DNA of 64,000 bases from Oopsacas minuta (lineage: Eukaryota; Animalia; Porifera): contig JAKMXF010000111.1 in assembly GCA_024704765.1 (NCBI GenBank), forward strand, positions 760,619-824,618, read 5' to 3'. Of this stretch, positions 1 to 64,000 are shown piece after piece. Position 1 is the stretch's first letter. Every line of letters starts with the position of its first letter. The notes under the pieces are model-generated. The model did not search any database, was not told where the DNA came from, and saw only the letters and a program-made list of their open reading frames with translations. Position numbers and translations under genes: made by a program.

Positions 1-2725
1 TAGGTCTGAAACCTATTATCTGAAAAGCTTGATTGAATTTCTGTAAAGCTTCTTCATACCGTCCTTCTTTGCATAAGATGCAGCCTATAATTATGACATA
101 AAGTATCTGGTATTACTTATATATTCATTTATGAAAAAATTACACTATTTATACGCATAAATGCACTTAACACATAAGGGAAAATTTCGTTTGATAAAAG
201 AATTATTCAGGAATACAACTATAATAAATTCAAAGATCAGCTGTAGAGCTAAATCAATCAATTAAAAGTCAAATTAAATTACAAGAAACAAACAAATTAC
301 AGTTCTTAATTCAGAGAGTACAAATACTATTCTATTTCTCCTCAATTAGTTCTGCTGTAGGAGGGACATCTGATTCTCTTGGACTGTTGTCAGCAGAATA
401 GTTACGCTCTTGTTTCTTGATACAGTGAGTGGGTATAGGTAGCCTACTGTTAGATGATGAAGATGGGATAGGGAAACTATTTTTAGGCTTGTACTCCTGT
501 AAGCTAGGTTTTATGACAGTATTTGTCCTATAGAAGGGCTTATTGCTCTCAGATGTAGAGTTATTATTTGTAGATGGATTGTTTTTGCTAACTACCTTGC
601 TACTAACCTTATTACAACCAATACTGGGCTTGTTTGCTGCTCGAGTCTCACTGTCCGCAGATTTGCCTTTCTTCACTGTAGTTCTTTTCGTCACGGTCCT
701 TGAAGATTTTTGTATATCCATACTCGCTCCACGAATAGTCACATCTTCCCTCTGCTTACGAGGTGCCCTGTTGGTATGACGTATAAGAGAAGTAGGAGGT
801 TTTGTAGTAGGCTTATCATCAAGACTAATAAACATAAATCCTTCATCATTAGATCTAGAATTAAGGGCTGATTGCTGTCGTAATCTGTGAATAGCATCTG
901 TCTGCTTCTGTAATATATAAGGCAGCGATTTCCATCCTTCTGGATCATCTCTCTGAATTATTTGTACCATTCTACAGCAATAGTTTGTGCACTTATCATC
1001 AAGTACACTTAATCTACGTAGCACTGTTTCTTCATTCCACTGCACATCAGTTCCATGCTGGAGAATGGAATAGTTCGCTGAATAAATCTCACATATATTT
1101 TGTATGTTTAGATTAGCTCCAACGTATTTCAGTAGAGTACCCAGATTATCATAGAGCCATACAATCTTAGATACTTTTATGTCAGTTCTAATTAGACTCG
1201 TTATAAATTCTTTAAAGTTATTCAGTACATTTTCATTGAGCTCTTTTTGTAATTTATTCGCGAGAATGTATGCTTCAGATTTTGTGTTGGAACATACTGC
1301 AGCTTTTACCTTTTCTATTTCTTGCATATAAACTAAAGTTTTGCCATCTAACTTGTTTACCATCTTAACTACAATCTGGTATATCTCTTCCTTCGAGCGA
1401 GGAGATAGTCTAGTGTACTCAGACTTACTCCAAGCTTCTGAAAAATATCTTGCAAGCCAATCAACACATTTTGATTTTAGAGGTAGAAGTATACATTCAA
1501 AATCTCTTAGAACTGACATAACTTTTATTAGTTTATCTCGCGTTGGTTTGGTAAATCCTTCTATTACTTGGGTCTCATAATATTGGCCTGATTTATCTTT
1601 AAGCTGTTCTATATTGAAAAAGTCTGAAGCTTGAACGACTCGACTTATCTTCAACTTAGAATCAATCTCACAACATTCTGGGTTATTTAAGAATTTGAGT
1701 AAGAATAATAATACTTCGATATTCAACCAGTTAAAGGAAACTTTTCTTTCAATATTCTCCTTCCATAATGTAGAATGTTGAGACGATAATAGTAATCGAA
1801 AGAATTGACTGTTTTCTATGAGCATATTCTTTTCTACTCTACACGAACCATTATCTACTGCTATGATAATCTCATCTTCTCTCAGAACATTATTGAGAGA
1901 AAAAGCATTTTCTGTTGCAACTAAACTCATCGTGAATAATTCTAATCTCATTTAAAGGTATTTATATAAATCAAAGTGTGTAGAACTACCATCATAATCT
2001 ACAGTCAGTAAAATCAACAGCCACGTAGCATTATGTAGGGTATATCTGCACTGAAAGTGTATTTATAAATCGTATCGTGACGCTATACAATAGTAGAATG
2101 CATGAACTCACGTTACTCAGCAAAATCTACAGGAAATATTGCTGTTTAGGAAATGGGTAATATACTTACCTAAAGTATTGAGTGTATTGGGACTATCCTC
2201 AGCACATTGTTCAGCTAATGACATAGCATTCTGTAGATCTTCTTGTGCATAATGTATAGCTACTTTAAGCTGTAACACTCTATCCAGATAAGCTGGAGTT
2301 TCTATCTGATAGCAAGCCTTTATAGCCTCCTCGTAGTCACAGGCTTTGTATAGAGACTGAGCGTAGTAGAATCTGTAATCCTCTGAATCAGGGACTAGCT
2401 ATAATTGCATATTAATAATACTATACATAGAATGCCGGTTATAAGAACATGTATTTTGATACTCTTATAACCGACATCCATTGTATAGTGTTTACAGATA
2501 ATTAGTGATTACCGCTACAAGATCTTTGTATATAGCAGCTGCAGATTGGAAGTCTTGCAATTGATAATACGAATAAGCTAGCAGGGACATTGCTGCTCTA
2601 GAGTTAGGTGTCTGTAACAGCTGATCTGATAGAATATTCACAACATCTTCAAATCTCTTATCTTTAATCAGTTTATAAATTGTCTGAGTGAATTGTCCCT
2701 CTGGTACCTTTCTAACTCCTGCCAT
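1..2725 (-). CDS. IFT70: Intraflagellar transport protein 70 / TTC30 (TPR), partial; exons 2725-2513, 2398-2170, 84-<1
   Basis: Spliced translation MAGVRKVPEGQFTQTIYKLIKD...YKDLVA|LVPDSEDYRFYYAQSLYKAC...EDSPNTLNTLG|CILCKEGRYEEALQKF is colinear with the TTC30 N-terminus. Both introns are GT-AG with matching phases (0 and 1). Confidence 0.92.
332..1951 (-). CDS. BTB/POZ-domain protein with basic S/T-rich disordered C-tail; intronless, inside IFT70 intron 2
   Basis: 539-aa ORF. N-terminal VEKNMLIENSQFFRLLL...WKENIERKVSF...LLKFL...ASDFFNIEQLK fits a BTB fold followed by a helical region. Confidence 0.75.
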   Translation of the reverse strand: MRLELFTMSLVATENAFSLNNVLREDEIIIAVDNGSCRVEKNMLIENSQFFRLLLSSQHSTLWKENIERKVSFNWLNIEVLLFLLKFLNNPECCEIDSKLKISRVVQASDFFNIEQLKDKSGQYYETQVIEGFTKPTRDKLIKVMSVLRDFECILLPLKSKCVDWLARYFSEAWSKSEYTRLSPRSKEEIYQIVVKMVNKLDGKTLVYMQEIEKVKAAVCSNTKSEAYILANKLQKELNENVLNNFKEFITSLIRTDIKVSKIVWLYDNLGTLLKYVGANLNIQNICEIYSANYSILQHGTDVQWNEETVLRRLSVLDDKCTNYCCRMVQIIQRDDPEGWKSLPYILQKQTDAIHRLRQQSALNSRSNDEGFMFISLDDKPTTKPPTSLIRHTNRAPRKQREDVTIRGASMDIQKSSRTVTKRTTVKKGKSADSETRAANKPSIGCNKVSSKVVSKNNPSTNNNSTSESNKPFYRTNTVIKPSLQEYKPKNSFPIPSSSSNSRLPIPTHCIKKQERNYSADNSPRESDVPPTAELIEEK

Positions 2726-2928
2726 TCTACTTGCAATTAATAATTAGTTATTTTGAGTATTTCGGTATATTTGTATTCAATGTAACGGGAGTTGACTGTA
2801 GGTAATAAGCAAATAATGTTTCTTATTTTGTATTTTGTATTTATATTTATTGTTGGAAATAACAGTACTCGAGGCGAAAGACTTAAACTATATCGTTGAG
2901 ATAAAAATGCACAGCACGGTAGGGTATG

Positions 2929-5493
2929 TTAATAGACTTGTGGATTCTGTATATGAGTAGATAACGGTATGTCTGTATCATTATTATACTGAGAGGAGGT
3001 TCTTATCTTGTTGTACTTATGTTGTAGAGAATCAAACAGCTTCTGTACTTCTCTCTTTTCTCTATCTCCTCCAGTCTTTATTGCTTCATCAAGACTGAGA
3101 CAAACTCCAACCTGAATTTATTATAATTAAATCTATATACAGTGTACCCTCACAAACGGGGCCTGTAGAATCGGGGACTTCTGGAAACGGAATGAAAAAC
3201 ACAATATAGTGGATTCCTATTCTAATATAAATGAACCTCCACAAGCGGGGAAACAGGGTAGCATTTTCGGCGTCCCTGGTACCCCGTTAATTGAGGTTAC
3301 ACTATACTAACCTCTTGCTCTGTAGTATTATCAGCGTATGTAATAGATTTAGGAGATATGCTTGTTCCCTTCTTATTCATACAATTCTTCCTCTTAATAC
3401 ATTGCTTGTATCTTGCATCTAATGTATTCTGCTCACCACTTAGATCATATGAGAGAGCAGGTAGAGATAGAGGATGTTGTAGGAGATGAGCAAGTTGTCG
3501 TGTGTTAGAATTTATATTCTTATAACATTTGTCATTTGTCAGATATATATCATCTTCATTCTTTTCAAATATTTCTCTTAGTTCATCCATACACTCAGAG
3601 GGAAGAAGATCATAAAACTTGATCTTTTCGGTTAAATCAGTCTCAATAGTCTTACTCAACTCTTGATCTGTATCTACGTCATCTTTAGGGTCTCTCTCTG
3701 ATTGGGTCATGAAGAATGTTTCACGAGAAGGATCCAAGAACTGATGCTCTGGTATCAAACTCTGACTATCTGTATCCATGGTAGTCCTCCTGTGCTTGTA
3801 ATGAGGTGAGTCAGTAGACATTAACTCATTCATCTTGCCAGTGACTACTGTATACGGCCTTCTTCCTCTATGGGGCAAAGATGGGAACAATGACCTACCA
3901 CTCCCTTGAGGGGAGGTACCAGGATATGTCCTAGCCTGAGATACAGAAGTAACAGAAGATGATTGAGTATACACATCGTCTATCTGACTACTGATATTAG
4001 TAACGTCTCTATTCAGGGTAAGAGCTAGTGGCTTCTTAGCAGAGAGAGGAGGGAGAGTATCATTTATCTTGATTGGAGCAGATATAGCTGATATAACGCT
4101 AAGTTTATTAGCTCTCTTCTTAGCCTTCTCTCCGACTCCAGGGTCATCTATCAGTGTAACATTCTTTCCTTTATCTACTAACTCTGTGTGTAGGATTGGT
4201 GGAATACCTTTCTGTTGAGTAGTGATAGGGTTACCTTGTAATTTTATATACTTTAGAGATCTCCACTTAGAACAAGCTACTACATCCTCTGGGTAATATA
4301 GCAGGTTAGAACTCAGGTCTAATTCTACAAGGGATGGATATGGTCTGTTGCTATCAGGAGGCGGTCCCATATCTGATAGAGTAACAGCTGAATGGTGTCT
4401 AGGAGAGCCTCTACTGATAACTGAAATGTCAGAGAGAATCTTTGCTATATTATCTATGTTATCTCCTAATAGAAAACTAAAGTGATATAACGATTATGTT
4501 AAATCAGTAAGACTAATTACCTTTAGAATTGGCAGATAATTCTCTCTTATTTTCTATAGAATTTGTAGGGTTAACCAGTCTCTCCTGATCCTTACTCTCT
4601 AGTAAAGTATCCTCTACACCAATACCTTCTCCTAGACGTTCTATAACCTCCTTGGGTAGGAAGTGTAGATGAGGGAGAGAGAATATCTTATTGTTAGAAA
4701 GATTCAAATATTCTAGTTTCTTCAGTCCGGCTAGAATCGCGAATATTCTCACATCTTGTAAGAGATTGTGATCTAGCCATAACTTCTTGAGAAGAGGGAA
4801 TCTATCTCTCTGGGAAATTATATTACCAAAGTTGTCTATACTAATCAGCTGTCTAGCCATTTCTTCAGGGAGATTACGAATATCATTTCCACTCAAATGC
4901 AATTCTCTGAGACTGACTAATAATCCGATATTAAGCAGAGACTTACTGTCTATATTGTTACCAGATAGATCTAATATCTAAACAAACAATCAAATAGTAA
5001 TTGAATAAGATATACTTGTATATATATATATATATATATATACCTGTAGTTTGTTGAGATTATCCTCATGTAAGGTGATTTTAGATATCTGATTAACAGA
5101 CAGGTCTAGACATCTGAGGGCTGTCAGCTGGAAGAAAGCTTCTAACGGCAGTGAGTTATCAGACGCATCAACTTCTGTCAAATTTGCAAATGCATTCAAG
5201 TTACAATCCTCCTCTTCTTTCCACTCACACAGTTCCATCCCTGCTACATGAGCTATACAGAGGTCAAGCGGACTGGATATACCGTGTAGGTCCAATAAAA
5301 GTCTCTGGGAAAATATTAGAGGAATAAAGCTGTCAGACATAGGAGTATTAATGTTCCTACGGGAGGGAGGAGAGAGGGATCTGGGAAAAGCGCTGAGTAT
5401 TGCATGACACCTTTCTCTCTCAGCTGTCTTGAATGCCGTCAGCCACTCCCCACCCCCGCTACTAGCTCCTCCTAGCTTCCTAGCAGGAAACAT
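2929..5493 (-). CDS. XRRA1: X-ray radiation resistance-associated protein 1 (LRR); exons 5493-5044, 4977-4521, 4465-3312, 3111-2929
   Basis: LLLDLHGISSPLDLC...VDASDNSLPLEAF and FPLLKKLWLDHN...FAILAGLKKL match XRRA1-type LRRs. Three GT-AG introns join the ORF-track pieces in frame. Confidence 0.8.
3140..3304. mobile_element. MITE (Tc1/mariner-pogo type) in the last XRRA1 intron
   Basis: TA flanks both ends. Left CAGTGTACCCTCA versus reverse complement of right end TAGTGTAACCTCA (11/13). Confidence 0.6.
5019..5042. repeat. (TA)12 microsatellite in XRRA1 intron 1
   Basis: Direct reading of the sequence. Confidence 0.9.
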
Positions 5494-5634
5494 GCTACAC
5501 ACATTAATGTAGATAAATATAAAAGATCGATTCAATATATAAGGATTAACAGATAAACGAACAACCATTGGTATTATTAATAAGCAGCAAGTACCAGTAG
5601 CTAATAACAAGTAGATAGGAGTATGGATACAAGT

Positions 5635-8600
5635 TTATTCTATTGTCTCATGAGGCCGGAGGTAAGGGGTAGGGTCATCTATCTTTGTGACGTGTCTAGG
5701 AGACAATGCTAAGCTACACATAAGGCACATAGCACCCTCTTCATTAGTGTATTGAGATAATTCACTGAATAGAGCAGGGAAATGACAATGAGGACATCTG
5801 GTCCAATCTTCAAGAATCATATGTCTTCCTGTCTGGAGACAATAGGGTACATTGTTCTTACATTGAGGACAATCTAGCTGATACTCTGGTAGAGATGTGT
5901 GGCAGAAAGGACAAGGGAGGAGTGGTTCATTGACTTGTTCGTCTTTCTCAGATCCCCTCCTTACAATATTTTCTATATTATTTTTCCATTTAGCATCGAT
6001 CAGCTGTCTATATTCCGGTCGCATCAGCATAGCAGCATAAGTAAACGCGCTCTGTTTGAGACCAGCACGTTGACACTCAATAACAGTAGAAGTTAAGATC
6101 TGTACAACATGTGCTGGGAATTTACTGATACTCCCTGCTACACGAATAAGGAGGCGGGCAGCTTTAGCATGATCTTTCCTCTTTACATGAAATCTGACTA
6201 GAATGTAAGAGTGTAGTAACATTAATCCATTGAACATCTCATTAGGAACACGTATATGTTTATCTCTGAGCTCTCTATACATCTTAAGTAGCATATCTCT
6301 AGCATTACGATAGTTACCAGCTGCTTGATCCTCTCGTGCGATTATTATTGCGGTTCTAGCCGCCTCTCGGTACTGCTTGAGAGCCATATACAGCTGAAAC
6401 AGATATCTAGCATCCTTAGGCTCACCGTCAGTCTCACCCATAAGGAACCCGATCAGCTGATGAGTTAATCCATCATTTTCAGCTTTCCCCACTGTCTCTA
6501 TAGCTAATGCTATAGTATCTTTATCAGCTAGTCCAGTAGGAGCCATGAGAAAATGCTGTAAGGCTTTTGAATGGTCACCACAACGTAAATAGAATACACC
6601 AGCTAAATAATGCTCCCTACTATCATCGAAATATCTAGCTATCCTCAGATTGTCCTCTAGACTAGCTCTGTCTCCGATAATCTCTGCAAACCTTTTCATT
6701 TCGTTCTGTTGTAGTGCCATCTGAAATGCTTCATCCACACATTTGCTTAGAACTAAGAACTCTACTGCTTCAGCGAATTGACCTCTTCTCTGATAGTGTC
6801 TAGCTACTAACTTAGCTCCCTCATGAGATTCAGATTCCTGAGCTACTCTCACTGCTTCCTCCACTGTTCCTAGATTCTCCAGATTAATTCGGATTATACT
6901 CTCGTAGTCTCCAGCTTGTTCATAAGCTCTTATTGACTCTGCATAACTACCATCTACCTCCTTGGCCTTTGCATACTGAGCGTGTATCTTTGGTGACGTC
7001 ACCTGAGTGAGCAGGTTGCCTACTTTGTTCCATTGCTTCAGACGAGCGTATACAGAAGCAGCTCTCTCGAATTCTCTCGCCTCTTCGTACAGTTGTCCTG
7101 CTTGTCCGTATAACTTTAGATTTTCTAACAGCTGAGCACATTCCTGTTTAACCAGCTGAGACGGATGTTGTCTAGCTAGATTCTCACCTCGTGATATCTC
7201 TCCTACTCTTACAGAGTTCCTAGCCATACCTGCTTGACAGAGCAGATCATTTTCTCTATCCTCATCACGACCTGTCACACCTCTGTCATAGTTCTCTAAC
7301 GCTCCACTATAGTCTCCCTGGAACTCTAGCTGCTGAGCGTACTCGCGACTTATAGCAGGTATCTGTTCGGGAGATAGAGCTCTAGCCAGCTGTAATGCCT
7401 GATCCCAATGGAGCAGGTCTCTACGCATACTGAGGGCGGCTTGTGGTTGAGAGGATCGTAACATAACATCTTGTGCTGAATCAAATTCTCCTCTCAAAGC
7501 CAACAGGTGACCAGCTAACAGATTCTTATCTTCAACAGAGATAAGAGATTCTAATGAAAGTACCATCCCTCCCTCTCCCTCTTCTCTATAAGCCCGCTGA
7601 GCTAATTCTACCTCCAACAGGTAGATGGAACGCTCTGCTATCTGTCTCCATCCATTCTTATTGTTAAGTGAGTGAGCTAGACTCCAGGACTCCCTGAACC
7701 TATTCAGACGTAGTGCTTGTTCCAATGACTCCTCCAAGAACTGTTCCTCTACGAAATGGTTAAGATTATCTCCCATCGTATCTTCCGGCTGTTTGTGTGA
7801 CATCATCTGGAAACTGACTATCTTCCCATGAGCATTTAAGCACCAAATCTCTCCCCCGTACAGCAGCAGAGGTTTGTATCCCTCACCCAAACTAGTCTCA
7901 CCCAGATACTCACACTGAGCTCCGTATATACTCTCTCTAAGATACATATAGCCTCTCACTTGATTCTGCTCTTGTGTAGCAAACACTCCTCTATCCAGAG
8001 GAGACTGATCCCAGAGTACTCCCTTTGTTCCTGCACCCAAGTTAGGTATTTCTACGAGGGAATCATCCAGTGGACTATACACATACCCGTCCCCCTTATC
8101 ATCTGTGAGTGTGAGACGTGTACCGCTAGGGTCAGGTGCTAATAACCGCACTCCTACCTCGTGTTTATACTCTGATACTAACTGCCACTCCTCTAGATAG
8201 AAGTAGTGAATACCTCCTTGATCTGTTCCGTATATTAGAAAGTCCTGTGTTAACTCACAACAAACAATAGCCCCCTTTCCAGCAGGTCCCGGGAATATTC
8301 GTGACTCTCTGCTCTCCTCGGCCTCTACACACTCATCAACTAGATGTAGCAGTATTTTATCCTCAAATAATACTGCTGCATAATCTCCACATACTTTAAC
8401 ACAATGCACATTCCCTAAATACTCTCTGTCACTAATCTCCTCCCATCTATCTTCATGTAACTCAAAGAACCAAACTCTGTTATTCATTCCTACAGCCATG
8501 ACGTCAGCCCCTACCCCCAAGAACTGAGGCTCTACTGGTACCCTGATACGTAGCATAGTACCATCTTGCTGTGATGGATCGAATGTAGTCACCTCAGTGA

Positions 8601-9717
8601 GAGAGGTCAGATAAGCTACACGTGTCTGGCAGGCTGCACCTAGCACTGTAAGAGAGGCTAAATAAGTGAACACAGTTCCATCAGCAGTAGATACACTTAA
8701 CAACTGTCCATCATCTGTCCAGGTCATCTTCTCTAATCTACCCATCTCTTCATCTACTGGGAGAATAACAAGGGCTTCTTTAGGGTCTGATAAGTCTACA
8801 AGGGTGATCTGTTGAGGAGAAGACCCCACACTAGCAACTTTGCTAGCTCCTGACACTACAAATCCATCTAGAGAGTTCTTATGTGGACGACTTTGTGATA
8901 ATTCGTGTCCTATCTCAGTGGGGTGTGTCGATACCACTACAGTAAATCCGTTAGAGAATGCTATACACAAATACCCATCTCCATACCAGGCATAGTCTAC
9001 GATATCCCCGTATGCATTCTGGAATGCTAGTTCTACTTGGACCTGTCCTGGAGGGTCACCAGAGGAAGGGGTGCTCCCTTCTGTGTCCCATAAGAATAGT
9101 GTCCTACGCCCCAACACAGCACTCACGCTAGTCTCAAACAAAGCTTTATTAGCATCTCTCTTCATGTTAGATAGACGTATGTTATTTGGTTCTAATCTAA
9201 CACTAATCTTTTTCAACTCATCACCATCTACTGAATTCAACGATATAGTCTTATCATCAGAGCCTAGCACTATCTGATTCTGAGAGTTCCAAGCACCACA
9301 TGTAATTCTCTTGCTATGTTTTCCTATAACAGGCACCTTCTTAGAGCTCTGATGGTTATACACGATAAGACTACCTTTAGAAGTACCTACAGCTAAGTGA
9401 GAGCTCACTTTAGACCAAGAGCACCAAGTCAACTGATCTTTCAGGTTAGCATCTACCTGCAGAAGTTTCTGTAAGTGAGCTTCCCATAGATATATAACTG
9501 TATTTCTATCATGTAACACTGCTAGCACGTCTCCATCCTTTTGCCAGTCCATGTAACCAAATACCCCAGGGAGAGAAATCTCTCTCCTCATATCCCCGTG
9601 TCTGGCGTATAACTGAACTCTATGGGAAGTAGCAACTGCTAAGAAGTTCCCATGCCTCTTCTGCCATTGAATACGGACAGGTCCGTTGGAACCGTCAATA
9701 GTAAATACACGCTTCAT
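5635..9717 (-). CDS. WDR19: WD repeat protein 19 / IFT144 (IFT-A core), intronless
   Basis: MKRVF start, N-terminal WD40 repeats, TPR region, YLFQLYMALKQYREAARTAIIIAREDQ, and C-terminal CPFC/CPQC zinc fingers. Confidence 0.96.
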   Translation of the reverse strand: MKRVFTIDGSNGPVRIQWQKRHGNFLAVATSHRVQLYARHGDMRREISLPGVFGYMDWQKDGDVLAVLHDRNTVIYLWEAHLQKLLQVDANLKDQLTWCSWSKVSSHLAVGTSKGSLIVYNHQSSKKVPVIGKHSKRITCGAWNSQNQIVLGSDDKTISLNSVDGDELKKISVRLEPNNIRLSNMKRDANKALFETSVSAVLGRRTLFLWDTEGSTPSSGDPPGQVQVELAFQNAYGDIVDYAWYGDGYLCIAFSNGFTVVVSTHPTEIGHELSQSRPHKNSLDGFVVSGASKVASVGSSPQQITLVDLSDPKEALVILPVDEEMGRLEKMTWTDDGQLLSVSTADGTVFTYLASLTVLGAACQTRVAYLTSLTEVTTFDPSQQDGTMLRIRVPVEPQFLGVGADVMAVGMNNRVWFFELHEDRWEEISDREYLGNVHCVKVCGDYAAVLFEDKILLHLVDECVEAEESRESRIFPGPAGKGAIVCCELTQDFLIYGTDQGGIHYFYLEEWQLVSEYKHEVGVRLLAPDPSGTRLTLTDDKGDGYVYSPLDDSLVEIPNLGAGTKGVLWDQSPLDRGVFATQEQNQVRGYMYLRESIYGAQCEYLGETSLGEGYKPLLLYGGEIWCLNAHGKIVSFQMMSHKQPEDTMGDNLNHFVEEQFLEESLEQALRLNRFRESWSLAHSLNNKNGWRQIAERSIYLLEVELAQRAYREEGEGGMVLSLESLISVEDKNLLAGHLLALRGEFDSAQDVMLRSSQPQAALSMRRDLLHWDQALQLARALSPEQIPAISREYAQQLEFQGDYSGALENYDRGVTGRDEDRENDLLCQAGMARNSVRVGEISRGENLARQHPSQLVKQECAQLLENLKLYGQAGQLYEEAREFERAASVYARLKQWNKVGNLLTQVTSPKIHAQYAKAKEVDGSYAESIRAYEQAGDYESIIRINLENLGTVEEAVRVAQESESHEGAKLVARHYQRRGQFAEAVEFLVLSKCVDEAFQMALQQNEMKRFAEIIGDRASLEDNLRIARYFDDSREHYLAGVFYLRCGDHSKALQHFLMAPTGLADKDTIALAIETVGKAENDGLTHQLIGFLMGETDGEPKDARYLFQLYMALKQYREAARTAIIIAREDQAAGNYRNARDMLLKMYRELRDKHIRVPNEMFNGLMLLHSYILVRFHVKRKDHAKAARLLIRVAGSISKFPAHVVQILTSTVIECQRAGLKQSAFTYAAMLMRPEYRQLIDAKWKNNIENIVRRGSEKDEQVNEPLLPCPFCHTSLPEYQLDCPQCKNNVPYCLQTGRHMILEDWTRCPHCHFPALFSELSQYTNEEGAMCLMCSLALSPRHVTKIDDPTPYLRPHETIE

Positions 9718-9890
9718 TCTAACAAGCAAAATTCGAAATATAAATAAAACAGGAATCTGAGTATTACATAACAATATGATGAGTCATATTAATATTACAA
9801 ATTACTAGTATTCGTATTGAAACAAGAAGCGAACTTATTTCATAATCAGTAAGTACAGATTAATGATAGATACGATTAAGTCTTGATATA

Positions 9891-10762
9891 CTATCCCACT
9901 ACTAAGTTATCTCCATCAATTTCATAGGGCGGTACCTCTAGATTCAGGGGGGCAGGTCCCTTCCTGATCCTCCCAGAGGCGTCATAATGAGACCCATGAC
10001 AGGGACAGAAGTATCCGTTAAAGTCCCCTGCGTGAGAAATCGGTACACACCCCAGATGTGTACACACACCTATGAGTACCAGCCATTTCGGCTCTGAGGC
10101 TCTTTCTGAGTCATGTTGTGGGTCTCTGAGATCCTCCATTGGTGTGCTCAGCATATCATCAACCTCTTCATCAGTCCTGTGTCGGACAAAAAGAGGTTTG
10201 CCTCTCCATTTTACGATGAGTCCCTTCCCCTCTGGAATACCAGACAAATCAACTTCAGCCTGAGCAAGAGCCTTCTCACTAGCAGCCATTGACATGGTAG
10301 AAAGGAGAGTATTAACGATAGTCTTACCCATACTCACAGCTACTATTCCGCCAGCTGCTACTATAAGATACGTGAATGCTTTACGAGATATCTCTCTATC
10401 CTCTTTGTCCTCTAGTGTCTTTTTAAGGGAAGATTTCCTTCGGTAGTAAGAGAAATCGGGGGTAGGGATATCTGTGTGAGCGAAGCGCTTCTGTATAAAG
10501 ATGTGATGTGACCTAGTTGACAGAGGGTAGGGGAGAGGAGGAGGGATAGCGAGACCACAAGAAGGGTTCACTTCCTCAGAAATACGATGCTGAGGAGTGT
10601 ACGCGATAGGAATGTGGGGTGATGTCAGACCGTATGCTTCTACAAAATAAATTTATATTATTTAATAACAGTAAGAAAATTATGAGCAATATAATCTATA
10701 AGTATATTACCTGCTATACGGATGTTGAATCTTTTAGGACGTAAGAGCCGAGTTGTTATCAT
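9891..10762 (-). CDS. UQCRFS1: Cytochrome b-c1 Rieske iron-sulfur protein; exons 10762-10711, 10639-9891
   Basis: CTHLGC and CPCHGS Rieske motifs, TM helix, basic presequence in exon 1 (MITTRLLRPKR). The phase-1 intron keeps the frame. Confidence 0.96.
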
Positions 10763-10932
10763 TAAGCTAATTACGATGAAGATATTGTGACGAAACAATA
10801 ATTATAAGCAATAATGACAGATAATAATTATTTGTATTTTGCATTATTTAGATCAAAAATATTAAATAAATGATCTTTGCCTTGTTTTCCTACGTAACTA
10901 AGATTGTTGAAAATAATGAATAGAATTCCCAG

Positions 10933-11767
10933 CTAATCATAAAACCTGACAGCTAAGAAATAAACATCCTCAGGATGAGAAAATCCAAACTTTTCGTAAT
11001 ACGACTTTAGTTTAGGATCACAGTCAAGAGAAATTTTATAACAAGGAAGATCTTCTGCGATTTTTATCAGGCATTCTATTAGCAGTTTTCCAAGTTGTTT
11101 TCCTCTGTAATCAGGGTCAACAACAACATCTTCTATCCTACCTCTCAAAGCTGCTCCGTGAATAAATTTATATTCTATGTATAATGTAGTAGATGCGATT
11201 ATTTTACCTGCGAAAGTAATGCAATAATATATGGGATTGTTGCAGTAATTTTGTACACAAACAACTCCCGTTACCGAAGCTCTAATGACCGCAATAATTA
11301 CTTCGATAAGCGGAGTTCGATATGAAATTTAAGTTACTTTGATATTGGTACTTTGGTTTGAGACCATATTTGTACAAGTTCAGACTTCGGTGGTAAGCGG
11401 GGGGTATTGCGATATAACAGGAGTTGACTGTGATTACATTTCTGTGGAATAATAAAGATTACCAACATTTCATTATATCTTCAACAACTGCAATGTAATA
11501 AGTATTAATACTGTCCTTCATTTTCCTGAACTGAGCTTCATACATTTCCTTACTAACCTCTCCCACTTTAGTCAGGTTAGCCAGTAATCCAATATACCCT
11601 TTATCATAATCTAGAATACTCAGAGGTCTTAGTACCAACCCTTCTCCTGGAGAGGTTGGTGTTATCTCAGGAGATAGATTAGATTTCCGCTTGGAAATGT
11701 CAACTTTATTTAGAATATCTGGGTTGAATAGGTATAAATCCGATTTTTCAGTGGTATTAGAAGCCAT
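10933..11767 (-). CDS. GNPNAT1: Glucosamine-6-phosphate N-acetyltransferase; exons 11767-11467, 11207-10933
   Basis: LVLRPL...DYDKGYIGLL, IEYKFIHGAALRGRIEDVVV, RGKQLGK, YKISLDC. Confidence 0.93.
11258..11430. mobile_element. MITE family A copy (CAGTCAACTC termini) in GNPNAT1 intron; left end degraded
   Basis: Right end CGATATAACAGGAGTTGACTG. Internal GAAGCTC...CCGC and CATATTTGTACAA are shared with copies at 27820 and 36865. Confidence 0.65.
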
Positions 11768-11999
11768 TTGGTGAACTAATCTACAATCTATTATTCTCAT
11801 ATAATATATTGAAAATTTTTATTACGTAATACCCAATTATTCCAAGATTTATTATATTTGGGGTCATTTAATTAATATTACCAGCTGGCTCAGGTTCAGG
11901 TAACTCATTAATCATAATTCACACCTTATATCCCAAATGATATTACTCATTCGTTTCTAACGGCTAATCAGAAGAAATTATCATATGAATTCTAATATA

Positions 12000-12185
12000 C
12001 AGTAGAACTCGGATAAGACGTACCCCCTCGGGAAACAGAAATTAGTACGTCTTAACCGAGTGTACGTCTTATCCGAATATGTTTGCATTACAAATAATGA
12101 TGACTGATATTTTGGGATATAAGAAATAGTACGTCTTAACCGAGTGTACGTCTTAAGCCGAGTACGTCTTATCCGAGTTCTACTG
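12000..12185. mobile_element. Intact MITE with perfect 24-bp TIRs and TA target duplication
   Basis: Left CAGTAGAACTCGGATAAGACGTAC and right GTACGTCTTATCCGAGTTCTACTG, TA on both sides, internal subterminal repeats GTACGTCTTA(A/T)CCGA. Confidence 0.9.
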
Positions 12186-12216
12186 TATATGTATGTTATT
12201 TTCAGCTTATTACTAA

Positions 12217-14145
12217 ATGGATACAGATCATAGTTTATCTATCGATAGTATCCCAGAGGAAGGATACTCCTCTTACACTCCTCCTAAGAGTAAAACGTTC
12301 CTACAAAACAGTGTACAACCTGGCATAATATGCTCAGACACGAGTTTAGATCAGGGGGAAGATTCTACCGTACAAGAACCAGAATCACTGTCCTCACACC
12401 TTGTTCTTATGAAGGCTGTAGCACGTCTTGTTGGATTAAGCAAAACATCAACAGAAGAAGGTGTACTTATGGATGACCATATCTCCTCCACTAGTGCTAC
12501 GTCATACTCCGCATCTTCTCGCTCAACAAGTATAGGCAGACTGAATTCAGCTAAATACCATATTTCTAACACAAAATTTAATACCATATTTATGCTACAT
12601 CCTACAGGTACTGGTGTATTGTATTGGAATATGATAATAACATTCGTTGTAGCGTACAATCTAATCTTAATTCCTATCAGATCCGTGTTCCCTCTATTCC
12701 AGGAGAAATATGTCTCTTTCTGGTACTTTCTGGACTCTCTGTCTGACTTTTACTACCTGTTGGATATTTTCGTTCAAACGCGAATTAGTCATTTAGAACA
12801 AGGCTGTTTGATCTCTCATTGGAAATTAATGGCGCGTTATTATATATTTTCTCAGAGATTTGTCATAGACATAGTATCTCTGCTTCCTGTCGATTTATTT
12901 ATCATCTACAGTCACCTAACTCCCTACCATAATTACGTCATATTTTTAAGAATCATAAGATTGATAAAAGCGTACAAAATTAGGATTTTTGTGGATCGGA
13001 TAGAAGCACGTAGCGATCACCCAAATGTAATCAGAATTGTAGCACTAGTTATCATCCTCATGATATTCATACATCTGAATGCTTGTCTCTATTTCTTCGT
13101 ATCTACAACACTAGGTTATGGTGTAGGAGATTTCCCATGGGCTTATCCAGGCGCTAAGAGTAATGTATATATGAATGGGAATAGAGTCAATATTGTGATT
13201 CCAAAATTTAATACTGTAGAGCAGTATCTAAACTGTCTACACTGGTCTACACAAATGTTGACTACAATCGGTGAAGTAAATGCTCCAACTAAGGCTATTG
13301 AGTACATCTATGCTACTGTTTCGCTGCTATTCGGGGTGTTATTGTTCGCTACATTAGTGGGTAATGTCGGTACAATAATTACGAACTTAAACGCAGCTAG
13401 AACAAGGTTCGAATCTCGTCTAGACAATGTAAAGCAGTATATGCATAATAGAAATATTAGTAAAGATCTGAAGGAGAGTGTACTACGTTGGTTCGATCAC
13501 TTATGGGAGAAGAGTCGGGGAATAGACGAACAAGAAACGCTACAGAATCTCCCTAACAAGTTGAGAGCAAGAATTGCTATTCGAGCTAACAGGAGAATTT
13601 TAGGAAGCAACCCAATCTACTTATCAGGAGATAAAGGATTCAAGATTGATTTGATGCTTAGATTCCGCTCTGAACTATTTCCCCCTAATGAAGCTATCTA
13701 CGAGAAAGGACACATAGGAAACGAAATGTATATTATTCGTAGTGGTACTGTAAACCTGACTAAGAGAGAAAAGGGGCAGACACGAATTGGAATGGAGTGT
13801 GGACAATTTTTCGGAATGAGTTGTGTTATCAACTTCAATGAATTCGGTCGTGAGAGATCAGAGACAGCTACTACAGTTGGTTTCTGTGATCTTCTTGTTC
13901 TAGAGAAGAAAGATTTACTGGAGCTACTCATAGACTATCCTAATGTTAAAGCCAAGCTTGATCAGCTGTTTGTTAAAGAATTTATGACAGACCAATTCAA
14001 ACAAGAGCAGACAGAAAGATTTCAAAACATAAACAAATATATCCACCAATTAGCTACGTCATATACTGACCTTCAAGAACAGTACGAACAATTAAGTACA
14101 GAGCATAACAGACTTCAAGCATTATACACCAATCTAATAGTTTAA
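12217..14145 (+). CDS. Cyclic nucleotide-gated channel, CNGA-like, paralog 1 (intronless)
   Basis: Six TM segments, pore HWSTQMLTTIGEV, VGNVG S6, C-linker, CNBD and C-terminal coiled coil. Confidence 0.9.
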   Translation: MDTDHSLSIDSIPEEGYSSYTPPKSKTFLQNSVQPGIICSDTSLDQGEDSTVQEPESLSSHLVLMKAVARLVGLSKTSTEEGVLMDDHISSTSATSYSASSRSTSIGRLNSAKYHISNTKFNTIFMLHPTGTGVLYWNMIITFVVAYNLILIPIRSVFPLFQEKYVSFWYFLDSLSDFYYLLDIFVQTRISHLEQGCLISHWKLMARYYIFSQRFVIDIVSLLPVDLFIIYSHLTPYHNYVIFLRIIRLIKAYKIRIFVDRIEARSDHPNVIRIVALVIILMIFIHLNACLYFFVSTTLGYGVGDFPWAYPGAKSNVYMNGNRVNIVIPKFNTVEQYLNCLHWSTQMLTTIGEVNAPTKAIEYIYATVSLLFGVLLFATLVGNVGTIITNLNAARTRFESRLDNVKQYMHNRNISKDLKESVLRWFDHLWEKSRGIDEQETLQNLPNKLRARIAIRANRRILGSNPIYLSGDKGFKIDLMLRFRSELFPPNEAIYEKGHIGNEMYIIRSGTVNLTKREKGQTRIGMECGQFFGMSCVINFNEFGRERSETATTVGFCDLLVLEKKDLLELLIDYPNVKAKLDQLFVKEFMTDQFKQEQTERFQNINKYIHQLATSYTDLQEQYEQLSTEHNRLQALYTNLIV

Positions 14146-14313
14146 TTTCTCTCATTGGCTATCCTTCTACGTATATTTTATTTTAATTGGTTTACTTCGT
14201 AATATAAATGATTCAGTGTCTATGTATCACGTTTAAGGGTCTTTCAATGCTTTTCTCTCACACTTATTGTATATGCCCTTTGCACAATCGTTATCATTTT
14301 ATTTCGAATTAGG

Positions 14314-16185
14314 ATGGCATTTTTCGAGAATGAGATATCCGTGGCTCGTTTGGATAACTCCAATAATCAGCCGCGTATATCATACACATGGGCATCTGGA
14401 TCTGAGAGTACAATCGATAAAGAGGATGATATATCCAAGAATGACCATCTACTCCTGGGAGAAGAGTATACTAAGTTTTGTTCTCTTAAGAGCACACAGT
14501 CACAGTCTTCAACAGATGACCTATCAAGGAGGGATTCCATACAAGCATATAAGAGAGTGGAATGGATAGCACGCCCAGAGAAGAAAATATTCTCTTTCTT
14601 AGTGGGGACAACCCTGGATCCCAGTGGTACAGCTACCTTATACTGGAATGCATTAGTGTGTATGGTAGCTGCATATAATCTCATCTTTATTCCTATCCGA
14701 TCTGTTTTTCCCTATTTTGAAGAGCGTTATCGTTATTATTGGTACTTCGTTGACTATCTAGCAGACTTATACTATGTGATAGATATTATAGTACAAATGC
14801 GTACCAGTTATCTTGAAGAAGGCTGTCTAGAATATAACTGGAAGCTAATAATGCGTCATTATGTAAAGAGTATGGAATTCTTAATAGATGTTATAGCAGT
14901 TCTTCCTCTTGAGTTCTTACTTATACAGAGTCACACACTTTGGTATCACAATTACATTATCAGCCTGAGGCTCACACGATTGCTAAAATTCAATAAAATC
15001 TATGAATTTATCATTAGAGCTGAATCTCGTAGTGACAGACCTAACTACCTCCGCTTAGGCAGGTTAGTACTTATTCTAGGTACTATAATACACTTGAATG
15101 CATGCCTATATTTCATGGTATCTACACTCTACGCATTTAACATTGATGGAGACGATGAGTGGGTATTTCAAGGTATAAACGAGACCGTACGCTTGGGAAA
15201 TGAAACACTTCTCGTTATTTTCCCAGCTAATACATTCATTGATCAATATTTCCACTGTCTTCACTGGTCCACTCAAATGCTTACAACAATCGCAGAGGTT
15301 AATTCTCCAGAGAAGAGCCTGCAGTTTTTATACGCTATAGCTCTGTTACTTTTCGCAGTACTTATGTTTGCAACACTAGTCGGTAATGTAGGTAATATTA
15401 TAATTAATCTAAACGCGGCTAGAACAAGGTTTGAGTCTCGTCTTGACAATGTAAAGCAGTATATGCATAATAGAAACATCAAAGAATCGTTACAAGATAG
15501 CGTATTGAGCTGGTTTGACCATTTGTGGGAAAAGAATAGAGGAATTGACGAACAAGAAACTCTACACAATCTCCCCAACAAGTTACGTGCACAGATAGCG
15601 TATAATGCAAATGAAAAGGTATTAATTAACAATCCTATATACAAGCTAGGAGATGAAGGGTTCAAGATTGGTCTGATACTCAAGCTCCGTTCCGAGCTAT
15701 TCCCTCCCAGAGAGAAAATATATCGTGAAGGACATATTGGAAATGACATGTACATTATTCGAAGCGGGAGAGTACTGTTAAATAAACAAGGAAATAAGGA
15801 AACTACGATAGAATTAGAAGATGGAGATTTCTTCGGTATGAACTGTGTGATTAATTTTGATGAATTCGGACGTGAGCGATCGGAAACAGCTACAACTGTA
15901 GGCTTCTGTGATATATTGATGCTGGAGAAGAAGGACCTCATGGAGTTGTTAGTCGACTACCCTGACGTGAAGGAGAAGCTCTCAGAGCTTTTCAATAAAG
16001 TTGTAGCTAGAAATTGTGAAAGGGCGAAAAAAGATGAACTAGACATTGCAAAGGCAACTAAAGATATGAATATTTTAATTCATAAATATAATGAACTGAA
16101 GGAGAAGCATATTATCCTTGTTGATGAACACAGAAAGCTCTATAATGCAGTTCGTATGTCTATGAAACTTCCTACAGTCACTTAA
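14314..16185 (+). CDS. Cyclic nucleotide-gated channel, CNGA-like, paralog 2 (intronless tandem duplicate)
   Basis: Colinear with paralog 1. Pore HWSTQMLTTIAEV; C-linker NLNAARTRFESRLDNVKQYMHNRNI is identical. Confidence 0.9.
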   Translation: MAFFENEISVARLDNSNNQPRISYTWASGSESTIDKEDDISKNDHLLLGEEYTKFCSLKSTQSQSSTDDLSRRDSIQAYKRVEWIARPEKKIFSFLVGTTLDPSGTATLYWNALVCMVAAYNLIFIPIRSVFPYFEERYRYYWYFVDYLADLYYVIDIIVQMRTSYLEEGCLEYNWKLIMRHYVKSMEFLIDVIAVLPLEFLLIQSHTLWYHNYIISLRLTRLLKFNKIYEFIIRAESRSDRPNYLRLGRLVLILGTIIHLNACLYFMVSTLYAFNIDGDDEWVFQGINETVRLGNETLLVIFPANTFIDQYFHCLHWSTQMLTTIAEVNSPEKSLQFLYAIALLLFAVLMFATLVGNVGNIIINLNAARTRFESRLDNVKQYMHNRNIKESLQDSVLSWFDHLWEKNRGIDEQETLHNLPNKLRAQIAYNANEKVLINNPIYKLGDEGFKIGLILKLRSELFPPREKIYREGHIGNDMYIIRSGRVLLNKQGNKETTIELEDGDFFGMNCVINFDEFGRERSETATTVGFCDILMLEKKDLMELLVDYPDVKEKLSELFNKVVARNCERAKKDELDIAKATKDMNILIHKYNELKEKHIILVDEHRKLYNAVRMSMKLPTVT

Positions 16186-16317
16186 CTATTACCCTTTGTG
16201 TAACCTTATCACTTGTATTTATCTATTTTTGAAAATGTAAGTACATGCATTTGTTTTAATGAAAAAGTAAACCTGAGAAAATGTACATCATTAACAATAA
16301 ATAATAATATAATCTGT

Positions 16318-17905
16318 TTATTTCCGATAAATAAGTCTATTTACAATTTCTCTTCCAAGTACTTTTCTCTCAAAATCAGCTCCCTTCATTAAAGACCTGT
16401 TCTCCTGTGCTCTCCGGATTAGATAAGGTATAACTTCCATCACAGGTCCGTACGGTACTGTCTTGTAAATGACGTAACCAGCCTGAGCGAGGGAATAGCT
16501 CACATAGTCACAAATACCTACAATTATTTAGACTTAAGCTCTGACCTAAAATTACTTATTTCTACTTACCAAATACCTGACCGAATAATATCCCTCCCTC
16601 TTTTGGTATTCCCAACTTCTCCAGCTGTTGAGTAGCTCTAGTAACAGAGTCTCTGTTATGTGTAGCTACCATCAGTCTCATATTATTTCTCTGTACCTCT
16701 CTCATACAAATATCCATAACTCTGTTATACATGGCTGTTGTAGATTGTATATTAGGATTTGTTGGATCTGGATATCCCATTTCTTTCGCTAATCTGCGTT
16801 CTTCCAAGAGATAAGCTCCTCTAACCATCTTTAAGCCATAAATAAAATTCTCTTCTTTTGCATATTCTAGATCAAACTTCAGCTCATTTTCAGTGTTCCT
16901 GAGTAGACATTGGTAAGTATTGTATACGATACATTTATTAGTATTTAATTTCTTCATTAGATGATGGACAGCTGTTTGGTGTATGAATTTCTGTATGTAT
17001 GTCTGTTCTGCGTCCACAAGCAATTTTACATTATTTGCTTCACACATATTTCCTATTTCATCAATTCTACGTATAAACTCTGATAATATTATATTCTCTT
17101 CATGAGTCAGTTCTTCTAAATCGTTACTTTTCCTCTTCAACAGCTCGTATAAATTCGTTCCTTTTACCAGATTATCTTGCCATCTTCTTGCTGTTATATT
17201 ATCCTTATTACCGCTAACTTGCTGAAACATAGACTCAATACTAGCATATGTTAATGCTGGTTCAATTGTTCGTATTTTCTGTTCTAATGTTTGCAATGTA
17301 ATAGCGTTAAGATCTTCATTTGACTGTCCACTTAATTGAAGAAACCATCTCTGTTTAGATTTGATTATCGAATTAATCTTCTTTTGCAGATAAAGTGGTG
17401 TCAGTGGACTTATTTTAATTGCTGTGACTCTATCCTTTTCAGAAAAGTCTACTACAATCCTAATACAGTCTAAAATATGATTTTTCAGCTTTTCAAATTC
17501 AGCTTCACTGTTTTTGTCTGTCTGCTCTGCTGCGTAGCTTAGAAATACTTTGATATTTTGCTTATCTAATTCCTTAATTCTTTCTAACACCTCGTAATTC
17601 TCTTCTCCAGCTACAAACTGTTTGTATATTGTTTTCTTAAGCAACCAATGAGTTACTTTCTCTCCCAACAGCTTATGTGCCCCTCTCAATATAGCATCTG
17701 CATTGTTTGTTATTACATCAAAACTAAGCAATTTGTATACAAGCCATTCTCTGAATATGGTTGTGGTGGATTTTGATTTTAAGGATCTGGAAATAGCTTC
17801 ATTAGAAAACAAATCTAAATTTGTTCGTTTTGAGTAGTTGTATCGGTATCTCATAGATAAGATGTTAGAGATGCTCTGTATCTGTGTCCTACTTGCCAAT
17901 AACAT
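16318..17905 (-). CDS. PRODH: Proline dehydrogenase; exons 17905-16570, 16517-16318
   Basis: LLVDAEQTY, VYNTYQCLL, KMVRGAY, MVATHN, YKTVPYGPVMEVIPYLIRRAQEN. One 52-nt phase-1 intron. Confidence 0.95.
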
Positions 17906-18081
17906 TCACAAATTTAATACACTACAATTTTTGTTATTTTAACATTGTTAGAATAATTATTAATAGAGGCGCATGCTTCGTCCACGCATATACCAGTTTG
18001 TCATTATCTACATATGTTAATATACTAGATAAGTTAGCATTAAGATACCCCCGTATAACAACACAAACTACCAATTTAATA

Positions 18082-18615
18082 ATGTCAACATTTGATATCG
18101 ATCCTCCTGAGGAGGTATGGCCTGTGGGAACTAGGAAAAGGATTGGCACAGTGAAGACAGATTTGCTTCGATTGAAGAAGAAATCTATAGAAGAGACTAA
18201 GAAATTAAATATTCCCCTAAACAAGTCAATTATAACAATGGAGAAGAGTATTTTCTCAGCTCCATCAATTAATTTCTTGGACGCTACAATAGATGCTCAA
18301 TTTGACAGCTCCGAGAAGAAAAGTAAGAGAATACGTGAACCTGGAGATTTAGCTAGTTGTGTAAAACTAGAGATTTTAATTAATCAACTACTCCGTGTCA
18401 TTCTTAAAGATACATACACGAAACTAAGCAAAAGACAATTTGATGAAATGCACCAAGAACTGATTCAACTATTCAACACGCTAATAGAGACTCAACCACA
18501 GGGCAGTATTCCTGTTGAATACTCTCCTAGACTTGAGGCTGTGCTGTCTAGGATTGCAGTATCAGGCCTCATAACACTAGACTCTTCCAATGGTACTGTA
18601 GAGTTTGAGTTCTGA
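18082..18615 (+). CDS. Uncharacterised 177-aa protein, divergent from PRODH
   Basis: Coding-like ORF from ATG 18082. The upstream ORF-track extension overlaps the PRODH start and is AT-rich. No family recognised. Confidence 0.55.
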   Translation: MSTFDIDPPEEVWPVGTRKRIGTVKTDLLRLKKKSIEETKKLNIPLNKSIITMEKSIFSAPSINFLDATIDAQFDSSEKKSKRIREPGDLASCVKLEILINQLLRVILKDTYTKLSKRQFDEMHQELIQLFNTLIETQPQGSIPVEYSPRLEAVLSRIAVSGLITLDSSNGTVEFEF

Positions 18616-18933
18616 GACAGACAAAATGCTTACAATGCTAGTGAAATTCTGATTTACAACATTACTCTCTTATATTCCTTAATACATAATTAACAAACAT
18701 TGAAATTTACGTTTGTGTACGCTACTTCATAAATTGGCAAAAAGTATTCAAACTCCTGATTACTTATTACTAGCATTTCAACAAGCTCTTATATTAACTT
18801 TCCTAACCACAGACGCAGAAGTACACAAACTTCCGTTGCAACATCGTCAATGCCATTAGGGTATCTCTATTGCTGCACTAAATATATTGCAAACTCTGAT
18901 ATTAGATATTAGATATAACTTTATGTACGATTA

Positions 18934-19572
18934 ATGGCTGCTAAATATCCATATGAGAAAGGACTATCAATTGAGAAGATAAGCAAATCTTTCAAACTAT
19001 CACCATCAGACATTCTTAATGTGTATGTAGTAGGTAGTCACTTATGGGGTACTGTACATAAAGATTCTGATTGGGATTTGGTTATAGTAGTTAAGGTATG
19101 GAGTGTTAAACCAGCAGACATGCACAGTGGACTATTAGATGCTCACATACTATCCAAAGAACAATTTGTAGAAACACTAGCTCTACATAACTTCAGGTTA
19201 ATAGCTTGTATTTATGCACCAGTTCATTGCAAGCTGAAGGAAACTATTAAGTTCGAGAAAATGTTTAAACTAGATAAAATAAAATTGAGAGATTCGTTCT
19301 TCCAAGAAAATGAACGGGATAACCGGATAGCAGAGAAGCACGCTAACAAAGGGAGAGTAGATGCTGCGAAAACGATTTGTGTACACACATTAAGATTATT
19401 AATGTTTGGAGAGCAGATCTGTTTGGAAGGGGGAATAGTTGATTATCAGAGAGGTAGAGATGAACTGGATGAGCTTAAGTATACCTACTTCACCAGCTGG
19501 GATGAATTGAGTAGTTTTGTCCTGCCTAAAATAAAAGATTGTAAAGAGAGAATCTTAGCTCTGTGTATCTAG
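18934..19572 (+). CDS. DNA polymerase beta-superfamily nucleotidyltransferase (Nuc-transf/RlaP-like), intronless
   Basis: VYVVGSHLWG...DSDWDLVIV (hG[S] plus DxD motif), a third acidic residue in LLDAH, and helical HTLRLLMFGEQI C-domain. Confidence 0.75.
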   Translation: MAAKYPYEKGLSIEKISKSFKLSPSDILNVYVVGSHLWGTVHKDSDWDLVIVVKVWSVKPADMHSGLLDAHILSKEQFVETLALHNFRLIACIYAPVHCKLKETIKFEKMFKLDKIKLRDSFFQENERDNRIAEKHANKGRVDAAKTICVHTLRLLMFGEQICLEGGIVDYQRGRDELDELKYTYFTSWDELSSFVLPKIKDCKERILALCI

Positions 19573-19687
19573 ACAATTAACCTATACTTGTATATATATT
19601 CATCCATGTATTAGACCTTCAATTTTTTGCTAGAAATATACCAAATTTCCTTTGCAATATTATTCAATTTAACCTATATTCTCTAGA

Positions 19688-22642
19688 ATGTTTCCTAACA
19701 GTTTGGCTCTGACAAACTATCCAAAAACACTTCAACAAACTTTCGACATCAAATGCCAGCCTCCCCAAGCCATCACCATAGAAACCCTCCATGCACCACA
19801 GAAATATCAACCAATTATCAACAACAAACAAATCAAATATCAACCTCTGAGCTCAGGATTTGAAAATAAAATGTCTGCTATGAAACTGCTGGCTAGAAAC
19901 AGAATTACAAGTACCTCGAGACAAGATGATACTTCTAATGCAAGTGAGGGCTTTACCCAGATTGATTATAATCCTATACCAGACATTAGAAAAGACAAGG
20001 TTGGAACTTTGCAAAGAAATGTAGAAACTAAAGATAAGTCTGAAACCGAAATAGTACGATTGAAGAATATTCTAGAAGAACAGTTATCACAGTTAGAATC
20101 AATAATTGATCCATCAAAAGCAAAGAAGTCTCAAACTCAACGCAAGAAACCGATCCAACAAGCTGAAGAAAAAGACTTATCCTTAAAGATAAACCGAGTA
20201 ATCCTTTCCCTCTCGAGAGAAGTATCTTCTCTAGAGAGACAAATAAATAGATTATCGAATGGGAAAGAGGATAGTAATGAGTTGGGTAAAAAGCTCTTAT
20301 CCACATATCAATTTTCAATGTCATTTATACAATCATATCACAATGAGTATAATAGCAAACTAACAGAATCTTCTCAGAATAATTTCAAAGAGAAATTGTC
20401 TAAGTTAAATAAATCGTTAGCTAACTGTGTAACTCAGTTATCTGAATTTCCAAATTTCGATTTTCCAATGCCTGATCTTGGTCCCAGCACAAAACAAGCT
20501 CCTGCAGCAGTGAAACAAAAAGGTAAAGTGTCAAATCCAAAAAAGAAAATAGCTCCACCGAAGCGTTTTAAAAATATTCAAACTAAATTACCGCAAAAAA
20601 TCGATCAGAACCCATCCAATCAGAATAGACACTACATCCGTAAACCTCTCAATCAATATCCAGATCGTCCATTGGATATTCATCCCAATTTCTCTTCAGA
20701 TGAATCTCTCATCAGTTTATTAGCTAAACCCGGTCACTCTAGACTAGCTTCTCCCTCTAACAGTAGGCTACGACAGCTAGATAATACGGCCTCCAGATAT
20801 ACAGAGCGTTATCTTAACAAACACAATACAAAACATTCATTGATGACATATTTAGACTTTGGCCCAATAATCAATGGACTCGCACAAGAAACAATGGAAG
20901 AGATGATTGATGAACAAATATCTGAGCTAATCTCCTCTATTAATCTCTCTGAAGTCGTTTCAGATCTGACTCCATTACAAACTTTCCAATCTTTACCTAA
21001 CCTGATAGAAGATCTGGATTATTACTTATCAGCAATAGACAGTTATCAAAACATGGTTTCCAGTATGGAAAAGAATCTTGAATGTTTACAGATTCGAACT
21101 CAATACGAACCTAAGACAGATAATCCTGGCTCTATAATTCCACCATATGAAGATCGAGACATATATCAGCAAGAAGATACTATAATTGTAATCCCTAAAC
21201 CTGAACCAACTATCACACAGATAGAATCTTTGGAGCCAGGTTTCACAGAACAAAATCATACCATTCCTTCATCAATAAATCCCTTATATATCCAAAATCT
21301 AACAAATGACAAGTACAAGATGTTAAGACACAACAGACTCCATCAACCTTCTATCAGATTTGCTATGAAGCATAATTTGCTGGATAATTTGAAGAATGAA
21401 ATATTGAATAAAAGCATGGATACAGTGTCTGAACAAATATTCCAAACACTAGATAATTATGTAGAGAAGAACTTTTTTGATGAATTCCTGAAAACTCCTG
21501 AAACAATGAATTTAATGCAAAACATTATGAGAAGTGATGGTACTGTTCCTCCAGCTGTTGAAACTTCAACATTAGGTATTCAGACTGAGAAATTGACTAA
21601 AAACGTGCAAATACAAAGCATACTAAGTTCCCCTTCCCTCACAAACACCCCTACATCAAGTCAGATATATACTACTGACTTCTCAACAGATAAGTCTAAC
21701 ATAGAATCTACGCCTTTCAGTGAAGATTCCGACTCTCTAATTTTAAAATACAAAACTTCTATAGTGGAGAATCCTACAGACAAAACTTCTGTATTAGAAA
21801 ATCCTACAGAAAATGATTTTACTAGGAGTGTTGCCAGTTTTATAGAAGATGATACTCTATACACTAATAATTTTGAAGAATGCACCGAACAAGCAGCTGA
21901 GCTATCACAATTACAAGAGAGCGTAGAGTCATTTAGTATAGAATCTCCTTTGAAACAGTCTCTCCTTGCTTTAACCCCGATTATGGATGCTAGTTCTCTC
22001 CTACCTGTAGAGACGGAGGGAGAGGACCTGAGCTCTGATTCAGTATATAAACCAGAGCCTATTAAGGAACCTGCCGATTCCTCTATTAGTTTAGGACTAA
22101 CTGACTCTACAATCTCTCCAGTAACTATGTCTGATCAATCTGGATCAAATAATGATTCAACAGATGATAATATCACAATGAAATCTCATTTGTCTCCACT
22201 CACTTCTAAAGAACCCAGTCTGAGCGATATAGCTTTTGAATCTGTCCTCAGGAAGAGATCAGATATTGTATGTCTTGACATAGACTCTATGTTGGTCCTA
22301 AATGATGTCCGTGATCCTTCCACATATTCTCCTACACCTGATTCAGATGATGATCAACAAAGCAATGGAAAACATACTCATGACATAGAAGACACCGCTC
22401 AGAAACACACCCATACCATTCAAGAATATAGCACTACTTTCACACAATCTAACTCTACACTGTACTCACTATCAGAGGTTCGTATTGATAAAACAGCTGA
22501 TATCCTAACTCTCCCTCAGACTCCTATCTTCCAGGATTCTCTTGACAACACTAATGCTAATACTCACTCTTCTCCTGATACAGAGTCTAATACAGCTACT
22601 ATACCTATTGAGGAAGATATATCTGTATCTCTTTCCACCTGA
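19688..22642 (+). CDS. Moonraker (KIAA0753)-like centriolar protein with long acidic C-extension
   Basis: LLDNLKNEILNKSMDTVSEQIFQTLDNYVEKNFFDEFL resembles the moonraker C-terminal motif as recalled ([32 protein letters not shown]); N-terminal coiled coils. Confidence 0.55.
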   Translation: MFPNSLALTNYPKTLQQTFDIKCQPPQAITIETLHAPQKYQPIINNKQIKYQPLSSGFENKMSAMKLLARNRITSTSRQDDTSNASEGFTQIDYNPIPDIRKDKVGTLQRNVETKDKSETEIVRLKNILEEQLSQLESIIDPSKAKKSQTQRKKPIQQAEEKDLSLKINRVILSLSREVSSLERQINRLSNGKEDSNELGKKLLSTYQFSMSFIQSYHNEYNSKLTESSQNNFKEKLSKLNKSLANCVTQLSEFPNFDFPMPDLGPSTKQAPAAVKQKGKVSNPKKKIAPPKRFKNIQTKLPQKIDQNPSNQNRHYIRKPLNQYPDRPLDIHPNFSSDESLISLLAKPGHSRLASPSNSRLRQLDNTASRYTERYLNKHNTKHSLMTYLDFGPIINGLAQETMEEMIDEQISELISSINLSEVVSDLTPLQTFQSLPNLIEDLDYYLSAIDSYQNMVSSMEKNLECLQIRTQYEPKTDNPGSIIPPYEDRDIYQQEDTIIVIPKPEPTITQIESLEPGFTEQNHTIPSSINPLYIQNLTNDKYKMLRHNRLHQPSIRFAMKHNLLDNLKNEILNKSMDTVSEQIFQTLDNYVEKNFFDEFLKTPETMNLMQNIMRSDGTVPPAVETSTLGIQTEKLTKNVQIQSILSSPSLTNTPTSSQIYTTDFSTDKSNIESTPFSEDSDSLILKYKTSIVENPTDKTSVLENPTENDFTRSVASFIEDDTLYTNNFEECTEQAAELSQLQESVESFSIESPLKQSLLALTPIMDASSLLPVETEGEDLSSDSVYKPEPIKEPADSSISLGLTDSTISPVTMSDQSGSNNDSTDDNITMKSHLSPLTSKEPSLSDIAFESVLRKRSDIVCLDIDSMLVLNDVRDPSTYSPTPDSDDDQQSNGKHTHDIEDTAQKHTHTIQEYSTTFTQSNSTLYSLSEVRIDKTADILTLPQTPIFQDSLDNTNANTHSSPDTESNTATIPIEEDISVSLST

Positions 22643-22758
22643 ACTAATAGCTCACTAATACTATTACATATTTATTTACTCTAGAATCATTATTCGTATT
22701 ATCGATACACTTACAGACAATTCGTTGTATAATGAATTTGTATTACATGTATTCATAG

Positions 22759-24792
22759 ATGAGCTCAAGCCCATTCAGCCTCTCAATAACAAACAGTACA
22801 TACAGTAAGTGTAGGAGTCCAGATCTGTGTGGATCATGTCCTCATTGTCAGGCAAGACACTGGCTCTCTCTAACCAGGGATTGGCTCACTTCCTCTCAAC
22901 GCAGAGCTCAGTTGGATTTCTCTTGCTGGCTGGCAGTTAAACTCCCTCAATCAGTGCTAGACCGTCTCCTCAATATACTACCGCAACCCTCTCCTAAAGA
23001 AGGTCTAGCTGCTCTCTTTACATTCACTCGTACTCCTCCAGTACAAAAGCCCCGATCCAAGTGGTCTAGAGCTAACAAACAACAACAACAAGAGCTACGT
23101 CCTATAGAGGAGTTAATAAGAGGCTGGTTAGAGGAAGCAGCAGCTCCAGTCCTGTTATATTACTCACTGTGTATTCTAAGAGAATTAGGGGCTGAACAAG
23201 TGCTAGCATTCGTACGTACAGCTAGAGACTCAGGCTTAGGTCTACTGAACAATAAACCTCATGTAAAGAGGTTATACACCCCTCAGCTTTTGCCTGTAGA
23301 TAATACAGCTTGCAGGCCTAGATACCACAGTCAACCAGCTGATAAGCACTACTCTCATTTGACAGAACAAATAACTGATGCAGAAATACATCATCATACT
23401 CATGAAGGTACATTTAACTTATTTCGGAGCTCTGAGCTCATGCTAGAGGAAGACCCTCTGCCCCCTCTGGACCCTCTCCTCTCGCACCTCTCATCTTGTG
23501 ACTTGATTAGACATCTCCCTGTACACATATCTAAGTTCATTCTCCATCTACTACCTCCATATGCTCTAGTCTGCTGTATGCTAGTGTCTAGACACTGGAA
23601 TCAGCTGGCTAGAGAGGTGAATTTAGAGAAACAGCTGAGAAACAGAATAGAGCACAGTATTAAAGCACATCAAGGTATTTCCGCTAAAGTATGTAACCCC
23701 AGGTATGCCTCTTTGGTATCTGTAGAGGAACTAGACGAGACAATCGGTAAGAGTCCTTTCTTACTCATGCGTAGACTGAAAAGAAGTAGATTCGGTCGCT
23801 CAGAGTGTTTGCAGGGAGGGAGTACTAGGGTAGAAGAACGTAACATATTCTGCGGATCTTACAGCCTAACCAGCTTCGTATTACCTCTTGGCATGCTAGG
23901 CTCAATATGTAGCTACGATAATAATATAGTAGCTGTAGGTGGTAATGAAGGGAAAGTACATCTGTTGGATAACAGAGGAAAATTACTATATACTTTCACA
24001 GCTCATGCAGCTGTAGTTAAGTCTATCCTATTAGCTACAGTACCATCAGGCTCTCATATAGACCATGTGCTAGTTACTGGTAGTTTCGATCTCACCATCA
24101 GACTCTGGTCTCTAAGAACTAGAAGGTATATGCGTATATTCATCGGTCATATGAAGAGCGTTATCTGTTTGGATTTGAAGGAAGGACAACTGCTTAGTGG
24201 GTCTTGTGATAAGTCTGCTCGTCTCTGGGATGTGTACACTGGAAACTGTATTCACATATTCCATCACTCCTCCATCGTAACTAGTGTACGAGTATCACAT
24301 GAGAAGTATGTGACAGGTTGTGAAGACGGTGTTGTATTCACGTGGGACCACAGGACCTGTAGGATATTACGTCGCCTGGAGGAACACACTGACGTCATCA
24401 CGTGTCTATCACTAGATTCGATGTTTCTGATGAGTTCAGGTAGAGATGGTGAGGTTAAGCAATGGTTAGCTAGTAGTCCGTCTTGTCGCAGTGTGCGTAG
24501 TTATTCACACCCGGTCCCTGTTACCTGTCATCACTTCATGTATCTGCGACTAATCACAACTGCCACTGACGGGAAGATTCGTGTGTGGAACATGATAGAT
24601 GGGAGCTGTCTTAAAATAATAATTGGGAGTGCGAATCTGGAGCCGATTCATTCATTATCCATTCTAAACAATAAAATGCTAGTCTGCAGCAAGCATACAG
24701 TCTCTTCGTTCCAGTTCGAAGAAGAGAAGTGGGATTATCAGACGGAATTCGCGGGACAGGGTTACTTAATCAAACAGAAGTTAACCAAATAA
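22759..24792 (+). CDS. FBXW10: F-box/WD repeat protein 10-like, intronless
   Basis: F-box DLIRHLPVHISKFILHLL...VSRHW followed by CNPRYASLVSV and EERNIFCGSY (FBXW10-type), then WD40 repeats. Confidence 0.8.
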   Translation: MSSSPFSLSITNSTYSKCRSPDLCGSCPHCQARHWLSLTRDWLTSSQRRAQLDFSCWLAVKLPQSVLDRLLNILPQPSPKEGLAALFTFTRTPPVQKPRSKWSRANKQQQQELRPIEELIRGWLEEAAAPVLLYYSLCILRELGAEQVLAFVRTARDSGLGLLNNKPHVKRLYTPQLLPVDNTACRPRYHSQPADKHYSHLTEQITDAEIHHHTHEGTFNLFRSSELMLEEDPLPPLDPLLSHLSSCDLIRHLPVHISKFILHLLPPYALVCCMLVSRHWNQLAREVNLEKQLRNRIEHSIKAHQGISAKVCNPRYASLVSVEELDETIGKSPFLLMRRLKRSRFGRSECLQGGSTRVEERNIFCGSYSLTSFVLPLGMLGSICSYDNNIVAVGGNEGKVHLLDNRGKLLYTFTAHAAVVKSILLATVPSGSHIDHVLVTGSFDLTIRLWSLRTRRYMRIFIGHMKSVICLDLKEGQLLSGSCDKSARLWDVYTGNCIHIFHHSSIVTSVRVSHEKYVTGCEDGVVFTWDHRTCRILRRLEEHTDVITCLSLDSMFLMSSGRDGEVKQWLASSPSCRSVRSYSHPVPVTCHHFMYLRLITTATDGKIRVWNMIDGSCLKIIIGSANLEPIHSLSILNNKMLVCSKHTVSSFQFEEEKWDYQTEFAGQGYLIKQKLTK

Positions 24793-24938
24793 CTTCTCTC
24801 TCTCCTCTCTTACACAATCTCAGCGCTGTTTATATATTAATACGTTTGTGTAATCTTAATACTCATCACTTATGAAAAACTGTACATTTATCGTATTCTT
24901 ATAATTAGTAATCTTAAATACGTAATAATTGAGTTAGA

Positions 24939-25472
24939 ATGGGAGATGAACTTGAGAGTGTAGGAGAGGTTATGGGAGAAGAATCTCAACAGGGTACCGG
25001 GTCAAAGGGAAAAGCTACAGCTGTGTGGGGATTTGAGGATGGGAAGGAAGGGAGGAAAGGGAGCAAAGGGTTCCTCTCTCGTATGAGAGGAGACAAACAA
25101 GACTCATCGAATGAATCTAAAGCTAGACGTATAGACAATGATCTGGATAATATACCAGTCATTCCGGACCTAGAGGAGGTTAGAGATGAAGACTTCACTT
25201 CTCAAGTAGCAGAAGCACCAAATGTATCTGTGATACGAGTAACAGCCTTCAAACAGCTGGAACAAGAGCTACTACAACACTCTGCACTACATCTATTAGA
25301 TGGAGAGATTGATCTTAAAGTATTGACATCTGTACTAGCACCTGAGACTGAAATAAGAGAGGCTGATTGTGAGTGGAGATGGGACGGATTGTTTGCTGAA
25401 GTATCCTCAGAAATATCTTCTGAGAAGATAGCACAGATAGGTACTACTATTAGAAGAGATTCTGCCAATTAA
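24939..25472 (+). CDS. IFT43: Intraflagellar transport protein 43 (IFT-A)
   Basis: IPVIPDLEE...QVAEAP, LDGEIDLKVLT, EWRWDGLFAEVSSEI. Confidence 0.93.
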   Translation: MGDELESVGEVMGEESQQGTGSKGKATAVWGFEDGKEGRKGSKGFLSRMRGDKQDSSNESKARRIDNDLDNIPVIPDLEEVRDEDFTSQVAEAPNVSVIRVTAFKQLEQELLQHSALHLLDGEIDLKVLTSVLAPETEIREADCEWRWDGLFAEVSSEISSEKIAQIGTTIRRDSAN

Positions 25473-25611
25473 TCCAATGTCATTCGTTCTGTGTATTTCA
25501 CATCATATTGCTTACTATTATTATAAACTTATTTTAATTCTATTAAAACAAGTAATTAATTCGATTTCTTTGCACTACAAATGATCATAAATATATAATA
25601 ATATTTTGTGT

Positions 25612-27361
25612 TCAAGCGAGTGTCTGAATTGTAGGGGTAATATCCTCTGAAGTGGGTGTAGGTTCAAATGCCCTTTGGGGAGGAGCGAACTGAATTCCTC
25701 CCACACTGAAGGGTCTACTCAGATCTAGAACCTGTATACCCTGTCCTCCGATAATCTCTCTATACGCTCCGTTCTGTAGCATGCGGAGTAGAATCTGTCC
25801 AGCTAGAGTAATCTCATCTTTAGCTTCATCGCCAAGTGAGTATTGAGCCGCGGGACATTGTTTCTCACAGGGATCTTCCACTCCGTAGTAACCCAATAAG
25901 AAACACCCAGCACTTATAAACTGTAGCACGTAACGAAACGCAGCACCAATTTCTCTGAAAAATATAAGATAAATTATAAGAATATGTATACTATTAGTTT
26001 GGATGTACCTTGGTTCATTGCATTTATCTAGCACAGCCTTTTGAGCTACCAGATCCATTAACCAAGGATTAAATGCCTTCCACCCTGGAAACCTCTTCTT
26101 CATATCTTTCAATACTCTCACTAAACAGGGTATAGTATCACTCATACAGGTAGATTCAAACCATTTAGCGTGTCTAACCATTCTAAGAGAGAACTCAAAT
26201 GTAGATAGATCTACTCTATCCTCTGTGTTATCTTCTTGCTTAATCAGACTAGATTCTGTAGTAACGAATATCTTAGCAGAGGCACCTATATAACAACCAC
26301 TTATTTTCGTTCCTTAGATAACCATCATTAACTAACCTTTGCTAGAAATGACTAGTAATGAACTTGAAGTTAGCTTATTGGTAGTACAGCTGTATTCAGG
26401 TTCAGAAGGATAATTATTCAGTTTCTGCATACAAACTGATAACTCATTTTCATCCACTTCTTTCTGATCTGATTTTAACTGTTCTATTTTAGCTTCTAAT
26501 TCTTGTTTGTGTTTCTCCAGCTCCTCTATAGCTACAGCTCTAGTTTGTTCAATCAGTCTCTCATTCAATTTATCTAATCTAGCTTCTGTGGGAAGTTCTT
26601 TTAGCAGAATTACAATATCAGCTGTAGTAGCTCCTTAAGATTACGTCACTTATTAAATCAATATATTTATAGTTTGTATTGTGTGTACCTTTGGTATAAG
26701 TTTGTTTTTTAAAAGATCCAACTAGAATAGCCTCATCTAACTTGATCTCTTTATCAGCCTCCTCATCACTGGATGCTATCCTCTTGCTAGCAGCTAGTAT
26801 CATATCTACCAATTCGACAACAACTTTAATTTCAGTCTCACTAGGTAGTAGCTCTTCTCCTCGAAGCGTGAGAGCTTCATTAAGCGCACTGTCATCAATT
26901 TCTGGATTTACTCTTGGAAATGCTTCGGTAGCTTCCAGCCAATCAAAGCAAGGACGGAATATCGCATTTTCTAAGTGCTTCAGCCAATGCTGTGTTGAAG
27001 GTACTTGTTCTTGTGGGAAGGAAGCATCAGTAGGGGATATAGGAGGATCACTATATGGCATATATGGTGTGGTGTGGGGTGGCATCATATAGGGTCTTGG
27101 GCTCCATATTCTTTTAGGTGGATACATATGATACCCCATTCTAAAGGGAGCATGGTGTAGCGGACCACCAGGGCAACCTCTCCTAAAATGGGGACCACGC
27201 CTGTAAGGAAAGTAACGAGGACGAGGCTTGGATTCTGAGTTATCAGTAGGAGTTGTTTTATCAGGATTTTCTTCAACCAGTGTAGTCTCAGTTTCTGCAT
27301 TATCATCACCTGCTGTAGTGTCTTGTGTCGTAGGGACAGATTCTTCCATTTCTTCTGACAT
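25612..27361 (-). CDS. ILF2: Interleukin enhancer-binding factor 2 (NF45, DZF domain); exons 27361-26689, 26633-26337, 26285-26009, 25954-25612
   Basis: EAFPRVNP..DDSALNEAL, VGSFKK, RHAKWFE, LKDMKKRFPG...PWLMDL. Three introns of 51-55 nt keep the frame. Confidence 0.88.
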
Positions 27362-27523
27362 ATTTAATCTTATTAACGTTGAAAATAACCATGAAACAAT
27401 CTGGTGTGACTATAGAAGGAAATGTGTGTATTTGTAATTGAAATAAATATTATAGATTTAACCGGAGTACATACAGAATTACTTATAATAACATAAGTGA
27501 TAAGTGTAGATAAGTTTTAAGCT

Positions 27524-28787
27524 TCAATCGAGTATTTTAAAGAAGTACTCTAGTTCAATAGTAGCGTCTTCAGTTAGATCAGTACAATGTAATGCATTCT
27601 TAAGCTTATCGGTACCAAATCTAGCCCTGAGGGTGTAAGGGCGGACATGTCGTCCTATCTCTGGGTCAGCTGGTCCTACTAACTCTCTGAATTCTTGTTG
27701 TGATGCCAAAACCTCTAGCGCTAGACAGGGTCCTGAACACAGCTGGTCTACCATCCCGGAGTATTCAGATACCACACCACGATAAACCTACCGACACACA
27801 TTAAAATATGTACATACTACAGTCAACTTCCTTTATATCGAAGCTCAAGGAACCGCGATAAATATAACCGATGGAATTTATGTTACTTTGATAGTTTGTG
27901 ACCATATTTGTACAATTTCAGTCTTAGGTATTTGACATATCCGTGTTCGATATAACGAGAGTTGACTGGATCTTTATCTGAATCACATAACTCACCTCAA
28001 AAAATTCCTCAGCATTCCTTCTATCCACAAAGAATAGTTTAACAGCTCTAACTTTAAACCCAGCATCTGCTATTCCCTGTAGAATAGGACCAGCTAATCC
28101 TTCTGTTACAGCATGAGGCTTAACAATAGCTAATACAGCTCCATCACCTAGCTTAGCTGTAGACTTAAGTGCTAGCTTCCCCTGTCCGTTATCTCCACTA
28201 AAGAGCACATCAATATCTCTCATTGCTTTATCCTGATCTGACAAGTAAACTGGACCAGGGAGTCCACCACATACCTCAGAGAGTTTCTCTACAGCTTGAG
28301 AAACATTAACACTAACTACTAGCAAGTTTCCTATTTTGTTTGTTTTAAATAGTGTAGAAGCTTCTGGTATATGCTTACAGATCAGATCAGCTGATTTATC
28401 ATCAATACTAAGTGTCCTAGCTTTACACAATGATAATTTCTTCTTAGCTAGAATAGCGAATATAACTGGGATATTATCCAACACATCTCCTCCTACTAAC
28501 AAGCATGAGAACTGAATTCCCCCCAGTTTCTTAAGAGTAAACTCATCTCCATAGTCTATTATCTTTAGCTGACGTGACAATATGTGTACAATAGCGCCGA
28601 TGTATAGTTGTCCCAGAGATAGAGACTCCATTTTAGTACGTCTTAGGAAAGTACGGCGAGATTTTAAATCAAACATCTCACAGACTTGATCTGATGGATA
28701 GAATAATAGCTGATAGCTACGAGTCAGTGAGGCCTGCTCGTCATACCATTCTGCCAAAAAGGCATAGCGAATATTCTCAGTTCCCAT
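27524..28787 (-). CDS. NME7: Nucleoside diphosphate kinase 7 (DM10 plus two NDK domains); exons 28787-27996, 27787-27524
   Basis: RYAFLAEWYD...YQLLFYPSD...MFDLK DM10 domain; AIVKPHAV; EFFEV|VYRGVVSEY; RARFGTDKLKNALHCTD. Confidence 0.93.
27820..27968. mobile_element. MITE family A, best-preserved copy, in NME7 intron
   Basis: Left CAGTCAACTTCCTTTATATCGAA versus reverse complement of right end CAGTCAACTCTCGTTATATCGAA; TA on the left. Confidence 0.8.
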
Positions 28788-29041
28788 GCTATATAACTGA
28801 CAATTTATCAAATGAAATATTATTAGATAATTATCATAATATACAAATATTGTAATAAACACTAATAAACAATGATAACTTCCCTCATAATAATTATCAG
28901 CATCTGAAAATCTAAGAGAAGCAGTGTATGTATACATAAGAGGTTGTATTAGTTTGCAGATTAATACTACGTAATATTGTTACTAGTTTAAATCAGTATC
29001 AGCTGTTTGAGGAATATAATACTGCTACTCAATACAGCTTA

Positions 29042-30475
29042 TCAGTAATCTTTAGCCTCAGTATAATTCAGGTCCTGTGTACCGAATGATCCCCCTAATG
29101 AGATTCCGGTAGAACCTAAGTGTGAGGAGTCATTAGCACTGGTAGGGAGAGTAGGAGGGCTGGAAGAAGCCAATGGGCCTTGTGCACCTCCATCCGTACT
29201 CTGACTACTCATGTCTGCACTGCTAGCTTGTCGTCTAGACTCTCTTACTACTGGATAGAAGTATGGATGACTCATCGCTTCTTTAGCTGTAAGTCTCTCC
29301 TGATGATCATATCTAAGAACCTGAACAAAAATATATTTATGAATGTATTTGTATTTGTATTGAATAAATTCAATTAAATTTACCTTATCTAACAGATCCA
29401 CAGCTTCTGGGGTAACTAGGTGTTGGTTCTCTTGGGTCATGAACTTATCCCATCGTTTCCTTGAGTGTCTGCCTAGGATATCTTGGAATCTAGGGTCTAG
29501 CTCTACCTCATATTTTCCTATATATTCATGTAATTCATCTGTCCCTATTACTTTAGCTACCTTGACTAATTGATCGTAGTTATCGTGTCCATGGAAGAAA
29601 GGCTCTCTCTTGAATATCATAGAAGCTAGCATACAACCAAAACTCCACATATCAAGCGAGTAGTCATACTCCTGATAATCTACTAGCAGTTCAGGACCTT
29701 TGAAGTATCTAAATGTATGTATAAGATTAATATATAGTGTACATGTGACGTCATTATTAACTAACCTACTAGCTACCCTGACGTTATACTCCTGATTAGG
29801 ATGATAGAATTCTGCCAGACCCCAGTCAATAAGACGTAGCTTCCTAGTCTCATGATCTATCATTACATTATGTGGTTTAACATCTCTATGCATTATACCG
29901 TGTGAATGTGAGTAGTCGAGAGCTCGTAGTAGCTCATACAAATAGTAACGAATATCAAAATCTGTCAATGTAGGGTAGAGCTGTTTAAAATCTGTATTGT
30001 TAATATGCTCGAATACTAATGCAGGTGTCCTGGACCATGGATCCTTTACTATATCCTTGAGGATGATTACGTTAGTGCCTCCTTTGAGGTTCTCTAGGAT
30101 CTTGATCTCTCGCTTTATTTTCTTCTTCTTGACTGGCTTCAGAATTTTCACAACTACTTTCTCGTTATTTTGTACATCAAATGCTTCGAATACTTCAGAG
30201 TATTTCCCTCTGCCTAGTTTGCGAACAACCTACAAACAATGAATATTAAGTATCTGGAATTAGGGAGATTTATACTCAATAATTACCTGATAGTTATCTA
30301 TATTTCCCCACTCAATAGGATGTGACTCATAGTCCCAATATTCTCTGGGTTTATGCACATTAACGTCACAGTATACACGAGCTTTGCTCCTCCCACTTGC
30401 TCCAGATACAGTTACGGGACTGGGATTAACCATGGACATGCCGTCCATTACCTTTCCAGTTTCCAGAAATGTCAT
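29042..30475 (-). CDS. CSNK2A1: Casein kinase II alpha; exons 30475-30287, 30229-29766, 29708-29384, 29320-29042
   Basis: [50 protein letters not shown]. The start ATG could be 30475, 30448 or 30439. Confidence 0.96.
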
Positions 30476-31072
30476 TACAATAGCTATAAGTACTGCAATG
30501 AAGACAACTGTGCAAAATGATATTAGGATGTTTTTGAGTGTACGAATGCGTGGAGAAGGAGGTTGTAATTGTTTCACGTTAATCTTGTTTCGTTTCTTAT
30601 ATTTCTAAACATTAATGAAGTAATAAGTAAATGAGGTTATTATACTGACCGACGTTTATAAGTTATTATGAATTGTTAAATCAGAGTGGATCTCTTTCTA
30701 CAATTAAATCAGTATTTCTACATATAAACATAGCAGATAGCGGTCTTCTCACATATACGCTAACAAGATAAGAAATCTCTTACTCAAATATTACCTTTTT
30801 CTCCATTATACAAGGAACTGACAAAAATGTGTAATTTGTGATAAAGAATTAAGCGGAGACTAGAATCGACCTACTTGTTCAGTATTTATGCAATTTTTTC
30901 TGCTAGAATGATACATGACGGATAGAAGCCGTCAACCTTTTCCAACCTGATGATGTAACCACTTTCTGAAAAGGCAAACTAAGTAATAATTGTTAATTGG
31001 ATTCGAAGCATTTTAGAAGGAAATTACGTTTAGCTGGTTTAAATAATGTAATTTTCTAGATTAGTATTACCC

Positions 31073-31379
<307 letters not shown>

Positions 31380-31654
31380 GATAGAAGAATAGAAATTGAC
31401 CGAGAATTTAATCAATCGCTTAAATAAGTTAATGGAAATGTGTGCAAAGTATATTACACAAATTCAATAGAAATGGAGTCATGATGACTAAATGTGTGTC
31501 TCAATTATCAAGATATTAGTATACATACGGATCACTACAAATGGAGTATACACGGAGCTGCGATATGTATAGGCTGAGACTACTGACTGCTTGAAGTGAA
31601 ATAAAGTTGTTCTAACAACGAAACTGATAAAAGCTTAAAGGTGATCATATTAAT

Positions 31655-34600
31655 CTATTTCTCTCTGGTTTGTGGATGCATCTGCAATCTAGCTGGATCT
31701 AGTGTATGGTATTGTGATTGAGGATATATGTTCCCTGGTGGGAATATATAAGAAGGAACTCTAGGCAGAAAATACTGACCAAAGTTATGTGGCATATTTT
31801 TAGTGTAGAGATTCTGTAGCGTGGGATTTAATTGTACACCATGTTGCTGTCTGCAGGGAGACAGCTGGGTATGTGACTGGGGGTAGGACTGTAGCATAAC
31901 GGGGGGCATAGCTCCCTGGGGTGATATTCCAAGTGGCTTCGCATGACCGTAGGAAGAAGTGGGTAGTGCAAGGGGGTCGATAACATGGGGGGTGGGAGAG
32001 ATACGGGGACGTTTGTTATGAGAGTTGGATTGGGAGAGCTTTTCTGGAGAAGGTACAGGAGATTGTAGGAGGGATTGTAGTTTAAATGGCTGTCTGGATT
32101 GTATAGGATTTATGCTTGGGAGTCTTGACTCCATGTTTGATTGCATCTCAAATGCAGATTGTCTTAATAGCGATTGTTCTAGCATATTCCGTGAGGAGTA
32201 TCCCTGTTCTATTCTATCTGACATAGAATCATTCAAAATTTGTCTAGATTGAAATGAATCAAGTGATCCGCTAGGAGCTGTGAGATCTATCTTATTCTGC
32301 ATGTTAGCATACCTGTTTGTTAGAGTATCTAACGGAACAGGTATGTTCTGTACAGGATCAGGAGAGTTAGTGACGTCAGACTTTTGTCGTCTTGAGAGAG
32401 CTTGTCTAGCCAGTTGTTGTTGTTGCAACAGGTGTTGGTAGTGAGCAGCTTGTCCATCTTGTATGGTATTATTTAAGGGGGTTACATCAACCTTATTCTC
32501 CTCTCCTGCCCACTCACCCTGCTCCAACAGACGAATTCCTCGTGATTGAGAACCGTATGGCTGAGAGGGAACAGAGTTTTGTTGAGACATGACCTGTTGG
32601 TACTTTTTGTAATGTCCTGGGTCAACAGACTGCTGGTAATAAGATCTATTCATTTGTAGATCACTATCTTGATCAGTTATCCTACCTCCTATATGATAAC
32701 TAGACATATTGTTAGGTTGTCTGTTTGTTTGTTGTGACAATGCTTCTTGATAAATAACATTTTCATGCTGAGAGAGACAAGCAGATTGAGTGAGGGGATT
32801 TTCAGATGACATCATAATAGTATTATTAGTATGTGAATAGTTGTATACAGGTTCTTCTATATAGTTCTGGTAATGAGAAGTAGTACCATTCATAGACGGT
32901 GTTTTAACTGAGTTATCTAACTGTGGAATAGCATTGTAGTTATTTATCTGGTTACATTGAGATGTAACATCGTCATCAGAAGATTGTGTATTGTTAATTT
33001 GGATATTTTTAACCTCTTTTATAGTATTCAATTGGTTACGTTGTGTATTATTATTTGCACTGTTTGTGACTTGTGACTCGTATTTGTTGATATTATCTTG
33101 TTGACCTGTATAATCATGTTTAGGAACTACTTTACTATCTGGTTTGACAAAATAATTTTCTGTATTATTATCTTTTTCAGTTTTAGGAGTGAGAGGGTGG
33201 CCCATACGTATCCTCTTAGGGTCAGGGGATCGTGGACTTTTCAACACCTCTTCTCCCCGTCCTTGAGGACAATTCTCTTGAGATCCGACTAGTCTCTCCC
33301 CTTCATCTATCCATCCTGCCATTGATATAGACCCATCCTCTACACCCTGTACTTGTTGTAGTTCTAGCTCTCGTAAGGCTAGTTTCTGCTGTCTAGCAGA
33401 TAGAGTCTCTCTATGTAAGGCCTCTTCACCAGCTGATTGGAGGTACTCAGCCATTAGTGTAGAGGCCCATATCTGTAGATCTGTGTCTTGTATCTTGTTA
33501 GCTAGCTGGAATGCAGGAGGTATCATAGTGCTAGCTTCCTCCTTCTTCCCTATAGCCATGAATACCTTACCCAGTAATATTAGTGTACATGCTACTAGCT
33601 TGTGCAAATCTTCTGTGTTAGCTAGGACTACTGCCTCTTTTAGGGCAGCCTTTGCTTCTGGTAGACTCTGTAGCAGAGCTTGATGTAGTCCTATAACAAA
33701 GTTAGTAGCAGCGTTAAGGTTGAGTGCTTCAGAAGGCAAATGGTTATTACGTAACGTTTTAAGTTTATTCATTATCTGGGTCATTACGTCACTATCATAA
33801 TACTGAGATCCTAGCTTGACATAGCAAATACTCATGTGTATTAGGGCTTGCATCTGTAAGAACACGTCTGTTGTATGAGTACCAGATTTAGGAGTATCAA
33901 GGGAGAGCTGAAAGTGAGAGAGAGCAAGTTTGAAACGATCCTGTCCGAATAGATAGAGTCCTGTTAACATGTGGTGAGCTAGAGGGTCATTGGGGCGTGT
34001 GAGTAACATTTCTGTCTGTTGGAGGAGGAGAGGAACCTCTGAGAGAGATCCCTTAACGATGTAGCATACGCATAGATTGTGTAGTACAAGAGTTTTAAAC
34101 TGGTCAGCTAGCGTCTTTGGGATATTATCTCCGGATAATCCATCCCATGGCTGAGCTAGTAGTATCTCAGTTTGCTGGGAAATTAGTCGTAGAGCTTTAT
34201 CTGCATACCCAATGGCTCTATCGGTTGCCCCTGATTGCATGGGATGTAACATACTGATTAAATATACCAACTGGAATAAGTTATCTCTCTGTATCCAGAT
34301 GAAATTATCTCCAGTTGGTGTTAACTCGTTTGTCTCAGATTCTGGACTGTTAGAGTGTGAAATTTCGCGAGCAAACAGCTGTAGCTCTTTCAATTGTCCT
34401 TTATACGTTAGAATCTTACCAAGTTGTAATGCGCTTAGTAGAGAAATAGTGTGATGAGAAGCTTTAAGAATTGTACATGAAGGATGCTCTAACTTCTCTA
34501 AGCGAGTGAAAAGATCTGTAGAGACTGCAGCAGCCTCTTTATACTTAAACTCAAGATTGTATTGCAAGAACTGCATTAGCATGAAGTATAGCTGAGCTGT

Positions 34601-35178
34601 AGTAGCAGAGTTCTTTTCACAGTACTTAACTCCTCGAGCTAGTGTTGTATGGAAGCTAACTAGGTCTCCTATGAAGCGATACAGGTCTGCGAGTTGAAAG
34701 AGAAATGTAGAATACCAGAATAGATTATCTTCTGATTCCTCTCGTGCTGCTTTTAACACCTAAATATATTATATAAACATCTATACAATAGAGATATAGT
34801 TTGATAACTAACCTGCTTTGCTGCTTGTGTATTACCAGTATTGAGATATACCTTAGCCAATAAGTGTAGACAGGGGAATTTGACTTGATTTATGTTACCC
34901 AGAGATTGACATAGAACTCTACACTGTTCTAGACGAGCACATAGTTCCTTATTGTTATTACAGTAGTTGTATAACAGATAGGATATTTGTAGTAAAACAC
35001 GAGCATGTATTCTCTGAGGAGGAGTTAAGGATAGAATAGCATGTAAACAGAGTATACTCTCTAAGATGCGAGGAGGTTTAAGATCGTAGAAATGTATTGC
35101 TGCTGTTTGTAGAGATTCTATAGTCTCCTCTGATTCAGTACTGTTACATCTGTCACGAGATCTTGAGTGGTGTGTCAT
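31655..35178 (-). CDS. MAU2: MAU2 cohesin loader subunit with long low-complexity C-extension; exons 35178-34813, 34759-31655
   Basis: KPPRILESILCLHAI...PPQRIHARVLLQ, NTEDLHKLVACTLILLG, LANKIQDTDLQIWA match MAU2 TPRs; phase-0 intron. Confidence 0.9.
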
Positions 35179-35649
35179 GTTATGAGGTACAAATAAATTG
35201 CTATTACTTAGAGTATATCAGCGATGATTAAATGCGATGTAAGTTAGTGTAAAGGAACTCACAATATAAAGTGGTACAAAATTTGTATCATACTCAACGG
35301 ATTTTATACAACTGTAAATAAGCAAAATGTAATACTATCCGTGAACTAACTAACATAATTTTGACAACATCTTAATCAGATTATTCATGGAAATGATGTA
35401 GAATTGTGGATAAATACTAGTATAATTATCGCATACACATATACAGGCCTATAGCTAGTATATGCTAACAGTGACACATTAATTTCGGTTATACTTCAGG
35501 AAATAGTATTCTAAAACTCTTTAGAATATCAAATTTACTAAGAGGATAAGACTAATCGTCTATGACCACAATACATATGTAATTAATCTTATAAGAACTA
35601 CAAATTCTACCTACATTCTGATCTGCTACAAATTCTAACTAATCGACAT

Positions 35650-36347
35650 TTAATCACTCATGTCAGAGTCTCCTCCTGCATCACTTCCAGCCCTGGCCTT
35701 CTTAGCGTCCTTAGCAATATTCTTCCTCTTAACTCGTCCTACACGCCCTCCCCCTAGGGGACTGGTAAGGGCATATTCTATGTGCTGTTGAGAGTCTAGA
35801 CGGACCATAAAGCTAGGCACTGTTACAATTTGTTTGCGAACTCTAATATGTCTCTGTCTGATAAGAACACGAGCATGATGTACTGATCTAGCAAGATTAC
35901 GCTTGAATACCTACAAGTAATAGATTATATCATTTATAAAGATTTGTTAATTAGAACTTCTAACCTGTGTCTGTAGTCTGCGTTCAAGAAAATCTTCTAA
36001 TTTTAGTCCTAGCACATAATCTAGCTTCATTTTCCCTTCTTCTAGTACTCCTACCTTTACCAACCGTCTCAATAAGGCATTACCCTCGAATAATCTATAA
36101 TAGCATTAATTCAATACAATACAAATTTTTATTCTATAAGAAATCACCTTTTAGGGTGTTTTTCATCTAGAGTTAGCAGTTCTCTAGCTCCCTTCCTGAT
36201 CTTAGCTAGTGTGTATTTAACTCTCCAGAGTTCTCTCTTATTCCTCAGACCGAAATCTCCAATCAATCTCAGCTCCTGGTTCAAACGCTCCTTCTCGAAA
36301 GGACGTCTTGGAGTCTGGTATGTCTTGGAGCAGACTATCTTAGGCAT
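35650..36347 (-). CDS. RPS9: 40S ribosomal protein S9 (uS4); exons 36347-36148, 36094-35965, 35910-35650
   Basis: [17 protein letters not shown]|[19 protein letters not shown]|[12 protein letters not shown]. Confidence 0.96.
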
Positions 36348-36617
36348 AACTAATCACTAATAATTATAATTATAGAATATACAAAGTTGAGATCAGCAAA
36401 TATTGTTACAACTGAGATTTGTTGCAAAGATTGGTAATCAATTGCTAACCTAACTTCGCATACACAAGTGTATCTGGCAAATATTGTTCTGTTTATAAAT
36501 GAGACATTCGAGTGAATAAAGGATGTATTACAAGTGATAAATACACAAAATATAACTTAGGAATTATAGAAAATACATTTATTAATAATTTAAATTCGAA
36601 AAGTGATAATACGCAGA

Positions 36618-38670
36618 TTATTCCTGTTGTTGGTGAGCTTGTGATAATGCAACTATTCTCTCCACTCTCTGCTGCTCACGTTGATATTCCCCTAACAGAT
36701 ACCTCTCCTCTAAGTTCCGTGACCTCTCCTGCTGTAGGATAGCCAGCTGTTCATCACGTGCATGCCACGACTTACGAAGCTTTGCTCGTTCTCGACTGAG
36801 TCGCTGTGACATATTTTCTTCATCCTAAAGTGTAGAGTTAACCATAGCCTTTTATTATTAATGTAAGTCACATTACATTGAAGCTCAAGAATCCGCGATA
36901 ATATCAATCGGAATTCTATATACCCGATTAAGTATATGTTATTTTGCCAGTTGTGGATCATATTTGTACAATTTTAGACTTCTGATATAAACGGGCATTT
37001 CCATATAACTGGAGTTAACTGTATAAGCAAACAACCTTTTTGGTTTGCATAGCTATCTCCTTCATCTTTTTAGTATTATCCCTCTTAAGAGCATACAAAT
37101 CATTCTCTAATTGTTCTACTAACTGCATCTGTTGTGTTTTATCTTGATCTCTGTTACGTGCTAGCATGAATGCTCTCTGTTCCATCATGTCACCTGCCCT
37201 GACACACTTCTTCAGGTCTCTAACTGCATATTCACGTTTCTTAAGTCCATCTTCACGTGTGACGTTATTTGCACGTTTCTCCCATTCCTGCACAGCTTTT
37301 GCATTTCTCTCTTTTAGAGATTCTGTAGCTGCTTGTATACGCGATTCCTTCTTATAGTTAGCAGCATCCAGACGCTCTTCAATACTATCAAACACACAGA
37401 GTCACTATCTCATTATTTATAATTCATAATTCTTACCTTGCCTCCAATAGATTATGATATGCTTCATTCTTAGCAACTTCTAGCAACTGTATCTGATCCA
37501 GATTTTTGCTCAGTCCCAGTTGTACCTCTACCATATCCCATCCTACTCTCCTTCCCTGACCTCTCAATCTATCCTTCTTAGCACTGATACTGACGTCAGC
37601 AGCTGATTGAGACTTCTGAATCTTTGCGTCCCTGGTACCCTTCTGTCTCCACTCCTGAGTGACGTTCTCCTCCGTCAGGCGGGAGGAGGCGATGTCTCGG
37701 AGATTGTCACTTCTGCTCTGTTTTAACTCGTTTTTGTCTCTAGCTCTGAATTCTTGATGTTGTCTGTTTAGACCTGAATACAAAATGGTATAAATATAAC
37801 CTCTTAGAATAAATGTATAAGCTATTCTACCAATAGCAATTTGTGTTAACTCCTTCTTGAGGTTAATTTGCTCCTCTTCCTTCCTCCTCATTCTATCCTC
37901 AAACTCTCCACTCAGCTGTTTTATCTCATGTGTCTTCATTTCCAGAGCATCGCTAAGTTTCTTGAATCTATACTCTCCTTCTGTTTCTAGTTTTGTAACT
38001 TTCTTCCTGTTCTCATTCAAACGTTGTATTCTACACACAAATGACACAATTGTGTAAATATCAAGCATATGATATATCATATAATAATTTACCTATCTCT
38101 ATATCTGCTAATATTCTCCTTGTTCTTATCAGATTTTCCTTTCACTTCCGTCTGCATGAACCTGTCTATCCCTCTATTATTCTCCTGTTGTGCTCGTAGC
38201 CTTTCCAGCTGTTTAGAACTACGTTCATTATCCCACCTATTCAAGCTAGCCTGTATGTCTCTCTGTTCAGTGCTTAGCTCTCCTTCCATCTTCCTCAGGT
38301 CACGGTCCGCTTGTTTGTAGCTCAGTAGTTGGTTCTCAATTTTAGTCAAGTACCGCTCGTGATCAGACATGGAATCGCGTGTACGCTTATTGATTGTTTG
38401 GGCGTTGGGACGACTGGATACACGTACCCCTCGTGTCTTGTCACCAGGGGCAGACGAGGGCCGCTTTCTATTCGCGTAGAGGAGAGAGGGAGAATTGTAA
38501 ATGTCCAGCTGCCGCATGAATTGATTATGGCCCCTTTCAGATGTTGGATCAACATGATCGTTCTTCAGACGCTCACGGACGTTCTCCAACCGCTCCATTA
38601 ACCCTGTGAACTTAGGAGGTACCCCTTGGAGGATAGGATCAGAACCTTTGGCGAGAGAGAGTTGAGGCAT
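36618..38670 (-). CDS. Uncharacterised coiled-coil protein; exons 38670-38093, 38030-37831, 37773-37437, 37384-37036, 36824-36618
   Basis: Five ORF pieces join in frame through phase-matched GT-AG introns. E/K/R/Q-rich heptads throughout. Confidence 0.75.
36865..37021. mobile_element. MITE family A, degraded copy in last intron of the coiled-coil gene
   Basis: GAAGCTCAAGAATCCGCGATA, CATATTTGTACAATTTTAGACTTC, and right end ATATAACTGGAGTTAACTG followed by TA. Confidence 0.65.
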
Positions 38671-38829
38671 TCTATTTATTTCCCAAATTTAAAACAATAA
38701 TAAATTCAGTAATAGTAAATTACAGTAATATTTCACTGGTCGATCTTATCAAAATACAGTGATTAGTACAAGAGACCAGGTTGTTATCCGTGGAAATGGT
38801 ATAAAAATAAAAATTGTAGTAAGAAAGTA

Positions 38830-39273
38830 TTAGAAGTGATTGTAAACTGGAGTTAGTGGGAGAGGGGTTTTGGGAAGGTTGTACTTGCTGAATTGGAGGG
38901 TCTGTGAGGGAGGAGTGCGAAACTTAACACGTGACCAGTTCTGGTAACCAAGCGCAGATCGCGGACGTACAACAGAAGTTGGCCTAGAAGCAGACAGTAC
39001 ACGAATATCATCCTCAAGATCAGAAAGGTCAAGAGCTACTGCACGGAGATTACGCTTGATATGTGAGATTTGATGAATAGCACCAGAACGCCAGATCTCA
39101 ATAGGATCACGTCTTTCCATATTGGACTCTTTAACAAGAGCCCATCCTCCTGTAAGGACAGGATTCTTAGTGTTAGCGAGGTGTTGACTCCTCTTAGGGA
39201 GAGAGTAACCTGTAATCGACCTTGATGGAGGAGAAGAGAATACTCTAGGGCGAGATGTTAGTTGTGATGACAT
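38830..39273 (-). CDS. Uncharacterised 147-aa basic S/P/R-rich protein with a short coiled coil
   Basis: GC-richer ORF from ATG 39273, preceded by a TAG acceptor-like site. No family recognised. Confidence 0.6.
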   Translation of the reverse strand: MSSQLTSRPRVFSSPPSRSITGYSLPKRSQHLANTKNPVLTGGWALVKESNMERRDPIEIWRSGAIHQISHIKRNLRAVALDLSDLEDDIRVLSASRPTSVVRPRSALGYQNWSRVKFRTPPSQTLQFSKYNLPKTPLPLTPVYNHF

Positions 39274-39614
39274 AGTGCTAGAATAGAAATGGATTGACAC
39301 GAAAGTTAAGCTATTTATAGGGATATCATATGAAAGAACATTTGATTGGTCCAGAAATATGTTAAATAAAAGGTATGCACAAGAATACAATGTGACGTCA
39401 CGTGTCAGAAATACGTATCTATTTTGTTAATAGTATAAACCCGGGGCGTCTACAGGCTTTTCATTAATTAATATGTTAGTAGAAATTACTAAGATTCGAA
39501 ACAAAAATGGTCAGATTAGGATATACAAACTAACAAACGATGATTCTAGCCTATTCACAAATAAATGATATAAAGTAACAAATTCAATGCTAAGAGGGAG
39601 CATGCGATAGGACA

Positions 39615-40004
39615 TTACGCCGAGTGGAGGATAAGTCGAAAATTGTGAAGGAAGATCATCAGTGAACTGTTCTCTGGTGAGAATTTTGTAATAAATGTTT
39701 CTGCAAATGAGAAAGGGGCATCTTGATCAGCTAATAGTTGTCCGAATACGCAAATCAATACAGTATCTCCGAGCAAGAAATGATCATAGCTTGTAATTTT
39801 ATGTTGACAAGATTGAAATGGAAGACTTTTGTATTTGTCAGCAATACCTTGTCTCGTAGTGATATCTTGTCCTTCATATTTGAGAAGTGCAGTCTCGTCG
39901 TATAACTGATACAGAGTAGTACGAGTTTCTACATCTTGATCAAACCGCTGGTAGTACGCAGTAAGGAAGGCTGCCACTAGTTCAGCGGGATTAATTGCTG
40001 CCAT
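39615..40004 (-). CDS. NUTF2: Nuclear transport factor 2 family protein, intronless
   Basis: AFLTAYYQRFD...LYQLY...LKYEG, LPFQSCQHKI, VFGQLLADQD...F.ETF, FRL. NXT1 is not excluded. Confidence 0.8.
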   Translation of the reverse strand: MAAINPAELVAAFLTAYYQRFDQDVETRTTLYQLYDETALLKYEGQDITTRQGIADKYKSLPFQSCQHKITSYDHFLLGDTVLICVFGQLLADQDAPFSFAETFITKFSPENSSLMIFLHNFRLILHSA

Positions 40005-40049
40005 TTCGTTAGGAAACTAATATTACAAATATAAAGATTTATAATTGGA

Positions 40050-40182
40050 AGGGATTAGTGAAACTAAATCAGGACACCAATCAAGAATAAGGGAGGATGG
40101 CACTCACCATCTTGATGTGGGTGCTGGTGGAGCTGAAACAAGTTTTCAACTATTAATCGCCAAATCGATTCATATATTCATG

Positions 40183-40233
<51 letters not shown>

Positions 40234-43200
40234 TATAAGCTACAATATACATTACTGGAATTACTGGAATCGCTAGAAATGTAGATACAGGTAATACCAC
40301 TAATACAGGTATAATTCAGGATTCATAAAAACAAGTAGAAATAGTTGATTCTTATAAGTAGAATCGAGTATAATAACATTATAAAGATAGAGATAGTACA
40401 AGAGACATAAATGAAGTAGCCCTTCATAAATAGTTTAACTTGTACTTTCGTGAGAGAGAGGGTGTTGGAAGTGCTGTCGGGTCGCTGAAATAGTTGGTTC
40501 TGAGAATACTTGTTAAAAGAATTCCCAGATGTACATAGAATAGAATATTTAGTACAGTCAACATCCGGTAACTCTAACATTCGTTGTCTCGAAATGATTT
40601 TGATTTCCGAGTGTTCGAGTTACTTGATGTTAAGTGTATTTATAAGACTTACTTCTCTCATGATCCATATGGAAATAATGACTAGCTGCTGAGGGAGTAT
40701 ACCTCTTTTTCACTTCGGCATTGATCCTCTCCTTCTGTTCTGATATACTGAGAATATGAATAAATAAAATAATGAAATATACCATTTAGTATTTTATATA
40801 TTCATCTTACTGTCTATCTTCGATCGGATTAAAGTCTCTCTTAGTAGTGGATTCAGATGTATTCTCTTGTCTTTGGAAAGCATTGTGTTGAGTAGTCAGG
40901 AATTGAGAAAAATCATGATAATCTATCATTCCATCTTTATCATGATCACACCTATAAAATTCAAAAATTATGTTATAATGTTCGCGTTTGCTAACCAGTT
41001 TGGTAAACAAACCTATCCATGAGATCTTGTAAATCCTTTTCTGTTATATTGATCCCTTGCTGATAGCAGATGTCCACGATATCTTGTGGAGCAATTCTAC
41101 CACCCCTACGTATAATAGTATATTACTCACCAAAATATTCACTTAGATATACAGCCTCAGTCAGAGGATTTTTATCGATGTCAGCAAGTAATGAATAATC
41201 ATCACAGAAAACCTGTGTTGAAGTGTACTAATAGTAAGTATTTCACTACAAACTGACTCAACCCAAATGCCAGGTAACATCATAGGCTGTTGAATAGAAT
41301 AGAATAGAATAATGTGGAGTAAATACATTGCAATATCTGTGAATGTGGGTTAGTATGAACGTACAGATCTTTGTCGAATTCGAGGAAAGCTTTTCTCAGG
41401 TTTAAGTTAACTGGGTCGCGAGGATTAACGTGTCTATTGAGATAGAATGTATTAGAAATAATCTAGAACGCGTTATAACACAAAAATACTGACTTGGCTG
41501 AAGCTGCACGTTTCAATTTATTCTCTAGTATAAGAGTGTCATCAGCAGAGCTGTTGTTAGTCTTTTCTCTAAAAACAAATATCAAATAAATAGAATAAAC
41601 AGTGAAAAATATAGAATATTTGCATACCTTGGAAACACAGAAAAATGTGAAGTAGGAAGGTTGGATGCACCAGCAGGAGCTGTGTTATAGTCAGGGGGAT
41701 AACCCATGAACTGACAGGTCTAATGATGTAATAAAACGAATAAAGATTATTTAAATTCAACAAATATTCTAACCATTTCTGAGGCATTAGGTGAACAGGA
41801 TGATCCAAATTCAAAATGAGTCTTCCTGTTATCTTTCAGTCTGGAGTTAGTTCTAGCTGTCTCAGCTCTCTGTCGTTGTATTATATCTTTGTCTAGACTC
41901 TGTGGAGACCTGAATGTCCGCTAAGATAATAAGTTAGATCAGTTTAATGCGAGGTTTATAAGTTAAGTAATACGCTGCTAACCTGTGCTTCTGTCTGTTT
42001 GATTGTGTATTCTTCCGGTCTCTCCATAGCAGGCTGTTGAGAGAGCATTTGTACACTTGTTGGAGGTGGAGCTAGACTGGAGGAATGCTCTGGATTCTTT
42101 GGAATATTAAAATTTAGCTGAGTTTCTATAAGATGATGTTAAAGATTTTAATCTTGGATTACTTCTAATTAGATAACAACCTGTTAAACTGAGCTGCTGC
42201 AATCCATCTGATAGCACAACAGAATCCATCCTATCTCTACCTCTATTTATAGAAGTGTCTTGTTTATTAGGAGTAAGGTCTACGTCACCAGACAAAGGAG
42301 CCTTGAACACACTCCTGTTAGTGGTTTGGGGACGGAGTGACTTATCAGAAGGGAAAATCTAAATTTGAGAGAAATTTATTATCTCAGATTTCAATTCACA
42401 CCTCATATTATTACCTTAGAGTCTGGTAGAGGTACTGCAATAGGACAGGAAGGTCTAGTAGACCTATCTTCACAGTTTATATCTGAATGGTAGCGAGTAA
42501 TTCAAAGTAGACTATACTACCACATGTAAAGTAATCACATACCTTGTTGATATACTGACTTAGGGCGCTCTCTAAAATTCCCAAACTACAACAAGAAATA
42601 TCTACTCAATTTCGACACATATTAATATTTAGAAATTTATAAATAAGACAGGATCGAAATATTGACTATTTTACTTAATACATACAAGAGAACGATCGGT
42701 TGACGATATACGCAATTCATAAAATATCATACAAGTTGTATGGCAACCTTGAGATATATATAACTACTATGTCAGGTCGAATACTGAACAAGAAACCCAT
42801 AAGACGCTTGCCTTATCTCAACCAATTAGACATATACGCTGTTTTAAACATATGCACAGAAAAGAATACTTAATAAGTCTCCGTACAAGCCAGCGAATAA
42901 ATGAATAATTAGTATTTGAATTTAACTTATCTTATAATTCTCTAACAAATCATCCAAAAATTAAAATACTAAACTCCGTGAATTTTGTGGATAATGAAAA
43001 TTTGTATGTAACAGAGAGGAATTAAGCTAATGGCTAGACTGGGACAAATAATAATATATAAGCAATAAATTTTCCATCTCTGCTCCGACAAACGTCTCAC
43101 TTAAATAAAACTACATTGAAAAGTGTAGCCAATTACATAATTAACTGATCTAAATTCTAACTTCAAAGTGAGTGCCTGTTTGAAAGTTTGTGCCGAATTT

Positions 43201-43941
43201 GTTAGACCAATCTATAAGAAAAGAAATGACAACAATCTAACAAAATATATTATCTAATTCTAACGAAAAGTGAATACCTATATCACTATCATCAATTATA
43301 GGTTCTGTTGTCTTTGGTTGATTAGCTAGCGTAGGTTTACCAGATCTTGGACGTGATGTAAACTGATTTTTCACCTGAATTAAAAGAATAAAAATAAGTG
43401 AAAGAAGAACCCAGAGATCAGATGGTAGCGTACCTCTGAGGGTATAGGGGAGAAATTATCCTGAGTTGTACTCTCGTAAGTTCCTTCTATGTCCAATGGA
43501 ATATGCTCAGCTACAAAACACCGGAAGTCATCACAAGAAGTATTATTTCATACAAATGAAATTAGAGAAACAAACCTAATAAATACTTTGCAAACCCGAC
43601 GTAGTCAATTCTGCCGTCTCCAAGCGGACTACATCTATGTGAATAATTAAAGCTTCATTCCATTTCAAAGGAATACAAACAATACAACAAATACTTACTC
43701 TTTTATTAGAAGATCTATTTCAGTGTCAGTGATTGGAGAAGAGATGTCATCACAAATCTGTCTCAGACTATCAATAGTAATATACCCACTTTTATCTGTG
43801 TCATACTTTGAAAAAGCAGATAGAACGTTAACACTAGTGGGATCTCTAGGATTCTGGAACTGCTGGTAGTTCTCAGAAAGGAGGTAGCTACGCAGAGCTC
43901 CAATTGCTCCAGAAGCATTGGAGGACTTTATCTGCATCGAC
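40050..43941 (-). CDS. Multi-exon EF-hand protein (EFHB-like modules), 3' portion; exon structure only partly resolved and 3' end approximate
   Basis: Exon 43941-43699 plus exon from 43634 give GAIGALRSYLLSENYQQF...AFSKYDTDKSGYITIDSL...E|CSPLGDGRIDYVGF. A second EF pair near 41100-40900 reads DLQDLMDR|CDHDKDGMIDYHDF. Many small GT-AG-bounded exons lie between. Confidence 0.6.
40192..40231. repeat. (AC)20 microsatellite
   Basis: Direct reading of the sequence. Confidence 0.95.
40555..40636. mobile_element. Small 82-bp MITE
   Basis: TA both sides; TIRs CAGTCAACATCCGGTAACTC and CACTTAACATCAAGTAACTC (16/20). Confidence 0.6.
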
Positions 43942-44856
43942 CTTGAAATAAAGTTACGACATATATATGAACCGACAAAGTTAGGGACAAAATTCACGTA
44001 TGTTAAGTACGAGCATGCAACTAGCTAAAAATATAATAAAATCCGATAAATAGAATAAGCAAACAAGTAAACATAGAATTGTTAGTAATACACATGTAGG
44101 TGATATATCGTACATACATTGCTAGTAAGAGTAATTACGGATCTAGAATTGCAGTATTGTATGCTCATGATACATCATTCAAAGGATTCAGACGTATCAA
44201 AGACATTGCATTAGCTCAATACAATAGTTTATAGGAATGTATTGCAAACCAATTTAGATAGTGATTGATTGAATATGAGCTTCAAACTGAATCAGACAAT
44301 ACAACTAGTGGAGCGTTTACACAAGACAACTGTATGTAAGTCAGCGTAATATGTAATAAAATAATGTAGAAATGATACATGGTGGTGGTAATATAAAACT
44401 TGATATTGCTACCTTAGTGGATAGGCCCATTTACAGATCATAACTCGACTATAAAGCGGAAACAAAATACAGAAATAATCACAAAAGATATTAATCAATC
44501 GTTCAAAATACTTTTACTTCAATAAATTTGTTGTTTGAATTATCAAATGGTAATATAGATACATGGAAATCCGTGAAAATTAACACTAGCAAGTAGAATT
44601 AGAGGTATTTATCAGGAATTCAAGATGTTTACAGCTAATAAATTTGATTCTATAATTTATCATTACAAACATAAGCAAAATGTGTAAAAATCAGAGGATT
44701 TTTGTGAATTTTTCAAGTGGACAGCTCTAGTAAGTATATAGTATGTTTAATGTAGTTTCCGTTCATTATTTCAATTATGAGAATGTAGTAACTGGTGTTA
44801 ACAAAGTAGTGATATATTTTTCTTCATATATTAATTAGAACATTGATTAACAAATA

Positions 44857-47800
44857 ATGGAAGGGGCAAATACCCAAACTGGGAACCCTTTCAACGCAAC
44901 CCACTTTAATCTTGAGATCGCAGGCTACCTCAGGACAGAAGATATCATTTATCTGAATTGCAAATCGAAAGATGAGCAATATGTTATCTCAAGTGATGGG
45001 TTTGGTTCAAGCGAAATATTCCTAGGTGCTTATCAAGATAAATTTCCTCTCTGGAAGTCTGCTTTCATAATCGAACAAGCTACCTCAGTGCACATGCTGA
45101 ATACAAAACTATACCATGAAGGGTGCAGTAAGAAGACCAAACCTTCACAGACAGGCAGCACTAAAATACACAAAACTTTGACTTATGGAAACGCAATAAT
45201 TCTGAGACATCTCACAAGTAAAAAGTACCTAGCTTGCCAGCCAAGGATTGGAAATCAGAGTGATTACAAACTTAGATTTGTTAGAATAGTAGGTGATGGT
45301 TGTTGGTTCATCGTGCTACCTGGAAACACAGCTTCCTGTATCGGAGATAAAGTGAAGACTGGAGATGGAGCTCTGCTTAAAAACCATTTGACAGAGAGGT
45401 GAGTGGATCAACTTAAAATGTAAATTATATAAACGTATACACTCAAACTTGTCTATAACGGCCACCGAAGCCGCTATACAGAGGAATATTTATATTTAAT
45501 ATCGTGCTACGGGATTATATTTAAGTGACCGTTATGTACAGGTAACCGTTATACAGGTTTGACGGCATATATGACATAATTTATAGAATGTATATACAGA
45601 TACATCTACCATAAAATGGATGAGAAAGTGAGAACATTCTCTCAATCACAAACAGATGCACCACCACCATACATGATAGAGCGTTCCAGATCGAATCCAA
45701 GTCAGTCAAGATCAATAAGACATAAACTATCAAAAGCATTCACAATCTCAGAGCAATTTGAAGATAACGAGTATATAGGATCTAAAGAACTGAAAAAGAT
45801 TGAACTAAAGATTGACTTCAAAAAGACAATCTGGCGTATAATGGTACTAGCTTCCAGTGACGCTAGAGATTTGTATCAGGACTATTTAAGTGGAGAGGAT
45901 TACATTCAAATACATTCTCCCGTAAAAGGGTATCTAGGTCCTGAGGTAGGAGGAGAAATACAACCAGACCAGAAGCAACGTGATTTATCGCAGAGAAAAT
46001 CTCTCAGCTGTTTAGATGAATTCCTAAGCAAAGATTATATAAAGGAAGATCAGCCGAAATTGGTTTACAAACAAGATACAAGTGGGGTAGGTAACGTATG
46101 GCGAGTGGAGACAATCAAAAGTGTGGGTGGAAAGTGGGGCGCATCTTTCGTCAGATGGCAACAAGCATTTAATCTAGTCAATGTAGTGACAGGTACATAT
46201 CTAGCTTACTGCAAGGAAAAAAGAGAATTATGTCTAGTAAAGTTGGAGGAGATTGGCGAGGAAAATCATACATGTGATACTATTGATTTTAAGTGTTTAT
46301 CTATTTGTAAATCTAAAATGGACATAACAGGAGCTAAGACAAGCACATGTACTCAAAACACCATGACATTCCCGAGAGGAAAAGATGAAATTTTCTTTGA
46401 CGAAGAAGAGTTTTCGCCTCCTCAAATAAAGTTTGCGGAATCTTCAATTATCCTGCTAGCTGATACAGAACAGATGCCATGTGTTGCTTTCGATACTTTC
46501 GTAACAGAACAGAAGGAAAGCTCTAACATAGCTACAACCAGTCAGGATCATAAATATATTTTCTCACTCAACTTTTCGCTGGTTCCTTCAGAAAAAGCTT
46601 ATGCAGCTAATCTTATTTGTGTTACAGAAGCAATCGTTGATGCTTTCAAATGTTTGAGAAATGAAACACTCAAAAATGAATTCAAAAACTTTTATCCAAT
46701 TAGGAAGAATCTAAGGAATATGTTAAGTGATCTTATGAGCTATTTAGATCCACAAAGGGATAACACATGGAATGAAGTTGATTCTAGAGACCCCACTATG
46801 AAGAGGCTAAGCTTAAGGTTAGTTAAGTCTCATTACATTTAAGAGAGTAGTTCACAAAGCAGTAGGTATAAATTGTTGTAAAGTAAACAGTGAAATATAT
46901 TAGAGAAAACGTGTCTAAATTATGCATGATGTTTTACGCAATACCAAAATTTGTTAAAATAAATTAAGAGTTCAGTATTTGTAATTATTAAACAACTTGT
47001 AGGGCAAAACAGACACTATTCAGCAGTGAAGGGATACTCCTTGAGTTTCCTGCTATCCTGGCCTACTTACAAGAACTCCGTTTACAGATCCGTATGGAGG
47101 TTAAGAGAGATCATTTGAGAATGATTAACGAACTGACAAGAGATATTCTAGAAGTAATTGCATTAATGATTGAAGGAAACCCGGAAAATTGCCAAAAATT
47201 AGTCAGGAAAGATTGGTTAGATATTTTCTTCGATTTGTTAGAAATTCAGGCTTTTTTTGAAGGAGTTTTAAAAGTACTACATCTTGCAGTACAAAGTAGT
47301 CCAACAGTACTCACACTTTTCTCTGAAAACATTGAATATTTTGACCGTATTTTCAATCTTCTGGAGAAATTCGGTAGGAATGAGAGGGTACTTGATCTCC
47401 TATCAGCATTGTGTGTTCATGAAGGAGTTGCGATTAGACGCAATCAGGATAATATCACGAAACTTCTACTCGGTTCAAACATAAGAAATTCTCTCTTCCT
47501 GAAAACCTACTCTATCGAGATAGTCGATTTCTTCAGACCCAATCTTTTCCTGCATTATGTCCCTAACAGTGCTTCCTATACTGAATGGTTCTTCGAGGTA
47601 GAGTTTAAGTCAACTTCTGATCATAACGAAGAAGCTCTGCATGCACGAGTTGGCTGGGCTTATGTTGAATATTTTAAAACTGAACCTACAATAATCGCAT
47701 ACGAGAGTAACACGGAACTTGACACTGAACCAGTGAAAGTTGGAGTAGGTAGTGATCTTACATCTTTTGGTTTTGATGGACAATTCATGTGGATTGGTGG

Positions 47801-50800
47801 GAACAAATATCAAGTGGAGGAGTTAATGGATGAAAATCTACAAATCCTCCATGAACCTATCACGATAGGTTGTTACATAGACATGCAAAAGGGCCGAGCT
47901 TGGTTCTTTTTGAATGGGAAACAAGTAAACATTTCAATAACAGGAATTGTTCCAGAGGAATACATAACACCTGTAGTGAGCTTAAGAGGACAGGTACAAG
48001 CTGTTGTAAGATTAGGAAAAGAATTTGGAAATTTCAAGTACCCTCCTCCTCAGCACCTGTTTAAACCAGCACCCTTATGTGATGCTCGTCTCTCAATCAA
48101 TGATTCACTAAAGATGGAAAAATGGGTGTGTCCAGATCAGATGGACAATAGACAACTCGATATCATTACTCCAGATGATCCTTTACCAAAAGGAGTTGTA
48201 ACTCTATCAAGTCCAATTTCTCCAGATAAATTCAATGCATATATACCGATACAGGTCCAAGATTTGGAACCAATGACTCCGAGTACTTCAATTGTTGACG
48301 GCAGAAGAAAATCTCTCCCTAATTTCCAGATTGCTTTCCAGTTAGGAAGCAAGAAGCAAGACCTAGCAGAATTCCTTCATGACGCCTGGAGTGAGAAGTG
48401 TCTCTCTCTAGACTATAAATGGGGAGAAGTCACTGATCCTATTAAGAAGACTATGAGAGAGTTAGACCATTTTGATAAACTGGATGAACATGATCAAGAA
48501 GAATACATCGTACTAGCTGAAGCACTCATAGATGGGTTGAATAAGTATGATTGTAATATCAATGTACTTAATTGGAAATATGAACGTCCAAGGGAGAGGA
48601 GCGAAGTATACAAACCTTTGCATTACAGTTTAGCAAATCATTCTAAACCACACTGGAATCGCTATCATGATGCAATCTCTCGGCAACTTGCTGAATATGT
48701 TCATAATCAACTCTGCCTAAAGAAGATACAAAGAGGTTGGCGTTACGGTTATGAAATGAACGAGCAATTAAAATTACACCCCTCACTTCGTCCATTAGAG
48801 AGTTTCGAACAAACTACACTCACATACTTGAGACTACGACATCTAATCAACAGTACAATCCAGCTAGTCCTAGCATCAAATGGAGGGAATTTGGAATTAA
48901 AACACGATGAAGAAACTAAAACAGGATTAGAAGAGTCAAAAGGAGAAACCAGATTCACTACTTTCAAGGTTTCTAATCAGTTCGCTGTATCCTACAAGGA
49001 AAACGGAAATAACCGTTGGTATTTCGAGGCTATTATAAAGTCGGAAGGACAAATAAGAGTAGGTTGGGCTACGACAGATGCGACGCCTGGAATACCACTT
49101 GGTGACGACAAACATTCCTATGCGTTCAGTGGTTACTGTGTAGCTTGTAAATGTCATAACAACACAGAATCTTTTGGTAGAACTTGGAAGAAAGATTCTG
49201 TTCTTGGCTGTTTTTTGGATCTAAATGATGGTACAATTATTTTTTCACTGGACGGACAATTCCTCAGAAGCAGTAGTAACGTAAAAAATGCATTCACTAA
49301 CATTCCAATAAACAAGCGTTATCTACCAGCTGTTTCTCTCGGACCTGAGCAGAGAGTCATCCTCAACTTTGGTCAGAAACAGGACTCATTACAAATGCTT
49401 CAAAGAACATTTGAGCAGCCTGAAGTGTTCACACCTTTCGGGGAAGGAATAATTTGTCAAATTCCTATTTACATTTCACAGAGAACAAATGATTCAGTAA
49501 GAATTGAAAAAAGTGGAACTCAACCAGTCAGAATCTTAGACCCACAGAAACAATGGAAAACACCTCCACCAATCAAACTACAGTTAAGAAAGAAGACACG
49601 AATGCTGTATATGTCTCTAAATATGGGGATATGTCCTCTTAGAGCTGGAGAGGAACGGTTCTCCTTCAGTGTTTCAATTCCTAATCTCGACAATAGACAA
49701 GCTTTCGAGCGTGGTTACATAGGATTCACAACATCACACTTCACACAGATGAACTCTCAATACCAACTCCGGGCAATAGGAGAAACACATAATCCAGGAC
49801 CTGTATACTCATTAGATAAAGAATGTCTAGCAGCTGGTATTGTGGGGGAGGAGAATACTCCAGGCGAGTTGATTAGCTTCTATCTTGTTCCTCTATCTAC
49901 ATTCATTGATCAATTCACAAATGAGAAGCCTCAAGCTGTCCACACTAACTTCCTCAGAGTCAGCTGTATTATGGATCTCATAACACGTAATGTACTGTTC
50001 TATCTGGATGAAGATTTTATCTGTGAGATTCCTATTAAAAACTTGAACTTCTTTCTCTATCCCAGTCTACTGTACGCTGGTAATCAAGGAGATATAATAG
50101 AATTCGATTTCAATCCCTTTAGAGAATGCAGTCCGTTTATTCACGGGTTACTTGATCCAGAAATTTGTGGGGATAACGTGTTCACGGAACGAATGCATCT
50201 CCGAGTCTCTACTCCCCATAAATGGTCCAATTTGGAACTCAATTCTAACAGATTCTCCATTCACCTGGAGCGTGATGAAGGGATCAGTATTAATTCAAAA
50301 CTATCGCCATATCGAGCATCGCTTATGGATTCTGAGAATTATGAAGATAACGCATTTCCAAGTGTTGGAGAAGACTTGCCTAGGAGATTTTCAAGGATAT
50401 ACAATATAGATGCAGAACTCACACATCTGGAAGAAGATACTTTTGAATTTTTTCCGTATGAAATTCCGAAATTTGACACGAATCTCAACCATCCAAACAA
50501 AAACATGCATTTGTTGATACCAGAAGAGAGCTGCTTGATATCGTTAATGGATACAATTGAAAATAAACAGCTGATAGAATTCTATACAAAAACTATTCTC
50601 TTACTAATATCAGTCTGTGATAAAGACTTTATTAAAGCTAAAGAGATGGTACTAGACTACGTAGGTTTCCAGCACTTACTCTCTTCTCTAGAGTTAGGAA
50701 TCCAACAGCTGATACCCGTACAACTTAGCCTTGCAATATACAAACTCTGCATTGCTCTATTCCTTGAGGCAGAATATAACCTAAAGGCTATGACTAGAAG

Positions 50801-53800
50801 GGAATCCCTAATTGAAATGATGACAGAGCCTCCTCAGATAATAACTGTCCTGCCAAGAGACCCTACTATAAACGATTTCATTGAAGAAAGAGAGTCTGTT
50901 GGTTCAATGTCTGGCTGGCACTTTTCCTACGGATCACAACTACTAGCTCAGCTTAAAGGTATGGTATTTGCAAAACTCTGGGAGATTATGTCAGTCAAGC
51001 TATATACTTGTAGCTTTCTGAAAGATAAGAAAATGAGAGAGGGCGTGCTAATGCCGTTACTGAATGTCATCAAACATCTGGTGCTGACAGAGAAGCTAGA
51101 TCCTAAGGAATATACCTGGCTAATGCTCATAATAGAACCGAAATACAAAGCTTACATCTGTGACGAGACTAGAAACTATGAGTTACCTTTCAAGGAGGGA
51201 TTACTTGGTATTCTAGACTTGGAAGATTCTGTAAAATATGAAATCTGTAGTATTCTGGATTACCTCTATGACCTGCACATTAGACGTCAAGTCTACAAAA
51301 CTGTTCATTTCATGATGAATATTTCTAATGACATCAAACAGAAGCAGGAAGAGAAGATGGAACATTTCAAGAACCAGCCTCATCATCCATCAGGAAGAGA
51401 ATTAAGACAACCACCAAGTCAGCAAATAGAATACTTCCTAGAGCAAGTTACTCAGTGCGGAGTTGACAAGTTTTATGAAATGCCAATTGAGAAACTTAAA
51501 AATTACTTTTTGTATTTTAAATCTACATTTGAATGCAGATCAAAGTACTGTGAAGACAGCTACGAAAAGCAAACAGACACACCTCCACAAATGTCCGATG
51601 ATATTACTACAGGTATAGCAGAACGACCTAACACTAAGTTAAGAGATTCCATAATAGAGGGGTTGTTAGGCTGGGCTAGACAGATTGCAGATAATCATCC
51701 GCTAAGAGAAATAATATTCAGTTTAGTACGTAGATACGTGAGTAGAGTAGAGGAGTTTAGGGATGTGTTAGCTCGTACTTATGTACTTCCTAAAAGCTCT
51801 AAGAAATCAGAGACCTCTAGCTCTGAGACAAGCAGAGCAGCTGAGATACTCGGGGCACTAGGTCATCTCAGATCAGTTCTTAATATCAAACTCAATCAAC
51901 AAGATGAAACTCGTCTCACTCTTGCAATAGGGACACTAACCAATGCAAACGTTCTCTTCCAATACCCGGACTCTCTTTTTATCCTAGGTGTGTATGAAGC
52001 CGTACTGAACGTAATGGAGCATATTCTTAGAGAATGTCTACCCAAACAAGTGCAGAGCAAGTTGAAGAAGAGAATTTCTGTAAAATTCGGGACTTTGAGA
52101 AAGATACATTCGTTTGGTATAACTCAAAACACATTTGCTTGTTGTATCCACTTCCTCTGCTCGCTAATAAGATATTTCCCCCTCTTCTCTATACATAGTT
52201 CTAACTCTACTGATGTGTTCTTCTCAGAATTAGACAAGTTGATAGAACTATCTTTTATCTACGTGCACTCAACCAAGAAAGATGCTCTCTCTAGCCCGTT
52301 AGAAGTTGTCAATTCACTTATCAAGCAAAATGAGAAACTAACCCTCTCATTGAAAGAAAGTCAAATCAACCAGATACTAGAATTCCTAACAAACACGTTG
52401 TTCAAAGTTCCTGATTCGAAATTACGCAAACTTGATAGTGAATATCAATTCCGTCATGGGCTATGTTATTTAGAATTTCTCAAGTACGCAGTATCATCTC
52501 AGGAGAAATACATAGAGACCAATGCAAAGATTGTAGTTATGTACTTTATCAACCACAAAGAAACAATCGACCAAGCTCTACTCAATTTCTTCAGTAAGCA
52601 GACACTTGCTTCAGAACCTGAATTGATGTTCTATACAAACTTCCTAGATTTACTTGGTAAGTTAATTTTAGTGAAATTTACCCCGCTCGAGAAATTTCTA
52701 TCAAATTACCATAAATGGTCACTCAAATATTGTAAACATTTAATTTTTGTTAGACTTGCTTTCATGTAAATGGGTGGGACATATGTGTACTATAGGAAGG
52801 TCTTTATTTTAGTAGTAGAATTCTCTTACAAAGGAATATCAATTACATGAATTGTAAAATTCATTATATTTCTAGTCAATGTTGTACCTGTATGATGTTG
52901 GAAATATTTGAACTGTCAACTATTAGCTAAGGGCAGATTGTGCTATGGGGTTGTTCAAACGTTACGTAACGCTACAGTTATTACTGATATAATAAAGATT
53001 CAAAATTGCTGAGTAGAAAATATTCCAAGCAATTATTCAACTAGCAACTTTAGCAAATGTGTTAACAATTTAAAAGGAAAATCATTTTTGACCCCATCTC
53101 CCTGTGTCACGCTTTTTCACCGTTTTGTAATACAAAAAGATTGGGGCTGTCACACTTCGAATACCACCCCCTCCCCTTGATTAATGAAATATCTTAGGGA
53201 GATGTGCACCACCACGTAAATATGAGGATGGAGTAGAAGAAATATCAGAATCACAAAATAATAATGAAAATCTGCAGTTTCGAAAGAAAACTTGTTTGCT
53301 TTTACAAAACTTCATATCTGAGAAACTAATTCTTGAATTTCTAAGCATGAAGGGACATCAATTAGAAGATAAATGGATGCTCTACAAGTCTGCCCTTATA
53401 GCTATTCTCGACAGGATACATGGTATTACAGAACCACAGAGTACAAGTGAAAGTAAGACTGATACAGAAAGAGATCAATTAGGATATCCAAACACAGAAT
53501 CACGTAGTAGCTTTTTAGAGTTGGTAGATGGGCCTTTCCTTTGCGATCTAAGCAGAGCTTTGCTGAAGCATCAATTCGAAGTTAGTGATACCTCAAGAGA
53601 CCATCGAGGCCATGGATCATTTCGCGAGGAGCCTAACACTCCTCTACAAGATCTGACCTACATAATGAGTGCAGTACTGCCTGTTATAACAAAGGGATTT
53701 CATAACATACATCGTCTCCTACTAACCAATACAGAAACTCATATACTTAACTCTACTCTATACGCTACCTACTGGATATCATTCCTGATTCCAGAGAAAC

Positions 53801-56800
53801 TGTCAGGACGCTACAAGAAACCTCTAGCAGAGTTCTTCTCGGAATTTGCTATCGTTATCCCTCCCTTTGTAATGTGCAACTTCTTCAGATGTATAACTAG
53901 TGATATTTCGCATATGCGGTTAGGAACTGCACAAGTTCTGTTCAAGTTCTTCCAGCAACATCTTGAACATTATCAATCTTATTATAATCAAACAAACTCT
54001 GAGTTACAAGGAAGAGCAAAACTACCTGAACAAGAAGATTTAATAACTTTGTTTTTCCAACTCTTATACTATTTGTTGAAGAATAATGATAAAGTTACAC
54101 CAAAAGAATTGGCAGAAGACCACCCAATTATCCCAACTCTTATTGCTCTATCAGGTTGTATCAGTCCAATGACACTAACCAAAACACAAATAGATGATTT
54201 GTTATCTGATATAAATAATATTGAAGCTACACATAGCGCTTCATTCGATGCAGATATCATATCATTGGTTGTTCCAAAACATTCTTTTCTACCATTCTCT
54301 TACTACAATCGTAACCAGAAGAGAGATGGAGAGAGGAGGAGAATGTCACTCAGACGAGGAGCTATTCGGTATAATCAACTTGAAGAGAAATTGCATCCAT
54401 ACGGGGAAAAGTTTTGGGAACAAGTGAAGGGAGAGATCGCCATACTTAACGAGGAACTTGAATCACTGGAAGACCCTAACAAATATTCCAGATTAATGTC
54501 AGAATTGGTTGACTGTCTTGATCAAGAAAACCTGACAGTGAGCACGTTAAAAGAACGAGAAAGGGATAATAGTAGTACGAGTATATTCTCGTTACAGTCC
54601 TCAGATGGAGAGTCATCACTGCCCCTGACACGTACAGAAGTCCCTAGGAGAGACACAAGTTATAAAACCTTAAAGAGGATGTCTTCAACAAATAGCTTCC
54701 AGCATCAATATAAAGATGAGTTCACAGAACGGTTAAGCAGACATCTATACTTCTGGGTATGTGGTCCACACTCCGCTATAGCCAGTCCAGTAGCATCGTC
54801 TTTACCTACTAGTGCCCACGATGTAGAACATATGCCATTTGAAATACTTCTCTCCAAGAAGAGACATGCACTCAAAGTGATAATCAATTATTTCTTCCAG
54901 TTATTGGACTATATAGGATTAAGAGTAAGGAGAGGACCTAATTCAGAAAGGGTAGGATCTAATTTTCTTTTCGGTACTGAAGAGGATGGTGTATCTCCTA
55001 AGTTACAGCGATTTTCTCTTCGATTACTACGCGGGACAAAAGTATTTCTCGAGAAAACAACTGGAGATGATCCAGCGTATCGTGCTCCCAGCTCACTACA
55101 AGACATTGATGAATCAGGGAGTGCATTCGTTACACAGCCAAAGAAATCCAAATCTACGTATAGTGCTGATAACTTAAAGTTCTTCTTGAAAGTACTAATC
55201 CCTATTCTCAACAGACATTTCCATCTACACAAAGTATACTATCTGAAGAGTGGTAGAGTATTTTATCAGGTTACTGCTACAGCCCAGGAGAGCGATGAAT
55301 TATCGAATCTATTCAGTGAATTCGTTACACATCTCCCAAAGATTCCATTATCTCTAGAACCTTCCAATCGATCTATCTTTACATTAAAACTAAAAGTATT
55401 TTTGCGTCGTCTTAGTGACGCAATCGAAGTGACCCCAAAGATGGCAGAAGAAGTTGGAGCTGATGGAACATACAACTTGTCTCTATATATGAGGAGTGGT
55501 AGTCATATAATGGAGTTAGTATCAAAACGCACCGGCGAGTACTCCTCCTGGATAAATATATCCTGTACACTGACTATTATGCTTCCTTTCTTTATAAATC
55601 TATTCAGGAAGATAGGAACTAGTTTGGAAGAAGATGTAGTGGAATATTTCGATAATCTAGAAGAATCAATTCGAGACAAAATCAAGCCTTATCTTAAAAT
55701 CCTGTATAACTCATTGATGAAAATAGCAATACAGTCTGAGCTACAGAACAATACCGTAATGAAGGAACAGATCGGTACGTGTATAGGATTGTTAACACAA
55801 GTTGCTCCACATGCTATATTCAAGGAAAAGATGGAGAGTTACGGAGTTAATGTGAACACCTGGCTAGATAGCATGTCTAGAAGCGAACTGATAGGAAATA
55901 TCATATTTCCGAACTATATTCATTTGCCTATTCTCTCATACACACTTGCGAAATATGGCAGAGATCCAGAAATAGACCCGCTTAAATTCCAGAAATGGGT
56001 GGACCAATTCATTGAAGAAGCATTTAACTGCATGCTGGAGAAGGTTAGGCTAAATCGAGATTTCATTCTTCTCTGGATAGAGACACACATTGAGAAGATA
56101 ATAATATGGTGCTCACCTGAAGTATTCTGGAGAAAATTTCTTGAAGTAATCAGTGAAGTTCGTATCCACCTGCTACAGGTGTATAATGCTGATAAAGCAG
56201 AACAACACAAGATACAGACTCAATCACAGAATAAGACAGGATACACGAATATTGATAACAAGTATTTCCAGACTATGTATAAGATTGTAGCTCAACAGTA
56301 CATTACAAGTGAGTTGATGACTATATTACGAAATAACGGGTAATAATTAGAAAGAATTATCGTTCCCAATGAATGCTTTTTCATTCAATATACCAATATT
56401 TACACATTCTGTGGATCCACTGCTATCGTCCGTGAACTACCAAGGGTCCAATGACCCCAGGTTTGGAAACCGATAAACTATCTTTACTACATTAAATTTT
56501 CTAGCAATTTCATTATTATGGCGTTACATCACAAAAGACAACATTCGTGAAGAGGTAGAGAGAAGAGAAGTGAATGATAAGTTCGTTAGCTTACTAATTA
56601 TACTCATGGAGATATTCGCTATATGGTGTGAGTCCCAATCTTTCAAGAAGGAATGTTTAAGTCTTGTAAAGTTAATTAAAGATCTAATAGTATTTGAGGA
56701 TTCAATGTTGTTAGGGGTAAGTAGAGGTAGTCAATGCGTATTTAGGAAACAAATATGTTAAACTAAATTCAATAGGTAATATTCACAGAAATGGAGATTA

Positions 56801-59800
56801 ACACAAACTACCCGCTTGAGCGTAGAAGCGGTATCGTATTAATCCTAAGACGTATCTTACATTTTGGGAAAGCTATTCCTTTCATCGAAAAGAACGAATG
56901 TTTGATAAATGAAGGCGTTAAGCTGCTACAAGAAGGGAAATCTCAGCACGCAGTGTCTGACTTAATTAGAGAAGAGTTTGCTCCGAGCGAACCAAAAAAT
57001 CCCAAGCAAGGAACATTTAAAAATCTAACTTGCATAGCTAACAATATGCTCTCACGGAGTGGCGGTGATCATATACAACTATTCATGAAGGAATTCATTC
57101 TTATGAAGCACCGCTTAAACGTAATGGCTAATCATACTTCACCTGGTGCTAGCAAATGGAAATGGCTCAGACACAAACAGATAATACGTAATATGATAAA
57201 GTTTCTAGCTAGCAAGCAATTGTGTAAAATGGCAAACTTCAGAGTAACCAACCATCTAATCCAAGGATACAGATTAAGGGTATTGTCTGGGCTAGAGTCT
57301 AATCAGAATCTCATACGAAATCTAGTTCAGAGCAATGTAAGCTGTCCTCAAAATGTAAGTACTGTGTAATTTGTGGATAATCCACATTAATGACTTGTCT
57401 AATACTAGGTTTCAGGAGCTAGTCTCGAACACATAGATTTCCAGCCAATAGCTCCACTAGTCTCACTGCTAGAGGTTCCAGCCAAAACTACTCATGAGGA
57501 GCAGTTGTATCTGGAGTATACACGGTATATGTTTCAAGCCTGTGACGATCTCTGGAGTGAGCTGGATGAGACTGATGACACCATGGATGATGAGAGAGAC
57601 CCCACAGAAGTTGAAGACAGGAAGTATAGGAGGATAGCACTCGAGAAGTTGCAGGTCAGTATTTATACGTAGAGTACAGCTTCGTTGATTTAAACTGTAT
57701 TCAAATAATTCAATACACTAATAGGAGAAACTCAACCATCTAGAAGTTCCACAAATGGTGATTAAAGTACTGATCAACTGTAGAGGAATCTGGTCTGCAT
57801 CTATATACCACTGCCTCCAGCTGGGTATAGCTATACTAAGAGGAGGAAATGAAGATGTACAGGAGAGTATGCTTACTTTTATCACCAAAACTTGTCCGAA
57901 GGAAACACCTCTTTTCAGAAACATATCAAAGCTGATAACCAGCAGTACAGTGCTAGATCTAGAATTATTCAATAGAGGAAAAGCTATTATGACTCATGGA
58001 CATATACAGTCTAAGATAAATGCGTTAGGTCACTACGAGTACACCATAGCATTGTTTAGGTGTGTTTAAATTAATATGACGTCACATACTTAGCTGAATA
58101 ATATATTACATGGTCCAATTGGTGTAGGTTTCTTCAGTTGCTCTGTGAGGGACATAATGCTAGTTTCCAGGAGTATCTACACACACAGGCTGGGAAGAGT
58201 ACAACAGTAAACCTAGTACAGATTACAGTTGATTATTTGCTACTGATGCAGGAGTCTATCTCTAGTTTCTGTTGGCATTATAACAACATGGATCATATTG
58301 AAGCAATGGGACAAGACAATATATCATGTGCTTTCTCAGTTATCAAGCAGGTTCTTATTACACTAACAGAGTATATACAAGGACCGTGCAAACTCAATCA
58401 GACTGCATTATCGAGATCTCGTCTATGGGACGCTATACAGGGATTGTTAAGACTATTCGCATACCTCCAGGAACAACTCAGTAACACAAACTCTATAGAG
58501 TTATTAAGAGAAGTACTCAAGGTGCTTAGTGATATGATAATCCTATTACTGAGTATGCTAGAAGGAAATCAAATGTCAAGTGAGATAGGAGTATCTATGA
58601 AGCATACACTTGTTGACTGTAGAAATGAATTACAGGATATTACAAAGTTCTGTTTCATGTTCATTAAGCTTAACGACACACTTACCTCAAAAGCATTCAC
58701 ACAATATGATACCAATAAAGACGGGAGGATATCTCGACTGGAATTTGAACGATCATTGCAAACTCAAAAGCAGTATTCCCCAGAGGAAGTTGATTATTTA
58801 ATGCGATGCGGGGATACTAACAGAGACGGATACATAGACTATGCTGAATTTCTAGATAGGTTTCTGCTAAGAGCGGAAGAGATAGGATTTAATTTGGTTG
58901 TTTTGTTACAGAATCTATTCGAACATCTTCCAAAAACTAATTCTGATTTTGAGCTCAATGACTTGAGGAATAGAGGTAAGGAATTAATGGAATATTTCAA
59001 TAACCATCTGGGATCTATTGAAATAATTGGGAAGAGCAGAACTGTTGAAAAGGTCTACTTTCAGATTCCTAAGAGCTGTAGGGACCAGTGGGCACGTTCT
59101 CAGATACAAGAGTCTAAGCGTGAGTTTATCAACACATGTGATCACGAGAATGTGAATAGCAAGCTAGACAAATTCATAGATTTCTCAGAGAATACAATAT
59201 TCGAGATGCGACATTTCGGTAAGCTCTGTCAAGTTGAAGAATGGGAGAGAGAGTCCAGAGCGAAAAGTCACCGTGATCAGAATATAGAAAGATTTAGAGA
59301 AATCACGCCAGGCCCTCAGTCTCAAGAATACACAACAAGAAATACGATTCGAACTTCCACATATTCTGGGACAATCAAAGCTAAATGCTTGTGGATATTC
59401 TTAACAGTAATTCACATAATTCTATGGTGTGGTAAGAATGTTGGACGTCTGATACCAAAGCGATATCGGAAGAAGAAATGTACTGAAGCTACTCCCAAGA
59501 CCTGCTGGCTTAAAGGAGAAGACACGTGCATGTTACCTGGAGAAGATATAATAGCGGCAGGAGACTGTGTTGAATTGGAGCCATCACATTTAATGAGAGA
59601 AGCAAAGCAATACTATGAAACTTCTAAAATAATACCTGTAGGATTTTCAGATGAATATGTAGACTTAAAAAATAAAAACTTTTCTCGCTTGAGGAAATTG
59701 AAACAGTACATGAGAGATCTAACACAACTCACTCACTACTGGCCACTCATAATTCAGTCAAATTTCAGGTTGTCCAGTTTCCTAGTCGAAAATGAACAAA

Positions 59801-61110
59801 TGTTGAAAAGTTTGCGATTCTTCTCAGTTATTTTCATGAATTTTCTATTACTGTTCTACTATCAATCAGATCAAGATATGTTCGCGTATGATTACCAAAT
59901 ATATCTGGTGCTGACAGCAAGTCTTCATGTAATGCTCTCCCTCCTGCTTCTCTACACATATATTATGTGGAAAGTACCATTAGAGTGTTTCAAACGTGAG
60001 AAGAAGATTTGTATTGAAATTCTACAGAATTCAGACATATTCAAAAGCTTTCTGGATAGCAATAGCAAACCGTTCTTGTCACAGTATTGGTGGGATGCAT
60101 GGGCACTGAAAAGTGATAAATTTCCACGTATGTATTGGGATAAACACTTCAAGCACAAAGTACGTGAAAATTACTCTGAAATGGACAGAGATGAGGAAAT
60201 CGATGAACTACTTGGAGAGAACATGGAAAGAAATGGAGAGAATAATGTAGACGAGGAAGACAATTATAGAAGTCTTAATGAATACACACATGGGAAGTTT
60301 GGTGTAGATTACTACTATGCTGTGTGGATGCTTTTCAGAGTATATCTCAGTGACAAGAATCTGTTATTCTCACTAATGTACATATGTTTCACGTGTATGG
60401 GACTGTTGTTTGATCATTTCTTCTTTGCATTTCACCTCATCCCGGAGATGATGGGGTATTTCAGTACTTTAAGAACAGTAGTAGTGTCTGTTACAATCCA
60501 TGGAAAAAGACTAGTATATACGACTCTATTGATGAGTGCAGTTATATTCATCTACACAGTATTTGCATTTAGGTTTTTCACAACTTACTACAGCAAGAAT
60601 TGCACTAACATGGTAACTTGTCTCCAGTTTCATATGAGCTCTGCTCTCAGATCTGGGGGTGGTGTATCTGACGTCATAGATACCCCAGATAAGAAGGATC
60701 CATTAGTGCTCCCCAGATTCCTATTCGACATGTCATTCTTTTTCATAGTTATAGTATTCCTCCTGGCAATTATTCAAGGGTTAATCATCGATGCATTCGG
60801 AGAGCTACGAGATCGAGAAGAGGGAGTTCGTGCTTCAATGCAAAACAAATGCTTTATATGCGGTATTAATAAGGACAAGTTCAATCAAGTACCTCGTGGA
60901 TATGAGAAACATACAAGCAAGGAACACTACTACCCCAATTACCTATTCTTCCTCATGTATCTGATTAACAAGCATGATACACTGTACACGGGACAAGAGT
61001 CATACGTATGGGACCTGTACTTACAGAGGAAGTGGGACTTCTTTCCTATAGGCTGCTACTTCGAAAAGAACAGTAACGAGAAGCATGAAGCAGAACAACT
61101 CGTAGCATGA
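44857..61110 (+). CDS. RYR: Ryanodine receptor, ~4953 aa; exons 44857-45398, 45600-46817, 47003-52656, 53198-56308, 56505-56716, 56776-57336, 57409-57654, 57725-58059, 58128-61110
   Basis: MIR/RIH N-terminus, three SPRY domains, RyR repeats (LAEFLHDAW, LAEYVHNQL), LLCEGHN, LTEYIQGPC, EF-hands, six TM segments, AIIQGLIIDAFGELR, CFICGI, TGQESYVW. All eight introns are GT-AG and phase-matched; total CDS 14862 nt. Confidence 0.95.
45440..45565. mobile_element. Degraded MITE in RyR intron 1
   Basis: Left CACTCAAACTTGTCTATAACGG versus reverse complement of right end CCGTCAAACCTGTATAACGG; TA on the left. Confidence 0.55.
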
Positions 61111-61251
61111 TAACACACGACATTTCACATTCTAAGCAGAATATATGGATTTGATTAATACCAGAATTTGATATTGTAGTTATGCAGCATTCTAATTCTA
61201 CATATAGCAAATAATGATATTGTTCAATATATATGAGGAATATGCACTTAC

Positions 61252-62859
61252 TTTGGGAGTACGTGACTATATCCCTTAGGAGTTATGGTGCTCACTCCCG
61301 CGGCGCCTCCCGTCTCATTGATGGGAGGGGAGAAGTCAGAGGGGTTGAATTCGGAATTAGGGTTAGGACGGAGTCTGGCAGTAGATGCTCTACCCTTTGC
61401 AGATTTTTGTCTTTGAGAAGAAGGGAGGTGTGGGAATCGAGTAAGACCCATAGCAGTGATCGGGGTGACTAGAGGAGGAAGTGAGAAGCTCACTTTTGTT
61501 TCTGTCAAAGATCTGAAGAGAGTGAATTATAATGTATACACTTGCTTATAATAGTTTTAACATACAGAGTAGGATCGTTTCCTAGAATAAAGTGTGTTGT
61601 TCGCTGATAATCAGTGCTTTTGGATCGTTTCTTGGATGTAGGAGATTCTAGTTCTTTTTCTTTCTTGAGCCAGTCACGATAGGTCTACAAGGAAGAATTA
61701 AATAATAGTATAATTATAGTTTATCCTTAGTAGTTAGCAAAACGTACCACAGTTCCATCAAAGTGATTTTGGTACATAGAATCACCCATCTTGAATTCCC
61801 CTACGTATTTGGAGGACATATCCTATAATCACAGAGAGTATACATTACATCAATGGATACTTGATAGAATGGAATGAATGAATAACTTGGAAGGTCCCTA
61901 AGGCTGATTTTTTACGTGCATACTTACCGGAAGACTACATAGAGTTGGTGGTAGAGATTGTTGTCTCTAAAGGATCAGAAATAAGAAATAATGCAACACA
62001 ACAAGACAAAAATATATCAAAATACCTTCTTATTAGATTTTATCAAGAAATCTGATTGTACTGTACTCTGAAACTCATTGCTAGCATCACCGAAAGTTAT
62101 ATCACTAGAATTCTACAAAGGAAATACATTCGCAAATAATAGGGAAATTAACACAGGTTCAGAGTTCATTTGTGATAATTGCTCCCTTATCTCACTTTAC
62201 AACGGAGTACATAATAATAACGGATAAGGCCAGAAGGGTTACAATTATGGATTCCATTTGATTGTCCCCACGTGTAAATATACAATATTTTCTAGTAAAT
62301 TTAATACATACGTATTGAGATTATTCATTCTACATACATACATACCTGCAGGTTAGCATTCCATTGAGAAGAGGTAGAAACTACAGATGGTTCATGCTTC
62401 TAGATCGAAAGTAAAAATTAATAACCACATAGATAGACATAAGGCAATGTCGAAGTATGATTGAACCTCAAATATTCGTTAATAATTAATCTTACAGGTG
62501 GACACATCAGCAAATTATGAGAATTTTAGACAAGCACTCGATCACAATGACTGAGTAGAAATGGGAGATAGCCCGCATATAGAAAGCTCGTATAAGTGAA
62601 TATTAGGGTATCGACCATATGACAAACTATTAATAAATATTATTTTGTACTAAATTATTAATTAAAGATTTGCTAAAAATACATTACTTGCTTTGTAATA
62701 TAATTTATTGGTAGAATTCCATTCATTTTCTTCTCTCCCCCTGTCTTCTGGACGTAACACAGCAGAGCGACAAAGCAAATCTCGTAAAGCTGCATTGTCT
62801 TTCTGTCTGCAACTCCCGTAATAGGCCTCGTACACAGGATTACGAGCTCCACTTAACAT
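61252..62859 (-). CDS. 5' exons of a minus-strand multi-exon gene, probably the same gene as the EF-hand exons at 40-44 kb
   Basis: Exon 61684-61566 (…QRTTHFILGNDPTL) splices in frame to exon 61512-61252, which ends at an AA|GTAAGT donor. Probable first exon from ATG 62859. Middle exons unresolved. Confidence 0.55.
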
Positions 62860-63110
62860 ACTATATCGGATAGCTAAACCATCAAAATAGCCATTTGATG
62901 AGATTTAATACGAATTAGGAAATGCATTAGGTAATGTATTTTGAATGGATATTTTAATAAAAAGAAATATACAGTGATAATGAAATAGAATGAGCGTATC
63001 TGTAATCTACCAGCTGAACTCCCAGAAAATGTCCAATAGCAGTCTGCAATATAGTGCAGAGTGTAAGCAGCTCTTTTCGTGTAATAAACTATTACAGATT
63101 TGCAATATTG

Positions 63111-63427
63111 TTAAACATCAGTAACAGGAGGAATAACTGCTAGTCCAGAGGCTGCTCTGCATGTGTGCATACCGGATACAAACTCCCAAGTATCAGTCCT
63201 AGGGTCGTATATTTCTGCTGTATTGAGGTAAGAAGGGCCGTTAATACCGCCTACAGCGATTAACCGAGACCCTAGCTCTGTGAGACACACGCCATCTCGG
63301 GGTGTTGACATTGGACTGATGGTCGTCCATTTTCCAGCAACAATATCAAAGCATTCCACTGAGCCAAGTCTACAGATACCGTCATTACCTCCAGAAATAT
63401 ATACACGACCTCCTAGCACTGCAACTC
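63111..63427 (-). CDS. Kelch-like protein, last exon only
   Basis: GVAVLGGRVYISGG...VECFD...W, SRLIAVGG...AEIYDPRTDTW. Begins at a TAG acceptor (63429-63428); no upstream kelch exon inside the window. Confidence 0.85.
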
Positions 63428-63615
63428 CTATTACACAATTGCAAATAAATACAGTAAAAGTGAAATTTAAGCAAATATCCAAACAATGTAGAAATGCAAG
63501 ATTTTATGTATAAAAAATCATAAAAAAAGGGTATTTTTAAGTATACGAGGTATTTAGTTGTATAATCAGTTCTTAACAGTGATAATAATACAAAGCTTAA
63601 ATGTATATAATACAC

Positions 63616-64000
63616 ATGGAAAAATTATATCACAACAAAATGAGAGAATTGCCTATTCTATTCTTAGCCCTGACTTGCTATATTGGTGTTCTACAAATGG
63701 GATTTGAGGGCGGTTATGTCTCTCCTACAGCAAACTCTCTCATTAAATACACTCCCTTAACAATCAATATTCTACCCATTTTCGCTGGATTCATATTCCT
63801 AGGTACCTTGGTAATGCTACCTCTACTGAGTTTCACTTCTCAAACAATTAACAGTAAGGCTCTGCTGATAGCGTCAATAGTACCAGGTTGTGTAGGTTGG
63901 TTCACAGTTGTCTTAAGCAATGACGTGTATACAATGTTGCTAGGAAGATTTCTGTTGGGCATACAGTCTTCTATTCTATTCCTTACTAGTATTTACCTTG
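63616..64000 (+). CDS. MFS sugar transporter (GLUT8/Tret1-like), 5' partial
   Basis: Open frame MEKLYHNKMRELPILFLALTCYIGVLQMGFEGGYVSP...LLLGRFLLG-type TM1 G..GY.SP and TM4 GRFLLG motifs; runs off the window. In-frame ATGs at 63601, 63616 and 63640. Confidence 0.8.
   Translation, partial: MEKLYHNKMRELPILFLALTCYIGVLQMGFEGGYVSPTANSLIKYTPLTINILPIFAGFIFLGTLVMLPLLSFTSQTINSKALLIASIVPGCVGWFTVVLSNDVYTMLLGRFLLGIQSSILFLTSIYL

Follow-up and report, generated by a model that had tools for sequence, protein, structure and literature searches.

Nested genes are frequent in glass sponges and are often conserved (PMC10282587). In Aphrocallistes vastus, 2432 nested genes were reported, corresponding to 12.4% of its genes, and a comparison of two glass sponges places nearly half of the genes in conserved microsynteny (Francis et al. 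2023, PMC10282587). The published annotation of Oopsacas minuta contains only 83 nested genes, compared to 2,432 in A. vastus (PMC10282587). The pair described below, a ryanodine receptor (RyR) gene within an EF-hand gene, is not mentioned in the A. vastus paper, from which the word "ryanodine" is absent (PMC10282587). The O. minuta paper mentions ryanodine receptors and never uses the word "nested" (PMC10280926), and a literature search for a described nested RyR returned nothing relevant.

The locus was analyzed in a 64,000-nt window of O. minuta contig JAKMXF010000111.1. A first-pass annotation had placed a whole RyR gene antisense in an intron of an EF-hand gene, and this structural claim proved right: the complete RyR coding region (the guest) is located wholly within the 17,310-nt intron 6 of the EF-hand gene (the host), on the opposite strand. 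The nest is real, conserved and expressed. We read it, with a probability of about 0.9, as an ordinary nested pair with cis-splicing, in a sponge whose genome is compact. The features of the locus are given below in window positions; L numbers denote loci of related genomes, P numbers homologous proteins, and X4 the RNA run.

62683-62859, minus strand: putative host exon 1, 59 aa, with the ATG at 62859; aligned with orthologue N-termini
62026-62112, minus strand: putative host exon 2, 29 aa with an SDITFG motif; homology and GT..AG ends, phase 0; conserved in L003-L005
61928-61966, minus strand: putative host exon 3, 13 aa; GT..AG ends phase-consistent; homologous stretch in L004
61748-61822, minus strand: putative host exon 4, 25 aa (DMSSKY...); tblastn with orthologues; 88% aa identity in L003
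61566-61684, minus strand: putative host exon 5, with the TTHFILGNDP repeat motif; tblastn with P0003, P0010 and P0015
61252-61512, minus strand: host exon 6, ending in ...GYSHVLPK; donor GTAAGT at 61251-61246; 3' end matched by the RNA overhang
43942-61251, minus strand: host intron 6, 17,310 nt, holding the RyR gene; junction 61252/43941 in RNA
61111-61251: RyR stop codon to host exon-6 donor, 141 nt, read from the sequence
44857-61110, plus strand: RyR coding region, spanning 16,254 nt; at least seven large exons; ~4,800 aa summed over ORFs
43942-44856: spacer from host exon 7 to the RyR ATG, 915 nt, covered by X4 contig 23
43699-43941, minus strand: host exon 7, first EF-hand (Pfam); RNA joints on both sides; in-frame ATG at 43937
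43576-43634, 43434-43510, 43278-43374, 43162-43211, 42543-42585, minus strand: host exons 8-12
42415-42482, 42181-42358, 41983-42125, 41774-41920, 41628-41719, minus strand: host exons 13-17
41494-41568, 41365-41433, 41013-41105, 40811-40951, 40653-40747, 40241-40499, minus strand: host exons 18-23

The nest in DNA and RNA

A comparison of synteny, proposed in the first-pass annotation, showed that the RyR/host layout is kept in loci L003-L009 of related genomes, which are spread over six separate ENA assembly records. In L003, L004 and L005, the RyR stop codon is immediately followed by host exons 6 to 1 in antisense orientation and then by a kelch gene, while L006-L009 carry NTF2, then host exons 23 to 7 antisense, and then the 5' end of the RyR gene. 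L004 and L006 are parts of one contig, in which both sides of the nest are visible and the intron is ~17.1 kb long. The splice sites and their phase are conserved as well, the donor in L003-L005 and the exon-7 acceptor with its ATG in L006-L009. Identity in the last RyR exon was 90, 88 and 80% in relatives with the same layout. In addition, the contigs of DNA runs X1 and X2 are unbroken across positions 43871-46000. These data place the nest in the genome itself and not among errors of assembly. A further locus, L002, was discarded as a synteny test, since its contig is palindromic and chimeric, with exons 7-18 present in repeated inverted copies. For Oscarella and Geodia, where the host locus might date the nest outside glass sponges, the look-up found no recorded gene with exactly these products.

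The ends of the host exons flanking the RyR gene were as described in the first-pass annotation. The minus-strand ORF upstream of intron 6 ends in ...CCA AA/GTAAGT, with the donor G at 61251, and the acceptor of the EF-hand exon reads ...TTTCAAG/GTCGATGCAG, where the AG occupies 43943-43942 and the exon begins at 43941. Both sites are in phase 2, and the joined reading frame is open. The junction that was predicted from 61252 to 43941 was then found in run X4, which derives from the same sample as X1 and X2 and behaves as RNA; its contigs skip 15 listed CT..AC introns (GT..AG on the minus strand). In one X4 contig, the minus-strand positions 43941 and 61252 are directly adjacent. The contig departs from the genome past position 43945 and continues for 57 further letters, and the 30 overhang letters printed match window positions 61256-61285 exactly, a sequence with a single occurrence within the window. 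The preceding TTTG (61252-61255) is absorbed into positions 43942-45 with one mismatch, and therefore the joint is located exactly at 43941/61252. By chance, 30 letters would match exactly within 128 kb (both strands) with a probability of ~1e-13.

The homology of the host product is continuous across the same junction. With P0003 of Oscarella pearsei, blastp returned one alignment (aa 14-823 versus 22-807, E 2.5e-95), which spans the exon 6/7 junction at aa 252/253, and proteins of Corticium, Geodia and Mnemiopsis align similarly, all across this junction. The exon-6 motif AAGVST.TPK.YSHVLPK is conserved in orthologues, where it immediately precedes the exon-7 sequence; two of these orthologues, that of Oscarella and P0015 (encoded by a Logan contig), were read from RNA assemblies. 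The exons flanking the RyR gene belong to one gene, which encodes one continuous protein.

It should be noted that the junction is carried by one short contig (~90 nt), and that chimeras can arise in contigs assembled from 31-letter words. A chimeric junction contig, or an RyR gene misassembled between exons 6 and 7 of what would be two separate genes, is nevertheless extremely improbable. The joint coincides exactly with a GTAAGT donor and a pyrimidine-AG acceptor of matching phase, and the contig has a depth of 986, similar to that of the neighbouring exons. The same order of exon-6 motif and exon-7 sequence in the orthologues, two of them from RNA assemblies, also argues against an artefact, as does the recurrence of the DNA layout in several relatives' assemblies from the six ENA records.

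Exon structure and relationships of the host gene

The model of the host gene comprises 23 exons on the minus strand, from the ATG at 62859 to the stop codon at 40437-40435, and encodes 830 aa. All 22 introns are GT..AG and in frame; the 21 introns other than intron 6 are 53-576 nt long each. Splicing of exons 7-23 was observed in RNA, with fifteen joints in X4 in the region of exons 8-23 (40241-43634, minus strand). A 61-nt intron at 40952-41012 is suggested by an X4 loose end at 40955 and by the restored frame and second EF-hand pair. The alternative, a single exon at 40811-41105, was rejected, since it contains a premature stop.

Upstream of the RyR gene, the first-pass annotation had correctly identified the ORF at 61.2-61.5 kb as a host exon and had placed its donor correctly. 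It does not, however, appear to be the start of the gene, but an internal exon (exon 6) preceded by five more coding exons. A 644-aa model with the ORF at 61248-61508 as the first exon and ATG at 61451 was rejected, because comparison with orthologues revealed ~200 further residues at the N-terminus and, farther upstream, a THF-repeat exon, which joins exon 6 in frame via the acceptor at 61514-61513. Exons 1-5 are proposed from homology and conservation in relatives. For exon 1, aa identity is 65-83% in L003-L005, and an AG immediately precedes its ATG at 62859; for exon 5, identity is 90% in L003, and the donor CT/GTATGT leads in phase 2 into exon 6. Exon 3 appears to be the weakest exon of the model.

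The predicted host product contains two EF modules, each with an NPRDP-type helix before the EF-hand pair (FQNPRDP..., HVNPRDP...). Among the 60 PDB matches listed for a profile of host orthologues, EFCAB6 was the best (E 1e-50; PDB 7rro, 8i7o, 9fqr). The likeness is at the level of single EF modules; EFCAB6 has ~1,500 aa and many EF-hand pairs, compared to two in the host, and full-length orthology to EFCAB6 seems not to hold. The Oscarella orthologue has N-terminal LRATHFxLG repeats, for which a Tetrahymena doublet-microtubule protein was a match (E 1.6e-8; PDB 8g2z chain 6H, deposited as "Nebulin"). The host is probably a ciliary or flagellar microtubule-associated Ca2+-binding protein, for which a ciliary location would be expected. 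An identification of the host as EFHB was dropped; the 60 PDB matches listed include no EFHB chain.

The homologue search with the Oscarella orthologue scored the 8,000 candidates sharing most words. Among the matches listed, the named full-length relatives were "uncharacterized" sponge and ctenophore proteins and one Geodia "calmodulin-like protein 2"; glass-sponge proteins were not among them. The corrected 830-aa model defines an EF-hand family, so far unnamed, that is conserved among sponges and ctenophores.

The ryanodine receptor and its margins

Pfam analysis of the successive plus-strand ORFs of the guest identified Ins145_P3_rec, MIR, RIH, SPRY, RyR, Jsol, RIH_assoc, EF-hand and Ion_trans. 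The guest is a ryanodine receptor, with the full domain set from the N-terminal IP3R/RyR domain to the C-terminal ion-transport domain. The canonical selectivity filter of RyRs is GGGIGD; the pore motif of the guest reads GGGVSD. Its exon number is a lower bound; an automatic GT..AG search for a full exon model was ambiguous. In RNA, X4 contig 23 (7,776 nt) is spliced at ~45397-45597 (RyR intron 1) on the plus strand.

The coding region fills 94% of the host intron, leaving narrow margins on both sides. On the 3' side, the gap between the RyR stop codon and the exon-6 donor is 125-204 nt in the relatives, and inspection of the O. minuta sequence found no canonical AATAAA in 61111-61251; the RyR 3' UTR may overlap host exon 6. 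On the 5' side, a pyrimidine tract and AG end 19 nt upstream of the RyR ATG. The unstranded contig 23 runs through 43942-44856 into both exon 7 and RyR exon 1, and this unspliced RNA possibly represents a second start of the host, or else an RyR 5' end long enough to overlap exon 7.

A second start would give two host isoforms, with the exon-7 acceptor serving also as a spliced-leader acceptor, or with a proximal promoter in 43942-44856. The short protein would begin at ATG 43937 (578 aa) and lack the N-terminal repeat region, which is compatible with the nest. This ATG is in frame, 4 nt past the acceptor, and conserved in L006-L009; the homologue P0002 (554 aa) begins just ahead of the FQNPRDP motif; and spliced-leader trans-splicing has been reported in glass sponges (PMC10282587). 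However, the sole loose end listed at the exon-7 acceptor in X4 is exon-6 sequence, with agreement 1, and the unspliced coverage is explained equally well by host pre-mRNA or by RNA from upstream of the RyR. Only one contig continues unspliced past 43941, and its depth of 131 is averaged across 7.8 kb of RyR mRNA (X4 contig depths are means and unstranded). Moreover, Met 43937 may be conserved merely as a protein residue. We regard a short isoform as rather unlikely.

Expression of the pair and comparison with known nests

In an ordinary cis-spliced nested pair, the host would be transcribed from a promoter putatively located just downstream of the adjacent kelch gene. Its transcript has to cross the 17.3-kb intron 6, which is removed by joining 61252 to 43941, and the RyR gene, with its own start on the opposite strand, is transcribed and spliced separately. 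The promoters and transcript ends of both genes are putative in this scheme.

The nest could also be functional, with convergent transcription coupling a Ca2+-release channel to a Ca2+-binding host, or making them mutually exclusive, as the first-pass annotation had envisaged. The layout is kept in relatives down to the lowest of the last-exon identities given above, the guest occupies almost the whole intron, and the ends of the RyR gene lie so close to the host exons (141 nt and 915 nt) that an antisense overlap of transcripts is possible. However, both genes are represented in the same bulk RNA run (host ~1000-1500, RyR ~131), and the host resembles ciliary microtubule proteins rather than channel partners. 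With 12.4% of the A. vastus genes nested, coupling of the channel to its host is further weakened, and, since nests and microsynteny (nearly half of the genes) are common in glass sponges, the pair is expected to be conserved even if selection does not act on the pairing (PMC10282587). A functional nest is improbable. A specific form of it is less probable still: the overlapping RyR ends and the 16-kb convergent transcription would make a flagellar-type Ca2+ sensor and a Ca2+-release channel mutually exclusive. Such exclusion would operate between compartments (cells or tissues) of the animal, which is syncytial and conducts Ca2+ action potentials. Mutual exclusion, if true, would explain why the RyR/host pair stayed together. 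Under the favored reading of an ordinary nested pair, the pairing would mean nothing special in functional terms, and would simply reflect how abundant and stable nests generally are in glass sponges.

Gene models are the main reason why the nest matters. With a 17-kb intron dividing it, a host gene is readily annotated as two, one for an N-terminal repeat protein and one for a C-terminal EF-hand protein, and the false C-terminal model would start at the internal ATG. The locus also provides a clean, conserved and RNA-supported case for the question of how a highly expressed host crosses a long, convergently transcribed guest.

Compared to the ryanodine receptors of other animals, the guest shares the full domain set and the size, but its gene consists of a small number of very large exons and lies in a nest itself. 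The nearest matches among named RyRs were Geodia barretti "Ryanodine receptor 2" and mollusc and nematode RyRs, and the identity to named RyRs was 45-51% in the conserved part of the last exon. The arrangement reveals no new kind of gene organization. As in the A. vastus nests, a complete gene is located in an intron of a compact hexactinellid genome in which the other introns are short, different species share the layout, and the host intron owes its large size to its guest alone; the difference is the length of this guest, which at 16.3 kb is unusually long. The RyR nest is not exceptional in the glass-sponge lineage, and is a good example of a known pattern.

Exon 6/7 junction and RNA evidence

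The minus-strand ORF at 61248-61508 reads CTC CCA AA|GTAAGT at its 3' end, with the donor G at 61251. The EF-hand exon (exon 7 of the host gene), whose first base is 43941, is preceded by ...TTTATTTCAAG| and begins GTCGATGCAG. Both sites are of phase 2, and the fusion of exons 6 and 7 (...GYSHVLPK-SMQIKSS...) is an open reading frame; the first-pass annotation had described this donor and acceptor correctly to the base.

A search for sequencing runs identified X1-X4, all from a single sample, and X5 from a close relative. Contigs of X1, X2, X4 and X5 were placed on positions 40050-46000 of the window. In this region the X1 and X2 contigs were not broken over introns, nor over 43871-46000, and these runs behave as DNA runs. 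The X4 contigs skipped 15 listed stretches with plus-strand ends CT..AC, i.e. minus-strand GT..AG introns, and X4 behaves as an RNA run. At the exon 7 acceptor, one X4 contig departs from the genome behind 43945 with 57 additional letters, the 30 printed ones being an exact and unique match to 61256-61285. The TTTG just before them (61252-61255) was absorbed onto 43942-43945 with one mismatch, and the RNA joint therefore lies exactly at 43941|61252. The predicted junction 61252->43941 was thus recovered in one RNA contig (the contigs are unstranded), with a mean depth of 986 compared to 1029 for the neighbouring exon contig.

The only contig unspliced past 43941 was X4 record 23, a 7,776-nt RyR mRNA contig (mean depth 131) from which RyR intron 1 had been removed by splicing. 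It begins at 43912 and reaches RyR exon 1 without interruption, covering all of 43942-44856. The contigs are unstranded and have mean depth only; the RNA over 43942-44856 may represent host pre-mRNA, RNA from upstream of the RyR, or a transcript from a proximal host start that uses ATG 43937. This ATG, located 4 nt after the exon 7 acceptor, is conserved in relatives, and a short host isoform starting there is possible.

The ryanodine receptor within intron 6

The plus-strand ORFs at 44857-61110 encode Ins145_P3_rec, MIR, RIH, SPRY, RyR, junctional solenoid, RIH-associated, EF-hand and ion transport domains (Pfam), a complete RyR set, and among named proteins they are closest to ryanodine receptors. 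The coding region spans 16,254 nt and occupies 94% of host intron 6, leaving 915 nt 5' of the RyR ATG and 141 nt 3' of its stop. The claim of a RyR lying antisense in this intron is upheld for its entire coding region; the RyR 3' UTR may extend into exon 6.

Several local features were also observed. The pore region (60577-60690) reads GGGVSD; the canonical RyR pore motif is GGGIGD. In RyR intron 1, a ~35-nt repeat at 45436-45470 has a depth far above its surroundings in X1, X2 and X5 (370 vs about 5 in X5) and loose ends on its left side, and is probably a dispersed repeat. An acceptor-like pyrimidine tract and AG precede the RyR ATG by 19 nt (44820-44856), and an acceptor-like AG precedes the host ATG by 1 nt (62860-62875).

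Host gene model and product

Host exons 7-23 were defined by X4 RNA joints. A 61-nt minus-strand intron at 40952-41012, absent from the X4 list, was inferred because an X4 contig has a loose end at 40955, and because its removal restores both the reading frame and the second EF-hand pair in canonical form (..DLMDRCDHDKDGMIDY..). This intron is concealed in an apparently single open exon, and the unspliced host runs into a stop codon.

Full-length relatives, recovered with exon 7 as the query among 1.8 billion representative proteins, have ~200 N-terminal residues beyond what the 61248-61508 ORF could supply, and carry the exon-6 motif AAGVST.TPK.YSHVLPK immediately before the exon-7 sequence. 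Exons 1-5 were located by tblastn with these relatives, followed by three-frame reading; they have GT..AG ends and phases that agree throughout.

Host exons 1-6 (minus strand) and intron lengths
62683-62859, minus, exon 1, predicted (tblastn and frame reading)
62026-62112, minus, exon 2, predicted (tblastn and frame reading)
61928-61966, minus, exon 3, predicted (tblastn and frame reading)
61748-61822, minus, exon 4, predicted (tblastn and frame reading)
61566-61684, minus, exon 5, predicted (tblastn and frame reading)
61252-61512, minus, exon 6, the ORF of the first-pass annotation; acceptor ctctcttcag|A
Introns 1-11 (nt): 570, 59, 105, 63, 53, 17,310, 64, 65, 59, 66, 576
Introns 12-22 (nt): 60, 56, 55, 62, 54, 59, 60, 259, 61, 63, 153

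The EF-hand host is real and its junction exact, but the 61248-61508 exon is internal (exon 6) and the gene is larger than had been described. The predicted product, with exons 1-5 taken from homology, has 830 aa (ATG 62859 to stop 40437-40435). Its residues 14-823 align in a single blastp stretch with 22-807/818 of the Oscarella pearsei orthologue P0003 (E 2.5e-95), and similar alignments were obtained with Corticium, Geodia and Mnemiopsis proteins.

One X4 contig (record 21, 42574-43190) reads through intron 11 (42586-43161, 576 nt) unspliced, at a depth of 66 vs 853 for the spliced form; this may reflect retention of the intron or some unrecognised feature within it. Positions 40180-40240, which separate the 3' end of the host from NTF2, hold a (TG/CA)n microsatellite.

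A Pfam scan of the host detected EF-hands and no other domain, and its named full-length relatives are 'uncharacterized' sponge or ctenophore proteins or, in Geodia, 'calmodulin-like protein 2'. Among solved structures, the orthologue profile matched best EFCAB6 (E 1e-50, at module level only), a protein of ciliary doublet-microtubule structures, and in the Oscarella orthologue the LRATHFxLG repeats at the N-terminus match a Tetrahymena doublet-microtubule chain (E 1.6e-8). A flagellar microtubule-associated, Ca2+-binding role may be suggested from these likenesses.

Conservation of the nest

Relatives on ENA assemblies encode proteins with 90, 88 and 80% identity to the last RyR exon; for the second exon the identity is 72-83%. 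On the 3' side (L003, L004, L005), host exons 6 to 1 lie antisense, 125-204 nt past the RyR stop, followed by the kelch gene, and no homologue of exons 7-23 was found there. On the 5' side (L006-L009), NTF2 is followed by antisense host exons 23 to 7 and these by the start of the RyR, with no homologue of exons 1-6 on that side. L004 and L006 overlap and come from a single contig, with an intron of about 17.1 kb, and therefore both sides of the nest are visible together there. The donor (CCMAA|GTRAG), acceptor (TTTAG|A..) and phase are conserved. The synteny check thus revealed the same layout in L003-L009, and the nest is therefore older than the split of these species.

Another locus, a relative's contig L002 (ENA ERZ26869290 ctg233296), is over its whole length a palindromic mosaic in which host exons 7-18 recur as inverted copies; this looks like a chimera of amplification or of long-read assembly rather than a real genome structure. 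The neighbouring BTB-kelch gene has, in relatives, an ORF for a sugar transporter (MFS) placed between its kelch-repeat ORFs, with two transporter ORFs in L004.

MFS/kelch region
L003, 15251-20007
L005, 7963-12226
Window, 63111-64000

The nest of RyR in its host is real, expressed and conserved. The functional coupling proposed for the pair is unsupported, and unlikely because nests are common in this lineage. In the genome of Aphrocallistes vastus 2,432 genes (12.4%) are nested, many in a conserved way, and this genome shares extensive microsynteny with O. minuta, in whose annotation only 83 are nested; the same paper describes a trans-spliced leader and does not mention ryanodine receptors (PMC10282587). 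The O. minuta paper mentions ryanodine receptors, and nested genes never (PMC10280926). The RyR/host pair is a further case of this already known nested-gene pattern, and is itself new as a pair.
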